Shown here: positions 1-64,000 of the stretch, one piece after another
How positions within the stretch are numbered: position 1 is the stretch's first letter
Layout of the letters: each line of letters opens with the position of its first letter
Assembly: GCA_016195265.1 (NCBI GenBank)
Contig: JACPZW010000003.1
Coordinates: forward strand, 67,279-131,278
DNA: 64,000 bases
Source: Acidobacteriota bacterium
GTDB lineage: Bacteria > Acidobacteriota > Vicinamibacteria > Vicinamibacterales > CAVVIG01
Direction of reading: 5' to 3'
Notes under the pieces: model-generated
Databases searched by the model: none
What the model saw: the letters and a program-made list of their open reading frames with translations, nothing else
Told to the model about the DNA's origin: nothing
Translations under genes and position numbers: made by a program

Positions 1-619
1 CCGCTTCGGCGACGGCGGCGGACCATTCGTGGCCGCCCTCGAACGGCAGCGGATCGACGCGCACGCCGGCATCACGCAAACGCTTCACATCGCTCTCGAA
101 TGTCGCGGGCGCGTACCACTCGTCGCGCGCGCCGCAGCAGACGAGCGCCGCGGGAATACCGGCGAGGGCGGCGGCCGCGATCTCAGGCGGCACGTCGCCG
201 CCGACCGCAATGACGCCATCGACGGCGGGCGCCGCGACGGCCGCGCGAAACGCCATCGCGACGCCCTGTGAGAAGCCGGCGAAGACGACGCGGGGCGATC
301 CCGGCCACTCGCGCTGCACCGCCTCGACGACGGCGGCGACGTAGGCAAGGTTGTCGGCGATTGCGAGTTCACGGTCCTGGCGCGTCATCCAGCCTGCGAT
401 GACCTCGTTCGTCCGGCGCTGATAGAAGCGGTTGAGTCCCTGAATCGCCACGATCCGCCAGCGATCGGCGCCGGGAATCGCGCGCAGCCGATCGAGCTGG
501 GCCTCGGCGCCTTCCGCGTACCCATGAAAGCCGACGAGCAGGGGCGCGGGCGCCGGCGTTGACGGCAGCTCGATCAAGTATCGCCCGTGCGTGGAGGCGG
601 CGATCGCGCGTTCGATCAC
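1..619 (-). CDS. alpha/beta-hydrolase, phospholipase/carboxylesterase-type esterase (3' end outside window)
   Basis: Not in the ORF track because there is no stop in the window. Reverse-strand translation from GTG at ~619 reads VIERAIAASTHGRYLIELPSTPAPAPLLVGFHGYAEGAEAQLDRL...VVFAGFSQGVAMAF (GxSxG nucleophile elbow)...CCGARDEWYAPAT. The start overlaps the vapC stop. Confidence 0.6.
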   Translation of the reverse strand, partial: MIERAIAASTHGRYLIELPSTPAPAPLLVGFHGYAEGAEAQLDRLRAIPGADRWRIVAIQGLNRFYQRRTNEVIAGWMTRQDRELAIADNLAYVAAVVEAVQREWPGSPRVVFAGFSQGVAMAFRAAVAAPAVDGVIAVGGDVPPEIAAAALAGIPAALVCCGARDEWYAPATFESDVKRLRDAGVRVDPLPFEGGHEWSAAVAEA

Positions 620-1023
620 CACAGTACCTTGACAGTTCCGGAGCCGCGGATCTGCACGTCGCGCGTGATCAGCGGCAGGCCGACGGTCTGCGCCGCGGCG
701 CAAATCAGCGCGTCGAACGGATCGCGCGTGAATCGCAGCTCGTCGGCGATGAACACCTGCTCGGGCGTCGTCTCCATCGGGTGAAACGCAGGATTGCTGA
801 AGAGATCGTCGAAGAACGCGCGCACGGTCCGGCGCAGATTGATGCGCCCGACCCGCGCGAGCAGACTCACTTCCCAGATCACGACGGTCGGGACGTACAC
901 GATCGCTTCACGGCGCTCGCAGCGATCGAAGCAGGCGGCGGCCTTCGATCCCAGCCGTCCGTTCCCGACGGCGTGAAAGATCAGCGCGTGCGTATCGGTG
1001 ACGGCCGCGTCGGGATCAGCCAC
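616..1023 (-). CDS. vapC: PIN-domain toxin VapC
   Basis: 135-aa ORF with a PIN-like pattern (N-terminal acidic TDTHALIF, C-terminal LPLITRD). It overlaps the upstream small antitoxin ORF by 8 nt. Confidence 0.8.
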   Translation of the reverse strand: MADPDAAVTDTHALIFHAVGNGRLGSKAAACFDRCERREAIVYVPTVVIWEVSLLARVGRINLRRTVRAFFDDLFSNPAFHPMETTPEQVFIADELRFTRDPFDALICAAAQTVGLPLITRDVQIRGSGTVKVLW

Positions 1024-1336
1024 GACGCTTCCGTTTCACGGGCCGCGCGCCGCCGAACGGAGGACTGGACTCCCGGACCATCAGCGGCCGGCGAAGCGAC
1101 GTCAGATACATCCCGCGAATGACTTCGTCGGCCTGCTCGAGCATCGGGTCGCCCGGATCGATGTCGATGGTCCCGACAACTGACCGCGCGGGCCCGGCCT
1201 GGCCCGCGGTGCGTGCCGCGGTCACCAGTTGATCCAGCAGTTCGCTGACGCTGCGGACGCCCGCGGCGCCCACGCGTCCCTTCAGCCAGGTGAGGTTGTC
1301 GGCGTCGAGCGTGAGGGAGATGGCTCGCTTCGGCAT
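1016..1336 (-). CDS. type II antitoxin (RHH/CopG-like) paired with VapC
   Basis: 106-aa ORF directly upstream of and overlapping vapC. The N-terminus MPKRAISLTLDADNLTWLKGR is typical of ribbon-helix-helix antitoxins. Confidence 0.6.
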   Translation of the reverse strand: MPKRAISLTLDADNLTWLKGRVGAAGVRSVSELLDQLVTAARTAGQAGPARSVVGTIDIDPGDPMLEQADEVIRGMYLTSLRRPLMVRESSPPFGGARPVKRKRRG

Positions 1337-1360
1337 ACGATATCTATACGATATCGTATA
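1335..1360. promoter_or_regulatory. candidate TA operator: perfect 16-bp palindrome plus 10-bp direct repeat at the antitoxin start
   Basis: TATACGATATCGTATA (1345-1360) is a perfect palindrome. ATACGATATC occurs twice, 11 bp apart (1335-1344 and 1346-1355). The site abuts or overlaps the antitoxin ATG (1336). Confidence 0.5.
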
Positions 1361-1369
1361 ACGACGTGT

Positions 1370-1397
1370 GTTCAGGGTGCAAGGTTCAGGGTTCTGA
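1370..1397. repeat. degenerate heptamer array GTTCAGG GTGCAAG GTTCAGG GTTCTGA
   Basis: Four consecutive 7-nt units read directly. The array overlaps the stop codon of the ferredoxin-like gene. Confidence 0.6.
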
Positions 1398-1772
1398 GCC
1401 CCATTCGGATCGGAGCGGGTGCTGGAGGATCAGGAAATCACGCACCGCGCGGCCTCCGATGAGATGTTCCTGGATGATGCGTTCGAGCACCGGCGGATCG
1501 CACTGGCCGTACCATGCACCTTCCGGATAGACGACGGCGACGGGGCCGCCTTCGCAGACGCGCAGGCAGTTGGCCTTGGTCCGAAGAATCCCGCCCTGCT
1601 CCGAGAGTCCAAGCTCTTTGAGGCGTCGCTTGAGGAAGTTCCACGCCTCGAGGCCGCGATCCTTCTCGCAACACTTCGGGTTCGTCTGATCGCAGCAGAG
1701 AAAGATGTGGCGGCGCGCCACCGACGCGCCGATGCTCTCCGCAACGGCGCGCTGCGATTCTTGATCAGTCAT
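1386..1772 (-). CDS. thioredoxin-like [2Fe-2S] ferredoxin family protein
   Basis: 128-aa ORF with Cys clusters [12 protein letters not shown] and CLRVCEGGP, as in TRX-like 2Fe-2S ferredoxins. Confidence 0.55.
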
Positions 1773-1800
1773 CAGCCCTTGGCCCTCAGCCCTAGACCCC
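1773..1800. repeat. heptamer array CAGCCCT TGGCCCT CAGCCCT AGACCCC filling the spacer between two genes
   Basis: Read directly. Its reverse complement shares the 16-mer GCTGAGGGCCAAGGGC with 27203-27218. Confidence 0.6.
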
Positions 1801-3831
1801 GAACTCTTCGGCGTTCCACTTCAAGCCGAGCTCGCTCGGCGGCGCCATATAGCCGACGAGCGCGGACGCGGCGACCACCGCGGGGCTCGCCAGGTAGCCT
1901 TCGCCGCCGAGGCCCATGCGATTCTGCCAGTTGCGGTTGAACGACGTGATCGCGCGCTGCCCTTTCTGGAGCGCGTCCGGCCCCTGCCCGAAGCACGGGC
2001 CGCACCACGACTGGCGTATCTCGCCGCCGACCGACCGGAACGTCTGCGCGATCGAGTCGCCGCCGAGCCGCCGATCGGGCTGCTCGATGAGGCGCCCGAC
2101 GCCTCCCGATCCCGGGAACACGATGAACGCCTTCGCGGCCTTCGTCGCGCCCTGCGTGCGCGCCGCGCGAATCACGAGCGCCGCCGTCAGCAAGTCGTCG
2201 TAGCTGCCGTTGGTGCACGACCCGATCATCGCCTTGTCGAACGTCAGGCGCTCGCGCGCGACGTCCTCGGCGGGAAACGCGTTGCCGGGACTGAAGGGCT
2301 TGGCGATCATCGGCGCGACGTTGCCTAGGTCGAGGTCCTCGTCGATCGCGTACGTCGCGTCCGCGCCGGGCGCGAAGCGCGGATACGGCAGCTCGGTGAT
2401 GCCCTTCGCGCGGTACCACTCGAACGTCGTGTCATCCGGCGCGAAGATGCCGTTGAGCGCTTCGGCTTCGGCCATCATGTTCGCGATCGTGTTGCGGTAC
2501 GCGATCGGCAGCTGCCGGTTCGCGTCCACGAGCTCGACCGACATGCCCTGCGACTGCGCGGGGCCCCAGCGCCGCAGCAGCTCGAGCACGATGTCCTTGC
2601 CGCTCACCCAGGCCTGCAGCGCGCCCGTGAACCGCACGCGCCGCGCCTTCGCGAGCGTGAAGTAGATGTAGCCGGTGGACCAGCCAAAACCGAGCGTCGT
2701 CGATCCGACGCCCATGCCGACGGCGCCGTACGCGCCGTACGCGCGGCTGTGCGAGTCCGCGCCGGGAATGAACTGCCCCGGCATCACGAGTCCCTGCTCG
2801 GGAAAGTAGAAATGAAAGATGCCATCGCCGGGCGTCGCATAGTACGGCTTCACCAGCCCGTGCACGCGCGCGAATTCGCGTCCGATCGCCGTCTGCTTGT
2901 CGTCGACGGCCTTGCCGGTGAAGACGAAGTGATCGTTGGCGACCGCGGCCTGGCGCGGATCGATCGCGCGGCCTCCGGTGATCTGGTTGAACGTGTGAAT
3001 CGCGAACGGCGCCGTGCCATCCGACGCCGGCAGCAGATCCGCGTAGACGCGCAGCGTCGCGCCGGGCGTCACCTCCGCGGACTTGTCCACGCGGTGCGCC
3101 CAGACGATCTGCTCGGTGGACGTCATCCGCCCGGCGGTCTCCGGATCCGGCCATTCGATCTTCGGCGTGACGTCGAGCGACGCGGCGAATTCGCGTCGGC
3201 CGGCGGCAAAGATGCCGCCGCTCCGGCGGATTTCGTTTTCCTTCGGCGTCAGCGGCAGCGGATCGTACGTCTTCTGCTGCGTGACGTTCGTCAACGTGCG
3301 GGTCTGCGGATCAAAACTGAACGCGTCGCCATCGCGCGCGTCCGCCACGGCCTCCGGACTCTGCACGACGTGCAGGCCGAGGTTCAAGGCGTTGCGCCGG
3401 AAGATATCGCCCATGTTGGCGCCGGCGACGACGACCATCTCGAGGCCGACCTCGTCGGCGACGCCCTTCAGGCCGGCGGGGCTCATCTCGCGCGACGATC
3501 CGATTGCGAACCGATCGCCCGCGACGAGAAACGTCTCGCCGCGATGCACGCGCGCCCGGAAGTCGGGCATCAGATACCGGAACGATCCCGCCTTCCACCG
3601 TTCGTCGAGCGTGTCGAGGCTTTCCGAAACGCAGTCGGCGGCGGGGGTGATCTGATCGGTGTCGATCGCGTCGAGTTTCTTCTTCTTGCCGGGGATCTTC
3701 AGGTCCCAGAAAATCAGGGCGGTTCCGCGAATAATGACGCTCGACTGCGCAGGGTCCGCGGCCGCGCCGGTGGCGCCCGCCGACTCGCGTGAGACACCCG
3801 GTTTCAGCCGGGCAGGGCAAATCAGGTGCAT
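1792..3831 (-). CDS. aconitase-family hydro-lyase, fused LeuD-like swivel domain followed by LeuC-like core
   Basis: 679-aa ORF. The N-terminal segment [12 protein letters not shown]...FAIGSSRE is small-subunit-like. The core carries the Fe-S ligand motifs [14 protein letters not shown] and CGPCFGQG. The exact start is uncertain; ATG 3831 is the only canonical start upstream of the swivel domain. Confidence 0.75.
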
Positions 3832-3860
3832 GGGTATATTGGTATCATGGTGTCGCGCAT

Positions 3861-4280
3861 ATGTCCGAACTCAAAGACCAGCCGCTGCGCGCCTCCACGT
3901 CCGAAGCCGTCACCAATAACGTGCGCGTGGAAGTCGAGTCGCAGTACGCGGCCGACCTGTCGCAGCCGTTCCAGGGCCAGTGGGTGTTTCTCTACACGGT
4001 CCGCATCACGAACGAGGGCGAGGACACGGTGCAGCTGTTGAGCCGGCACTGGATCGTCAAAGACGCCACCGGCCACGTCGAGGAGTACAAGGGCGCCGGC
4101 GTGATCGGTGAGCAGCCGACGCTGGTGCCCGGCGAGTCCTTCCAGTACACACATCGCTGCCCGCTCAAGACCTCGACGGGCATCATGCGCGGCACCTACC
4201 AGATGGTCTCCGAGAACGGGGACCATTTCGACGTCGAGATCGCGCCCTTCGCTCTCCACGAGCCCTACACAGTTCACTAG
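3861..4280 (+). CDS. apaG: ApaG (DUF525) protein
   Basis: The internal Met of ORF 3789..4280 gives MSELKDQ...VRVEVESQYAADLSQPFQGQWVFLYTVRITNEG...HWIVKDATGHVEEYKGAGVIGEQP, the characteristic ApaG pattern. Confidence 0.85.
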   Translation: MSELKDQPLRASTSEAVTNNVRVEVESQYAADLSQPFQGQWVFLYTVRITNEGEDTVQLLSRHWIVKDATGHVEEYKGAGVIGEQPTLVPGESFQYTHRCPLKTSTGIMRGTYQMVSENGDHFDVEIAPFALHEPYTVH

Positions 4281-4297
4281 CCACCAGCCACCATTCG
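4281..4297. repeat. CCACCAGCCACC word (reverse of the GGTGGCT heptamer) forming the whole apaG/recQ convergent spacer
   Basis: The 17-nt spacer CCACCAGCCACCATTCG lies between the two stop codons. The same heptamer word recurs at 16939-17003, 19716-19729, 39162-39207 and 39405-39433. Confidence 0.5.
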
Positions 4298-6241
4298 TCA
4301 GTCCGGACGGCGGTACGTGCGGATCGCGTCGAGAAACGCGTCGCCGAAGTCGGCGGCTTTCTTCGCGCCGACGCCGTAGACCTCGTGCAGGTCGTCGACG
4401 GTCTTCGGCCGCCGCTCGACCATGTCCCGCAGCGTCGTGTCGTGGAAGATGACGTACGGCGGCACGCCTCGTGCGCGCGCGAGGCGCAGGCGGACGTCGC
4501 GCAGCACGTCGAAAAGGTCCGAATCCGCGGTCACCGTGAAGGTGTCGCGGACTGAGGATCGGCTGCGCTTGCGTGACGCCGGCGGCACGACCTCGCGATA
4601 CAGCCGGCACGCGCCGTCGCCGCGCAGCAGCGCCATCCCGCTGCCGGTCAGCCGCAGCACGGGATACGGCTCGCCTTCGCGTGCCATCAATCCGTCGCCC
4701 ACGAGCTGCTCGATGTAGCCGCGGATCGCGGACGTGGACTCGTTTTTCAGCAGACCGAACGTCGAGAGATCCTGATGGCCCGCGGCGACGACTTTCTCTG
4801 TAGCCTTCCCTGTCAGCACGTCAGTGACGTGCGCCGTGCCCCAGGTCTGCTTCACCCGCGCGACGCACGACAGGATCTTCTGCGCGAGGGTGACGGAGTC
4901 GGCGACGGGATCGAGCTCCTTCAGGCACCAGTCGCACGCGCCGCATTCGGGGGCGCTGTAGGTCTGGCCGAAGTACTCCACGAGCGAGCGATGCCGGCAA
5001 CGCGTGCCGGCGGCGTAGCGCTCCATGTCGCGCAACAGCGTCCGCGCGCTTTCGCTCCACTCGCCGTTGGCCTCGAGCATCTGCCGCCAGCGGACGAAAT
5101 CGCCTCCGCCATATATAAGGACGCACTCCGCGGGCAGGCCGTCCCGGCCCGCGCGGCCGGATTCCTGCTGGTAGTGCTCCGGCGACCGCGGCGCGCCCGC
5201 ATGAACGACGAAGCGGACGTCCGATCGGTCGATGCCCATCCCGAACGCGACGGTCGCGACCACGATGTCCGCGCGCTCGTCGAGGAACATCTCCTGATGA
5301 CGGCTCCGCACGCCGTCGGCGAGCCCGGCGTGATACGGCACGGCGCGGTGCCCGTCGGTCTGCAGCCACTCCGCGAGCGCCTCGACTTCACGCCGCGACG
5401 AGCAGTACACGATGCCGGCTTCCTTTTCGTGCCGCGCGAGGATGTCCTGCAGCTGGCGATGGAGGTTGCCGCGCCGGATCACGCGGTACGTGAGGTTGGG
5501 CCGATCGAACGAACCGACCAGCACGGACGGATCCTGGAGCCGCAGCTCGGTGACGATGTCGCGCCGCACGCGCTCGGTCGCCGTCGCGGTGAACGCGTGC
5601 ACGGAGACGCCGGGGAAATCCTCGCGCAGCCGTCCGAGCTGCCGGTACTCCGGACGGAAATCGTGCCCCCACTGGCTGATGCAGTGCGCTTCGTCGATCG
5701 CGACGAACCGGACGCCGGACTGCGCGAGCAGCCGCCGCAGCGACTGGCTTCCCTCGCCGACGATGCGCTCGGGCGAGACGTACAGCAGACGGCAGCGGTC
5801 CTCGCGCACGCTCGCGATCACCTCGTCGCGCTCGTGCGGCAGCAGCGTGCTGTTCAGGTACGACGCCTCGACGCCGTCGACGCGCAGACCGTCGACTTGA
5901 TCCTTCATCAGCGAGATCAGCGGTGAAATGACGAGCGCGACGCCACGTCGATCTGGCGGGTGGGGACGTTGATCAGGCGGGTCCAGAAGGACCCGCCCTA
6001 CATCGGGATTCGTAGGCCGGGTCCTTTCGGACCCGGCATCGACGATCGCCGGCGCCTGGAAGCACAGCGACTTGCCGCCGCCCGTCGGCAGGACGACCAC
6101 GCTGTCGCGCGACGAGAGGATCGCGTGCATGGCCTCGCGCTGGAGCGGACGGAATCCGGAGAAGCCCCACACGCGGTGGAGCGCCTCCAGCAGACACGCG
6201 TCGTACGCGGCGACCCGCGTGTCGCGGCCGGCCGGACACAC
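4298..6241 (-). CDS. recQ: ATP-dependent DNA helicase RecQ (with an in-frame 31-codon insertion)
   Basis: Motifs PTGGGKSLCFQ, SPLISLMKDQ, AIDEAHCISQWGHDFRPEY, the Zn-binding CRHRSL...CGACDWC and a C-terminal HRDC-like region. GTG start at 6241. Confidence 0.9.
   Translation of the reverse strand: MCPAGRDTRVAAYDACLLEALHRVWGFSGFRPLQREAMHAILSSRDSVVVLPTGGGKSLCFQAPAIVDAGSERTRPTNPDVGRVLLDPPDQRPHPPDRRGVALVISPLISLMKDQVDGLRVDGVEASYLNSTLLPHERDEVIASVREDRCRLLYVSPERIVGEGSQSLRRLLAQSGVRFVAIDEAHCISQWGHDFRPEYRQLGRLREDFPGVSVHAFTATATERVRRDIVTELRLQDPSVLVGSFDRPNLTYRVIRRGNLHRQLQDILARHEKEAGIVYCSSRREVEALAEWLQTDGHRAVPYHAGLADGVRSRHQEMFLDERADIVVATVAFGMGIDRSDVRFVVHAGAPRSPEHYQQESGRAGRDGLPAECVLIYGGGDFVRWRQMLEANGEWSESARTLLRDMERYAAGTRCRHRSLVEYFGQTYSAPECGACDWCLKELDPVADSVTLAQKILSCVARVKQTWGTAHVTDVLTGKATEKVVAAGHQDLSTFGLLKNESTSAIRGYIEQLVGDGLMAREGEPYPVLRLTGSGMALLRGDGACRLYREVVPPASRKRSRSSVRDTFTVTADSDLFDVLRDVRLRLARARGVPPYVIFHDTTLRDMVERRPKTVDDLHEVYGVGAKKAADFGDAFLDAIRTYRRPD
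5971..6037. repeat. REP-like doublet (two inverted GTAG-headed hairpin units) inside recQ
   Basis: GATCAGGC-GCGGGTCCAGAAGGACCCGCCCTAC (unit in reverse orientation, 5977-6001), then ATCGGGATTC, then GTAGGCCGGGTCCTTTCGGACCCGGC (6012-6037). Each unit is a GC-rich stem with a tetraloop. Confidence 0.75.
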
Positions 6242-6251
6242 GGGGCCGGCC

Positions 6252-7481
6252 CTACGCCTTTCTCGCGTAATTCGTCACGACGTAATCATCGACGAGACGC
6301 TGAAACGCGGCCGCGAGCTCGTCGTACGTGCCGCGCAGCGTGGTGACGTGCCGGCCGTCGATGTACACGGGGCAGCTCGGCTCCTCCCCAGTGCCCGGCA
6401 GGCTGATGCCGATGCTCGCGGCCTTCGACTCGCCGGGCCCGTTGACGACGCAGCCCATGACGGCGAGCGTCATGTTCTCGACGCCCACATGCGTCGTCTT
6501 CCACTCGGGCATTTTCTCGCGGATGTAGCCTTGGATCCGCTCGGCGAGCTCCTGGAACGTCGTGCTCGTCGTGCGCCCGCAGCCGGGACACGCCGTCACG
6601 CTCGGCGAGAACGAGCGCAGGCCGAGCGCCTGCAGCAGCTCGCACGCGGCGTAGACCTCTTCGCGGCGATCGCCGCCGGGCCGCGGCGTCAGCGAGACGC
6701 GAATGGTGTCGCCGATGCCTTCGTTCAGCAGCACGCCCATCGCCGACGCCGACCAGACCAGTCCCTTCGTGCCCATGCCGGCCTCGGTGAGACCGAGGTG
6801 CAGCGGCTGATCGGTCGCACGCGCGAGCGCGCGGTAGACGGCGATCAGATCCGGCGGCCGCGACGTCTTGCAGGAAATGATGATCTGGTCCTTCCGGAGA
6901 CCCGTCTCGATCGCGAGCGCCGTCGACTCGACCGCCGACAGCACCATGCACTCGTTGATGATCTCTTCCGACGACTTGCCAAGGTTCCGATCCGTGTTCT
7001 CCTGCATCTTAGAGACGACGAGCTCCTGGTTCAGCGAGCCGCCGTTGACGCCAATCCGCACCGGCTTGCCGTTAAGCACGGCGACCCTGCAAATTGTGGA
7101 GAACTGCTCGTCGCGGCGTTTGCCCGTGCCGACATTGCCTGGATTAATACGGTACTTGTCGAGCGCCCGTGCGCAGTCCGGGTACTTCGTCAGGAGCAGG
7201 TGGCCGTTGTAATGAAAGTCGCCGATGAGCGGCGCGGAACAGCCGGCGTCGAGCATCCGCTGTTTGATCTCGGGCACCGCCGCCGCGGCTTCCGGCAGAT
7301 TCACGGTGACGCGCACCAATTCAGATCCGGCTTCGGCGAGCTCGATGCACTGCTGCGCGGTCGCGCGCGCGTCCGCCGTATCGGTCATCGTCATCGACTG
7401 GACGACGATGGGCGCGCCGCCGCCCACCTGGACGTGACCGACCTTCACGCCTACCGTTCGATGAACCTTTATTACGGCCAT
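6252..7481 (-). CDS. ispG: 4-hydroxy-3-methylbut-2-en-1-yl diphosphate synthase (flavodoxin) IspG/GcpE
   Basis: 409-aa ORF: [11 protein letters not shown]..., [10 protein letters not shown], and C-terminal Cys ligands ([19 protein letters not shown]). Confidence 0.9.
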
Positions 7482-7555
7482 GAATCTCTCATGGTAGCAT
7501 CCGGCCTCGGCAGGTCTGAAGGGGTGATTAGTCAGGCTGCCGCCATCGAGGAGCT

Positions 7556-8533
7556 ATGAAAGCGATTCGCGTGCATGCGTTCGGCGGACCTGAAGTTCTC
7601 AAACTCGAAGACATCGCGGACCCGAAAGCCGGGCCCGGCGACGTCGTTGTGCGCGTACGCGCGGCCGGCGTGAATCCGGTCGACGCGTACATGCACACCG
7701 GGACGTACGCGCGGAAGCCGCCGCTGCCGTACACGCCGGGCTTCGATGGCGCGGGCGACGTCGAGAGCGCCGGCGCCGACGTGAAGGGGTTCGCGAAAGG
7801 CGATCGCGTGTACATCGCGGGCCCGGGCAACACGATCTCGGGCGCGGGCACGTACGCGGAGCGCGCGATCTGCATTCCGTCCCAGCTGCATCGCCTGCCG
7901 GCGCGGACGTCGTACGCGCAGGGCGCGGCGCTCGGCGTGCCGTACTGCACCGCGTATCGCGCGCTGTTTCAGCGCGCGCGGGCCGTGGCCGGCGAGACCG
8001 TGCTCGTGCACGGCGCCACCGGCGGTGTCGGCATCGCGACCGTCGAGCTGGCGCACGCGCGCGGCCTGACGGTCATCGGCACCGGCGGCACCGACGCCGG
8101 ACTCGCGGCCGTGCGCGAACATGGAGCGGATGTCGTCGTCAGCCATCGCGCCGTGAACTACGCCGACGACATCATGCGCGCGACCGGCGGCCGCGGCGCC
8201 GACGTCATCATCGAGATGGCCGCACACATCAATCTCGATCGCGATCTGTCGATGCTCGCCCGGTTCGGCCGCATCGTCGTCGTCGGCAACCGCGGAAAGA
8301 CGGAAATCGACGCGCGCGGGGCGATGGGCCGCGACGCCGCGATTCTCGGCATGACGCTCTTCAACGTCACGGACGCCGAGTTCGTCGAGATCCATGCCGG
8401 CCTGATCGCCGGACTAGCGAACGGGACGCTGAACCCTGTCGCCGGACGCGAGATGCCGCTGGCCGAGGCCGCGCGCGCCCACACCACGGTCATGGAACCA
8501 GGAGCGCTCGGCAAGATCGTCCTCACGGTATGA
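7556..8533 (+). CDS. NADPH:quinone oxidoreductase / zeta-crystallin-type MDR dehydrogenase
   Basis: 325-aa ORF: GVNPVDAY, PYTPGFDGAGDV, VLVHGATGGVG Rossmann motif. GAGGAG RBS upstream of the ATG. Confidence 0.8.
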   Translation: MKAIRVHAFGGPEVLKLEDIADPKAGPGDVVVRVRAAGVNPVDAYMHTGTYARKPPLPYTPGFDGAGDVESAGADVKGFAKGDRVYIAGPGNTISGAGTYAERAICIPSQLHRLPARTSYAQGAALGVPYCTAYRALFQRARAVAGETVLVHGATGGVGIATVELAHARGLTVIGTGGTDAGLAAVREHGADVVVSHRAVNYADDIMRATGGRGADVIIEMAAHINLDRDLSMLARFGRIVVVGNRGKTEIDARGAMGRDAAILGMTLFNVTDAEFVEIHAGLIAGLANGTLNPVAGREMPLAEAARAHTTVMEPGALGKIVLTV

Positions 8534-8658
8534 GCGCAGCTGGCATCAAAACGACGGTCCTCACCGCTCTCGTTTTCGCCGCCGTCGCACTCAGCGTCTC
8601 CCGCGCGCGCCTTCACGCGCGAGGTGAAGCGCGTGCTGCGGAGCGGTGTCCTGCCTGA
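8530..8658 (+). CDS. small hypothetical membrane/secreted peptide, possibly the 5' part of a frameshifted gene
   Basis: The ATG overlaps the qor stop (ATGA). It encodes MSAAGIKTTVLTALVFAAVALSVS..., which is signal/TM-like. GC3 bias moves to the frame of ORF 8624..8818 after ~8620. Confidence 0.25.
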   Translation: MSAAGIKTTVLTALVFAAVALSVSRARLHARGEARAAERCPA

Positions 8659-8799
8659 CGGCCACGTCGCGCCGTACACCGCAATGCCGTGGGCGAACTT
8701 CTCGAACTGGACCGAAGAAGGTCGCCACAGTGAAGCCAACCTTGTTGCGCTGCGCGCGTGCGGGATAGACTCGCGATCGATCAGACGTCAGGAGGCAGT

Positions 8800-11700
8800 A
8801 TGCGGAAGCTGTGGCTGATGATGCTGCTTGTCGCAGCGTTCGCGATCACGGCGTCGGCGCAGGAAACGACAGGAACGATTACGGGCACGACCGCTGACCA
8901 GACGGGCGCGGTCCTGCCCGGGGTGACGGTCACCCTCAAGAACCTCAATACCGGCGGCCAACGTGCCGTCGTCTCCGGCGCCCAGGGCGTGTACACGGCG
9001 CCTCTGCTTCCCATCGGTCCCTACGAGGTTTCGTTCGAGCTGGCGGGCTTCCAGACCGTCACGGTCCGGGACATCACGCTGCACGTGAACGACCGCCTGC
9101 AGATCGACGGGCGGCTGATGGTCGGCGGGGTCGCCGAGGTCGTGAGCGTCACCGCCGCAGGCGAGCTGGTCCAACCGGTGGCGGCGCTCCAGACGACGAT
9201 GACGCCGCGCCAGGTGCAGGAGCTGCCGCTCAACAACCGCAACTTCGTGCAGCTCGCGACGCTGGCGCCGGGCGTGTCGAGCGATCTACCCGACGAGGTC
9301 GGGATCGGGCTCACAAGCAGCGTCAGCATCTCCGTGAACGGCGCACGTCGCAATGCGGTGAACTGGCTCGTCGATGGCGTCTCGGACGTGGACGCGGGTT
9401 CGAACATCACGCTGCTCTCGACGCCCACCCTCGAATCGATCGAGGAATTCAAGATCATCACGAACAGCTATCAGGCCGAATGGCCGCGCAGCGGCGGCGG
9501 CATCGTCAACGTCGTGACCAAGTCGGGCTCGAACCGCTACGCGGGCAGCGCCTACGAGTTCCTGCGGAGCGATAAGCTGAACGCGAACTCGTTTTTTCGG
9601 AACCTCAGCTCGAACCAGGACGTGAACAGCCATCCACCGCAGCTCGACTACCACAACTTCGGTGCGACAATCGGCGGCCCGGCGATCAAGAGCAAGCTGT
9701 TTTTCTTCTACTCGGAAGAGGTGCGGCGGATCACGCGCCAGCCTGCGTCGGTCACCGCGCAGGTCTTCGACCCGTCGTGGCTCACGGATCCGGCCAATTC
9801 GAACTACGTTGCGCCAGCGCTCCGCGATCCGAACGCAGTGAAGCTGCTGTCGTTGTGGCCCGCGCCAAACGTGGCAGGCACGACGCGGTTCCTGAACTCG
9901 CAGGCCAACATCAACAACACCCGTCAGGAGGTGGCGCGGGTCGACTACGAGTTGAATCCCCGATGGCGCCTCACGGGGCGCTACACGCACGACAACAGCT
10001 ACACCGAGGAGCCGGGCGGTCTGTTCCTCGGCCTGGTGGTGCCCGACGTCGGCACAACGGACACGAGCGTGCCCGGCCAGGTGGCGGCCGTCCAGCTGCG
10101 CACGATCATCGGCGCGACATCGATGAATGAGTTCCAGTTCCAGTTCTCGAGCAACACGATCAGCGACCGGAATCCCTCGGGAGCGAACAACACGCGCGCC
10201 TCTCTCGCCCTCAACGTGCCGGAAGTATTCGCGGGCAACGCAGGCGGTTATATGCCGCTCGTCGCCGTCACGGGAATGTCGACGATCGGCGTCAGCCAGC
10301 TCTACAACATCGAGTATCGCAACTACTCGATCACCGACAGCTTCTCGGCGCAGCGCGGCGCCCACTCCATCAAGACGGGCGGCCTGGCCACGTTCGAGCA
10401 GAAGAACGAGAACGCCGCAAATCAGACGCATGGCAACTTCAGTTTCGGCACTGGTGGCGGCCGCACCGCGTTTCAGAATTTCCTGACGGGCAATGCCGAC
10501 GGGCTGTGCGGCGCCAACTGTGTCTACACCGAGGCGGAGATCGACATCACCAACCACCTTCGCTTCGGCCGCTTCGAGTTCTTCGCGCAGGACTCGTGGA
10601 AACCCCGGCCGAACGTGACCGTCGACTACGGGGTGCGCTACTCGCTCTATCCGCCGGTCACGGACACGAACAACCTGATGACCAATTTCTCGCCGTCGCT
10701 GTATCGGGCGGCAAGCGCGCCCCGCTTCGCCAACGCGACCGGCTCGCTCATCACGCTCGGGACCGGCGACCCGCTGAACGGCATCGTCATCGCCGGGAAG
10801 AATTCGCCATACGGCGACAGCATTTACCCGCTTGACAAGGGCAACGTGCAGCCGCGCGCCGGCGTCACCTGGGACCCGCGGAAGGACCACCGCACAATCG
10901 TGCGCGGCGCGTACGGCATCTACTACGACCAGGCGCTGGTCGGCATCTTCGAGGAAGCGGCGTTCAACAACCCGCCGTTCAACAACACGGTCAGTCTGCA
11001 GAACGCCCGCCTCTCGAACCCGGCCGCCGGCACGTCGCCGACGACCACCGGCGTGCGCAACCTCACCGCCATCGGCGAGGATTTCCGGACGCCGCGGACG
11101 CAGCAGTGGAATGTCGGCGTGCAGCGGCAGATCTACGCGCGCGGCGTGATCGACGTCAGCTACGTCGGCGCCCGCGGCGACCACCTGCTGCGCCCGGTCG
11201 ACATCAACCAGCCTCAGCCGGCCGACGTGCTGCGGCTCGGCGGCCTGAACATCGCCCGGCCGTACCTCGGCTACGGATCGATCACGGTGCGACAGACCAC
11301 AGCGCGGAGCAACTACTGGGGGATGCTTTCGAGCTTTCGGCACGACGCCGGTGCCGCGGGTTCGCTCACCGTCAACTACACGCTCAGCCGCAATCGCACC
11401 GACTCCACCAACGATCGCGACGCCACCGACCTCCCCCAGAACCCGCTGGATCTCGACGCGGAGTACGCCGACGCGCGCACGGATCGACGGCACATCTTCA
11501 CGGCGAACTACATCTACATGCTGCCGTTCCTGAAGGACACGAGCCATGCGCTGCTGAAGGACCTCTTCGCCGGCTGGCAGATCGCCGGCATCACGACGAT
11601 CAACTCAGGCCAGCCGGTGTCGCGCATTTCCGAGAGCACGAACGGCGGGCTCCGGGGCAGCCGGCCGAACCTCGTGGGCGATCCCGGCGCGGGCGAGCAG

Positions 11701-12045
11701 ACGGCCAATCTGTACTGGTTCAATCCCAACGCCTACGCTCCGGCCGCCGACGGCACGTACGGAAATTCCCAGCGCGCGGAATGGCGCCAGCCGGGCCGGA
11801 ACCAGACGGATCTGGCGATCTCGAAGAATTGGACGTTCAGCGCGACAGCCCGCGTGCAGTTCCGCGCCGACTTCATCAACGCGTTCAATCACACGCAGTG
11901 GCTGTCCAACCCGACCGTGGGGGGCCTCGACAACACCTGCACGACGAGCCTGACGACGTGCAACCCGTCGACCGACACGTTCGGGCAGATTCTCAATACG
12001 CGCGCGCCGCGTGAAATTCAGCTAGGATTGAAGTTCTACTGGTAG
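8800..12045 (+). CDS. TonB-dependent receptor-like outer-membrane protein with N-terminal carboxypeptidase-regulatory-like domain
   Basis: The internal Met of ORF 8758..12045 is preceded by GGAGG. Signal peptide MRKLWLMMLLVAAFAITASAQE, then TGTITGTTAD...GVTVTLKNL (CarboxypepD_reg). The C-terminus ends in the aromatic ...LGLKFYW. Confidence 0.8.
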   Translation: MRKLWLMMLLVAAFAITASAQETTGTITGTTADQTGAVLPGVTVTLKNLNTGGQRAVVSGAQGVYTAPLLPIGPYEVSFELAGFQTVTVRDITLHVNDRLQIDGRLMVGGVAEVVSVTAAGELVQPVAALQTTMTPRQVQELPLNNRNFVQLATLAPGVSSDLPDEVGIGLTSSVSISVNGARRNAVNWLVDGVSDVDAGSNITLLSTPTLESIEEFKIITNSYQAEWPRSGGGIVNVVTKSGSNRYAGSAYEFLRSDKLNANSFFRNLSSNQDVNSHPPQLDYHNFGATIGGPAIKSKLFFFYSEEVRRITRQPASVTAQVFDPSWLTDPANSNYVAPALRDPNAVKLLSLWPAPNVAGTTRFLNSQANINNTRQEVARVDYELNPRWRLTGRYTHDNSYTEEPGGLFLGLVVPDVGTTDTSVPGQVAAVQLRTIIGATSMNEFQFQFSSNTISDRNPSGANNTRASLALNVPEVFAGNAGGYMPLVAVTGMSTIGVSQLYNIEYRNYSITDSFSAQRGAHSIKTGGLATFEQKNENAANQTHGNFSFGTGGGRTAFQNFLTGNADGLCGANCVYTEAEIDITNHLRFGRFEFFAQDSWKPRPNVTVDYGVRYSLYPPVTDTNNLMTNFSPSLYRAASAPRFANATGSLITLGTGDPLNGIVIAGKNSPYGDSIYPLDKGNVQPRAGVTWDPRKDHRTIVRGAYGIYYDQALVGIFEEAAFNNPPFNNTVSLQNARLSNPAAGTSPTTTGVRNLTAIGEDFRTPRTQQWNVGVQRQIYARGVIDVSYVGARGDHLLRPVDINQPQPADVLRLGGLNIARPYLGYGSITVRQTTARSNYWGMLSSFRHDAGAAGSLTVNYTLSRNRTDSTNDRDATDLPQNPLDLDAEYADARTDRRHIFTANYIYMLPFLKDTSHALLKDLFAGWQIAGITTINSGQPVSRISESTNGGLRGSRPNLVGDPGAGEQTANLYWFNPNAYAPAADGTYGNSQRAEWRQPGRNQTDLAISKNWTFSATARVQFRADFINAFNHTQWLSNPTVGGLDNTCTTSLTTCNPSTDTFGQILNTRAPREIQLGLKFYW

Positions 12046-14865
12046 ATGGCTGAAACAATCGATTGGCCCCCGGCGCGCCGCCCGCGGCGGCGCGGCCTCT
12101 TCTTCCTCATCGCCGTCCTCGCTGTGCTCGTCATCAGCGCCGGCACCGCGCTGTCCTACTACGTTGACGCGCTCTGGTTCGGCTCGCTCGGCTACAGCAG
12201 CGTCTTCTGGAAATCGCTCAACCTGCAAGCCGCCGTGTTTAGCGGCTTCACGCTCGTCACCTTCGCGCTGCTCTACGGATCGTTCCTCATCCTCAAGCCG
12301 GCGAAGCTCGGCGAGCTGGCCGGGCTGCCGATTCTGATCAACGGCCAGCCGATCAAACTGCCGGTCGAACCGGTGATCCGGCTCATCGCGATCGCCGGAT
12401 CGATCGTGATCGCGCTCGCGACCGGCGCCGGAATGATGGCCGAGTGGCCCGCGCTCGCGCTGTACTGGTACGCGCCCGCGGCGGCGGCCGCGGTCGATCC
12501 GATCTTCGGCCGCCCGCTGACTTTCTATCTGTTCACGCTTCCCGCCTGGCAGATGCTGAGCGGCTGGCTGATGACCATCGCCGTCGTCATCGGCGCGATG
12601 TCGGTGTTCTTCATCACGCTGACCGGCGGATCGCGGCTGATCGGCGGGCGCAAGGACACCGGCGCCGGCGCGTGGCGTGGATTGTCGACGGCGTTCGCGG
12701 GCGTGCTGCTGATGCTCGCGATCCGCGTGTACCTGGGCCGCTTCGAGCGGCTCTTCGCCGATCACACGATCTTCACAGGTGTGTCGTACACCGACGCGCA
12801 CGTCACGCTGACCGGAATGCTCTTCGTGTCGGCCGCGCTCGCGGCCGGCGCGCTGATCGCGCTCGTCAACGTCGTCGCCGTTCCGCGCGTCCGGTGGCTC
12901 GTCGCCTCCGTCGTGCCTGCCGCCGCGTGCTACGTCCTCGTCGGGGTGGCCGGCTGGTACGTCAGCAGCTTCATCGTCAAGCCGAACGAGCTCGTTCGCG
13001 AAACGCCGTACATCGCGCACAACATCGAGATGACGCGCCAGGCGTACGCGCTCAACCGCATCGCCGAGCATCCGTTCCCCGCCGAAACGAGCGTGGAAGC
13101 CGCCGACGCGGCGAACAACCAGGCGACGCTGCAGAACATCCGGCTATGGGACTGGCGCGCGCTGCAGGACACGCTGCGGCAGATTCAGGAAATCCGCACG
13201 TACTACGACTTCCCGGACATCGACATCGACCGCTACACCATCGACGGCACGGTCCGGCAGATGATGCTCGCCGTGCGCGAGCTGAACGTCGACAAACTGC
13301 CCGAGAGCAGCCGCAACTGGATCAACGAGAAGCTGGTCTACACGCACGGCTACGGCGTGACAATGAACCCGGTCAACGGCTTCACGCCCGAAGGCCTGCC
13401 CACGCTCGTGCTGAGCAACATGCCGGTGCAGAGCACGATCCCCAGCCTGAAGCTCACGCGGCCGGAGATCTACTTCGGCGAGCTGACCAACACCGACGTC
13501 TACGTCAACACGCGGCAGAAGGAATTCAACTACCCGCAGGGCGAGACCAACAGCCTGACCTCATACGAGGGCAAGGGCGGCATCCTGCTCGGCGGCTACT
13601 TGCGTCGCCTGTTCATCGCGCTCGACCGCGGTGATCTGACGAAGCTGCCGTTCAGCGACGACGTGACCGCCGAGAGCCGGCTGTTGATGCGACGGTCCAT
13701 TCACGAGCGGCTCGACACGCTGGCGGGACAGTTCCTCACCTTCGATCCCGATCCCTACGTCGTCGTCGGTGAAGACGGGCGGCTGTCGTGGATCATCGAC
13801 GGCTTCACGACGTCGGACACGTATCCCGGCGCGCGGCACTACCGCCTGGGGCGCGAGCGCATCAACTACATGCGCAACAGCGTCAAGGCGGTCGTCGACG
13901 CGTACGACGGCACGACGACGTTCTACGTGTTCGATGCGGAGGATCCGATCGTCACGGCGTACCGCCGCATCTTCCCCGGTCTGTTCAAGGACGCGTCCGC
14001 GATGCCGCCGGACCTGCGCACGCACGTCCGGTATCCCGAGCTGTTTCTGAAGCTGCAGGCCGCGGTGTACGGGCTGTATCACATGACCGATCCCGCCGTG
14101 TTCTACAACCGCGAAGATCTCTGGAGCGTGGCGAGTGAAGTGGGCCTGAACGCGCAGCGCGAGCAGGCGACGCAGCCGATGGAGCCGAACTTCGTGCTGA
14201 TGACGCTGCCCGGCGAGAAGACTCCGGAGTTCATCGAGATCCTGCCGTTCACACCGGCGAACCGCAACAACCTGATCGGCTGGATCGCCGGCCGCAGCGA
14301 CGATCCGCACTACGGCACCGCGCTCGTCTACGACTTTCCGAAGACGAAGCTGGTCGACGGCCCGCTGCAGATCGAGGCGCGCATCGATCAGAACGCGCAG
14401 CTCTCCGGCCAGCTCTCGCTGTGGAATCAGCAGGGCTCGCACGTGCGCCGGGGCAATTTGATCGTGATCCCGATCGGACGCGCGTTGCTGTACGCCGAGC
14501 CGATTTACCTGCAGGCCGAGCGCAGTCCGATGCCGGAGATGCGGCTCGTCGTGCTGGCGCTGCAGGATCGATTGGCGTACGGACCGACGTTCGAGACGGC
14601 GATGGCCGCGCTGTTCGGCGGTCAGGCGTCCACGCTCGCCACCGCGCCGGCCGCGCCCGCGCCGAACGCGCCGGCGGCGGCGGGACGGCCCGCGCCGGCC
14701 GGCGGCGCTCCGGAGACGACCGACATGAACGCGCTCATCGCCGAAGCTGCGCGCGATCTCACCGACTACCAGCGGCTGACCGCCGAGGGCAAGCTCGGGG
14801 AGGCCGGGCAGAGACTCGAGGCGCTCAAGCAGAAACTCGAGCGCCTGAACCGAGCACGCCGCTGA
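12046..14865 (+). CDS. UPF0182 family polytopic membrane protein
   Basis: 939-aa ORF starting directly after the preceding stop (TAGATG). The N-terminal TM block with YYVDALWFGSLGY and a large extracytoplasmic domain are typical of UPF0182. Confidence 0.75.
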   Translation: MAETIDWPPARRPRRRGLFFLIAVLAVLVISAGTALSYYVDALWFGSLGYSSVFWKSLNLQAAVFSGFTLVTFALLYGSFLILKPAKLGELAGLPILINGQPIKLPVEPVIRLIAIAGSIVIALATGAGMMAEWPALALYWYAPAAAAAVDPIFGRPLTFYLFTLPAWQMLSGWLMTIAVVIGAMSVFFITLTGGSRLIGGRKDTGAGAWRGLSTAFAGVLLMLAIRVYLGRFERLFADHTIFTGVSYTDAHVTLTGMLFVSAALAAGALIALVNVVAVPRVRWLVASVVPAAACYVLVGVAGWYVSSFIVKPNELVRETPYIAHNIEMTRQAYALNRIAEHPFPAETSVEAADAANNQATLQNIRLWDWRALQDTLRQIQEIRTYYDFPDIDIDRYTIDGTVRQMMLAVRELNVDKLPESSRNWINEKLVYTHGYGVTMNPVNGFTPEGLPTLVLSNMPVQSTIPSLKLTRPEIYFGELTNTDVYVNTRQKEFNYPQGETNSLTSYEGKGGILLGGYLRRLFIALDRGDLTKLPFSDDVTAESRLLMRRSIHERLDTLAGQFLTFDPDPYVVVGEDGRLSWIIDGFTTSDTYPGARHYRLGRERINYMRNSVKAVVDAYDGTTTFYVFDAEDPIVTAYRRIFPGLFKDASAMPPDLRTHVRYPELFLKLQAAVYGLYHMTDPAVFYNREDLWSVASEVGLNAQREQATQPMEPNFVLMTLPGEKTPEFIEILPFTPANRNNLIGWIAGRSDDPHYGTALVYDFPKTKLVDGPLQIEARIDQNAQLSGQLSLWNQQGSHVRRGNLIVIPIGRALLYAEPIYLQAERSPMPEMRLVVLALQDRLAYGPTFETAMAALFGGQASTLATAPAAPAPNAPAAAGRPAPAGGAPETTDMNALIAEAARDLTDYQRLTAEGKLGEAGQRLEALKQKLERLNRARR

Positions 14866-14870
14866 GAATG

Positions 14871-14967
14871 GATAACCACGGAGGACACGGAGGAAAGGAG
14901 GAAAACCGTGTGCACAGGTTCCCCATCAAGATTTCCCTCCGTGTCCTCAGTGTCCTCCGTGGTTAAT
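14871..14967. repeat. MITE-like long hairpin, family E (termini TAACCACGGAGGACAC)
   Basis: Left arm GATAACCACGGAGGACACGGAGGAAAGGAGGAAAACC. Right arm ATTTCCCTCCGTGTCCTCAGTGTCCTCCGTGGTTAAT. It lies between convergent stops at 14865 and 14967. Confidence 0.7.
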
Positions 14968-15365
14968 TACGTCTGCGGTACGCGTTCCGCGAAGGTGATC
15001 ACGTACCCGTCCGGATCCTCGATCGCGAACTCGCGCATGCCGTACCACTGCGTGACGATCGGCATCGCGATCTTCACCTTCAGCTTCACGGCCTCGTGAA
15101 ACGCGTCGATGCCTTCGACCTCGATGAACATCGTCCCGGTCGCGCCGATCGGTTTGCCGGCGAACGACGGGTACTCCTTGATCGCGGCCGCGGCGTCGTT
15201 GAAGAAGATCTCGAGCGGGCCGCTGGTCACTGATGCGAACACGAACGGCGGCTGATCGGGCACGGTCATCCCGCGCGCGAAGCCGAGCGTGTCCACGTAG
15301 AACGCCAGACTGCGTTCGACGTTGCCGACGAGGAGGTTGGGCGTGAGTTTCCTGAAGCTAGGCAT
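14967..15365 (-). CDS. VOC/glyoxalase-bleomycin resistance family protein
   Basis: 132-aa ORF with a typical VOC fold pattern (LLVGNVERSLAFYVDTLGF...FAIEDPDGYVITF). Confidence 0.75.
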   Translation of the reverse strand: MPSFRKLTPNLLVGNVERSLAFYVDTLGFARGMTVPDQPPFVFASVTSGPLEIFFNDAAAAIKEYPSFAGKPIGATGTMFIEVEGIDAFHEAVKLKVKIAMPIVTQWYGMREFAIEDPDGYVITFAERVPQT

Positions 15366-15430
15366 GGCACACCTTTCGCGTGTGCTCGCTGATGCCTACA
15401 TCCACGGACTCGGCGAGATCGAGAGCGCAG

Positions 15431-15470
15431 GTAGGAGGTCCTTCAGGTGTGGCGGACCCCCGCTAGGTAC
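15431..15470. repeat. degenerate extragenic REP-like unit
   Basis: GTAGGAGGTCC-TTCAGGTGTGGC-GGACCCCCGCTAGGTAC has a GTAG head and a GGNGGTCC/GGACCCCC stem resembling the intragenic units. Confidence 0.35.
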
Positions 15471-15504
15471 GGGCGGGAGACTATCATGAATTGCCGATCG
15501 CAGA

Positions 15505-15549
15505 AATGCAGGAATGCACGAATGCAAGGCTGACGGGTAGAATGATTTC
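15505..15549 (+). promoter_or_regulatory. three tandem AATGCANG octamers followed by a TAGAAT -10 box 6 nt upstream of the FKBP ATG (candidate leaderless promoter)
   Basis: AATGCAGG AATGCACG AATGCAAG (15505-15528), TAGAAT (15538-15543), GATTTC, then ATG at 15550. No SD sequence is present. Confidence 0.4.
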
Positions 15550-16341
15550 ATGCGTTCTTACATTCTTGCGTTTCTGCACTGCCTGATCGCCGTGTCGGTT
15601 CTGGCGCAGACGTCCTCGACCATCCCCGCGCCGCCGGACGTCGCGGCGCCGCCCGCCGACGCGACGAAATTGGCGTCGGGTCTGGCGACGAAAGTCATCA
15701 AAACCGGCGCCGGGAAGGATCGGCCCGCCAAGGACGACGTCGTCACCGTGCATTACACCGGCTGGAAAACCGATGGGGCGATGTTCGACAGCTCGGTCGC
15801 GCGCAAGACGCCGTCGAGCTTTGCCGTCGGCCGCGTGATCGCGGGATTCAGCGAAGGCCTGCAGCTGATGACGATCGGCGAAACGCGGCGCCTGTGGATT
15901 CCGGAGTCGCTCGCGTACAAGGGACAGCGCGAGCCGAAAGGCATGCTCGTCTTCGACGTCGAGTTGCTCGGCATCCCGAGCCGCGCGCCGGCGGACGTGA
16001 AGTCGCCGCCGGCCGACGCGATCAAGACGGCGAGCGGCCTCGTCTACAAGGTCCTGCAGCCCGGCATCAACGCGAAGCATCCGCGCGCGACGAGCCAGGT
16101 CACCGTGCATTACACCGGCTGGACGATGGACGGGAAGATGTTCGACAGTTCGGTCGTGCAGGGACGTCCGGCGACGTTTTCCCTGGACGGCGTGATCGCC
16201 GGCTGGACCGAAGGCCTGCAGTTGATGGCCGAGGGCGGAAAGACACGCTTCTGGATCCCGGCGAAGCTCGCGTACGAAGGACAGCCGAGCCGGCCTCAGG
16301 GCATGCTCGTCTTCGACGTCGAGCTGATCAAGATCGAATAG
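15550..16341 (+). CDS. FKBP-type peptidyl-prolyl cis-trans isomerase with two FKBP domains, secreted
   Basis: 263-aa ORF with a signal peptide and two copies of VTVHYTGW..DG..FDSS...G.IAG..EGLQLM..G...R.WIP..LAY. Confidence 0.85.
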   Translation: MRSYILAFLHCLIAVSVLAQTSSTIPAPPDVAAPPADATKLASGLATKVIKTGAGKDRPAKDDVVTVHYTGWKTDGAMFDSSVARKTPSSFAVGRVIAGFSEGLQLMTIGETRRLWIPESLAYKGQREPKGMLVFDVELLGIPSRAPADVKSPPADAIKTASGLVYKVLQPGINAKHPRATSQVTVHYTGWTMDGKMFDSSVVQGRPATFSLDGVIAGWTEGLQLMAEGGKTRFWIPAKLAYEGQPSRPQGMLVFDVELIKIE

Positions 16342-19108
16342 CGCGCGCCCCGCCCGGCCTGCCGGGTCCGCCGGCCCGGGCCGCTCCACCCGCGACGCCC
16401 GCTCTGCCCGCGCCTTCGGCGATTCTCCGAATCGCGCGCTGGAAACGATCGGCGAGCGCGCGTCGCGTGTCTTCCGGCACGGGCCCGATGCGCGACCAGC
16501 TCGCCTGCGTCTGACGGACGTCTTCCTCCGCGGCGCGCCAGCGGCTGCCATCGTCCACCCGGCCGCCGATCGTGTTCGCGGCCAGCGCTTCCTTCAGCAT
16601 TGCCGCGAGACGATTGGTCGGCGACAGCGCGGCGTCGTCTTTCGACGCGCCGATCGGACCGGCGAGCGACGTTGCGAGATCTTCCATCCGCAGTACGAGC
16701 GTTTCCATCCGTTTGCGGTTCGAGTCGGGATCGAGGTCGGTGCCGCTGAACGCCGACGGCCAGCGCTTGATGACGCCGGCGAAGGCCGCGATGTAGCGCT
16801 GATCGAGCGCCATCGCGTGATCGCGATCGACGCCCCGGGCCGCGATCTCGCTCTGCCAGCGTCCGCGTAGCGCGCGCACTTGCGCCACGAGATCGGCGGG
16901 CGGCTCGACGGCGGTGGCCGGCGCCGCGGAATCAGTCGCTGGTGGCTCAGAATCGGTGGCCGTCGTTTCCGCATCCGCGGCGGGTGGCTGGTGGCTGGTG
17001 GCCGCGAGCGCCTCGAGCTCGGCGCAGATCGCTTCGCGCGCCGCGACGCGTGCGCCGAGCGCGATGTCGTGGCGCTGGACGTAGCGCGAGAAGAACTGGT
17101 CGCACGCGCCGCGGAAGCGCTGCCACAGCGGCTCCGATCGGCTCTTCTTGACCGGACCGATCGTCTTCCACTCGGCCTGCAGACGCTTGATCTCGTTGGC
17201 GGCCGCGTCCCACTCGGTCGAGTTCACGAGGGCCTCGACCTTCACGCACAGCGCTTCCTTCTTCGCGAGGTTCTCCGCCCAGACCGACTTGCGCTGCGCG
17301 AGATCCTCGTGGCGGCGCGAGAAGAAACGATCGCACGGGACGCGGAAGCGCTCCCAGATCGCCTTTTCCTGCCCGCGCGTCACCGCGCCGATGGTCTTCC
17401 ATTCGGCCTGGAGCTTCTTGATTTCGTCGGCGGTCTCGATCCACTTCGTCGAGTCCGCCAGCGCCTCCGCGCGCTCGCACAGCGCGATCTTCTTCGCGAG
17501 GTTCGCGGCGCGCGCTTCGGCCTGCGCCGCGAAGTGCGCCTCGCACCGCGCCCAGACTTCGTCGTGCGCGGCCTTGAAGCGCTTCCACAGCGCCTCGCCC
17601 TGCGCGCGCGGCACGTCGGCCGCCTGGCGCCACTGCTCCTGCAGCGTCCGTACGAACTTCGCGGCCTCCTCCGGATCCTCGAGCCCTTTGAGCGCCTCCA
17701 TCTTTTCGCAGAGCTGTTCCTGGATCCCGACGTTGGCCCAGCGCTGCCAGTCGGCGACGTCGCGCAGCTCCTGCACCCTGGGCGTGAGCGCCGCGAGCAG
17801 CGCCTTGAGCCGGCGGAGCATGTCCTCGTAGTCGCGTTTGGAGGGCAGCTGCGGCATCGCGCCGAGCGCGGCCCGCAGGTCCTTGATCGCACGTTCGCCG
17901 GCCTTGAGGGAGAGATCGGCGCGCGTGGTGAGCGGCTCGACGCGCGTCACCAGCTGCTGCAGCCGGACGAGCGCGTCGCGCCGCGCGCGCTGATCGGCTT
18001 CATACGCCGCGCTGTCGCGCGTCGTGAACGCTTCTTCGACCGTTGTGTAGCGCGCCACGAGCGCCGGGTCGCCGGCGGTCGCGCCGTGCAGGTCGTGCCA
18101 TTCCTTGCGGATGACCGTGAACACGCGGCGCGCTGCCGCCAGATCCTCGAGCTGCGCGATGCGCGCCGCTTCGTCGGCCAGCTCGGCGAGCCTGGCGCGG
18201 ACGCGCTCGGCTTCCTTCTGCGCGAGCGCCGCGGCCGCGTCCTGTTTCGCGCGATCGGCCGCCGCCTGCGCCTCACGGCGGTGCGCCGCCCCCGCCTCTT
18301 CACGCGCGCGCGCCTCTTCGACGTGACGCGCGGCTTCCTCACGTGCCCGGGCACGCTCGGCATCCTCGCGGGCGATCCGTTCGAGCTCGGCCGGATCGGG
18401 AGGCTCCGGCGGCGGCGCCGCCGCCGCCGCCGCATCGGCGGCCGCCTGCGCGGTCCGTTCGTCGATCTCGCGCGCCAGCGCGCGCGCCCGCCTCGCGGCG
18501 CTCTTGTTCTTCGCGCGCGTGGCGATCTGCTCGAGCTCAGCGCGGTCCGTTATCCGCTCGACGGCGGCCAGCGTCGGATCCTTGAAGTCGCTGTTCAGCG
18601 CGACGCCCAGAATCTCGCCGTGATCCCGCAACGCCTCGAACGCGGCGCGGCGCACGGCGTCGTGATCGGCGTGGCGCGCGAGCGATCCGAGCGCGTGCGC
18701 GTCGCCGATCGACGCGAGCGCGCGGACCGCCGTCGCTTCCCGCGGCGCGGTCCTCGCGACGAACACGAGCGCCCTGGCGTCGGGCAACGCGGCCAGGGCG
18801 TCGACCGCCGCCGCGCTCTCCGGTTCGCCTACGCCTTCGAACGCCTCGAGCGCCAGGTCGCGCAGCATCACCACCGCATGCGCACGCACGCCCTCGTCTG
18901 CATCGTCACGGGCGACGCCCGCCAGCGCCGGCGGGACCAGCAGCTTCGCGACCGCCGCGCGCCGTACCTTGGGATCCGCGTCCTCGCGGGCGACTTCCGT
19001 CAGCAGCTCGCGCTCTTCGAGCGGAAGCTCCTGGACGAACGCCAGACGCACGGCGGCATCGGGATGTTTATGACCGGGGTGGGCGCGAAATCGATCGAGG
19101 AGTGCCAT
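16328..19108 (-). CDS. DUF349 repeat protein with N-terminal HEAT-like repeats
   Basis: 926-aa ORF with repeated W(K/E)RF(K/R)...D.F(F)SR(R/Y) motifs separated by W.....LQ.EWK..G segments, as in DUF349. Confidence 0.6.
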   Translation of the reverse strand: MALLDRFRAHPGHKHPDAAVRLAFVQELPLEERELLTEVAREDADPKVRRAAVAKLLVPPALAGVARDDADEGVRAHAVVMLRDLALEAFEGVGEPESAAAVDALAALPDARALVFVARTAPREATAVRALASIGDAHALGSLARHADHDAVRRAAFEALRDHGEILGVALNSDFKDPTLAAVERITDRAELEQIATRAKNKSAARRARALAREIDERTAQAAADAAAAAAPPPEPPDPAELERIAREDAERARAREEAARHVEEARAREEAGAAHRREAQAAADRAKQDAAAALAQKEAERVRARLAELADEAARIAQLEDLAAARRVFTVIRKEWHDLHGATAGDPALVARYTTVEEAFTTRDSAAYEADQRARRDALVRLQQLVTRVEPLTTRADLSLKAGERAIKDLRAALGAMPQLPSKRDYEDMLRRLKALLAALTPRVQELRDVADWQRWANVGIQEQLCEKMEALKGLEDPEEAAKFVRTLQEQWRQAADVPRAQGEALWKRFKAAHDEVWARCEAHFAAQAEARAANLAKKIALCERAEALADSTKWIETADEIKKLQAEWKTIGAVTRGQEKAIWERFRVPCDRFFSRRHEDLAQRKSVWAENLAKKEALCVKVEALVNSTEWDAAANEIKRLQAEWKTIGPVKKSRSEPLWQRFRGACDQFFSRYVQRHDIALGARVAAREAICAELEALAATSHQPPAADAETTATDSEPPATDSAAPATAVEPPADLVAQVRALRGRWQSEIAARGVDRDHAMALDQRYIAAFAGVIKRWPSAFSGTDLDPDSNRKRMETLVLRMEDLATSLAGPIGASKDDAALSPTNRLAAMLKEALAANTIGGRVDDGSRWRAAEEDVRQTQASWSRIGPVPEDTRRALADRFQRAIRRIAEGAGRAGVAGGAARAGGPGRPGGARAIRS
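16939..17003. repeat. GGTGGCY heptamer words inside the DUF349 coding sequence, including 3 tandem units (21 nt, in frame) at 16983-17003
   Basis: GGTGGCT GGTGGCT GGTGGCC is read on the plus strand and translated on the minus strand as ATSHQPP. Confidence 0.55.
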
Positions 19109-19141
19109 ACACGCTCCAGCCTGAACGCCGTCACCCGGCGA

Positions 19142-19678
19142 TCAGCTTGTGAGTGCAGTCAGCCGCGCGACCATGTCGCCGCCGTGGGATCCGGCGCTGA
19201 CCGACTTGTCAATGTCCAGGATGCGGCCGTCCGCACCGATATAGAACGTCCACCGCGACGCATAGCCGCTCGGCGCCAGGACGCCGTACGCCCGCGCCAC
19301 GTCCTTGGTCGAGTCGCTCAGAATCGGATAGTCGATCCCGAGTGACGCCGCGAACTTTGTGTTCGCTTCCGTCGAGTCCACGCTGGCCGCGAACACTTTC
19401 ACGCCCAGCGTTCGAAACGCATCGCCGCTCGATCCGAGCGACCGGCATTCCACCGTTCAACCGCCGGTGAAGGCCTTCGGAAACCACGCGATCGCCACCA
19501 CGTGGCCGGCAAGATCGCGGAGGCGATACGTCCGGCCGTCGGACGCCGGCAGCGAAAAATCCGGCGCCGCGTCGCCCGCCTTCAGCTCGACGGCGGACCC
19601 GCCGCGTTGCATCACCACGTTGATGATTCCTACCGCCATCGCGGCGACCGTCGTCGCGATGGTCCGCAGCCGAACCAT
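19142..19678 (-). CDS. BCP/PrxQ-type peroxiredoxin with in-frame TGA (candidate selenocysteine) at the peroxidatic position
   Basis: ORFs 19457..19723 and 19142..19453 share one frame and are separated only by TGA (19457-19459) plus one codon. The joined sequence ...VAIAWFPKAFTGG[TGA]TVECRSLGSSGDAFRTLGVKVFAAS... aligns with E. coli Bcp [19 protein letters not shown]. The likely start is Met at 19678 (MVRLRTIATTVAAMAVGI, signal-like). Confidence 0.6.
19424..19459 (-). promoter_or_regulatory. candidate bacterial SECIS: UGA followed 14 nt later by an 8-bp GC-rich hairpin
   Basis: mRNA: UGA ACGGUGGAAUGCCG GUCGCUCG-GAU-CGAGCGGC. The stem has 7 Watson-Crick pairs plus one G.U. Confidence 0.4.
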
Positions 19679-19838
19679 TATTTCCGGCACGCCCGACACG
19701 CCCGGCACGTCCGCGCCAGCCACCAGCCGAATCGTGCCATTCTAGTGATGGAGCCGGTGTATTCAAGGAGCCCTCGGTACAGCTTTTTTTCTCAGGCTTC
19801 CCTGATTCTCCAATTCTGCGGATCGCGCGATACCAGAC

Positions 19839-20474
19839 GTGACATTTGACGCCGTTCTCAGTCAGTTGGAGTCATCTCTCGCGCGGCCGCTGCCGGGCGC
19901 GGCGGCACAGGCGCGCCTCGCGCCCCAGCTGCGCCGCCAATGGCCGCAGAATTTCGACCCCGCGCGAATTCGACCCGCGGCGGGCCTATTACTGGTTTTC
20001 CCCGTGGACCGCCGCGCGCACATCGTGCTGACCGTCCGCGCCGACGCGTTGCGCCACGGCGGCCAGGTGTCGCTGCCCGGCGGCGTCATCGAGCCAGGTG
20101 AGACGTTCGCGGAGGCGGCGCTGCGAGAAGCGCACGAAGAAGTCGGCGTGCATCCGCACGAGATCCGAATCCTCGGTCCGCTCACGCCGCTCGACATCCC
20201 GGTCAGCGGATTCCGGCTGCATCCGGTCGTCGCCGCGCGCGCGACGCGGCCAGCGTTCGTGCCCGCCCACGGCGAGGTCGCGCGAATCCTCGAGGTGCCG
20301 GTGGAAACGCTGCTCGATCCGGCGAATCTGGCGCCCGTCGAGCGCCATCGCATGGGCGCGACGCTGCGCGTGCCGGCCTTTCACGCCGCCGGCGTGGAAA
20401 TCTGGGGCGCCACGGCGATGGTGCTCGCGGAATTTCTCGCGCTGCTCGGCTGGCCTGACGCGTCGGGCGACTGA
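19839..20474 (+). CDS. Nudix hydrolase, CoA pyrophosphatase-like
   Basis: 211-aa ORF with Nudix box GGVIEPGETFAEAALREAHEEVGV and an upstream LTVRADALRHGGQVSLPGG segment typical of NudL-type CoA pyrophosphatases. Confidence 0.7.
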   Translation: MTFDAVLSQLESSLARPLPGAAAQARLAPQLRRQWPQNFDPARIRPAAGLLLVFPVDRRAHIVLTVRADALRHGGQVSLPGGVIEPGETFAEAALREAHEEVGVHPHEIRILGPLTPLDIPVSGFRLHPVVAARATRPAFVPAHGEVARILEVPVETLLDPANLAPVERHRMGATLRVPAFHAAGVEIWGATAMVLAEFLALLGWPDASGD

Positions 20475-20522
20475 TTCCAACGAAATTGTCTGAATCAGAG
20501 CCGAAGGCGACCCGCGTGAATA

Positions 20523-20551
20523 TTGCCGCGTCGTGTCTTCCTTGGCATAAT
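20523..20551 (+). promoter_or_regulatory. sigma70-like promoter for glnN (TTGCCG-17 nt-CATAAT)
   Basis: TTGCCG at 20523-20528, a 17-nt spacer, and CATAAT at 20546-20551. It lies ~125 nt upstream of the ATG. Confidence 0.45.
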
Positions 20552-20568
20552 GCACTGGCCGGACGGTC

Positions 20569-20656
20569 ATAAACTGAAAAGTTAAAAGTGAAAACTGAAA
20601 AGTGAAGACCCTTCCCCGCTCCAGTTCTCAGTTTTAAGTTTTCTGTTTTCACTTCG
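20569..20656. repeat. MITE-like long hairpin, family G (GAAAAGT/ACTTTTC heptamer arms), in the glnN 5' UTR
   Basis: ATAAACTGAAAAGTTAAAAGTGAAAACTGAAAAGTGAAGA...TCTCAGTTTTAAGTTTTCTGTTTTCACTTCG. It shares an exact 26-mer AAAAGTGAAAACTGAAAAGTGAAGAC with 37835-37860. Confidence 0.7.
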
Positions 20657-20676
20657 ATTTCCTCAAGGAGCCACTC

Positions 20677-22851
20677 ATGGGTTCTGCGGTGCTCGGCAAG
20701 GCGATCAGCGCGATTCGCGACTGGTCGATTTCGGAAGCGTCCACCACGTCCGGGTCGCAGGCCGCTGAAGTGTTCGGCAGCCTGGTGTTCAACGACCAAG
20801 TGCAACAGGCCCGTCTCCCGAAGGGTGTCTACCAGGCGCTCCGGCGCACGATGACGCAGGGCGAAGCCCTGGATGTATCCGCGGCCGACGCGATCGCGAA
20901 GGCGATGAAGGAGTGGGCGGTCGAGCACGGCGCGACGCACTACACGCACTGGTTCCAGCCGCTCACCGGCATCACGGCCGAGAAGCACGACTCGTTTCTC
21001 TCGCCGACCGGCGACGGCAAGGCCGTCGCGGAGTTCTCCGGCAAGGAACTGATCCGCGGCGAACCGGACGCCTCGAGCTTCCCGTCGGGCGGCATGCGCT
21101 CCACCTTCGAAGCGCGCGGCTACACGGCGTGGGATCCGACGAGCCCGCCCTGGCTGCTCTACAGCGGCGGCGCGGTGACGCTCGTCATCCCGACGGCGTT
21201 CGTGAGCTGGACCGGCGAGGCGCTCGACAAGAAGACGCCGCTCCTCCGCTCGATGGAGGCGCTGTCGAAGCAGGCCGTGCGTGTGCTGAAGCTCTTCGGC
21301 TCGTCGGCTGAGCGCGTCGTGACGACGTGCGGCCCCGAGCAGGAGTATTTCCTGATCGACCGCTACTTCTTCCTGGCGCGGCCCGATCTCATCAACGCCG
21401 GCCGCACGCTCTTCGGCGCGAAGCCGCCGAAGGGCCAGGAGCTCGAGGATCAATACTTCGGCGCCATTCCGGATCGCGTGATGGCGTTCATGTCCGAAGT
21501 GGAGTCCGAACTGTACAAAGTCGGCGTGCCGGTGAAAACGCGACACAACGAGGTCGCGCCGAGCCAGTACGAGATCGCGCCGGTGTTCGAGAACGCCAAC
21601 GTCGCCACCGATCACCAGATGATGACGATGGAGACGATGCGGCGGACGGCGCCGAAGTACGGCCTCGCGTGCCTGATGCACGAGAAGCCGTTCGCGGGCG
21701 TCAACGGATCGGGCAAGCATCTCAACTGGTCGATCAGCGACAACGAGGGGCACAACCTGCTGTCGCCGGGCGCGAACCCGCACGACAACATGCAGTTCCT
21801 CGTGTTCTGCACGGCGGTCGTGCGCGCCGTGAATAAGTGGCAGGGATTGTTGCGCGCGGCGATCGCGAGCGCGGGCAACGACCACCGGCTGGGCGCGAAC
21901 GAGGCGCCGCCGGCGATCATCTCGATCTTCCTCGGCGACATGCTCACCGACATCTTCGAGCAGATCGAGAAGGGCGGCGCGCGATCGACCAAGCACGGCG
22001 GCGAGCTGGACACCGGCGTCCTGGTGCTGCCGAAGCTGCCGCGCGACGCGGGCGACCGCAACCGCACCAGCCCGTTCGCGTTCACGGGCAACAAGTTCGA
22101 GTTCCGCGCGGTGTCCTCGAATCAGAGCATCGCGTACCCGAACATCGCGCTGAATATCGCCGTCACCGAGTCGCTCGACGACATCGCGGGCGAGCTCGAG
22201 AAGGCCGTCAAGGGCGGCAAGTCGCTCGACAAGGCGGTCGCCGAGCTGCTGCCGAAGCTGATCAAGGAGAACAAGCGGATCATCTTCAACGGCAACAACT
22301 ACTCGAAGGAATGGGAGAAGGAAGCCGGCAAGCGCGGCCTCCTGAACCTGAAGAACACCGTCGAGGCGCTGCCGCAGATGATCTCGAAGGAGGTCATCGG
22401 GCTCTTCGAGAAGTACAAGGTGCTCAACGGACGCGAAGTGCACGCGCGCTGCGAGATCATGGTCGAGACCTACAACAAGACCGTGAACGTCGAGGGCCAG
22501 CTGATGGTGCTGATGGCCGACCGCTACATCCTGCCGGCGGCGTTCGAATACCAGAAGCAGGTCGCGCAGAGCGTCTCGGCGGTGAAGAGCGCAGGCGGCA
22601 AGTCGGTCGAGGGCAGGAAGACGCTCGATGCGTTCACCAAGCTGACCGACGAGTTCAAGCGCCGCACCGACAAGCTGCGGCACGCGCTCGGGCACGAGGG
22701 CGCCTCGTCCGAAAAGCACGCGAAGCACTTCCGCGATGTCGTGGTGCCGGCAATGGCCTCGCTGCGCGACGCGGGCGACGAGCTCGAGCTGATGATCCCG
22801 CACGAGTCGTGGCCGCTGCCGACGTACCGGGAGATGCTGTTCATAAAGTGA
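20677..22851 (+). CDS. glnN: glutamine synthetase type III
   Basis: 724-aa ORF with the length and motifs of GSIII ([45 protein letters not shown]). AAGGAG RBS. Confidence 0.9.
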
Positions 22852-22931
22852 AAACGTAAAAGGGAAAAGAGAAAAGAGAAAAGTTAAGAGGTTGTCAGTT
22901 TTACCTTTTAAGTTTTCTCTTTTCAGTTTCC
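22843..22931. repeat. MITE-like long hairpin, family G, between convergent glnN and the cysteine synthase gene
   Basis: ATAAAGTGAAAACGTAAAAGGGAAAAGAGAAAAGAGAAAAGTTAAGAGG...CAGTTTTACCTTTTAAGTTTTCTCTTTTCAGTTTCC. Both stop codons (22849-22851 and 22923-22925) lie inside its arms. Confidence 0.7.
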
Positions 22932-23855
22932 AAACAAATCCCCCGCTAGGTACTTCAACCCCGTATCCACCGCGACCGTCGCGACAACCTTCCCCGGTCC
23001 CAGTTCCCGCGCCAGCTGAATCGCGGCGACGACGTTCAGCGCGGACGACGTCCCGGCGAGGATCCCTTCCTTCTTCGCCAGCTCGCGCGCCATCGCCCGC
23101 GCTTCGTTCTCGTCGATCGCGCGCGCCTCGTCGTACACGCCGGGCGCGAGGTGCGGCAGCGTCGGAAACGCGCCGATGCCCTCGACGCGATGCGGGCCGC
23201 CATGCCCCTTCGTCATGAACGGCGACGAGGCCGGCTCGAGCGCCACGATCCGCGCGGCGCTCCCGACCTTCTTCAGCGCCCTGGAGACGCCGGCGAGCAT
23301 GCCTCCCGTGCCAACGCCGCCGCAGAAGGCGTGCAGCGTGCCGCCGGCCTGCTCGAATAGTTCGCGCCCGATGTTCATGTAGCCGTCGAGCGCGTCGGTG
23401 TTGTTGAACTGGTCCGTCCAAAATGTGCCGGGCTCCGCGCGCAGCCGATCGACCTCGGCGCGCATGCGGTCGAACAGGTCGGGCGTGAGCTTCCCGCCGT
23501 CGCTCTTCAGAACGATGAGATCCGCGCCGAACGCGCGCATCGTGTTGAGCTTTTCCGCGGCGATTGCGTCGTTCGAGACCGGCACGAAGCGGTAGCCCTT
23601 GATCGCGCAGATCATCGCGAGCGACGACCCGGTGCTCCCGCCCGTGAACTCGACGACGCGCATGCCCGGCTTCAGGACGCCGCGCTTCTCGGCGCCTTCG
23701 ATCATCGCCAGCGCCATGCGGTCCTTGTACGAGCCGGTCGGATTGAACCACTCGAGCTTGACGAGCACGTCCGCGCAGCGCGCGTCGACGAGATGGCGCA
23801 GCCTGACGACGGGCGTGTGTCCGATGGCTTCCAGAATCGAGCGGCCGACGACCAT
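22923..23855 (-). CDS. cysteine synthase family PLP enzyme (CysK/CysM/CBS-like)
   Basis: 310-aa ORF with the PLP-lysine motif NPTGSYKDR, the GGSTGSS loop and GVGTGGM. Confidence 0.8.
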   Translation of the reverse strand: MVVGRSILEAIGHTPVVRLRHLVDARCADVLVKLEWFNPTGSYKDRMALAMIEGAEKRGVLKPGMRVVEFTGGSTGSSLAMICAIKGYRFVPVSNDAIAAEKLNTMRAFGADLIVLKSDGGKLTPDLFDRMRAEVDRLRAEPGTFWTDQFNNTDALDGYMNIGRELFEQAGGTLHAFCGGVGTGGMLAGVSRALKKVGSAARIVALEPASSPFMTKGHGGPHRVEGIGAFPTLPHLAPGVYDEARAIDENEARAMARELAKKEGILAGTSSALNVVAAIQLARELGPGKVVATVAVDTGLKYLAGDLFGN

Positions 23856-23939
23856 GAGACGCCTCCGGCTCCAAATATATCCGGAGCAGCGGCGTTAATC
23901 GTGATTAGTCTGGAGTCGGGAGTCACCAGCCAGTCACCG

Positions 23940-24395
23940 TCACTCGGCCGGCGCCAGGACGTCGAGATGCTCGCGGCGGGCGCCCTTCACTGTCGCCAGC
24001 TGGACCTTGCGGTCGAAGGTGACCAGCGTGCCACGGCGCTTCACCGCGAGTCCGAGCAGGTACACGTCGGTCAGCTGCTGATGCCCACGCGCGCGTTCGG
24101 TGTCGAAGAGCCGCTCGTCCAGCAACGAAAGATCGTCGGGCCAGAACTCGTGGTGACCGCTGGATCGGAACGTGCGCAGACGATCCGCCAGGGCCGCGAC
24201 CGTGACGAACTCGCTGGCGCCGGCGACCGTGCCAGCCGTTCTCAGGAATCCGTTTTCCGTCAGGGGGCACGTCGCCCATCCCTGTTCGCGATGGTCCGCG
24301 AACCAGTCGTGCGCGATCTCGTGGTGCACGTGCGCAGGATCGAACAGCGCCACCAGGACGTTGACGTCCAGGAGCGCGACGCTCGATGGATTCAC
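23940..24395 (-). CDS. vapC: PIN-domain toxin VapC
   Basis: GTG start at 24395 within ORF 23940..24482. [20 protein letters not shown]...[11 protein letters not shown]...LVTFD is a classic VapC pattern. It sits 8 nt downstream of the antitoxin stop. Confidence 0.8.
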
Positions 24396-24402
24396 AGGGC
24401 GC

Positions 24403-24624
24403 TCATGGCTGGTCCAGCGCGTCCTCGACCATCTGGACCGTGACGATGCGGCCGGGACGGTGCGGCAGCAAGGGAACCCCATTGCGCACCTTCATGGTGT
24501 GCTTCGGCGCCAACGCGGCGCGCGCGAGGTCCGAGAGCACCTGGCCCGCCGTCCTGCCGTTCCGGGCCGCCAGTTCCTTAGCCGCGTGGAGCACATCCTC
24601 ATCAAGATCGAGCGTCGTCCGCAT
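24403..24624 (-). CDS. VapB-type antitoxin
   Basis: [35 protein letters not shown] is the typical N-terminus of VapB/type II antitoxins. Two upstream in-frame Met (to 24645) are possible alternative starts. Confidence 0.75.
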
Positions 24625-24664
24625 AACAAGATCATCACGCATCACGCATCAGATGTCAAGACGG

Positions 24665-24706
24665 GTCAGGGGTTCAGCGTTCAGGGTTCAAGGTTCTCCG
24701 GTCTCG
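24665..24706. repeat. degenerate heptamer array GTCAGGG GTTCAGC GTTCAGG GTTCAAG GTTCTCC GGTCTCG
   Basis: Read directly in the divergent region between vapB and the topoisomerase A gene. It belongs to the same word family as 1370-1397. Confidence 0.55.
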
Positions 24707-24765
24707 GGATTGACGGTTCGCGGTACTCTGAACTGCACGCCCTGGCGGGCACGCATCCTCTGCAT

Positions 24766-27203
<2,438 letters not shown>

Positions 27204-27207
<4 letters not shown>

Positions 27208-27238
27208 GGGCCAAGGGCCGATGGCCGATGGCCGATAG
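27204..27238. repeat. heptamer array CTGAGGG CCAAGGG CCGATGG CCGATGG CCGATAG starting at the stop codon of the topoisomerase A gene
   Basis: Read directly. It shares the 16-mer GCTGAGGGCCAAGGGC with the reverse complement of 1773-1793. Confidence 0.6.
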
Positions 27239-27391
27239 TCAGGCTGACGAACGGTCCGCCCGGTAATGAAGTATGATGATCGGGCAGCCTGACGTAACCG
27301 GCTGCCAGCTCGACCGCTGCGCACCCTGGCTGGTGGCATCCAGCCGCTGTCGGTCGACGCCTCACGCGATTCACAACACTCTGCGGGAACG

Positions 27392-28969
27392 TTGGGTTCC
27401 ACGCCGCCACACAAGGAAGCTCTGTTGCCTCACTCAGATCGTCTGAACATCGCCGTTTTCATCGACTTCGATAACATCGAGATCGGCGTCAAGAACACCC
27501 TCGGCCAGCAATTCGACCCCGGCGTCATCCTCGACGCGATCAAGGAACGGGGCGAGGTCGTCACCAAGATCGCCTACGCGGACTGGACGCGCGCCGGCGA
27601 GTACAGCCGCGCGCTCACGCAGCACGCGATCCGGCTGGTGCAGCGTAACCTCACGCCCGGCGGCGACAAGAACGGCGCCGACATCAACCTCGCGCTCGAC
27701 GCGCTCGAGATGGCGTTCACGCACCCGCACATCAACGCGTACGTGATCGTCGGCGGCGACAGCGACTTCCTGTCGCTCGTCGAAAAGCTCAAGCAGTACG
27801 ACAAGAAAGTGCTCGTCGTCGGCGGACGCCAGTTCACGAGCATGATCCTGCAGAAGAACTGCCACGAGTTCATCGCCTACGAGAACCTCGCGGGCGTGCG
27901 GAAGAACGCGCGGCAGAGCGGCCGGCCGATGCCCGCCGCGGCGACGGCGACGGCGCCCATCGCGCAGGCGGTGCCGCTCATCCGGCGCGCGCTGAAGATT
28001 CTCGCGGACCGCGAGGTCACGCCGCAGACCGGGCTCCTCAAGAGCACGCTGCTGCAGCTCGACTCGACGTTCTCCGAGCGCAACTACGGGGCGTCGTCGT
28101 TCCTCGACTTCGTCGAGAAACTGGCGCAGGCGGGGCTCGTCAGCCTCAAGCACGCGGGCCGCAGCGTGATGGTCGAGCTCAACGCGGGCTTCGTGGACGA
28201 CGGTCAGACCGTCGACGCGACGGCTGGCGCGACGCCCTTCGTAGGCCGGATCCTTTCGGACCCGGCTGCGGCGGCACCGTCCGGCAACGGCAGCGGTTCA
28301 GACGCTGCCGCTGAGGGCCTGGCTGATCAGGCGGGGCCAAAGGACGCGCCCTACGCGGGGCCGACCGAGAGCCAGGAAGCCGGCGTCGCGCGCGCGAAGG
28401 AGATCCTCGCGGCGGCCACGCACGCGCGCTGGCCGATGTACCTGCGCAACGTGAAACAGATCCTGCGGCAGCACCGGGGGACAGGGGCCCCCGGAGTGAA
28501 CGACGCCGGATTCGACGAGCGCCGCTACGGCTTCGGCGGACTCATGGATCTGCTGAAGGCGTGTCAGAAAGAAGGCCTCGTCCGGATCGAGCGCGACCGC
28601 CGCGGCGGCCTGCGGGTCTTCCAGGGCGCCGTGCTCCAGCAGCTCGCGCCCGCGCTGCCGGTCGGCGGCGCCGTACCGCAGCCCGATTCGTTGGAGCGCT
28701 TCGAGACGCAGCCGTTCGTGGCAGAGCCGCACAATCTGCCGCCGCACGTGGACCTCATCGACGTCGAAGATCAGCCGATCGGCGTCATTCCCGTCGACAC
28801 GACCGCGGAGCTGCTCGGCCGCGCCAAGCCGAAGAAGTCCGGCGGCCGCACGCGCATGGCCCGTCCGGACGCGGATGCGACGCCGAAGAAGCAGCCGGCT
28901 CGGAGAAGCGCAAGCGGTGGCGGGGCGCGACGTCCTGCGCGGGGTAGAAAAGGCGCGGAAGGAATCTAG
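27392..28969 (+). CDS. NYN-domain (LabA/DUF88-like) protein with OST-HTH/LOTUS-like C-terminal regions
   Basis: NIAVFIDFDNIEIG...KIAYADW...DINLALDALEMA...YVIVGGDSDFLSLVEKLKQYDKKVLVVG. The start is either TTG 27392 or TTG 27425, which is preceded by AAGGAAG. Its stop shares the tetranucleotide CTAG with the convergent gene. Confidence 0.75.
   Translation: MGSTPPHKEALLPHSDRLNIAVFIDFDNIEIGVKNTLGQQFDPGVILDAIKERGEVVTKIAYADWTRAGEYSRALTQHAIRLVQRNLTPGGDKNGADINLALDALEMAFTHPHINAYVIVGGDSDFLSLVEKLKQYDKKVLVVGGRQFTSMILQKNCHEFIAYENLAGVRKNARQSGRPMPAAATATAPIAQAVPLIRRALKILADREVTPQTGLLKSTLLQLDSTFSERNYGASSFLDFVEKLAQAGLVSLKHAGRSVMVELNAGFVDDGQTVDATAGATPFVGRILSDPAAAAPSGNGSGSDAAAEGLADQAGPKDAPYAGPTESQEAGVARAKEILAAATHARWPMYLRNVKQILRQHRGTGAPGVNDAGFDERRYGFGGLMDLLKACQKEGLVRIERDRRGGLRVFQGAVLQQLAPALPVGGAVPQPDSLERFETQPFVAEPHNLPPHVDLIDVEDQPIGVIPVDTTAELLGRAKPKKSGGRTRMARPDADATPKKQPARRSASGGGARRPARGRKGAEGI
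28241..28354. repeat. REP-like pair (heads outward) inside the NYN-protein linker
   Basis: GTAGGCCGGATCCTTTCGGACCCGGC (28241-28266), 58 nt containing a GGCAGCG/CGCTGCC hairpin, then GATCAGGC-GGGGCCAAAGGACGCGCCCTAC (28325-28354). Confidence 0.65.
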
Positions 28970-31743
28970 CGCTTGCCTTCGTTTTCGAGGTAGTCCACCC
29001 ACTGCTTGACGAGCGGGATCTGCGGGCCCTTCGCCCGCGTGTACGCATCGGCGTACTCGCGGGCGAGCTTGAGGTCCTCGGCGCGGCCGTGCACCAGCGC
29101 GCCGGACGAATGCAGCGTGTAGATCCATTGCACGCCGAGCGACAAGGCGTCGCGATCGTCGCGGCGATTCGCGAGGTACCGCTCGAGCGTCCGCACCGCC
29201 TCCCGGCCGCGGCCGAACGTCCCGTACAGCAGCGCCAGCGGTTTGGTGAACCGCGCGTCGGACGGCCACTTGCTGACCGCCTCTTCGAGAATCGTGCGCG
29301 CCTGGCCGAGATCGCGGCCGCGCATCAGCGCATCGCCGAGCCACTGATAAATCTGCGGGAACTCGGCGCCGTCGATGAGCGCCGTCTGCCACGCGCTCGC
29401 GGCCTCGGTGTCGTGGCCGGACGCCGCGAACGCGGCCGCCAGGTAGACGAGCGGCGCCGTGCTGTCCGTGTCCGGATCGATGGCCTTCTTGAAGCTCGCC
29501 TCCGCCTTGCCGAAGTCGCCGCCCGCCAGCAGCGCGACCCCCTGATCGAATGACGCCTTCGCGGTCGCGGGCACGCGCTCGCGGAACGGCGCGACGACGT
29601 CGCGGCTGACGACGGCGTCCCGCTGGAACGCGGGGGCCAGCGCCGCTTCGTCCACGGGCAGGAACAGCTCGGCGTCCATCGACGCGTTGCCGATCGCGCC
29701 AAGGCCGTCCGCCGACGTCATCAGCACCTTCGGCGCCGCGACTTCGAACCCGCGCGACAGCGTCTTGATCGACCGCCCGTCCTCCGACAGGATCGCGCGC
29801 AGCACGTATTTGCCCGGCGGCAGCTGGCGCACCGGAATCGCCTTGGTGAAGATGACGCGCGTGTCCCCCGCCGGATGCGGCGCCACGTCGGCGTTGAGCA
29901 GCGCCGGGGCGTCCGGATCGGTCGCGATCTCGTACTCCATCGTGACCGAGTCGGCTTTCGAGCCGTACGCCTCGACGTAGCCGTGCACGAGGCCGAACGT
30001 CACTTCGTAGCCGATCGTCGGCTGCAGCAGCTCGCCGCCGTCGAGCGGGCCGCCGACCATCAGCTCGCTGAGCGTGACGCCCGGCGCGTCCGGCAGCGCC
30101 GCGTGCAGCGGATGCTCGATCGTGCCGACGCGATCGCCTTCGGCGATCGCGAGCTTCATCGTGTAGTCGCCGGGCGCGAGGCTGGCGCCAGCGGTGAACT
30201 GCAGGGGCGACGGCACGCCGGTCATCGTCGGAAACAAGCGGGCGTCTGTGGATTTGGAATCGACCAGGCGTCCGTTGCGATCGGTGATCACGTAGCCGAT
30301 GCTGACGACCTTCGAGTTCGCGTAGTCGGATCCGACGTCGGCGTGGATGAGCACCTGGACCTTGTCGCGCTCGGGGCCCTGCAGCCCGTACGACGCCACG
30401 CGCAGCGGCAGCGCCGACGACAGCAGCGGCGACGCGAGCGCCGACGCCATGGCCCGCCGCGGCGATCGCGCGGGACCGCCGGCGCGCAGTTCCGCCGGCT
30501 CGTTCAGCATCTGGCGCCGCGACCGCACGAGCGCGCCGCGCCGCGGCACGTCCACGCGGATCGGATGCCCTTTCCCGTCGCGATCGCGCGGATCCGATTC
30601 GACGGCGAGCAGGTAGTAGCCGGACAACTCCGACTCGATCCGCTCGAAGAGATTCGCGCCGGTGCCGGTCACCGTGAACATCGTGCCGCGCGCCGCGCCG
30701 GCCAGCATCTCCAGGCCTTCGCTCTGCGCCATGCGGTCGCCGATCGGGTTGAGCGGCGCTCGTGTGTTCGTGATGTCGAACATCCCGTTGTCCAGTTTGA
30801 GTACGTAGACGCTGGTGCGCGCCGCGGCGGCCAGGTTTCCCAACTCGCTGACCAGGCCCGGATCGTTCAGCACGAACCCTTCGGAGATCAGCACGAGGGT
30901 CTTGGGCGCGTCAATCCCGCGCAGTCCGGTCAGCAGCGCGCGGAGCGCGTCGAGCGTCTCGGCGGCCTCCCGAAGCGCGCTCTGCGCCCGATCGCGCGCT
31001 TCAACCTGCACCTGCGTGATGCAGACGTCGAGCGCGGCGGGCCCGGGCGGGAGGTTCTGGCACTCCCGCGTCACCACGTCTCCCGTGGTCATGCGATCGC
31101 CGCGGTCGATCGCCACCGCTTCGGTGAAGCTGATGTTGTGCTCGACGAACATCTGCGCCTGTTTCAGGCCCGTCATGCGCGTAATCGCCTGCTTCACGCG
31201 CGCGCGGTCGGCCGTGAAGGCCGTCGCGGGCGCGCCGACGCCGATGCCGGCGACGGCCACGCGATCGGCGGGCGACAGCCGGTCGATGAACGCGCCCGCG
31301 GCTTTCGAGATCGCGAGCGCGCCGCCGAAGCGGATGTTCGGCTGATCGATCGCGAGCACGATGAGGCGGCCGCCGGTCGAGCTGGCGTTCGAGCTGAATC
31401 CGTCAGGTGGCGGCGTGGCCGGCGACGCGCTTTCGGGCGTGACGAGCGAGATCCACTCGGCTGAGACTACCTTGCGCGGATTGCCATCGATCCGCACGTT
31501 GAAGTCGGCCGGCTTCAGATCGGCAACCGGCTTGCCGCGATCGTCCACGACGGCGACGTCGAGCGACGTGACTTCGACCGAGGACGTGAAGCGCGGCGGC
31601 TGCTGCGGCGCCTGGGCGAGGACTGAAGAGGCTGACGGATAACCGCGGAGAACGCCGAGCCCGCAGAGAAGAAGGAGTACCAACCTTCCTCTGCGTTCGT
31701 CTCCGCGCCCTCCGCGTCCTCTGCGGTTAAATGTCGGTCTCAT
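28966..31743 (-). CDS. secreted VWA-domain protein with C-terminal TPR region (TIGR03436-like Acidobacterial VWFA family)
   Basis: Met 149 of ORF 28966..32187 overlaps the upstream stop (ATGA). SSVEVTSLDVAVVDDRGKPV..L...DF.V..DG, VLAIDQPNI, then TPR-like repeats at the C-terminus. Confidence 0.7.
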   Translation of the reverse strand: MRPTFNRRGRGGRGDERRGRLVLLLLCGLGVLRGYPSASSVLAQAPQQPPRFTSSVEVTSLDVAVVDDRGKPVADLKPADFNVRIDGNPRKVVSAEWISLVTPESASPATPPPDGFSSNASSTGGRLIVLAIDQPNIRFGGALAISKAAGAFIDRLSPADRVAVAGIGVGAPATAFTADRARVKQAITRMTGLKQAQMFVEHNISFTEAVAIDRGDRMTTGDVVTRECQNLPPGPAALDVCITQVQVEARDRAQSALREAAETLDALRALLTGLRGIDAPKTLVLISEGFVLNDPGLVSELGNLAAAARTSVYVLKLDNGMFDITNTRAPLNPIGDRMAQSEGLEMLAGAARGTMFTVTGTGANLFERIESELSGYYLLAVESDPRDRDGKGHPIRVDVPRRGALVRSRRQMLNEPAELRAGGPARSPRRAMASALASPLLSSALPLRVASYGLQGPERDKVQVLIHADVGSDYANSKVVSIGYVITDRNGRLVDSKSTDARLFPTMTGVPSPLQFTAGASLAPGDYTMKLAIAEGDRVGTIEHPLHAALPDAPGVTLSELMVGGPLDGGELLQPTIGYEVTFGLVHGYVEAYGSKADSVTMEYEIATDPDAPALLNADVAPHPAGDTRVIFTKAIPVRQLPPGKYVLRAILSEDGRSIKTLSRGFEVAAPKVLMTSADGLGAIGNASMDAELFLPVDEAALAPAFQRDAVVSRDVVAPFRERVPATAKASFDQGVALLAGGDFGKAEASFKKAIDPDTDSTAPLVYLAAAFAASGHDTEAASAWQTALIDGAEFPQIYQWLGDALMRGRDLGQARTILEEAVSKWPSDARFTKPLALLYGTFGRGREAVRTLERYLANRRDDRDALSLGVQWIYTLHSSGALVHGRAEDLKLAREYADAYTRAKGPQIPLVKQWVDYLENEGKR
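31638..31733. repeat. MITE-like long hairpin, family E, lying inside the 5' coding end of the VWA-TPR gene
   Basis: GATAACCGCGGAGAACGCCGAGCCCGCAGAGAAGAAGGAG...TTCCTCTGCGTTCGTCTCCGCGCCCTCCGCGTCCTCTGCGGTTAAAT. On the minus strand it is translated as FNRRGRGGRGDERRGRLVLLLLCGLGVLRGY. Confidence 0.65.
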
Positions 31744-32948
31744 TTCGTGACCGTCGCGCGGTAGCCCTGGCGCGCACGGACGTCGTGATGGCCGTCCACG
31801 CCGACCGAAATGCGCCGCCACTGGTTGTCGCGCTGCATCTTGGTGGACGAATAGCCGAGCAGATACTGATTCGACAGCTCGTCGAGCAGATCGCCGAACG
31901 CGTCGTGCAGCTCGTCGATGCTGTCGGTGAAGAGCGCGCGGCCGCCGGTCGGATTCGCCAGGCGCTCCATGACCTTCTTGAGCGCCGCCAGCGTCACGCC
32001 GCGGCCCTGCCCGATCATGTACAGCGTGACGTCGCTCGCCTGCAGCCGGCGCTCGACGTCGGCGATCGTCGCGTGGCTGCCCTGATCCTCGCCGTCGGTA
32101 AAGACGACCAGCGCCTTGCGGCCCGTCTGGCGGCCGAGCGTGTCGATGCCGCGGAGGATGACGTCGTACAGCGCCGTCGATCCCCACGGCGCGAGCCGAT
32201 CGACGGCTTTCATGCGCTCGCCCGGATCGACCGCCTTGCGCGTCAGCGTGAAGATGCTGTCGTTGAAGCCGAGCAGCGTCACGACGTCCTGCGGCGGGAC
32301 ATCACCAAGAAATTCTTCCACGGCCTTCTTCAGCTTCGTCATCGCCGGCGCCATGCTGCCCGACATGTCGATCGCGACAATGAGCTCGAGCGGCACGTCT
32401 TCGGAGGCGAAATGCGTGATCGTCTGCGGCTTGCCGTCCTCGGCCACGTGGAACGCGGACTGGGGGATGCCGCGCACGAACTTGCCGCGGCCGTCGCTGA
32501 CCGTGACCGTGACCTGCACGACGTCCACGTCCACGCGCTCGGTGTAGCCGATGGCCTTCGTCCGGACCGTCTGCCGGAGCCGCTCGCCGGCGGTCAGCGT
32601 CGCGACCGCGCGGATCTGATGCTCGCCGACCGCCGCGCCGGCGTCCCAGTCGCACTCGAACGGCGCGCGCGTGAGCACGCACAGCTGCCTTCCGTCGACG
32701 AAGAACGTCACGTTCTGCACGGTGTCCGGCGGATCGACGCGTGCGCGCAGGAGCGTCGGACCGCTCACGTAGGCGTCAGCGCCGGGCGACAGGATCTTGA
32801 GCTGCGGGGAGGCGTCAGCCGCGGTGGCCGGGGCCGGCGTCTGCGTCTGGGCGGAGACGAAAACGATCGCCGCCAGCGAAACCGCGACGGCCAGCACCCC
32901 GGCGGGAACTCCAGGCGCCAGGCGTGTCCGCGCGCGATTCACGATCAT
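31740..32948 (-). CDS. secreted VWA-domain protein (TIGR03436-like)
   Basis: 402-aa ORF with a signal peptide, VDVDVVQVTVTVSDGRGKFV, the MIDAS-like IVAIDMSGSM, and the C-terminal YLLGY...R.I.V pattern. Confidence 0.75.
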   Translation of the reverse strand: MIVNRARTRLAPGVPAGVLAVAVSLAAIVFVSAQTQTPAPATAADASPQLKILSPGADAYVSGPTLLRARVDPPDTVQNVTFFVDGRQLCVLTRAPFECDWDAGAAVGEHQIRAVATLTAGERLRQTVRTKAIGYTERVDVDVVQVTVTVSDGRGKFVRGIPQSAFHVAEDGKPQTITHFASEDVPLELIVAIDMSGSMAPAMTKLKKAVEEFLGDVPPQDVVTLLGFNDSIFTLTRKAVDPGERMKAVDRLAPWGSTALYDVILRGIDTLGRQTGRKALVVFTDGEDQGSHATIADVERRLQASDVTLYMIGQGRGVTLAALKKVMERLANPTGGRALFTDSIDELHDAFGDLLDELSNQYLLGYSSTKMQRDNQWRRISVGVDGHHDVRARQGYRATVTK

Positions 32949-32951
32949 TTG

Positions 32952-35879
32952 TTACGGAGCGCCAGGACCGTCCGTGCCCGGCATCAGCGGCCCGCCGGCG
33001 GTGGCGGCCGCGACGTAATCTTCCACGCGCTCGCGCGACAAGGTCAATGCCGTTCTCGCCATGGTCAACCAGTCCCCATCGTCGGACGGCCGGACCTCGT
33101 CGATGAAATCCTGCATGGCCGCGGCGAGGACGTTCTGGGTGAGCGCCGCCGGCAGCCCCATCTCGTTCAACGTCAGCGCAATGTGCAGGTTGACGTCGGC
33201 GACGGCCGACGCGGTCAGGCCGAGCTGCGGGCGTCCGGCGAGCGCGGGCCACTGGCCGGGCGGCGCCAGGCGCGAGCAGGCGCAGCCGCCCGCCGCCATC
33301 ATGACCATGCCCCACGCGTCGAAATCGCCAGGCCGGCCGCCGCCGAGCACGAGCAACTCGGTCAGCGTGAACATCGAGAGGGTCCGGCCCGGCTCGTGCG
33401 CGAGCGTCCAGGCCAGCGCCCGCCTGCGCGCGCGCTCCATGCCAATCTCGTCGGCGAGCGGATCGATCGCGGATGCCGCGGACGCCGCGAGCGCGCGCAC
33501 GCGGCCGCGGCCGCGCGTGACGGCGGCGACGATGGCGGCGCGGTCGGCGTCGCGGAGCGCGAACGGATTCATGAGCGACACGCTCGCGGCGAACACGTCG
33601 CGCTCGTTCGACGTGAGCCGCGGCGCCTCGAGCACGCGCTCGTAGTTGAGGCGGCGCAGCGCGAGCGGCGCGAGCGCGACGTCCAGGCCCAGCAGCGATC
33701 CCGTGACGTGCCACGGCACGTTGGGCGACACCTCCGCGCGCGGGACCGACCACATCGTCCGCTGGCGGTGGTCCGTGTCCTTGATGCCGAAGCCGAAGTC
33801 GTGGCGATGCGAGACGTCGCCCGCGAGAAGAATCGTCCCGTCGGGATCGCCCACGTAGGCGGCGTACACGAGCGAGAGCAGCGACTGCGCGAGAAGATCG
33901 CTCGAAAGTTCGAGCAGCGGCTCGCCCGCGCGCGACGCGCGCTTGAGATCCTTGCCGGCGACGGCCTTCGTCAGCTCGTCGATCGACTTCTGCACCGTGT
34001 CGCGCGGCGGCGGGGGCGGCGCGACGCCGGCAGGCGCGTCCTCCTCGTCCTCCTGGCGCGAGCGCTGCGCGATGTTGGCGGCGTGGCGCCGCAGCCGGAC
34101 CGTCGTGCTCTGGATCTCGTCGAGCGAAAGCTTCTGGCCCGCGAGCGCCGACCCCGCGGCGGCGACGTCCAGCGCGATGTCGAGCGGCGGCGTCTGCTGT
34201 TTTTCGCGCACGCGCTGCATCCGCTGCCGCTCGGCCGCCCCGAGGTCGAGCCGGTACGGCTGACCTTCCCACGTGACGCGCGCCGCCTTCCCGCCCTCGC
34301 CGGATGCCGGCCCGGACATCGCCGCGATGACCGTGGACTCCAGGTCGTCGCCCGCGGGCAGCGCGGCGATCAGATCGTCGCGCAGCCACGCCGCGAGCGC
34401 ACCCGCGCCGTAACGCCCGTCCTCGAACGGCAGTGCCGCGAGATGCGCGATCAGCGTCTGCGCCCGCGCCGGGGCCAGCGCGTGCGCGCGGACCATCCGC
34501 GCGACGAGCGCGAGCGAGCCCTGCAGCTGCGCCTGGGCCAGGAAGCCGCGGCGGCCGTCCACCACCGACAGCCGGCTCGCATGGCGGACGGCCGCGGCGT
34601 ACACCACCGGCGACGTCACCCCGATGCGCTCGATCGTGAACAGCAGCGCGCGAAAGCGCGGCAGCGCCCGCAGGGCCGTGAACGCGTCACCCCGCACCTC
34701 CGCGCGCTTCGCACCCTCCGCGCCTTCCGCACCGTCAGTACCTTTCCAGGGCGCGGCGAACACGCGCTGGCCGAACGCGAGTTGATCGAGCCGGTCGCCG
34801 CGCAGGCGCACGTCGGCGGCGCCGAGCGTCTCAAGGAGCCAGGCGGCGTCGATCGGATCCTCCTCCGCCCCGCGCAACTGCTTCGCGCCGTCGTCCGGCA
34901 AATCGGTTCCCGCGTACACGCGCGACCAGAAGCCGCGGCTGCCCGGCGACGCGGCCACGCCGGTCTCGTCCACCTGGATGCGGGCGAGCACCATCGAGAG
35001 ATCGTAGGCGGCGCGGCCGAACGGCTGCGTGCGCAGGTGCCAGTCTTTGAACGCATCGATGCCGGTCGTCGCGAGCGTCTTGAAGCGGTCGACGCGTGTC
35101 TGCGCGTTCGGCATCCACAGGCCGAGCGTGAAGGCGCGGTGCGGCGCGTCGAGGTGACCGATCGTGTCGTAGAGGTACGCGAGGCGGCCCTCGTCGAGCT
35201 CGAAGATCTGGGCCACGAACCGATCGACGCGCGTGACCTTCTCGAGCGTCACCGCCTCCCACAGCGGCACGGCCGCATCGCCTCCGGGCGGAACGACGCG
35301 ATTCGCCTCGATGCGCAAGGCGCTCGAGAACGCGGCGAACGCCGGCGCGGCGCGCTCGGCGAGGCGCGACAGAATCGCTTGGTGATCCGCCAGGTACGCC
35401 AGCGTGCCGTCGTCGAGAGCTATCAGCCCGTGGCATAGGAGCGTCGCCGTCCGGTCGCTCACGATCGCCATCACGAGCTCGTCGCGCGCGACACGGCGGT
35501 GGAAGATCGCGTCGCCCCAGACGTCCGCCGTCAGTGGAGCAGGCACGAGCTCCGTCAGCTTCGGGTCCAGCGTGACCACGGGCGGTCTGCCGCCGCGGGC
35601 GGGTTTCTGGCGCAGGCTCAGCAGGAACGCTTCGACGGCGGGCTTGCGGCCTTCCGGGTTGTCGTACACGAGGCGCGAGATCTCGGAGAGAAAGCGCCCG
35701 CGATCGGGAACGGGATCGACGCCGAGCGCGTGCGCGAATGCCGCGGTGCCGCCGGGAACCGGTACGTCGTCAGAAAGGGCGACCGCGGCGGTCAGCCGGA
35801 CCGAAAATGCCGCTACAATCGTGCACAGCATCAAGGCCGGCGCTCGCCTGGAGCGCTCGACCTTCTTGACGTTGCTCAC
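32952..35879 (-). CDS. large secreted hypothetical protein (~975 aa), first gene of an apparent operon with the two VWA genes
   Basis: GTG at 35879 within ORF 32952..36062, then KKVERSRRAPALMLCTIVAAFSVRLTAAVALS (signal-like). I recognise no domain. Coding is supported by length and GC3 bias. Confidence 0.6.
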   Translation of the reverse strand: MSNVKKVERSRRAPALMLCTIVAAFSVRLTAAVALSDDVPVPGGTAAFAHALGVDPVPDRGRFLSEISRLVYDNPEGRKPAVEAFLLSLRQKPARGGRPPVVTLDPKLTELVPAPLTADVWGDAIFHRRVARDELVMAIVSDRTATLLCHGLIALDDGTLAYLADHQAILSRLAERAAPAFAAFSSALRIEANRVVPPGGDAAVPLWEAVTLEKVTRVDRFVAQIFELDEGRLAYLYDTIGHLDAPHRAFTLGLWMPNAQTRVDRFKTLATTGIDAFKDWHLRTQPFGRAAYDLSMVLARIQVDETGVAASPGSRGFWSRVYAGTDLPDDGAKQLRGAEEDPIDAAWLLETLGAADVRLRGDRLDQLAFGQRVFAAPWKGTDGAEGAEGAKRAEVRGDAFTALRALPRFRALLFTIERIGVTSPVVYAAAVRHASRLSVVDGRRGFLAQAQLQGSLALVARMVRAHALAPARAQTLIAHLAALPFEDGRYGAGALAAWLRDDLIAALPAGDDLESTVIAAMSGPASGEGGKAARVTWEGQPYRLDLGAAERQRMQRVREKQQTPPLDIALDVAAAGSALAGQKLSLDEIQSTTVRLRRHAANIAQRSRQEDEEDAPAGVAPPPPPRDTVQKSIDELTKAVAGKDLKRASRAGEPLLELSSDLLAQSLLSLVYAAYVGDPDGTILLAGDVSHRHDFGFGIKDTDHRQRTMWSVPRAEVSPNVPWHVTGSLLGLDVALAPLALRRLNYERVLEAPRLTSNERDVFAASVSLMNPFALRDADRAAIVAAVTRGRGRVRALAASAASAIDPLADEIGMERARRRALAWTLAHEPGRTLSMFTLTELLVLGGGRPGDFDAWGMVMMAAGGCACSRLAPPGQWPALAGRPQLGLTASAVADVNLHIALTLNEMGLPAALTQNVLAAAMQDFIDEVRPSDDGDWLTMARTALTLSRERVEDYVAAATAGGPLMPGTDGPGAP

Positions 35880-35897
35880 AGAGCGCACATTATAGAC

Positions 35898-37823
35898 ATG
35901 GCCTCCACGAACTACACCGCCAAAGACATCACGGTTCTGGAAGGGCTCGAGCCCGTACGCAAGCGGCCCGGCATGTACATCGGTGGCGTCGGCTCCACCG
36001 GGCTCCATCATCTCGTTTGGGAAACACTGGACAACTCGGTCGACGAGGCGATGAACGGTCATGCTTCAAACATTTGGGTGACCCTTCACGCCGATGGATC
36101 GTCGATTACGATCGAGGACGACGGCCGCGGCATTCCGATCGACAAACACCCGGCGACGAAGAAAAGCGCGCTCGAGGTGATCTTCACCGTCCTGCACGCG
36201 GGCGGCAAGTTCGAGCACGGCAATTACAAGACCGCCGGCGGCCTCCACGGCGTCGGCGCGAGCGTCGTCAACGCGCTCTCGAAGGAGCTCGTCGCCACGG
36301 TCAAGCGCGACGGTGCCCAGTGGGAGATGCGCTTCAAGCAGGGCAAGCTGGTCAGCGGGCTGAAAAAGCTCGGGCCGGCGCGCGGCACCGGGACCACTGT
36401 GCACTTCAGGCCGGACGCCGCGATCTTTCCGAAGATCGAATTCGATCCCGCGATCATCAAGGAACGACTCGAGGTCGCCAGCTACCTGCACAAGGGCCTG
36501 AAGGTCTCGTTCGAGGACGAAACCGCGCCGCCCAAGGACCGCAAGGTCACCTTCGAGCACACCGAAGGGCTCGTCGACTATCTGAAGAAGATCGTCGCCG
36601 ACCGCGGCGCCAAGCCGGTGCACGAAGCGCCCTTCGTCCTCACGAAGGACGAAGGACTGCGGATCGATCTCGTCGTGCAGTGGACCGAGGCGACCGATGA
36701 GCACCTGCGATCGTACGTCAACGGCATTCCGACCGGATCCGGCGGCACGCACGAGACCGGCCTGCGCGGCGGACTGGGCAAGGCGGTGCGCAATTTCATC
36801 GAGACGCACAATCTCTCGCCGAAGGGCGTCACGCTGACGGCCGAGGACATCCGCGAAGGGATGACCGGCGTGCTCAGCGTCTTCGTGCAGGAGCCGCAGT
36901 TCCAGGGCCAGACGAAGGACCGGCTGAACAACCCCGAGCTCGTGTCCGCGGTGGACGGCGTCGTGCGTCCCACGCTCGAGCACTGGCTGAACCACAACAT
37001 CAGCGTTGCGGAGGCGATCGTCGCCCGGATCATTCTCGCGGCGCGCGCGCGCGAGGCGAGCCGGGCGGCGCAGGCCGAAGTGTCGCGCAAGAGCGCGACG
37101 TCATCGCGCCTGAATCTCCCAGGCAAGCTCAGCGACTGCACGAACTCCACGAGCGAAGGCAGCGAGCTGTTCGTCGTCGAAGGCGATTCGGCCGGCGGGT
37201 CGGCGAAGCAGGGCCGCGATCGCGCGCGGCAGGCGATTCTGCCGCTGCGCGGCAAGGTGCTGAACACCGAGAGCGCGTCGCTGGCGAAGGTGCTCGAGAA
37301 CAAGGAGCTCGCGGATCTGGTGACCGCGCTCGGGTGCGGGCTCGGGAACAACTTCGAGATCGAGAAGCTGCGCTACGGCAAGATCATCATCCTCGCCGAC
37401 GCGGACTCCGACGGCAACCACATCGCGACGCTGCTGCTGACGTTCATCTATCGCCATCTGCCGAAGCTGATCACGAACGGCAAGGTATATCTCGCGCAGC
37501 CGCCGCTCTACCGCATCGACATCGGCAAGGACACCTTCTGGGCGCTCGACGACGCGCAAAAAGAAGCCATCCTGAAGCAGCACTCGAAGAACGGGCACGG
37601 GCGATCGCCGGAGATCACGCGCTTCAAGGGCCTCGGCGAGATGATGCCCAAGGTGTTGTGGGAGACGACGCTCAACCCGCGCACGCGGCGGCTGCTGCGC
37701 GTGGAGATCACGGATCAAATCACGACCGATCGCGTGATCAACGAGCTGATGGGCAAGGATGCTTCCGCACGATTTCGCTTCATCATGGAAAGAGCCGATG
37801 AAGCCGATGAACTGGATGTCTAA
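35898..37823 (+). CDS. type IIA DNA topoisomerase subunit B (GyrB/ParE family)
   Basis: Met 134 of ORF 35499..37823. VLEGLEPVRKRPGMYIGG, LHAGGKF, GGLHGVGASVVNALS, the Toprim motifs EGDSAGGSAKQGRDR and IIILADADSDGNHI, and the C-terminal KGLGEM. Confidence 0.85.
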   Translation: MASTNYTAKDITVLEGLEPVRKRPGMYIGGVGSTGLHHLVWETLDNSVDEAMNGHASNIWVTLHADGSSITIEDDGRGIPIDKHPATKKSALEVIFTVLHAGGKFEHGNYKTAGGLHGVGASVVNALSKELVATVKRDGAQWEMRFKQGKLVSGLKKLGPARGTGTTVHFRPDAAIFPKIEFDPAIIKERLEVASYLHKGLKVSFEDETAPPKDRKVTFEHTEGLVDYLKKIVADRGAKPVHEAPFVLTKDEGLRIDLVVQWTEATDEHLRSYVNGIPTGSGGTHETGLRGGLGKAVRNFIETHNLSPKGVTLTAEDIREGMTGVLSVFVQEPQFQGQTKDRLNNPELVSAVDGVVRPTLEHWLNHNISVAEAIVARIILAARAREASRAAQAEVSRKSATSSRLNLPGKLSDCTNSTSEGSELFVVEGDSAGGSAKQGRDRARQAILPLRGKVLNTESASLAKVLENKELADLVTALGCGLGNNFEIEKLRYGKIIILADADSDGNHIATLLLTFIYRHLPKLITNGKVYLAQPPLYRIDIGKDTFWALDDAQKEAILKQHSKNGHGRSPEITRFKGLGEMMPKVLWETTLNPRTRRLLRVEITDQITTDRVINELMGKDASARFRFIMERADEADELDV

Positions 37824-37927
37824 ACTTGAAAGTGAAAAGTGAAAACTGAAAAGTGAAGACTGTAAAGTCACGTCTCCATCTCGCTTTACTTTTCACTTTT
37901 CTCTTTTCACTTTTCAGTTTCACTTCC
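37821..37927. repeat. MITE-like long hairpin, family G, starting at the stop codon of the topoisomerase B gene
   Basis: TAAACTTGAAAGTGAAAAGTGAAAACTGAAAAGTGAAGACTGTAAAG...CTTTACTTTTCACTTTTCTCTTTTCACTTTTCAGTTTCACTTCC. Confidence 0.7.
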
Positions 37928-39151
37928 GCGCCCGCGACCGCCCAACCGGGTGCGGCCGGCGGTCTTCTCCCTCGCACGGCCGACGGCGGCGTGCCCAGTC
38001 CGCCCACCGTCCCGATCAGCCCGCGCCGGGCCGCCGCGTTCGGCGCGGCGATCGTCGCCGGCCTGCTGTTGCTGCAGTACGCGCACCGGCGGAGGCCGTT
38101 CATCCTCGTGTGGGCCGCCGGATGGCTTCTCATCACGCCTCAGATGCTGCTCATCGCGCGCGGCTACGACAGCATCATCGTCGCCCGCCTTGGCGTCGGC
38201 CTGTCGCAGTTGCTCGGCATCATGACCGCGACCTTGTTCTTCTGGAGCGCGGACCTGTACCGGCAGACACGCTACGTCCGTCTCGTGCACTGGAAGCCGC
38301 TGGCCGGGCTCAGCGCGTGGTTTCTGCTGACACCGCTCGTCTTCGGCACCATCACCGTGCTGTCGCCGGGATACTTTCTGTCGGCGATCCTGCTGGGCGC
38401 CGCGGGCACGATGTACGGCGCCGTTCTGGTCGAGCGGAAGATGATCGGCGCCGGCCTCGTCGCGTTCGTGCTCTTCGGGCTCGCCGTCTCCGACCTGACG
38501 ACGGCGGTTGTCGTGCCGCAGATGCTGGCGACCGGCCGCTTCACGTTCGAGATTCTCCTGGTGAACACGGTGCTCTACGCGTTCGGCGCGCTCGGCATCC
38601 ACCAGCTGGTGTTCGAGGACATGACGTACGAGCTTCGACTCACGAACCGCCGGCTCGAGACAGCGCAGGAGGAACTGCTGCAGGCGGCGACGACCGATAC
38701 GTTGACCGGCTGTCACAACCGCCGGTTCTTCGAACAGGTGATCGAGCGCGAGCTGCAGCGCCACGAACGGTTCGAGCTGCCGCTCTCGCTGCTGTTCATC
38801 GACATCGATCGCTTCAAGCAGATCAACGACACGCTGGGGCATGAAGCGGGCGACAAGGTGCTGCAGTACGTCGCGCGCTTCCTCAAGCGCCACATACGCG
38901 AGGCGGACTACGTGTTCCGCTGGGGCGGCGACGAGTTCCTCGTGTTGATCACGTGCGAGGCCGCCGAAGCGAAGCGCAAGGCGCGCGCGCTGAAGGCTGC
39001 GTTCGACGCCGCGCCCTCCGCGATCGAGCTGCCGCCCGGCATCGGGCTCAGCGTCGGCTGGACGGAAGTCCCCGCGGGCACCACGGATCTGCTCCCGCTC
39101 GTGAGCGAGGCCGACGAGCGGATGTACGAGGACAAAGGAAAGCGGGCGTAG
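37853..39151 (+). CDS. membrane-anchored diguanylate cyclase (GGDEF)
   Basis: 432-aa ORF with multiple TM helices, then DTLTGCHNRR...IDIDRFKQINDTLGHEAGD...RWGGDEFLV. The GTG start at 37853 lies inside the family G hairpin, so the true start may be downstream (e.g. GTG near 37990). Confidence 0.8.
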   Translation: MKTVKSRLHLALLFTFLFSLFSFTSAPATAQPGAAGGLLPRTADGGVPSPPTVPISPRRAAAFGAAIVAGLLLLQYAHRRRPFILVWAAGWLLITPQMLLIARGYDSIIVARLGVGLSQLLGIMTATLFFWSADLYRQTRYVRLVHWKPLAGLSAWFLLTPLVFGTITVLSPGYFLSAILLGAAGTMYGAVLVERKMIGAGLVAFVLFGLAVSDLTTAVVVPQMLATGRFTFEILLVNTVLYAFGALGIHQLVFEDMTYELRLTNRRLETAQEELLQAATTDTLTGCHNRRFFEQVIERELQRHERFELPLSLLFIDIDRFKQINDTLGHEAGDKVLQYVARFLKRHIREADYVFRWGGDEFLVLITCEAAEAKRKARALKAAFDAAPSAIELPPGIGLSVGWTEVPAGTTDLLPLVSEADERMYEDKGKRA

Positions 39152-39161
39152 TCAGCGAGTC

Positions 39162-39207
39162 GGTGGCTGGTGGCTGGTGGCTGGTGGCTGGTGGCTGGTG
39201 GCTGGTG
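39162..39207. repeat. (GGTGGCT)x6.5 perfect heptamer tandem array
   Basis: Six perfect units plus a partial unit, read directly, beginning 11 nt after the GGDEF stop codon. Confidence 0.85.
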
Positions 39208-39404
39208 ACGCGTCGATACGCATTGAACCGAACGAAGTTCCCGGTCAGCTCCGTCTGTTACTCAGGCCTGACACTCGAATGAGACTCGCAGACGACTAGC
39301 ACGCGAAATAGTTGCGCGAGCCGTTTGCTGGGTGCAAGAACATGGTCACGGCTTTCGCGGCGAATCGCTTGTGCGAATCGTGTAAGGCTGCGGCCATGCG
39401 ACAT

Positions 39405-39433
39405 CACCAGCCACCAGTCCCCAGCCACCAGCC
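39405..39433. repeat. inverted partner array CACCAGC CACCAGT CCCCAGC CACCAGC
   Basis: This is the reverse complement of the GGTGGCT-type array. Together with 39162-39207 it brackets a ~197-bp lower-GC core. Confidence 0.7.
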
Positions 39434-39456
39434 TCCTCGTCGTAAACTAGTCACGA

Positions 39457-40623
39457 ATGCCAGCGACCTCCACCACGTACGCGATTCCGCTGCACCGGCC
39501 GCCGTTCGAGGACGCTGACGCGCACGCGGTCGTCGCGGCGCTGAACGACGGACTGCTGACCGGCGACGGCGCGGCGAACCAGCGGCTCGCGCAGGCCGCG
39601 CAGCGGACGCTCGGCTGCCATCGCGCCTACGCCACGCCGTCGGGCACGCACGCGCTCGAGCTGATGATGCGCGCGCTGCCGCTCGCGCCCGGCGACGAAG
39701 TCATCTGCCCTTCGTTCACCTTCGTCTCCGTCGCCAATGCGATCATCCTCGCCGGCGGCACGCCGGTCTTCGCGGACATCGAAGCCGCGACGCTCAATCT
39801 CGATCCGGCGAGCGTGCAGCAGCGGCTCTCGCCGCGGACGCGCGCGATCGTCACCGGCCACTACGGCGGCATCGCGTTCGGGCTCGAGACGCTTGAGTCG
39901 CTCGCCTCGTCTCGCGGCATCGCGCTGCTCGAAGACGCCGCGCACGCGCTCGGCGGCACGTATCGCGGGCGCGCGCTCGGCACGTGGGGACGCGCGGCCG
40001 CGTTCTCGTTTCACGGCACGAAGAATCTCGTCGCGGGCGAAGGCGGATTGTTCGTCACGACCGACGCGGCGCTGGCCGCGCGCGCGGAGATCATCCGCGA
40101 GAAGGGCACGGACCGATCGCGCTTCCTCCGCGGCGACGTGGACCGCTACACGTGGCAGGCCGTCGGCAGCTCGTATCTGATGAGCGACGTTTTGGCGGCG
40201 CTCGTCCTCGCGCAGTGGGGCCGGATCGACGCCATCACGGCCGCGCGTCGCGAGCGATTCGATCGCTATCAGCAGGCATTGGCGCCGCTCGCCGCGGCGG
40301 GCCAGGTCACGCGCCCCATCGTCCCGGAGGGCTGCGAGCCCGCGTACCACGTCTACTTCGTGCTCGCCGACGCGAAAGCCACACGCGATCGCCTCGCGGC
40401 GTGGTTGCGCGAGCGAGGGATCGAAGCGTCGTCGCACTTCGTGCCGCTGCACCTCTCGCCGTACGCGACGAACACGCTCGGCACGCGGCCGGGCCTGTGC
40501 CCGATCACCGAGAGCGCCGCGGACCGGCTCGTCCGTCTGCCGCTCTACCCCGCGCTGTCACCGGCCGATCAGCAGACCGTGATCGACGCCGTGTCCGCGT
40601 TCTTCGGTCGATCGAGGACGTGA
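39457..40623 (+). CDS. DegT/DnrJ/EryC1/StrS-family sugar aminotransferase (WecE/ArnB-like)
   Basis: 388-aa ORF: GDEVICPSFTFVSVANAI, SFHGTKNLVAGEGG (PLP Lys), HFVPLHLSPY. Confidence 0.8.
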   Translation: MPATSTTYAIPLHRPPFEDADAHAVVAALNDGLLTGDGAANQRLAQAAQRTLGCHRAYATPSGTHALELMMRALPLAPGDEVICPSFTFVSVANAIILAGGTPVFADIEAATLNLDPASVQQRLSPRTRAIVTGHYGGIAFGLETLESLASSRGIALLEDAAHALGGTYRGRALGTWGRAAAFSFHGTKNLVAGEGGLFVTTDAALAARAEIIREKGTDRSRFLRGDVDRYTWQAVGSSYLMSDVLAALVLAQWGRIDAITAARRERFDRYQQALAPLAAAGQVTRPIVPEGCEPAYHVYFVLADAKATRDRLAAWLRERGIEASSHFVPLHLSPYATNTLGTRPGLCPITESAADRLVRLPLYPALSPADQQTVIDAVSAFFGRSRT

Positions 40624-42539
40624 CGCCCGCCGATCGGGAACCACGCCGCCAGCATCTGGATCTGTATCTGATCGGCGCGCTGCTGATCCTCGTGGCCGCG
40701 GCGCAGCACCGGTGGAACGAAGGCATCACGAGCGACGGCAGCCTGTACTTCGCGCATCTGCGCAGCCTGATCTTCGATCGCGATCTGCAGATCGGGCCCG
40801 AACTCGAGTTCCTGCATCTGCCGCCACGCCCGCATCACATTGTCCCGATCGGCCCGTCGATTCTCTGGGCGCCGCTCTATCTGCTCGTCGCGCTCGGCGA
40901 CCGGCTGGGATCGATCCTCGGCCTGTCGTCGCGCGCGACTGGCGTCGCGCTCGGCCTGACCCGCCCGTACCTGCGCGCCGCGTTCATCGGATCGTTCGCC
41001 GTGGCGTCAGCCGGCCTCGTCGCGCTTCACCTGCACGTGCGGCGGGAATTCGGCCCCGCGATCGCGCTGCTGACGTCGACGCTGACGCTCGTCGCGACGC
41101 CGCTCGTCTGGTACATCGTCTTCGAGCCGTCCATGACGCATGCGGCGTCGTTCGGGGTCGTCTCGCTCGCGCTCGTCGCGTCGGACCGCTGGCTGAGCGC
41201 GGGATCGCCGACGCGCGGCCAGGCGATCGCGATCGGCGCGCTGTTCGCGCTGGCGATCCTGGTCAGGCCCGAAGATGGATTGTTCCTGGTGTTTCCGGCG
41301 GCGTTGATCTTTCGACAAGCAGGCCGGGTCCTTCCGCCTTCGCACGCTTCGGCGGACCGCCGTAGCCTTGGCGGAGGCGGTTCGGACCCGGCTGATCAGG
41401 CTGGCGGGTCCAGAAGGACCCGCCCTACATCCGCTCCGCCCTATATGACCATCATCAACATGGCGATCGGCGCCGCGCCGCTCATCCTGATTCAGGCGGC
41501 GATGCTCTACTTCCTGTTCACGTCGAACGACTTCTCGCTTGCAGGCGGCGACGAAGGCTACCTGTCGCTCTTGTCCCCGCACCTGAGCGACGTGCTCTTT
41601 TCCTCGCGCCACGGCCTGCTGTCGTGGTCGCCGGTCGTCTGGGCGGGGCTGGCCGGCATCCTTATATATAGCCGCCGCAACCCGCGCTGGGCGTGGCCGG
41701 CGCTCTTCGTCTTTACGACGATGGTCTGGACCAACGGATCCGCGCACGACTGGGCCGGCGGCTGGGCATTCGGCGGACGCCGGTTCGTCAGCATCCTCGG
41801 CGCGCTGGCGCCGGGTCTGGCGTTTGTCGCGTGGAAGGCGCGTCGGCACGCGGTCACGCTGCTGGCGCCGGCGGCGGTGATCCTGGTCGTCTGGAACGTC
41901 ACGCTGATGGCGAAGTATCACGCCGGCGCGATTCCGCGTGACGAGACGATCAGCTGGGCGGATGTCCTTGGCCCGCGCCTCGGCGCCGTCGCGCGGCCGC
42001 CGTTGTTCTATCCGTTCTCCGTCCCCGCCAACGTCTGGTTCGCGTGGCGTGAAGGCCTGCCCGCCGCGCGGTACGATCTGCTCGGTTCCGAGCCGCTGCG
42101 GCAGGAGATGTATCTGCCGCTGAACGACTGGGGCGCACGCTTTCTGGACAATCCCGCGGACTGGGAGAACGGCAGCGCCGACGCGTTTGGCTCGCGTCAT
42201 TTCCTGCGCGCGGCGTCGGCCGCGATTCTCGTGCCGCTCGACGTCCCGGCCGCGTCCGCGTTCGCGCTCGACGTCGAGGCCCGCGCCGACGGTCCGGCGC
42301 GCGACGCCATGACATCGCTCGCCGTTTCACTGAACGGCCGGTCGATCGGCGACATCCCGATGCCGATCGGCGCGACGCCGCCGGCGCGAAAGGCGTTCGT
42401 GCTGCCGGCCGGAGCCCGGATCTGGCGGCGCGGCTACAACCGCGTTACCATTTCGCAGCCCTCAACCGTGCCGCCTTCCACCCAATTCCTCGTGTACGCG
42501 CTGCGCGTCGGTCCCGCGACCGCGGGCCAGGGGCGCTGA
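40620..42539 (+). CDS. polytopic membrane protein, GT-C-like (ArnT/PMT-type) candidate glycosyltransferase
   Basis: GTG 40620 overlaps the upstream stop (GTGA). About 12 predicted hydrophobic segments and a C-terminal soluble domain. The function is inferred from context only. Confidence 0.55.
   Translation: MTPADREPRRQHLDLYLIGALLILVAAAQHRWNEGITSDGSLYFAHLRSLIFDRDLQIGPELEFLHLPPRPHHIVPIGPSILWAPLYLLVALGDRLGSILGLSSRATGVALGLTRPYLRAAFIGSFAVASAGLVALHLHVRREFGPAIALLTSTLTLVATPLVWYIVFEPSMTHAASFGVVSLALVASDRWLSAGSPTRGQAIAIGALFALAILVRPEDGLFLVFPAALIFRQAGRVLPPSHASADRRSLGGGGSDPADQAGGSRRTRPTSAPPYMTIINMAIGAAPLILIQAAMLYFLFTSNDFSLAGGDEGYLSLLSPHLSDVLFSSRHGLLSWSPVVWAGLAGILIYSRRNPRWAWPALFVFTTMVWTNGSAHDWAGGWAFGGRRFVSILGALAPGLAFVAWKARRHAVTLLAPAAVILVVWNVTLMAKYHAGAIPRDETISWADVLGPRLGAVARPPLFYPFSVPANVWFAWREGLPAARYDLLGSEPLRQEMYLPLNDWGARFLDNPADWENGSADAFGSRHFLRAASAAILVPLDVPAASAFALDVEARADGPARDAMTSLAVSLNGRSIGDIPMPIGATPPARKAFVLPAGARIWRRGYNRVTISQPSTVPPSTQFLVYALRVGPATAGQGR
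41320..41429. repeat. REP-like pair inside the GT-C-like membrane protein gene
   Basis: GCAGGCCGGGTCCTT[47-nt nested hairpin insert]TTCGGACCCGGC, then T-GATCAGGCTG-GCGGGTCCAGAAGGACCCGCCCTAC. The second unit and its flank are near-identical to 5971-6003. Confidence 0.7.
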
Positions 42540-42544
42540 GCGCC

Positions 42545-43501
42545 GTGATTTCGATCGTCATCCCCGTCTTCAACAACGGCGCGGCGATGGTCCGCGAATG
42601 CCATGCCGCGCTCGGCGCGACGCTGGCGACGCTGTCCGAGCCCGCCGAGATCATCTTCGTGGACGATGGCAGCCGCGACGACACGCTGGAGGCGCTGAAA
42701 GCGATCCAGCGCGCGGATGGAAGAGTCCGCGTGCTCGAGTTCGCCGCCAACTTCGGTCAGCACGCGGCCTTCTCCGCCGGCTTCGACGCCGTCCGCGGCG
42801 ATGTCGTCGTGACGATGGACGTGGATCTGCAGGCGGATCCAGCGGACATCCCGCGGATGATCGCGCCGCTCAGAAACGGGTACGACCTGGTCAGCGGCGT
42901 CCGCACGAACCGCCGCGATCCCGCGATGCGGCGCCTCGCGTCGCGCGTGGTCACGAAGCTCGTGACATCTCTCACCGGGATGACCGCCGTCAAGCTCCGC
43001 GACGTCGGCTGTCCGTTCAACGCGTTCACGGCGGACGTGGCGAAGAGCTTGTCCGCCTTCGGCGAGCTGCGCCGCTTCCTGAAGCCGCTCGCCGTGCGGG
43101 TGGCGCGATCGGTGACGGAAGTCGAAGTCGTGCACCGGCAGCGGGCCGTGCATCATGTGCGGACGTCGTACTCGGGCACGCGGCTGCTGCGGCTGTTCAT
43201 GGATTTCTTCGTCAACAGCATCGGCGATCTGTTCGCGTGGCTGTTCGCGATCGCGTCCGCGGCGACCGCGCTCGGTGTGGTCGCGTTCGCCGTGCTTGCG
43301 GTGATGCACCTGACCGGAATGGTGCGCCTGCGCTACCCGATCGCGGCGATGGCGGGCACGGCCATCGCGGCGCTCGTCGCGCTTCTCGGCCTCATCGGCG
43401 ACTACACGCAGCGCATCTACCGCCAGAGCTCCGGCCGTCCGTTCTATCTCATCCGCCGCGTGCACGAAACGCCCGGCGCTCCAGACGCTCGTGGCCGCTA
43501 G
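42545..43501 (+). CDS. family 2 glycosyltransferase, polyprenyl-phosphate sugar transferase type (ArnC/GtrB/DPM1-like)
   Basis: 318-aa ORF: ISIVIPVFNN, IIFVDDGSRDDT, NFGQHAAFSAGF, VVTMDVDLQADP, and two C-terminal TM helices as in ArnC/GtrB. Confidence 0.8.
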   Translation: MISIVIPVFNNGAAMVRECHAALGATLATLSEPAEIIFVDDGSRDDTLEALKAIQRADGRVRVLEFAANFGQHAAFSAGFDAVRGDVVVTMDVDLQADPADIPRMIAPLRNGYDLVSGVRTNRRDPAMRRLASRVVTKLVTSLTGMTAVKLRDVGCPFNAFTADVAKSLSAFGELRRFLKPLAVRVARSVTEVEVVHRQRAVHHVRTSYSGTRLLRLFMDFFVNSIGDLFAWLFAIASAATALGVVAFAVLAVMHLTGMVRLRYPIAAMAGTAIAALVALLGLIGDYTQRIYRQSSGRPFYLIRRVHETPGAPDARGR

Positions 43502-44507
43502 CCTTCTTGGCGCGGACGCGCGCGCGACGCTCGATCCGCTGATCGACGCGTACGCCTACAAGCCGTACCGCAACTATCGAACATTGCCGCGCAAGAAGCA
43601 GAACGACGTCCTCCGCGCCGAGGTCCACGCCGCGCTCGACGCCGAGGGCGGTTTCGCCGTCATCAGCGCGCCTGGAAGCACTGGAAGCCCTGGAAGCCCT
43701 GGAAGCCCTGGAAGCATTGACGCGCCGCTCGCCGCCGCGATCGTCCGTCCGCTGCCGTGGGACAGCGCATTCTTCGATCTGAAGATGGCGAAGATGACGC
43801 ACGTGCTGCGCACGGACGAAGCACCGCGCGCGGACGTGACGTCGGTGATCGATCTCGCGCTGCGGCAGTGCCGCGAGCGTCGCATTCAGCACGTCGCCGT
43901 CCGCATCGACGCGGCGGACGCGGACGCGATCCAGGCGCTCGAGGCCGCCGGCTTCCGCATGGTGGACGCGCTGGCGACCTACATCTATCACCACAAGCGC
44001 GAGTCGCCGCCGCCGATCAAGGAGATGGGCGTGCTGCGGCTCTTCCGGCCGGAAGACACCGAACAGATCATCGCGATCACACGCGAGGCGTATCGCGGAT
44101 TCCAGGGCCGCTATCATCTCGACCCGCACCTCGACAAAGCCCGCGCGGACGAGCTGTACATCGAGTGGGCGCGCAAATGCTGCGCATTCGAGTGGGCGGA
44201 AGTCGTGATGGTCAACGAGAACGGCAAGGGCGAGCTGCACGGCTGGGCGAGCTACCGCCACATCGAGCCCGCGTCGACGGTCGGCGGCATTCCCATTCAA
44301 GGCGGCGGGCTCGGCGCGTGCCGGCGCGATACGCCCGGCGCGTACGCGGGCATCGTGCGCTTCGCCGCCGTCATGATTCACGGCGGCGGCGGCGTCACCG
44401 AGTGCCAGACGCAGCTCTTCAATTTCCCGACGATCCGCGTGTACGAGGCGATCGGCACGCAGTTCGTGCGCGCCGATTACACGCTCCACGCGTGGCTCGG
44501 CGCCTGA
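43491..44507 (+). CDS. WecD/RffC-like dTDP-4-amino-4,6-dideoxy-sugar N-acyltransferase (GNAT fold)
   Basis: PLPWDSAFFDLKMAKM resembles the E. coli WecD N-terminus (PLTWENAFFGV). The protein has two-domain length. GTG 43491 overlaps the GT2 stop. The N-terminal ~75 aa extension contains a 9-mer repeat. Confidence 0.55.
   Translation: MAASLLGADARATLDPLIDAYAYKPYRNYRTLPRKKQNDVLRAEVHAALDAEGGFAVISAPGSTGSPGSPGSPGSIDAPLAAAIVRPLPWDSAFFDLKMAKMTHVLRTDEAPRADVTSVIDLALRQCRERRIQHVAVRIDAADADAIQALEAAGFRMVDALATYIYHHKRESPPPIKEMGVLRLFRPEDTEQIIAITREAYRGFQGRYHLDPHLDKARADELYIEWARKCCAFEWAEVVMVNENGKGELHGWASYRHIEPASTVGGIPIQGGGLGACRRDTPGAYAGIVRFAAVMIHGGGGVTECQTQLFNFPTIRVYEAIGTQFVRADYTLHAWLGA
43672..43716. repeat. (CTGGAAGCM)x5 nonamer tandem repeat, in frame
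   Basis: CTGGAAGCA CTGGAAGCC x3 CTGGAAGCA, translated as PGSTGSPGSPGSPGS. Confidence 0.8.
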
Positions 44508-44528
44508 CGCGATTGGCGGACGGACAAG

Positions 44529-44788
44529 AAACCACCGAGGACACGGAGAAGAGACAGGCTCGAGAGACTCAGTCGATCAGTTCGGCGGCGCCGCGTGGCG
44601 GCGGCGCGGCCGGAATCGGAACCGCGCACGAGTCACTAACACACGTCTCGGATCGACTCGTGCACGGTCCCGATCCGGCCGCGCTCGTCGGCCTGCATGG
44701 CAGGCCGACCGCCGAACTGATCGACCTCTGCGCCTCTGTGTCTCTGTGGCCCATTTCCCTCCGTGTTCTCTGTGTCCTCCGTGGTTAC
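44529..44788. repeat. ~260-nt nested long hairpin, family E termini (AACCACNGAGGACAC ... GTGTCCTCCGTGGTT)
   Basis: Three tiers of complementarity. Outer tier: family E termini. Middle tier: GTCGATCAGTTCGGCGG / CCGCCGAACTGATCGAC (perfect 17 bp). Inner tier: GGCCGGAATCGGAACCGCGCACGAGTC / GACTCGTGCACGGTCCCGATCCGGCC. The loop is ~20 nt. Confidence 0.7.
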
Positions 44789-44796
44789 AACCGTCG

Positions 44797-44827
44797 GTCC
44801 GTCCGTCCGTCCATCTATAATCCCGCC
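44797..44827 (+). promoter_or_regulatory. (GTCC)x4 followed by a consensus TATAAT 6 nt upstream of an ATG (candidate leaderless promoter)
   Basis: GTCCGTCCGTCCGTCC ATC TATAAT CCCGCC ATG (ATG at 44828). No SD sequence is present. Confidence 0.4.
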
Positions 44828-45394
44828 ATGACGAGCAAGCCGCTCGTCAACGAGGCCTTCGCGATGAAATACAGAATCGCCGGCGGAGCGGTCGTGGTGT
44901 GGCTCGCGTTCGCGGCGTGCTCGACGGCGCAGACCGGCTTTCCGCCCGCGACGCAGCGATCATTCGCCGAGCTGCGCGCGCGCGTCGCGCGCGGCGACGC
45001 GAGCGACGGTCAGGAGCTGCAGATCCGCTGGTTCGCGATCGAAGGCGCGGCGCAGCCCGCGTCGGACGTCACCGTGCTGAACCGCCGCCGCGGCATCGGC
45101 CCGCTGCCGCAGGAACGCGATCCGCAGTTGTCGGAAGACCGGCTCGTCGTGATTTCCGTCGACGCCACCGGGCGCGAGCTCGACTGGCGCACGGTCATGG
45201 ATCCGCGGCTCGTGCGCGCCGAGTTTCCGGACGCGCAGGGCCGGTTGTCGGGACGGACGTTCCAGCGGACGGAGGTCAACCTCCTCGTCGACGTTCCCAA
45301 CAACCCGGACATCGTCCGGCTTCGGATCTACGCGCCGCAGCTGACGAGCGACGGCTGGGTTCTGAATCTGCTCGCGACGGTGGACCTGCCGTGA
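44828..45394 (+). CDS. hypothetical lipoprotein/secreted protein translationally coupled to the M64 peptidase gene
   Basis: In-frame tail of ORF 43757..45394. Starts are possible at 44828 or 44864 (MKYRIAGGAVVVWLAFAACSTAQ, lipobox-like). Its stop overlaps the next gene's GTG (GTGA). Confidence 0.55.
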   Translation: MTSKPLVNEAFAMKYRIAGGAVVVWLAFAACSTAQTGFPPATQRSFAELRARVARGDASDGQELQIRWFAIEGAAQPASDVTVLNRRRGIGPLPQERDPQLSEDRLVVISVDATGRELDWRTVMDPRLVRAEFPDAQGRLSGRTFQRTEVNLLVDVPNNPDIVRLRIYAPQLTSDGWVLNLLATVDLP

Positions 45395-47118
45395 TCGCGG
45401 AACGTTTCGAGCGCATCGGTCGCGCGCGCCGCGCCGGAACGATCGTTGCGCTGGCGCTCGCCTTCACGGCGATCGCCGCGATCGGATCCGCCGAGCCGGT
45501 CACCGTGCTGCAGCAGTCGGGCGACGCGAGCAATCGTCTCGACCTCGTCGTCCTCGGCGACGGCTACACGGCCGCGGAGCTCGGCAAGTACGCCAGCGAC
45601 GTCGCGACGTTTCTCGCCGCGGTCTTCCAGCAACAGCCATGGGCCGAATACCGGCCGCTGATGAACATCTACCGCGTCGACGTCACGAGCGCGGAATCCG
45701 GCGCGAGCCATCCAGAGAACAACGTCACCAAGAACACGGCGCTCAGCGCAGCGTACAACTGCAGCGGCATCCAGCGCCTGATTTGCGTCAATATCACGGC
45801 CGTCAACAACGTGCTGTCGCGCAGCGTCTCCGCCACGCAGCGTGATCTCGTGCTCGTGATCGTGAACGACAGCGTGTACGGCGGCAGCGGCGGAGCCGTC
45901 GCGGTCGCGTCGACCCACGCCGCCGCTGTCGAGCTGGTGCTCCACGAGTCGGGCCACACGCTCGGGCTTCTCGCCGACGAGTACACCGATCAGCCGCCCG
46001 TCTGCAGCGTGTTGTTCGAGCCTTCCGCGGCCAACGTGACCATGCAGACGCAGCGCGGCGCGATCAAATGGACGTCATGGATAGACGCCGCGACGCCGAT
46101 GCCGACGACGACGACGGCGGCGGCCGTGCCCGGTCTGTATCTGGGCGCGGACTACTGTCCGACAGGCAAGTACCGGCCCACGTACAACTCGAAGATGCGG
46201 TCGCTCGGTGTGCCGTACGAGCAAATCAACTCCGAGCAGTTGATCAAGCGTATCTACAACTTCTCGGCTCCACTCGATGGTTCCTCGCCGTCCGGCACGT
46301 CGGTGAGCGTCTCCGGTGGCGGATCGACGACGTTTCAGGTGACCGTGCCGGCGCTGGCGACGCATTCGCCGACGGTCACCTGGCAGATTGACGGCGTCAC
46401 GGTCGCGACCGGAACGACGCTCGTGGCGACGGCGCCGTCGGTGCCGTCCGGCGCGCACACGCTGACGGCCGTGATTCAGGATTCGACCGCGATGGTGCGC
46501 AACGATCCCTCGCGCGTGCTTCGCGCGACGCGCTCGTGGACGGTGAGCGGCGGCACGCAGACGGCGCCAGACGCGCCCGCGTCGCTGACCGTGTCGTCGT
46601 CCGGATCGAGCGTCACGCTCACGTGGACCGCGCCCGCGACGGGATCCGCGCCCCGCGAGTACGTCATCGAGGCGGGATCGGCGACCGGCCAGGCGGACCT
46701 CGCGAATTTCGCGACAGGCACGACGTCCACCGCGTTCAGCACGTCCGGCGTGGGCGCGGGCCGGTACTACGTGCGCGTGCGATCGTCGAACGCGGCCGGC
46801 CGGAGCGCGGCGTCGAATGAGGCGCTGCTTGTCGTCGGCGGCGTGTGCACCGGACCGCCGGCCGCGCCGGTGCTGAGCGCCGTGACGGCCGGATCGACGG
46901 TCACACTGTCGTGGTCGGTGCCGTCGGGCGCGACGTCGTTCGTCCTGGAAGCGGGATCGGCGACCGGACTGAGCAACCTGGCGAACACCGACGTCGGCGG
47001 GACGCCGAGTTACGTCGCGACCGGCGTGGGCGCGGGCACGTACTACGTCCGCGTGCGCGCGAAGAACTCGTGCGGGACCGGATCGCCATCGAACGAGACG
47101 ACCGTGACGGTCCGGTGA
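45391..47118 (+). CDS. M64 (IgA-peptidase-like) metallopeptidase with two C-terminal FN3 modules
   Basis: LDLVVLGDGYTAAELGKYASDV, VIVNDSVYGGSGG, and zinc motif LHESGHTLG. Two FN3 modules end in GRYYVRVRSSNAAGRSAASNE and GTYYVRVRAKNSCGTGSPSNE. Confidence 0.75.
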   Translation: MIAERFERIGRARRAGTIVALALAFTAIAAIGSAEPVTVLQQSGDASNRLDLVVLGDGYTAAELGKYASDVATFLAAVFQQQPWAEYRPLMNIYRVDVTSAESGASHPENNVTKNTALSAAYNCSGIQRLICVNITAVNNVLSRSVSATQRDLVLVIVNDSVYGGSGGAVAVASTHAAAVELVLHESGHTLGLLADEYTDQPPVCSVLFEPSAANVTMQTQRGAIKWTSWIDAATPMPTTTTAAAVPGLYLGADYCPTGKYRPTYNSKMRSLGVPYEQINSEQLIKRIYNFSAPLDGSSPSGTSVSVSGGGSTTFQVTVPALATHSPTVTWQIDGVTVATGTTLVATAPSVPSGAHTLTAVIQDSTAMVRNDPSRVLRATRSWTVSGGTQTAPDAPASLTVSSSGSSVTLTWTAPATGSAPREYVIEAGSATGQADLANFATGTTSTAFSTSGVGAGRYYVRVRSSNAAGRSAASNEALLVVGGVCTGPPAAPVLSAVTAGSTVTLSWSVPSGATSFVLEAGSATGLSNLANTDVGGTPSYVATGVGAGTYYVRVRAKNSCGTGSPSNETTVTVR

Positions 47119-47123
47119 GACCC

Positions 47124-47179
47124 GTAGCGCGTGGCTTTCAGCCCCGCGGTCGTTCGCGGCCCTGAAAGGGCCGCGCTAC
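47124..47179. repeat. extragenic REPIN-like doublet (second GTAG-headed family) between convergent genes
   Basis: GTAGCGCGTGGCTTTCAGCCCCGCG - GTCGTT - CGCGGCCCTGAAAGGGCCGCGCTAC. The two units are inverted, and each has its own stem-loop. Confidence 0.7.
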
Positions 47180-47198
47180 AAATCGGAAACCAGCGCGC

Positions 47199-49775
47199 TC
47201 AGGGCACGACCGCCACGATTTCGTTCGACGCGGCGCCGAGACCACAGGCGTTCCTGCCGCGAAGTCGCGCGTAATACGTGCCGGGCGCGACACCGCTGAT
47301 CGTCACAGTCAGCAGATTGCCAATCGTGGTCTCGGGGACATCCGATCCGCCCGGCGCGTGGCCGGCCTGGAGCACGTACGACGTCGGACCGCCGCGTGCC
47401 GCGCTCCACGCCAACGTGACCACGCGCCGCTGATTCGACACGATCCGGAACTCCTGCGGCGCGCCCGGCGGCGCGCTGCACCGTCCCTCCAGCAGCGCCT
47501 GCGCCTGACCGAGCGTGCCACGCCCGGCGTCGCCATCGGGGACTCGCACGACGCGTGCACGCGACCGCGACGTCGCGCTCGCGCCCGCGTCCACCAGCTC
47601 CAGTTGCACGTCACCATCAGGCAGTCCGGGAATCGGCGGAATCGTCATCAGGCTGAATGGCAGCGCCGACGCACCGTCCTCGGTGGTGTTCTGATAGGCG
47701 GACGTGATCGCCCGGGCTTGACCGTTCACCAGCAGGCGGACGCCCGGTGACGCCTCCGGGATTCGACGGCCGTCGACGTTGGAGAACAGCAGGTACCAGG
47801 CGTTCCGATCCGCGAGGATTCCGGTCAGCGCCGGCGCGCCGGGAACGGCCACGGTGTGGTCGGTGCCGCTTCGGGTCGTCCGCCGCCACGTCTCCACGAA
47901 ACGTCGAAGTGCGCCGGCATGCTGACGGCGCAGGCCGTCGATCGCCAAGCTGCCGCTGGTGCGAAAACTCGCGTCCAGCAACTTGGTGGCCGTCAGCAGC
48001 GCGCGCGGGCTGTCGCCAGCGTCGATCGTCGCGTTCACCCACCGTGCGAATGCGGCCGCGGCGCCAGTCGCGTCTTCGCGAAAAAGTCCGGCGGAATCCC
48101 GCACGAGCGGCTCGACCCCCACGCGGCAGATGGCCAGCGGGACCAGCGGACTCCAGCCGCGCGGCGTCGCGTCTTCGTGTGTGCATCGGTGCTGCCACGG
48201 ATCGTAGGCGAGGTACGTGAACCCGCCGCGAGCGAGGAGCGCGGGCCCGGCGTCCTCGTCGGTGCTGAGCTTGACAAGCTTCGGCTTCACAGGCCAGCCC
48301 GGCGTCTCGAACCGCACGATGGGCCGGCGCAGGTACGCGGTCGGGAACGGGTATTCACCGAATAACCCGGGCATGTCGGCGACTACCAGCGGCGCGCCGT
48401 CGCGCGGCAGCATGCCGGCAAGCGATCGATAGAGATCGTGGGAGGCCGCGCCCGGCGGCGGCGTCAGGTCGACGAAGGACAGATTCCAGCCGCACACGCC
48501 GGCCCAGAGCGCCGCGCAGAACACCGGATAGCCGGCAGATGCCAGCCGCGCATCAGGCAGCCGGCCGACGATTCTCCTGACGACGTCCACGAACGCGCAG
48601 ATCGTCATGGCCCATCCGACCACCCAGGTGCCGGTGAACCACCAGTGGATCGTGACGAGATTCGTGAGTCGATAGCAGTACGTGACGCCCGAGCCGAAGC
48701 CGAGAACGATGGCGAGCAGCAGCAGCACGCCGTCGCCGCGCGCGGCGTCGCGTCCGTCGCGCCAGAGGCGCAGGACCGCGTAGGCGGTCGCGACGACGAG
48801 CATGACGCTCATCACGATGAGCATCCAGCGCGGCCATGCGGTTTCGAGCTGCCGGATCAGCACGCCGGTGTACGGACCGATGGGCGTGTCGCCCGTCCGC
48901 TCGTTCACGCGGTCCATGAAGCCGCGGAAATAGAACTCGAATCCGATCCGCGTGCCGTACATGAGGACGGTCGTGATCTCGGCGGCCGCCGACCCGACAG
49001 CGATCGCCGCGGCGACGGTGAACGACTTCCAGGCACGCGACGTCTGGCGACTTGCGAGCAGCACGGCGCCGAGCGCGGCGAACGCCGCGACCGCCACGGC
49101 GTTCCCGAACAGCGCGACCCACTCGGACAGCGTGCCCAGATACGCGAGCGACGACGCGATGAGGAGATCGCGCGCGCGAATCCCTGATCCATCGTCTGGC
49201 GCGTTTCGAGAGAGCGTTCGCGTGAAGAACGCGACGCCCCACGACGCGAGCACGAGCTGGCAGAGCATGGCCGGCGTCGTCGAGTAGTAGCCGTCGATGA
49301 ACCACACGAGGAACGGAGAGCTCCAGATGACGAAGGACAGGCCGGCCAGCGCGGCGCCGAACCCGAACACGACTTCGAGCAGGGGCGCCGCGATGAGGAC
49401 GCCGGCCACCGTCATCCCCTGCGCCAGCAATTTGCCGACGATGATCGGATCGACGCGATCGAGCGCGCGGCTGGCCCAGTAGTGCAGCATCCACGACAAC
49501 GGCGGCTGCGAGAGGTAGTCGCGCCAGTAGACGTCGCGATACCACCACTCGGGCAGGTTCTGGTCGATCGACCGCGACGGAATGAAATGGCGGGCGAGCG
49601 CGCCGTCGTGCCGCCAGTTCTCGCTCGCAATCACCTCCTGTCCCAGGAGGTATTCCATGTTCGTCTTGATGGTGGAGGTCGTCAGGGGCCAGCGCAGCAC
49701 GTCAGCGCACAACAGTTGCGCCGCCAGGACGAGGAGCAGCAGACGTCTGCCGCGCGGCTCGGGTACCGGCGTCAT
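47199..49775 (-). CDS. polytopic membrane protein (GT-C-like) with extracytoplasmic domain and C-terminal FN3 module
   Basis: Met 45 of ORF 47199..49907 overlaps the upstream stop (ATGA). About 12 hydrophobic segments. The C-terminal FN3 ends GTYYARLRGRNACGLGAASNEIVAVVP. Confidence 0.6.
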   Translation of the reverse strand: MTPVPEPRGRRLLLLVLAAQLLCADVLRWPLTTSTIKTNMEYLLGQEVIASENWRHDGALARHFIPSRSIDQNLPEWWYRDVYWRDYLSQPPLSWMLHYWASRALDRVDPIIVGKLLAQGMTVAGVLIAAPLLEVVFGFGAALAGLSFVIWSSPFLVWFIDGYYSTTPAMLCQLVLASWGVAFFTRTLSRNAPDDGSGIRARDLLIASSLAYLGTLSEWVALFGNAVAVAAFAALGAVLLASRQTSRAWKSFTVAAAIAVGSAAAEITTVLMYGTRIGFEFYFRGFMDRVNERTGDTPIGPYTGVLIRQLETAWPRWMLIVMSVMLVVATAYAVLRLWRDGRDAARGDGVLLLLAIVLGFGSGVTYCYRLTNLVTIHWWFTGTWVVGWAMTICAFVDVVRRIVGRLPDARLASAGYPVFCAALWAGVCGWNLSFVDLTPPPGAASHDLYRSLAGMLPRDGAPLVVADMPGLFGEYPFPTAYLRRPIVRFETPGWPVKPKLVKLSTDEDAGPALLARGGFTYLAYDPWQHRCTHEDATPRGWSPLVPLAICRVGVEPLVRDSAGLFREDATGAAAAFARWVNATIDAGDSPRALLTATKLLDASFRTSGSLAIDGLRRQHAGALRRFVETWRRTTRSGTDHTVAVPGAPALTGILADRNAWYLLFSNVDGRRIPEASPGVRLLVNGQARAITSAYQNTTEDGASALPFSLMTIPPIPGLPDGDVQLELVDAGASATSRSRARVVRVPDGDAGRGTLGQAQALLEGRCSAPPGAPQEFRIVSNQRRVVTLAWSAARGGPTSYVLQAGHAPGGSDVPETTIGNLLTVTISGVAPGTYYARLRGRNACGLGAASNEIVAVVP

Positions 49776-52027
49776 GGCCGACGATTGATAACGCCGAGAT
49801 CGATCGCGCCGCGGTTGTCGTGCTCGAACTCCACGCCCGTCCAGAGCTGCCACGCGGTGGACCCCGACAGCGCGAACGTTTCCCACGCGAGCTCGCCCGC
49901 TCTCCATCCGCCGAACAGCGGCGTCAGCGGATCGATCTCCGCCGGTCCGCCCGGCGAGCCGGCCGGCACGGCGCCCAACTGCAGACGCATCACGTTCGTC
50001 CAGTCTCGAAGCGGACGAAAGTAGATCCGGATTTCAATCGTGCCGTCGTCGGGGTGCCTGTACGTCGTGAAGCCCTCGAGCATCGCGACGCCGTGCATCT
50101 CGGCCTGCCTGATCGTGCCGTCGCCCGCGCGAATGACGGTCGCGGCGGCGGATCCGTCGCGCTGCCGGCCCTCGACCTCCGCGCGGATCAGCGCCAGCGG
50201 CTCGCGCAACGCGGGCGTTTCCTTCGCGCGCGCCAGCGCCGCGCGCAGCACGTCCGGTTCGAACCGGCCCGCCTTCCGCACGGCGCGGGCGAGCGCCATC
50301 AGCTCGTCGCGATTCTCGAGCGCCTGTCCGCGGCCGATGCGCGCCTCGAAATCCGCCAGCAGCTGATCGCTGTCGCCCCGCAGCGAGATGAGCGGCAGCT
50401 CGGACGGAATCCTCGCGAGCGGCACCGACTCCGGGTAGCTGCGCTGGGCGATACGCAGCAGCGACGCGGCGCGGTCGAATTCGCCGGCCGCCGCTTCGGC
50501 GCGGACGGCCTCGGCGTACCCGGCCTCGTCGAACGGACGGTAGAGCGGCGCGACGAAGGCGAAGAGCAGCGTGAGATTCAGCGCCATCAGCCCGGCGAAG
50601 ACCTGGCGGACGCTCAACGCTGCGAAGCGGACGCGCGGCGCGATCTCGACGCACGCGGCCGCGATCAAGACGCCGACGATGCTGCCTGTGATGATGCGGA
50701 TCAGGTGCTCTTGATCGCCATAGTGATAGTGGCGGATACCGTCCCTGATGGCCGCGCCGATCGGACTGACCCACTGCAGTGCGAGCACGCCGCCAAGAAT
50801 CGCGACGATCGCCGCGAGGCGATGTGGCCGGCGTCGCGCCTCGACGATGAACGCGTGAAGCCCGACCACCAGCGCGATCATGATCGGCGCGAGCGACGGC
50901 AGCATCCAGCGACCGACGACGATGCGCTCGATCATCATGTTCGTGTAGAGGATCGGCGCGAACGTGAGGAACACGCCGCCCGCGTAGAACCACGCCAGGC
51001 GCGTGCGCTCGCGAGCCGTGGTATCAGCGGCGGCGGATCGATCGCGGACCACGAGCCCAATCGCCGCGAGCTTCGACATGACGGCGAACGCCGCGTACAC
51101 CGGCGCGGGCAGCAGGATGCTCGGCTGGCCGAGCCATCCCCAAAATCCCAGAAACATCTTCGGCCCGAGCTCGTACTTGAGATGCAACCACAGGTACGGA
51201 TTCCACCACGTGAGAGTGAAGAAGGAGAACATCGGCGCGAGCCACATGGTCAGGTCGCGCTGCATCTCGACCGGCCGCGGGACAATCACGAACGCAAGAG
51301 CGGCCGTGCCGGCCAGCGCCGCCGCGGCGATCGCGGCGCCTCGCTTCGTCGGCTCGGTCACGACGAAGCCGAACGGCACGAGCAAGACGAGGAAGTACGC
51401 CTGGCGATCGGAGAACGGCGCCGCCATCACGATGACGAGGCCGGCGATCCAGACGGCGGTTCGTCCGATACGGCCGCACACCCGCGCGGTGAACGCGCAG
51501 TACGCCGCCGACGCGAGCAGCACGGTCGTGGCTTCCGGATGGATCTTCGACGCGAAGAAGCTCGCTTCCGGAAGAAACAAACACGCGCCCGCCGTCAGCA
51601 GCGCGAGATCGTCGCGCGAGGTGAAGAGCCGCGCCGTCTCGAAGATCAGGACGAGCGACACGGTCCACATCAGCAGCGTGCACAGCCGCAGAAGGTACAG
51701 CCGGTTCACGTCGCCGCGCGGGATGCCTTCGGCGCGGCCGTGCATGTACACGTTGACGCGCCCGCGCAGGTTGGAGACGAAGCGGAACGACGGGTTGTAG
51801 CGCGCCGGGACGGGACGATCCGGTCCGCCGGCGAGGACCATTGCGGGCTTGACCGCGGCCGCGTAGAGCAGCCAGCCGCCCGGATTTTCGCCGTGCGTAT
51901 AGCGGACGATCGCGTTGTAGAACGAGCTCTCGTCGGCGGACTCGAACGGCGGGACCGCGAGTCCCCAGCACGCGCCGGTCACAAGCGTGGCGACGATCAG
52001 GATCCAGAGGTTGGGCCGGCGCATCAA
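49772..52027 (-). CDS. polytopic membrane protein, DUF2142/GT-C-like, with C-terminal soluble domain
   Basis: 751-aa ORF. The N-terminal AVPPFESADESSFYN resembles the P.F..PDE..H signature of DUF2142-type membrane proteins. There are more than 10 hydrophobic segments. Confidence 0.55.
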   Translation of the reverse strand: MMRRPNLWILIVATLVTGACWGLAVPPFESADESSFYNAIVRYTHGENPGGWLLYAAAVKPAMVLAGGPDRPVPARYNPSFRFVSNLRGRVNVYMHGRAEGIPRGDVNRLYLLRLCTLLMWTVSLVLIFETARLFTSRDDLALLTAGACLFLPEASFFASKIHPEATTVLLASAAYCAFTARVCGRIGRTAVWIAGLVIVMAAPFSDRQAYFLVLLVPFGFVVTEPTKRGAAIAAAALAGTAALAFVIVPRPVEMQRDLTMWLAPMFSFFTLTWWNPYLWLHLKYELGPKMFLGFWGWLGQPSILLPAPVYAAFAVMSKLAAIGLVVRDRSAAADTTARERTRLAWFYAGGVFLTFAPILYTNMMIERIVVGRWMLPSLAPIMIALVVGLHAFIVEARRRPHRLAAIVAILGGVLALQWVSPIGAAIRDGIRHYHYGDQEHLIRIITGSIVGVLIAAACVEIAPRVRFAALSVRQVFAGLMALNLTLLFAFVAPLYRPFDEAGYAEAVRAEAAAGEFDRAASLLRIAQRSYPESVPLARIPSELPLISLRGDSDQLLADFEARIGRGQALENRDELMALARAVRKAGRFEPDVLRAALARAKETPALREPLALIRAEVEGRQRDGSAAATVIRAGDGTIRQAEMHGVAMLEGFTTYRHPDDGTIEIRIYFRPLRDWTNVMRLQLGAVPAGSPGGPAEIDPLTPLFGGWRAGELAWETFALSGSTAWQLWTGVEFEHDNRGAIDLGVINRRP

Positions 52028-53496
52028 CGGGCTACGCGGACCTCAAGAAGATCGGAAAGGTTGGAGAACGTGCCGCCGATGATCCCCGCGCAGGCATCGT
52101 AGTAGACCGTGAACAGCCGCGTCTCGCTGATGCGGACGGTGCTCGGGTAGCTTTCGTCTCCCCACCGGCAGTGTCCATGGTAGATGACCTTCGGCCCCGC
52201 ATACTGAACGCTCCCGCCGGGCCCGTAAGGCCCGTAAGGATCGTAGAGCTGCATCACCGTGCGCCGGCCCTCGCCGAACTTCTGTGAGAGCTCGCCGTAC
52301 GCGAGCACCACGCGCGCGCGCGCATCGCCGGCGACGCGCACCGGCAGCAGGTCCGGCGCCTGCGCCGGAATGTCGAGACGTTCGGGCGCCAGCCACGAGT
52401 GTCCGCCATCGTCGGAGCGCGTCCAGAAGGCGGACAGCTCGCCGCGTTCCGCGCGGATGACGGCGACCAGCCGTCCGCCGCCGAGATCGGCGATCGCGGG
52501 TTCGCTGAAATCGATGCCGGGCTGCGACGCCACCACGACCGCGCCGCCGGCGGGCCACGTCACGCCACGATCGGTACTGCGGATCACGGCGGCCCGGGAG
52601 TCGTTCGTTCCGGTGATCTCGCGCGCGGATCCGTAGTACGGCAGCAGGAGATCGCCGTTCTCGAGCTCGACGATCGGCGCCGACGTCGCGGCGTGGCCTG
52701 GCGGCGTGTCCACGCGCGCGGGCGCGGACCACGTCGCGCCTTCGTCGCGCGAGCGGGCCACGAAGACGCCAAGCTGGGTCGCCGGCGCCTGCGCGCGATC
52801 GACCTCGAAAAAACTCAACAGCAGCGTGCCGTCGTGCAGCGCAACGACGCTCGGATCGCGATCGTCGTTGGGGGTGTCGATCGCCACCCGCGGCGTGGAC
52901 CAGTGCCGGCCGTCGTCCGTACTGCGCACCATCGCGATGCGGCCGAGCGGCGAGATGTGATCCGGGCTGTCGTAGTACACCGTGACCAGATGTCCGTTCT
53001 TCAGGCGCGCGACCGTTGGAAAGAACGTGCTCCGCTCCGCGGTGCGGGCTGCGACCACGACGTCGGGCGTGTGGTGCTCGCCCCACCGGGGAACCGCAAA
53101 CCGGACTTCGTTCGACGGTGTGCTCTTCCCGGCGGCGTTCACGGCGCGCACCTGGATTCGGTACGCGTCGCTCGGCAGGCCGTCGAGCGTGTACGTCGTG
53201 TCGGCGGTGCGCGTCGGCACCTGGACGAAGCCGTTCGAGACGCAGTCGCACCACGCTTCGACGATGTACGACTCGGGCGCGCAGCCCTGGGCGGGCGCGC
53301 GCCACGTCAGCGTCAGCCGCGCGACCTCGACCGACGAGGTGACCGCCTCGGGGGCGTGCGGCGCCTCGGCGCACGCCGCGGGCGGCGGCGTCACGCTCTG
53401 CGCGAGCGCCGGCGTCCCCGCGCGCGCGGCCGTCAGCGCGGCGATGCCGATAATGGGCAGGAACGCCGACCATTTCGTTCGGATAGTGCCTGTCAC
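52024..53496 (-). CDS. secreted FN3 + BNR/Asp-box beta-propeller protein (sialidase/glycosidase-like)
   Basis: 490-aa ORF with a GTG start and signal peptide. FN3 module (AYRIQVRAVNAAGKSTPSNE), then four Asp-boxes: STDDGRHWS, SRDEGATWS, STDRGVTWP, SDDGGHSWL. Confidence 0.75.
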   Translation of the reverse strand: MTGTIRTKWSAFLPIIGIAALTAARAGTPALAQSVTPPPAACAEAPHAPEAVTSSVEVARLTLTWRAPAQGCAPESYIVEAWCDCVSNGFVQVPTRTADTTYTLDGLPSDAYRIQVRAVNAAGKSTPSNEVRFAVPRWGEHHTPDVVVAARTAERSTFFPTVARLKNGHLVTVYYDSPDHISPLGRIAMVRSTDDGRHWSTPRVAIDTPNDDRDPSVVALHDGTLLLSFFEVDRAQAPATQLGVFVARSRDEGATWSAPARVDTPPGHAATSAPIVELENGDLLLPYYGSAREITGTNDSRAAVIRSTDRGVTWPAGGAVVVASQPGIDFSEPAIADLGGGRLVAVIRAERGELSAFWTRSDDGGHSWLAPERLDIPAQAPDLLPVRVAGDARARVVLAYGELSQKFGEGRRTVMQLYDPYGPYGPGGSVQYAGPKVIYHGHCRWGDESYPSTVRISETRLFTVYYDACAGIIGGTFSNLSDLLEVRVAR

Positions 53497-53521
53497 CTAC
53501 CTGTCACCTGCCTGTCACCTA
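53489..53521. repeat. (CCTGTCACCTR)x3 undecamer tandem repeat spanning a stop codon, the spacer and the next start codon
   Basis: On the coding (minus) strand it reads TAG GTGACAGG CAGGTGACAGG TAGGTGACAGG CAC.... Each unit carries AGGTGA (SD-like) and a GTG. Confidence 0.8.
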
Positions 53522-54691
53522 CGCGCACAGTGTCCGCAGCCCGCTGACCAGGCGTCCGATGCCCTCGGCGACGGTTTCTTTCTGGAGCGCGCCGTACGCG
53601 ACCCGGAAGTAGCAGCCGTCGGTCATGCCGAACGCCGGTCCGGGAACCACGGCGACCTTGTGATCGCAGATGAGCCGTTCGGCGAGTGCGAGCGGCGGCT
53701 GTCGCGTGTGGACCTTGAGGAGCACGTAGAACGCGCCGTCGGCGGCGGGCACCTCGGCGAGCGGCGCGAGCCGGGACAGCGCGCCCATGACGATCGTCCG
53801 GATCGCAGCGAGCTCGCGGACGTACGGCTCGCAATGCGCGCGTCCGACCTCGAGCGCGGCCAGCGCGGCGATCTGCGAAATCACCGGCGGGCAGACGAGG
53901 ATGGTGTCCTGGCTCTTGATCATCGCCGACGCCAGGTGCTCCGGGTACACCATGTAGCCGACCCGCCATCCCGCGAACCCGTACGCCTTCGAGAGCGAGT
54001 ACATCGAAATCGTGTGCGCTTCGGCGCCCGGAATCGATCCGGCTGAAAAATGCCTGGCCGATCCGTACGTGAAGTACTCGTACACCTCGTCGGCGATGTG
54101 ATAGATCCCGCGCTCGGCGCACAGCGCGTTCACCGCGCGCAGCGACGGTTCAGAAAAAACGGCGCCGCTCGGGTTGTTCGGGGTAATGGTCAGGATGGCG
54201 CGCGTCCGGGGCGTGATCGCGGCGCGCAGCGCGTCGATGCGGAGCTGATAGTGCTCGTCGGTCGGCACGCGCACGGTCTTGCACGCCGCCATTTCGATCG
54301 CCATCTCGTGATTGAAATAAAAGGGGACGGGGAGGATTATTTCGTCGCCCGGCTGCGTGACCGCGAACACCGCGTGCATGAACGCCATGTTCGCGCCGGC
54401 CGTGACCATGACACGGCTGCCGCGCGCGACATCGATGCCGTTTTCCTCCTGCAGCTTCGCGCCGAGCGCCGCGATCAGCGGCTCGATGCCGGCGCCGTTC
54501 TGGTACTCGTGCGTGCCGGGATCGCCGAGCGCGTCGCGCACCGCATCGAGCGCCGCCTGCGGCGGGCCGTAGTGGACGACGCCCTGCCCCAGCGAAATGG
54601 TGCCGGGTGCCTGGCGAATGATCTGGCTGATGACCTGGATGATGGGCGCCTGGATGGCGTCCATCCGCGATTGGGATCTCACGATCGGCAT
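53519..54691 (-). CDS. class I/II pyridoxal-phosphate aminotransferase
   Basis: 390-aa ORF: ITPNNPSG, YSLSKAYGFAGWRVGY (PLP Lys), RVAYG. Confidence 0.8.
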   Translation of the reverse strand: MPIVRSQSRMDAIQAPIIQVISQIIRQAPGTISLGQGVVHYGPPQAALDAVRDALGDPGTHEYQNGAGIEPLIAALGAKLQEENGIDVARGSRVMVTAGANMAFMHAVFAVTQPGDEIILPVPFYFNHEMAIEMAACKTVRVPTDEHYQLRIDALRAAITPRTRAILTITPNNPSGAVFSEPSLRAVNALCAERGIYHIADEVYEYFTYGSARHFSAGSIPGAEAHTISMYSLSKAYGFAGWRVGYMVYPEHLASAMIKSQDTILVCPPVISQIAALAALEVGRAHCEPYVRELAAIRTIVMGALSRLAPLAEVPAADGAFYVLLKVHTRQPPLALAERLICDHKVAVVPGPAFGMTDGCYFRVAYGALQKETVAEGIGRLVSGLRTLCA

Positions 54692-54723
54692 GATGAAGAG
54701 GCGCGGCGCGCGCCCCTCATCAT
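54690..54723. terminator. GC-rich imperfect hairpin between the FN3 lipoprotein gene and the aminotransferase start
   Basis: ATGATGAAGAGGCGCG GCG CGCGCCCCTCATCAT. On the minus strand the aminotransferase ATG lies in the 3' arm. There is no U-tract. Confidence 0.3.
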
Positions 54724-54755
54724 AGTGCGCGATCGGCCGGGACCGGAAGCTTCAG

Positions 54756-55955
54756 CTACTGCTTCGTCACAGTGAAGTCGTGCGTTTCCGTCAGGCAGTC
54801 GGGGTTGACGCCTGCGAACGAGCCGGTCATGGTGTTCGTCGTCGTATCGACAGTGATGCTGCCAGGCGCAAGCTGGCCCGCGCACTGGCCGGAGTTTCCC
54901 CACGTCCACGTGCCGGCGAACGTGAGCACAGTGCTGGACGCCTCCGTTTGCGTGACGCGAAATCTGAAACCGATGGCGGCGGCGGCGCCCACGAGCGTCT
55001 GGCCGCTATGTTGGACGACGAAGGTGAGGTCAAGCTTTGCCGATTGACCATTGCTCCTCGTCGCCCTATCCGTCCCGAGCCAGGTTCCGGCGAGAATCCC
55101 TTGGGCGCCCACGACGTTGACGACGACCTCGTTCGATGTGCCACTCGTCCCGCACGCGTTCTTCGCCCGGACGCGGATGACATACTTTCCGGCACCCACG
55201 TTGTTCGCCGTCATCGTGGTCGCGATGCCTTCGAGGTCACTGATACTCAGATCTGACAGGAACGGTGCGGATCCGATCTCGACGATGTAGGTGGACGGCG
55301 AGTTGGACGGCGGGCCCGACGGGCCAATCCACGTGAGCGTTACCGTTGTGCCGTTCACGGAACTCGCCAGCCCGCTCGGCGACAGCGGCGGGCCCTGACA
55401 AGTCACCGCGTTAACGATGACAGTGACCTCGTTCGACGGGGGGCTGGTACCGGCCGCGTTCTGAGCCTTGACACGCACGTAGTACGTCCCGTTCGCGACG
55501 TTGCTCGCCGTGAAGGATGTCCGGCCATCGCTTATCGACAGAACGGCGAGATTCGAGAGTCCGGACGCCGATCCCGCTTCGAGGACGTAACTGACCGGGG
55601 GACCGCCCGTCGTCGGGGGCTTCCATATCAGATTCACTGTCGCATGATCGATTGCGGCTCGGAGATCGCCCGGCGCGCCAGGCGCCGCCGCACCCGCCGT
55701 GATCACTCCTACGACTGGCCGCGCGCCGGCGAAGCACGCCGCGTCAGTCGCCCCGCTCAGGCATCGTGCGAAATCGGTGAGCGGCGCGCCGAAGATCGAA
55801 GGACCGCCAGTGGCGGAAGCCGCAATTCCCGTCACGCCCGGCGACGCGCTGGCCGCTGGCCGCGATACCGACGGCGCGCCTGGAGACGACGAGCTGCCGC
55901 CGCAACTCGTCACGGCGAAGAGCGAGAGCGCAACTGCAAGATGAACGCATCGCAT
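54756..55955 (-). CDS. lipoprotein with two FN3 modules and a C-terminal beta-rich domain (paralog A)
   Basis: MRCVHLAVALSLFAVTSCGG lipobox. FN3 modules end GTYYVRVKAQNAAGTSPPSNE and GKYVIRVRAKNACGTSGTSNE. Confidence 0.75.
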   Translation of the reverse strand: MRCVHLAVALSLFAVTSCGGSSSSPGAPSVSRPAASASPGVTGIAASATGGPSIFGAPLTDFARCLSGATDAACFAGARPVVGVITAGAAAPGAPGDLRAAIDHATVNLIWKPPTTGGPPVSYVLEAGSASGLSNLAVLSISDGRTSFTASNVANGTYYVRVKAQNAAGTSPPSNEVTVIVNAVTCQGPPLSPSGLASSVNGTTVTLTWIGPSGPPSNSPSTYIVEIGSAPFLSDLSISDLEGIATTMTANNVGAGKYVIRVRAKNACGTSGTSNEVVVNVVGAQGILAGTWLGTDRATRSNGQSAKLDLTFVVQHSGQTLVGAAAAIGFRFRVTQTEASSTVLTFAGTWTWGNSGQCAGQLAPGSITVDTTTNTMTGSFAGVNPDCLTETHDFTVTKQ

Positions 55956-55997
55956 GCCGGTCAGCTCCCTCTGCCTGGATTCATCAAAGCCAACCGC

Positions 55998-57182
55998 TCA
56001 CTGGCGGTTCAACGTCAACGTCCCGAGCCCGCCGAGCGTTGACAGAGTCATGCGCGTGCTTGTGAAAGTGCCCGAGAAGTCCAGAGTCTGTCCAAAGATC
56101 GTCGCGCTCACGGTGAGCGTACCGGCGCCAGCGGTGCCGGTCACGGTCCACGGGCCGGTGACGACGCCGACCTTGCTGCTGCAAGCGGACCTGGCGGCCT
56201 TCCTCACGCTGTCATAGAGCGAGCCGCTCAGCGTCGCGCCGGTCTGCGTCAGCGTCAGCTGCATATCGTGTTCGAGATCGCAGTTGCCGGTGCTCGCGTC
56301 CCAGACGAAACCGTCCGGCGACAGGCCGATCCACGTGCCAGTGAGGGAGCCGCCCGTCGTTGTCGAGCCGACTGTCACGATGACTTCGTTCGACGCCAGG
56401 CTGACATTGACGCCGTTCACCGCGCGCACGCGGACGTAGTACGTTCCGCTGGCGACATTGGCGGCGGAAAACGTCGTGGACGTGCTTCCCGTGTTCACTA
56501 CAGCGAGATTACTCGCGCCCGTCGAGGAGCCTGCGTCGAGCTCGTAGGACGTCGCCGCGCACGTGCCGGCCGGCGCGGTCCAGGAGAATGAAACAGACGA
56601 ACCCGTCACGGTCGAGGTCAAGCCGGTTGGCGCCGACGGTGTGCACACGCTGCTTCCAACCGTGAAGGCGACTTCGTTCGACGCGGCGCTCGTGCCCGCT
56701 CCGTTCTGCGCTCGAACGCGCACATAGTACGTCCCGCCCGGCACGTTGGTCGCCAGGTACGACGTCAAGGGCCCGCCGGTGGCGAAGTTCGCGAGGTTCG
56801 CGAGGCCAGGTGCCGAACCGGCCTCGATGACATAGCCGAACACCGCGTCGCCTGACGTCGGCGCGCTCCACGCGAGGGTGACCGAAGTGCCGACCGTGGT
56901 GACAGTCAGGCCGGTCGGCGCGCCGGGGGCGCTCGCGCCGGCCGTCGTCACCTGCATGAGCGGCCGCCCCCCGGCAAAGCACGACGTGTCACCCGCGGCG
57001 CCCAAACACCGCGCGAGATCCACCGATGACGATCCTGAGACCCGCACGCTCGCGCTGAACGGGTTCAGCGAAACCGTCGGCGTGACAATCGACGGCCGGG
57101 AAGGCGCGCTCGGCGACGGCGATCCGCCGCACGCGACCGCGACCACAGAGAACAGGGTAATGACGAGGGCAGACGCTCTCAT
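55998..57182 (-). CDS. lipoprotein with two FN3 modules and a C-terminal beta-rich domain (paralog B)
   Basis: Met 10 of ORF 55998..57209 is preceded by AGGAGGAG. MRASALVITLFSVVAVACGG lipobox. FN3 modules end GTYYVRVRAQNGAGTSAASNE and GTYYVRVRAVNGVNVSLASNE. Confidence 0.75.
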   Translation of the reverse strand: MRASALVITLFSVVAVACGGSPSPSAPSRPSIVTPTVSLNPFSASVRVSGSSSVDLARCLGAAGDTSCFAGGRPLMQVTTAGASAPGAPTGLTVTTVGTSVTLAWSAPTSGDAVFGYVIEAGSAPGLANLANFATGGPLTSYLATNVPGGTYYVRVRAQNGAGTSAASNEVAFTVGSSVCTPSAPTGLTSTVTGSSVSFSWTAPAGTCAATSYELDAGSSTGASNLAVVNTGSTSTTFSAANVASGTYYVRVRAVNGVNVSLASNEVIVTVGSTTTGGSLTGTWIGLSPDGFVWDASTGNCDLEHDMQLTLTQTGATLSGSLYDSVRKAARSACSSKVGVVTGPWTVTGTAGAGTLTVSATIFGQTLDFSGTFTSTRMTLSTLGGLGTLTLNRQ

Positions 57183-57221
57183 GACTCCTCCTAGGAACGG
57201 CTCGCGCACGTCAGGCTGACG
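57103..57221. repeat. 119-bp exact direct repeat, copy 1 (5' UTR plus first 27 codons of lipoprotein paralog B)
   Basis: Identical by eye to 63757-63875. The identity stops abruptly on both sides. Confidence 0.8.
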
Positions 57222-57244
57222 AAAGTACTAAGCCGCGCGCGGTG

Positions 57245-60200
57245 TTACTTCCCCCGATCGTGCGGTACCGTCACGAACGTGGTCTTCGTCGCGATATTGC
57301 CGGACTTGTCGGCGCACGCGACCGTGATGGTGTAGATGCGGCCTGACCCCTTGCCTCCGCGCTCGGCGCGGAGATTCACGAGCAGACTGTTTGGATTGAA
57401 CTGCCAATCCGGCGCCGTGTCGCCGTCGCCCAGTCCGTTGATCGCCTCGTTGCTCGTGATGCCCGTGATTGAGCAGGCCGGCGCCGGATCGACCGCGTCG
57501 GTGTCGGTCACCGCAATGGAGATCGGAACCATCTTGTGGTTCGGCGGCCAGAGCTGACCGGTGCTCGGTGTCGCGCTGCCAATCACCGGCGCCGTCGTGT
57601 CGACGATGTTGACCGTTCGTGTCTTCGTCGTTGTGTTCCCCGCGCGATCGCTGACTGTGTATGTCAGCACGTAGGTTCCCGGCACATTCGTATTGACGGT
57701 CCCCGTCACGTGAATCTGCGAGGTGAGATTTCCGTCCACTGCGTCCACGGCCGTGGCGCCAGGATCGGTGAAGGTCGAACCACCTTCGACGGTCATCGGG
57801 TTCGCTCCGTCCAGTGTCAGCATCGGCGGCGTCGTGTCGCGGACCGTCACCGTGAACGTCTCCGTGCTCGAGTTACCGGACGCATCGGTTGCAGTCACGG
57901 TGACCGTCGTCGATCCCAGCGGGAACAGGCTGCCCGATGGCGGATTCGCGCTCACGGCTGGCGCCGGGTCGAAATCATCAGTGGCAGTCGCCAGGCCGAA
58001 GTTCACGACCGCTCCGCCCGACGAGGTGGCCTCGGCGACGATGTCACTCACCGCACCGAGGACGGGCGGCGTCACATCGCGAACGGTCAGTGTCGCGCAA
58101 GTATTGGTCGTGAGGCATGAAACGCTGCCGAATTCTGCGACGACCATCGTCGTGCCTGGGCGCACAGCGGTGACGACAGCTCCCGTTTCGTCTGGATCGA
58201 TTGTGGCGATGGTTTCGTCGAGGACACGCCAGCTTGGTCCGTGATCGCCACCCGTGCCACCGCCGGAGCACGGCGACCCGCTGTCCGTCTGAATGAAGTT
58301 GAAAGTGACGAACGCCGGCGGCGCGCTGAATACTTCGAGCGTCGCAAGTGCGGTTTGTGCGGCGTTCTGCCCCCCAATCGCGTACAGATTGCTGCCATCG
58401 ACCGCAACACCGAGTTCGTTACGCGCCGTCAGCATCGACGGCATCAATGCCCAACCGTCGGAGTGGCCGTTCGGGCCGGAGACACTCGGCATATAGAGCA
58501 GTCCGGTGCCGCAGCTGTTGGCGCCGACAACGTAGAAGACGTTGTTGATCGTTCCGCCGCCTCCAAAGGCGCCAGGCGACGGCATTGGCGCGCCCGTCGT
58601 CCACGCGGGCGATCCGATGTTGTACAGCTCGGTCGGCGCCGCGTTGCCGTTGCTCGTCACGCCGCCGGCCACGACAATCGTGCCGCCGTTATTCAACACG
58701 CCCGCAGCGAAGGCCTTACGCGCCACGGCCATCGACGGCTCAGGCGACCATCCGCCCCCGGGGGTGTAGCTCTCGACAGAGGCAAGAAGCGTGCTGCCGT
58801 TGGATCCGTTTTCGCCGCCGATCGCGTACAGCCTGCCGGCGGCGGCGACCAGCGCGAACTGAGCGCGCCTGGTCGACATGGACGGGAGAAGCGTCCATGT
58901 GCTCCCGTCGAACACTTCAACGGTATCGGTGGCATCGCCCCCCGACGTGTGTCCACCGGCCGCGTAGATTAGTCCGCCCAGCGCCGCGACTCCGGCGCCT
59001 TCGCGCGCGACGCGCATCGACGCCTCGGTGCTCCATGTGTTGCTACTGAGGTTGTATGACTCTACCGTTTTCAACGGACCGAAATTGCACGGACCGGTGC
59101 CCGCGCAGACGCCATCGTCTCCGCCGACGGCGTAGGTCTTGCCGTTCGCAAACACGCCAGCGACGGAGAACCGCGCCGTCGGCATCGAAGCCTTCGACGA
59201 CCAGCCAGTGATCGTCACGTGACTGGTTGTGCCATTGAAAGTCACCGCGCCGTCGTAGAACGTCCCCTGCCAGTCCGCAAGAATGTGCGCGGGCGTGCCG
59301 AGGTTGTTGAGGCACGTCAGCGTCAGGTCCACGTGGGTCGCGCTCATGGTTCCGTCCACGGACACGACGAGCGTCGACGGCGACCATTGCGTATGAACCG
59401 CGCCTGTCGAATCGGCGGTGAACGTCTGGCTGCTGAACCCACCGGGGATCGGCGTGCTGGAGCACGGACTCACGTTCAGACCCGGCGAGAAGGAAGCAGA
59501 CCACCACGAGCCGCCGGATCCCCCTCCGCCATTGTCGTGGTGTTGATCGGCAGTGCTCGCCATCGAACCGTCAGTGAACGTGGCGGTGGCGATGAACTGC
59601 TGCGTCTGACCGGGATCGAGCGTTGCGTGGTGATCGCCGATATCCGTGGTCACGTCGATCGACGCGAGGCCAACAACGGTGACCGTGAAGCTGCCGGTCG
59701 CCGTATTGCCGTGTGCATCGGTTACTGAACAATTCGTCGTCGTCACGCCGACCGGGAAGAGCGAACCCGACGCCGGGTCGCACGTCGCGGCGCGGCGTCC
59801 GTCGACGATGTCGTTGGACGAGGCAGTGAAGCTGACGGGTACGCTGGTGGTCGCGTCCGGACTTTGCGACCTGATGTTCGATGGGAGGAACAACGTCGGC
59901 GCTGTCGTGTCCTGCACGGTTACCGTGAAGCCCGCGCTGCTCGAGTTGCCATGGTTGTCGCTCGCAGTACAAGTCACGGTCGTCGTGCCGATCGAGAAGA
60001 TCGATCCCGATGGCCGCGAGCAGCTGACAAAGCGCGATCCGTCAACGATGTCGGTTGCCGAGGTCGTGAACGTCACCAATGCTCCAGACGGTCCAGTGGC
60101 TTCTTTCGTGATATTCGCGGGCACCGACACACTGGGCGCCGTCGTGTCTCGCACCATGACGGTGAAGCTGCCAAACGATTGATTGCCACGCGAGTCGGAC

Positions 60201-62560
60201 GACGAGCAAAACACGGTCGTGGTCCCAACGGCAAACGTCGATCCTGAGTTGGGATTGCAATTCACCGTGCGCGAACCATCGATCAGGTCGGTGGCCGATA
60301 CGTTGAACGTCACATGAGCACCGGACGGACCGGTGGCCTCGACCCCCGTGATACTCGACGGTAACGACAGGCTGGGCGGCGTCATGTCGGTGACCGCGAC
60401 GGTGAAGCTGCCAAAGTTCGTGTGTCCGCGCGAGTCTGATGCGGAGCAACTCACCGTCGTCACGCCAAGCGCGAACACCTGTCCCGACGCCGGACCGCAG
60501 CTGATGGCTACCGACCCATCAACGATGTCGGTCGCCGATGCGGTATAGAAGACGGTCGCGCCGGACGGACCGGTCGCTTCCTTGGTCATCCCGAACGGGA
60601 TCGACAGCATCGGCGGCGTCGTATCCTGCACCGTGACGGTGAAGCTGCCGGTTGCCAGATTGTCGGCGAAGTCTGTCGCCTGGAAGTTGACGGTGGTCGT
60701 GCCGAGCGGAAACACAGTACCGCTCGCGTGTGAGATAAAGGTCGAGGAGATTCCGCTCAAGCCGTCTGAGGCGGTCGCGGAGAAGTTGACCGTCGCGCCA
60801 CTGGAATGTGTCGCTTCGGCAACGATGGCCGACGGATACGACAAGAACGGTTTCGTCTTGTCGATCTTGATCGTCAACAACTGCTCGCCTTCGACGTTTC
60901 CGAACGCATCGTCGGCATGGTAGGTGACCGTCGTGGCCCCCTCTGTCGTCAGCGTGAACGACGTTGAATTGCCCGAGACGGTGACTGGCGCGCCGGCGTT
61001 GATCGCGTAGGTGACCGACGCGACTCCGCTGCCGCCGGAATTGTCGATCGCATTGAAGCTGACCGTGACGTCGTCATGGTTCCAGCCGTTCGTGTTTGAC
61101 GCAGGCGACGCTGTCGCTGTCGTCGTCGGCGCAGTCGTGTCCAGCGGTGGACCCAGAAAATCGATCCGGTAGATGGCCGCGTGGACGCCGTTTCCGCCTG
61201 CATCGGTGACATACAGCGCGTTGTTGTAGAACACCAATCCCTGAATGTGTTGGAACGGCGCGCCCGAGACCAGAGCGGCCGGCGTCCCGCCGCTCTGCGG
61301 CAGTTGCCAGACGGTCGTTCCCCCCGCATCGGCGACATAGATTCTGCCGTTGCCGACAGCAATGGCATCCGGACTGATGAGCGGCGCGCCGCTGGCGAGC
61401 GTGGTGAAGGAGCCGCCGGTTGCGGGCAGCATCAGCACGCTGGGCGTCGTCACACCGGCCTTGCCGATGTCGGTGACGTAGAGCCGGTCGCCGTCGTACG
61501 CGATGCGAGTGCTGTGCTCAGTGTCGAACCCGCCGCCGTATCGCGAGCCGAGGAAGGTGATCGCCGACCCATCGGTATTCAAGCGGTGCACACGCCCCTG
61601 CACGTCGTCGGTGGTGTACAGCTGGGCGCCATCGGTCGTGATGCCAACGCCGTCGACGATCGGTTGTCCGCTCGCAAAGCCCGAGTAGATTTTGGTAATG
61701 CCGCCGCCGGCTGTCGGCCCACGGAAAATCGCGGTCGCATCGGGATCGCCGTTGGGATCGATCCAGAACACATTCGATCCGACGACCGTCAAGGCGGCGA
61801 CGCAGCACGGCGTCGCCGGCGAATACAGCGTCGAGACCGTTCCGCCGCCAATCGGCAGCGTGAGAACCTGGGCGGTGCCGCCGACGGCGTTCCCGACGAA
61901 CAAGGACGCGCCGTCAGTGGCGATCGCCGACGGTCCGGTGATCTGTGCATCATTCGAGATGAGCGTCACCGTCGGAACGCCGACGCCGGGTCCTGTCATG
62001 GTCAGATCGTCGAGCAGCAACGCGCTGAACGCGGCGAAGTGATAGTTGTTCGACTCCACGCGCATCGCGGCAATGGCCGACGCAGTGAAGGTGAAGGTCT
62101 TCGCCGGCTGATCGGCGAAATAGCTACTGAGCGGCTCGCCGACCGACCCGAGATCATTTCCGACGCTGTCGAGAAAATGAACGCTCCATTCCGGAAAGGA
62201 AATCCCGCTCGGTCCATTGAGGAGCCTGGGACGCGTGAAGGCCACGCCGTTCAGGGGCGTCCAAAAGTGCAGCGTGTAACTGACTGGATCGTTGCTTCCG
62301 CACTGCGTCAGGAAATTCGGCATCGACGGAGCCTGCATCGCCAATCCGCCGTACGTCTGGTTGGTGCTGGCAATGCCGACCGTCGTCGCCGGCGTCATGC
62401 CAGTGATAGTGACGCCATAGCCGGCCAAGTACGGGGCGGCAGGCACGCAGCCCGGGGCACTCGCGTCCACCGAATCGAAGTTGATTGTGACCGTCCCGGC
62501 CAGCGCGGGAAGTGAAGCCGTCAGGAGCAAGCAGCACGTAAGCCCGATAAGCGTCTTCAT
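57245..62560 (-). CDS. giant secreted multidomain protein: beta-propeller (YVTD-like), ~8 HYR domains, Kelch propeller, Ig-like/DUF5011-like domains
   Basis: Met 13 of ORF 57245..62596 is preceded by AAGAGGA. Signal peptide MKTLIGLTCCLLLTASLPALAG. Repeated ...EATGPSGA.V.F..SATD.VDGS....C.P.SGS.F..G.TTV.C.ASD..GN (HYR). Kelch-like ...YA.GG... repeats. Confidence 0.8.
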   Translation of the reverse strand: MKTLIGLTCCLLLTASLPALAGTVTINFDSVDASAPGCVPAAPYLAGYGVTITGMTPATTVGIASTNQTYGGLAMQAPSMPNFLTQCGSNDPVSYTLHFWTPLNGVAFTRPRLLNGPSGISFPEWSVHFLDSVGNDLGSVGEPLSSYFADQPAKTFTFTASAIAAMRVESNNYHFAAFSALLLDDLTMTGPGVGVPTVTLISNDAQITGPSAIATDGASLFVGNAVGGTAQVLTLPIGGGTVSTLYSPATPCCVAALTVVGSNVFWIDPNGDPDATAIFRGPTAGGGITKIYSGFASGQPIVDGVGITTDGAQLYTTDDVQGRVHRLNTDGSAITFLGSRYGGGFDTEHSTRIAYDGDRLYVTDIGKAGVTTPSVLMLPATGGSFTTLASGAPLISPDAIAVGNGRIYVADAGGTTVWQLPQSGGTPAALVSGAPFQHIQGLVFYNNALYVTDAGGNGVHAAIYRIDFLGPPLDTTAPTTTATASPASNTNGWNHDDVTVSFNAIDNSGGSGVASVTYAINAGAPVTVSGNSTSFTLTTEGATTVTYHADDAFGNVEGEQLLTIKIDKTKPFLSYPSAIVAEATHSSGATVNFSATASDGLSGISSTFISHASGTVFPLGTTTVNFQATDFADNLATGSFTVTVQDTTPPMLSIPFGMTKEATGPSGATVFYTASATDIVDGSVAISCGPASGQVFALGVTTVSCSASDSRGHTNFGSFTVAVTDMTPPSLSLPSSITGVEATGPSGAHVTFNVSATDLIDGSRTVNCNPNSGSTFAVGTTTVFCSSSDSRGNQSFGSFTVMVRDTTAPSVSVPANITKEATGPSGALVTFTTSATDIVDGSRFVSCSRPSGSIFSIGTTTVTCTASDNHGNSSSAGFTVTVQDTTAPTLFLPSNIRSQSPDATTSVPVSFTASSNDIVDGRRAATCDPASGSLFPVGVTTTNCSVTDAHGNTATGSFTVTVVGLASIDVTTDIGDHHATLDPGQTQQFIATATFTDGSMASTADQHHDNGGGGSGGSWWSASFSPGLNVSPCSSTPIPGGFSSQTFTADSTGAVHTQWSPSTLVVSVDGTMSATHVDLTLTCLNNLGTPAHILADWQGTFYDGAVTFNGTTSHVTITGWSSKASMPTARFSVAGVFANGKTYAVGGDDGVCAGTGPCNFGPLKTVESYNLSSNTWSTEASMRVAREGAGVAALGGLIYAAGGHTSGGDATDTVEVFDGSTWTLLPSMSTRRAQFALVAAAGRLYAIGGENGSNGSTLLASVESYTPGGGWSPEPSMAVARKAFAAGVLNNGGTIVVAGGVTSNGNAAPTELYNIGSPAWTTGAPMPSPGAFGGGGTINNVFYVVGANSCGTGLLYMPSVSGPNGHSDGWALMPSMLTARNELGVAVDGSNLYAIGGQNAAQTALATLEVFSAPPAFVTFNFIQTDSGSPCSGGGTGGDHGPSWRVLDETIATIDPDETGAVVTAVRPGTTMVVAEFGSVSCLTTNTCATLTVRDVTPPVLGAVSDIVAEATSSGGAVVNFGLATATDDFDPAPAVSANPPSGSLFPLGSTTVTVTATDASGNSSTETFTVTVRDTTPPMLTLDGANPMTVEGGSTFTDPGATAVDAVDGNLTSQIHVTGTVNTNVPGTYVLTYTVSDRAGNTTTKTRTVNIVDTTAPVIGSATPSTGQLWPPNHKMVPISIAVTDTDAVDPAPACSITGITSNEAINGLGDGDTAPDWQFNPNSLLVNLRAERGGKGSGRIYTITVACADKSGNIATKTTFVTVPHDRGK

Positions 62561-62611
62561 GGAATCCTCTTTTGCTCCGAATTGGCGCGACCGCAAGAGC
62601 CTTCAAAATCC

Positions 62612-63836
62612 CTACTGCCGGGTGGCGACGAACGTTCCGGCCTGCGATCCGTCGCCGCCGGCGATCACGACGCCGCTCATTCGATTCCCCGACACAGCGC
62701 CCGAGAACGTCAGGCTCTTTTGACCGCTGCCGAACTTGAACGACACGCTCGTTCCGTCGATCGTTCCATTGGTCACCGCGCTGGATTGGAGACCGAGGGT
62801 CGTTTCACAACCGCCGGTCTTGGCGGTCCGAGTTCGCAAGGTGATCGTGCCGTTGAGTACCGTTCCAACCTGCGTAAAGGTCCACTTGCAGATCGTCCGC
62901 GGTATCACACAAGGCGAACTCTGGGAGGAAGCTCACGCCGTCAGGCGCAACGCCGATCCAGCGGCCGGTCACTGACGTGCTGGTGGTGGAGCCGACCGTC
63001 ACGATGACTTCGTTCGACACGCCGCCGATCGTGGAACCATTGCCGGCACGCACACGCACGTAGTACGTGCCCGCCGCAACGCCACTCGCCACAAACGACG
63101 TGGACGTGTTGCCGGTGAGCACGATCGCGAGGTCGCTCTTGCCCGGGGCGGACCCGGCCTCAATGCCGTACGTAGTCGGCGCGCAGCCGCCGGTCGGAGC
63201 GCTCCACGTCAACGTGACCGTGCCACCGCTCACGCTGCTCGTCAGTCCGCTCGGCGCGCCTGGCGCTGACGTGCAGCCCGTCGGCGTGCCAGTCACCAGA
63301 ATCGCTTCATTCGACGGCGGGCTGATTCCCGCGCCGTTCTGCGCCCTGACGCGAATGAAGTACGTCCCCCTCGCGACATCGGGCGCCCCGAACGACGTCA
63401 GCGTGTTGCCGGTCGCGACAACCGCGAGATCCGCGAGCCCGGACGCCGATCCCGCTTCGATGACATAGCCGACCACCGGGTCGCCCGAAGTCGGCGCGGT
63501 CCACGCGAGCTGGACGTTGCTGCCATGGGCCGACGGGCCACTCAGGAATGTCACCAGATTGCTCGGCGCGCCGGGCGCCGTCGCGCCGGCCGTGGCGACA
63601 CGCGTGACCGGCCGCGCGCCGGAGAAACATCCCGCGTCACCCGTCCCGCTCAAGCAACGCGCGAGATCGGCGGACGACGCGCCGGAAATCAACGCGTTCG
63701 CACTCGCGACAGTCAACGTCGCGGCGGATGTAGCAGGACCAGGCCGCGCGGCGGACGGCGCGCTCGGCGACGGCGATCCGCCGCACGCGACCGCGACCAC
63801 AGAGAACAGGGTAATGACGAGGGCAGACGCTCTCAT
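62612..63836 (-). pseudogene. FN3 lipoprotein paralog C interrupted by a +1-nt frameshift
   Basis: ORFs 62805..63863 and 62612..62908 are in different frames. Aligned to paralog B, the frame changes between ...CDTADDLQV and TFTQVGTVLNGTI (B has CDLEHDMQLTLTQTGATLSGSL). This is consistent with one extra G near 62880-62886. Confidence 0.65.
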
Positions 63837-63875
63837 GACTCCTCCTAGGAACGGCTCGCGCACGTCAGGCTGACG
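63757..63875. repeat. 119-bp exact direct repeat, copy 2
   Basis: Identical to 57103-57221. A 44-nt insertion follows before the shared GAAAGTACTAA resumes. Confidence 0.8.
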
Positions 63876-63945
63876 TGCGCGCGATAGCGTTGGCGACGCA
63901 CCAACGGATTACAAGAGGACGAAAGTACTAACGAGCGATCGGCCG

Positions 63946-64000
63946 TCATGGCGCCTCCACCAGGCCCTTCTGGAGGGCGACAAGCGCGAGCTCGAGCCGG
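63946..64000 (-). CDS. 3' end of an unidentified gene (only ~17 codons in window)
   Basis: The reverse frame reads ...RLELALVALQKGLVEAP then TGA at ~63946-63948. It is too short to classify. Confidence 0.25.
   Translation of the reverse strand, partial: RLELALVALQKGLVEAP

Follow-up and report, generated by a model that had tools for sequence, protein, structure and literature searches.

An in-frame UGA at the peroxidatic position of a BCP/PrxQ-like thiol peroxidase gene, followed by a conserved hairpin, very probably encodes selenocysteine in a Vicinamibacteria-like genome

Peroxiredoxins with selenocysteine (Sec) in a TxxU motif, known as 'Prx' and assigned to pfam00578, are an established family in the texts of bacterial selenoproteome surveys (PMC1794560, PMC2398784, PMC13188914), in agreement with the original prediction for the locus described here, which had stated that Prx-like selenoproteins exist in bacteria. 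The 2006 survey text describes five Cys-to-Sec events in Sec-peroxiredoxins and already reports selenoproteins in Acidobacteria (PMC1794560). Likewise, Sec-peroxiredoxins are given as being among the most abundant GOS selenoproteins, with 253 sequences (PMC2398784), and PrxU of Eubacterium acidaminophilum is cited as an experimentally shown Sec peroxiredoxin (Sohling et al. 2001, cited in PMC13188914). Our analysis of a 64-kb stretch of DNA (hereafter, the window) points to one more member of this long-known selenoprotein family: with a probability of roughly 0.9, the window contains the gene of a BCP/PrxQ-like thiol peroxidase with Sec as its predicted peroxidatic residue, encoded by an in-frame UGA together with a downstream hairpin.

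The window gene shares with the surveyed Prx family its Pfam family, the position of Sec in PxxxTxxU (here T71-G-G-U74), a SECIS element right after the UGA, and the existence of many Cys homologs with repeated exchange of Cys and Sec. It differs in that neither the FPKAFTGG-U-T-x-E-C sub-family to which it belongs nor the Vicinamibacteria-type synteny described below is singled out in the survey texts. Sec would occupy the peroxidatic site both here and in PrxU, but the two proteins belong to different peroxiredoxin branches, and the PrxU equivalog (NCBIfam NF040737) was rejected for the window protein, whose score of 49.9 bits is far below the cut-off of 270. Their hosts also differ: PrxU is from a strictly anaerobic member of the Clostridia, and the window gene from a high-GC genome that resembles those of soil acidobacteria. 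The BCP equivalog (NF006960), although the best NCBIfam match, did not reach its cut-off either (72.5 versus 140 bits). Because the protein scores below both equivalog cut-offs, we assign it, by its sequence, to a BCP/PrxQ-like sub-family defined by FPKAFTGG-U/C-T-x-E-C. The best matches among solved structures are Cys-type BCP/PrxQ proteins (5epf, 5iph/5iiz and 3gkk; E about 1e-13), whose catalytic Pro, Thr, Cys and Arg line up with the Pro, Thr, predicted Sec and Arg of the window protein; unlike these, the window protein has a predicted Sec in place of Cys and a hydrophobic N-terminal extension of 30 residues.

Mechanical ORF listing returned two ORFs on the minus strand, one of 88 aa (19457..19723) that ends in ...AWFPKAFTGG and one of 103 aa (19142..19453) whose GTG start lies inside TVECRSLG... 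Both are in the same frame, and only a TGA and one Thr codon lie between them. Translation straight through this TGA, which is the sole interruption of the minus-strand frame from 19678 to 19142, reads ...HVVAIAWFPKAFTGG, the TGA, and then TVECRSLGSSGDAFRTLGVKVFAAS... The listing and the read-through translation thus bear out the original prediction that two same-frame ORFs are parted by a TGA, and its remark that ORF callers split such genes. With a Cys put at the TGA, the joined 178-residue product matches the Pfam AhpC-TSA family (PF00578) with 103.9 bits (cut-off of 26, E = 7.4e-30), over residues 35-153 and hence across the TGA; as such, it is absent from a collection of 5.8 billion proteins. 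The locus would best be annotated as one selenoprotein gene of 178 residues instead of as a pair of small ORFs; left to automatic callers, it will be split or cut short. Table 1 compiles the features of the locus. A search for promoter-like sites found one site, when 0.1 were expected.

Table 1. Predicted features of the peroxiredoxin locus and its neighbours, in window coordinates
Feature	Position	Strand	Details and basis
Predicted Sec peroxiredoxin CDS, BCP/PrxQ-like	19142..19678	minus	178 residues, Sec at residue 74; frame, PF00578 and alignment
Probable start codon ATG	19676-19678	minus	MVRLRT...; agrees with homolog N-termini
Stop codon TGA of the gene	19142-19144	minus	
Predicted Sec codon, in-frame UGA (U74, peroxidatic position)	19457-19459	minus	Frame, alignment, at least 240 other loci
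Cys78 codon, candidate resolving cysteine (U-x3-C)	19445-19447	minus	Alignment
Catalytic residues P67, T71, U74, R142	within 19142..19678	minus	Homolog alignment
Predicted SECIS hairpin, GUCGCUCG-GAU-CGAGCGGC	19424-19442	minus	8 pairs including one G-U, -11.3 kcal/mol
Hairpin 5' arm	19435-19442	minus	
Hairpin loop, GAU	19432-19434	minus	
Hairpin 3' arm	19424-19431	minus	
N-terminal hydrophobic segment, residues 6-23	19610..19663	minus	After Arg3 and Arg5; candidate signal peptide or membrane anchor
Promoter-like site, TTGAAT-16-TAGAAT	19739..19766	minus	About 60 nt upstream of the ATG; consensus match only
DUF349 protein gene	16328..19108	minus	33 nt downstream of the Prx gene; conserved neighbour
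NUDIX gene	19839-20474	plus	Window neighbourhood
Type III glutamine synthetase (GSIII) gene	20677-22851	plus	Window neighbourhood

More than 3000 homologs exist, and we aligned the 27 closest ones, which are 59-76% identical to the window protein. The TGA falls on a column that is Cys in 26 of them and Ser in the remaining one, within the invariant block WFPKAFTGG-C-T-x-E-C, so that in the alignment with Cys-containing orthologs the TGA takes the place of the peroxidatic Cys of the PxxxTxxC motif, as had been proposed. The motif reads P67-K-A-F-T71-G-G-U74 in the window protein, and P67, T71 and R142 are invariant in the 28 aligned sequences, with R142 aligning with an Arg of 5epf and 5iph. 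Likewise, Cys78 is invariant in the 27 close homologs, and 182 distinct sequences of the Sec type among the matches listed have it in the form T-x-[EQ]-C. The idea that a second Cys matches the resolving Cys region was upheld in part: there is a Cys four residues after the predicted Sec (U-x3-C), although in 5epf the second Cys falls one residue later in the alignment. A hydrophobic segment agrees with the anticipated signal-like N-terminus; residues 6-23 have a 15-residue Kyte-Doolittle mean of 1.99 and the segment is conserved in the homologs, with a comparable hydrophobic segment ahead of the Prx domain in 189 of 208 Sec-type loci among the matches listed. This conservation suggests, from sequence, that the enzyme is membrane-anchored or exported. 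The one homolog with Ser at the peroxidatic position, P0006, is close and full-length (FPKAFTGGS), and could be an inactive variant, an enzyme with a different chemistry or the product of a sequence error.

We scanned public DNA with a back-translated motif requiring the TGA, TTYCCNAARGCNTTYACNGGNGGNTGAAC, for which about 0.03 chance matches are expected, and retrieved the FPKAFTGG-TGA-T pattern from at least 120 GTDB species-representative genomes and from at least 120 metagenome contigs. Among the matches listed, the genomes with the TGA form belong to Acidobacteriota (many of them Vicinamibacterales and Bryobacterales), Myxococcota, Planctomycetota, Gammaproteobacteria, Verrucomicrobiota, Chloroflexota, Actinomycetota and Bacillota. 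In 219 of the 240 matches listed, 80 or more codons follow the TGA without a stop and read as the remainder of a peroxiredoxin; those with fewer than 80 open codons are mostly run-offs at contig ends. Because the same in-frame TGA is found in at least 240 loci, with the frame open in 219 of those listed, a nonsense mutation does not explain it. Within the window, a scan for in-frame TGA candidates singled out 19457-19459 as the only TGA with a coding signature on both sides.

Some of the retrieved loci deviate from the common pattern. The post-TGA frames of L153, L171 and L196 have only 48, 25 and 12 codons, respectively, well inside their contigs, and might be true pseudogenes or assembly errors. 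Loci L016, L022, L066, L117, L124 and L228, as well as L008, L024 and L172, show an insertion after the Sec motif, about 130 residues downstream and with a GSGLDKFD-like sequence, or much longer downstream frames (216-423 codons), and these deviations suggest variant architectures or fusions. Additionally, two Sec-type copies (L071 and L075) occur at distant positions of a single genome, OZ253507.1 (Candidatus Marinacidobacterales).

The alternative that best survives is that a nonsense mutation or a sequencing error changed TGC or TGT to TGA in a Cys-peroxiredoxin, leaving a recent pseudogene or an artefact from which only a truncated N-terminal fragment would be made; we regard it as quite improbable. 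Such an origin would agree with the window protein having Cys forms as its nearest relatives by identity (73-76%), with the single base change that turns TGC into TGA, with a SECIS loop that lacks G[G/U], and with the Sec machinery not being seen in the 64-kb window. Indeed, ARAGORN found no tRNA in the window and no tRNA-Sec in 244 locus flanks, and Pfam scans found no SelA, SelB or SelD domains among 30 window ORFs; the ORFs scanned are chromosomal genes of an ordinary kind, such as those for aconitase, RecQ, IspG and topoisomerase subunits. Against a pseudogene or an error, the window gene has no frame disruption besides the TGA at 19457-19459, and GC3 is 0.82-0.84 both upstream and downstream of it. 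The post-TGA dN/dS between the window gene and eight relatives is 0.17-0.29, and its median of 0.21 corresponds to the family baseline, being indistinguishable from that of pairs without the window gene (median 0.19). Purifying selection on the post-TGA part is normal. Close orthologs that share the TGA were also checked as possible pseudogenes, and they carry no other disabling mutations.

Further evidence against a pseudogene comes from the perfect 8-bp hairpin that follows the UGA in the window, with arms as in Sec-type relatives. The original prediction placed an 8-bp hairpin with a GAU loop 14 nt past the UGA, at a spacing typical of bacterial SECIS elements, and both statements hold: the stem begins 14 nt and the loop 22 nt past the UGA. 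The published criteria for bacterial SECIS elements (bSECIS; PMC13188914) comprise a loop of 3-9 nt, a stem of 4-16 bp, a G in the first two loop positions, a distance of 16-37 nt from the UGA and a minimum free energy of -7.5 kcal/mol or lower. The window hairpin, which as in the bacterial model lies within the CDS, falls inside all four hard limits (loop of 3 nt, stem of 8 bp, spacing of 22 nt and -11.3 kcal/mol) and has G at loop position 1. It departs from the model in that its loop starts with GA instead of the usual GG or GU. This frequent, non-obligatory G[G|U] pattern is present in 204 of 215 sequences among the matches listed, the window being one of the 11 without it, and the loop opens with GG or GU in all 13 sub-family relatives among those matches. 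What sets the window loop apart is a synonymous Gly codon, GGA for GGG (19432-19434, minus strand). The GAU loop may lower the efficiency of Sec insertion in this gene, and of the caveats internal to the sequence it is the foremost.

Taken alone, the window hairpin is no more than would be expected by chance, with a single-sequence folding energy at z = -1.1 relative to shuffles, at 70% GC, and a scan of the window with Rfam matched no family. It is the comparative data that raise it above chance. Of 215 distinct sequences among the matches listed, 136 have their best simple hairpin at exactly 14 nt past the UGA and 177 have it at 13-16 nt, the usual ortholog hairpin having 7 bp and a CGUGA or CGUGC loop. 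Where the post-Sec peptides are unrelated, as in the sub-families with TREMQGYQ or TRELSAYR, stems of different sequence occupy this position, and their loops are GGC, GGAC or GGAU. To evaluate covariation, we aligned 150 U-T-x-[EQ]-C-type sequences without gaps and considered a named 7-bp helix, in which 94.6% of the cells are paired; sliding its 3' arm by 1-3 columns leaves 27-64% of them paired. Changes on both sides of a pair occur in 116 cells versus 26.8 in shuffles, and the covariation score is 0.396 versus 0.155; none of 500 shuffles reached either observed value. Compensatory types are seen at five of the seven pairs, and one pair, 24:30, is C-G 98 times and G-C 43 times, which links a synonymous Leu site with the choice between Glu and Asp. 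The sub-family of the window gene (14 sequences with the peptide SLG[STA]S[GD]) has instead an 8-bp stem and a triloop, and its basal pair is swapped from G-C to A-U in L105, L136 and L206.

The DUF349-Prx-NUDIX-GSIII neighbourhood of the window gene is present in at least nine Sec-type loci, including those in Vicinamibacterales and Acidobacteria gp6 MAGs (L094, L096 and L105), and also in Cys-type loci that we fetched via their proteins; Sec- and Cys-type loci that share this neighbourhood are therefore positional orthologs. Judging by these neighbours, a Vicinamibacteria-like acidobacterium is the most likely source of the window. In a rough NJ tree, whose sampling is biased, both forms are interleaved: the window pairs with the Cys form P0001, L227 with the Cys form P0032, and L189 with the Cys forms P0017/P0020. 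Owing to this sampling bias, we did not infer the direction of the Sec/Cys changes from the tree. That Sec-type positional orthologs are common in the syntenic clade also argues against a pseudogene or an error in the window, and so does the state of the hairpin in both forms. Sixteen of the 17 Sec forms of the clade keep all seven register pairs, with energies of -9.7 to -11.9 kcal/mol, versus four to six of the seven pairs and -0.9 to -9.1 kcal/mol in eight distinct Cys forms, none of which has an intact 8-bp stem. In its arms the window hairpin is identical to those of the Sec-type relatives; in L245, the Cys sister nearest to the window gene, the hairpin has been lost (-2.8 kcal/mol). The Cys forms L244 (1432-1488), L247 and L248, with the peptide SLG[ST]SG, keep seven of the eight pairs and have lost the basal one alone, with energies of -8.9 and -9.1 kcal/mol; this could be because the stem is partly dictated by the peptide, or because these are SECIS remnants of a recent conversion from Sec to Cys. 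Together, the in-frame TGA in at least 240 loci, the covarying hairpin and the syntenic Cys orthologs without an intact hairpin support the selenoprotein that had been predicted from the window.

The adjacent DUF349 gene is probably co-transcribed with the Prx gene, and no terminator-like site was found between the two. At the syntenic loci, a large DUF349 repeat protein always follows the Prx gene on the same strand and within tens of bases; we know of no functional link behind this conserved pairing.

Marginally less probable than a pseudogene or an error is that the UGA is read without selenium, either as Cys by the Sec machinery under selenium limitation or by a near-cognate tRNA, so that some or all of the product would be a sulfur enzyme. 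The free interchange of Sec and Cys forms in the clade, which shows that the site functions with either residue, favours this possibility, but the covarying SECIS indicates selection for SelB-dependent decoding, and general read-through is unlikely where TGA is the major ordinary stop. A reassigned genetic code was likewise rejected, because TGA is the commonest ordinary stop and ends 17 of the 32 window genes, this one included. Finally, that mechanical ORF calling yields exactly two ORFs could be taken to indicate two separate genes, for an 88-residue N-terminal peptide and for a 103-residue protein starting at GTG 19453, but this is hardly credible, given that neither half is a complete peroxiredoxin fold, the Pfam match to residues 35-153 spans the TGA, all Cys homologs are single proteins and the break falls at the catalytic residue itself.

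Decoding of UGA-74 as Sec, which we favour, would proceed by the standard bacterial mechanism (PMC13188914), from which we infer that the hairpin 14 nt downstream recruits SelB with Sec-tRNA(Sec), so that the codon is not read as a stop. In the P67-x3-T71-x2-U74 / R142 site of the predicted enzyme, the selenolate would reduce peroxides and become a selenenic acid. By analogy with atypical 2-Cys peroxiredoxins, this selenenic acid would probably be resolved by Cys78, forming an intramolecular selenenylsulfide, and a thioredoxin-type reductant could then reduce the U74-Cys78 bond. Cys78, invariant and one helical turn from U74, is the obvious candidate partner for such a selenenylsulfide. The hydrophobic N-terminal segment would, in turn, anchor the enzyme in the membrane or direct its export.

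A selenoprotein gene at this locus would imply that this Vicinamibacteria-like genome uses selenocysteine. A modest further value lies in the comparison with its relatives, which brings out a covarying SECIS in hundreds of Sec forms and the alternation of Sec and Cys at one syntenic locus. As a tentative extension, for which we would give somewhat less than even odds, FPKAFTGG-U-T-x-E-C could define a very widespread sub-family of selenoproteins, most of them membrane-anchored or exported, in aerobic bacteria from soils and the sea (Acidobacteriota, Planctomycetota, Gammaproteobacteria and Verrucomicrobiota), with many Sec/Cys switches at one Vicinamibacteria locus and SECIS remnants in some of the Cys genes. 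If this were true, the sub-family would offer a natural series for examining when selenium pays off in a peroxidase.

Elsewhere in the window, four ORFs (32952-36062, minus; 39984-42539, plus; 43491-44507, plus; and 47199-49907, minus) have a strong coding signature and no Pfam match at 1e-5, and three of them are large (851-1036 aa). The minus strand of 52024-62596 contains a run of proteins with fn3/BNR domains followed by an ORF of 1783 residues (57245-62596), an arrangement that may correspond to a cluster for cell-surface or secreted proteins.
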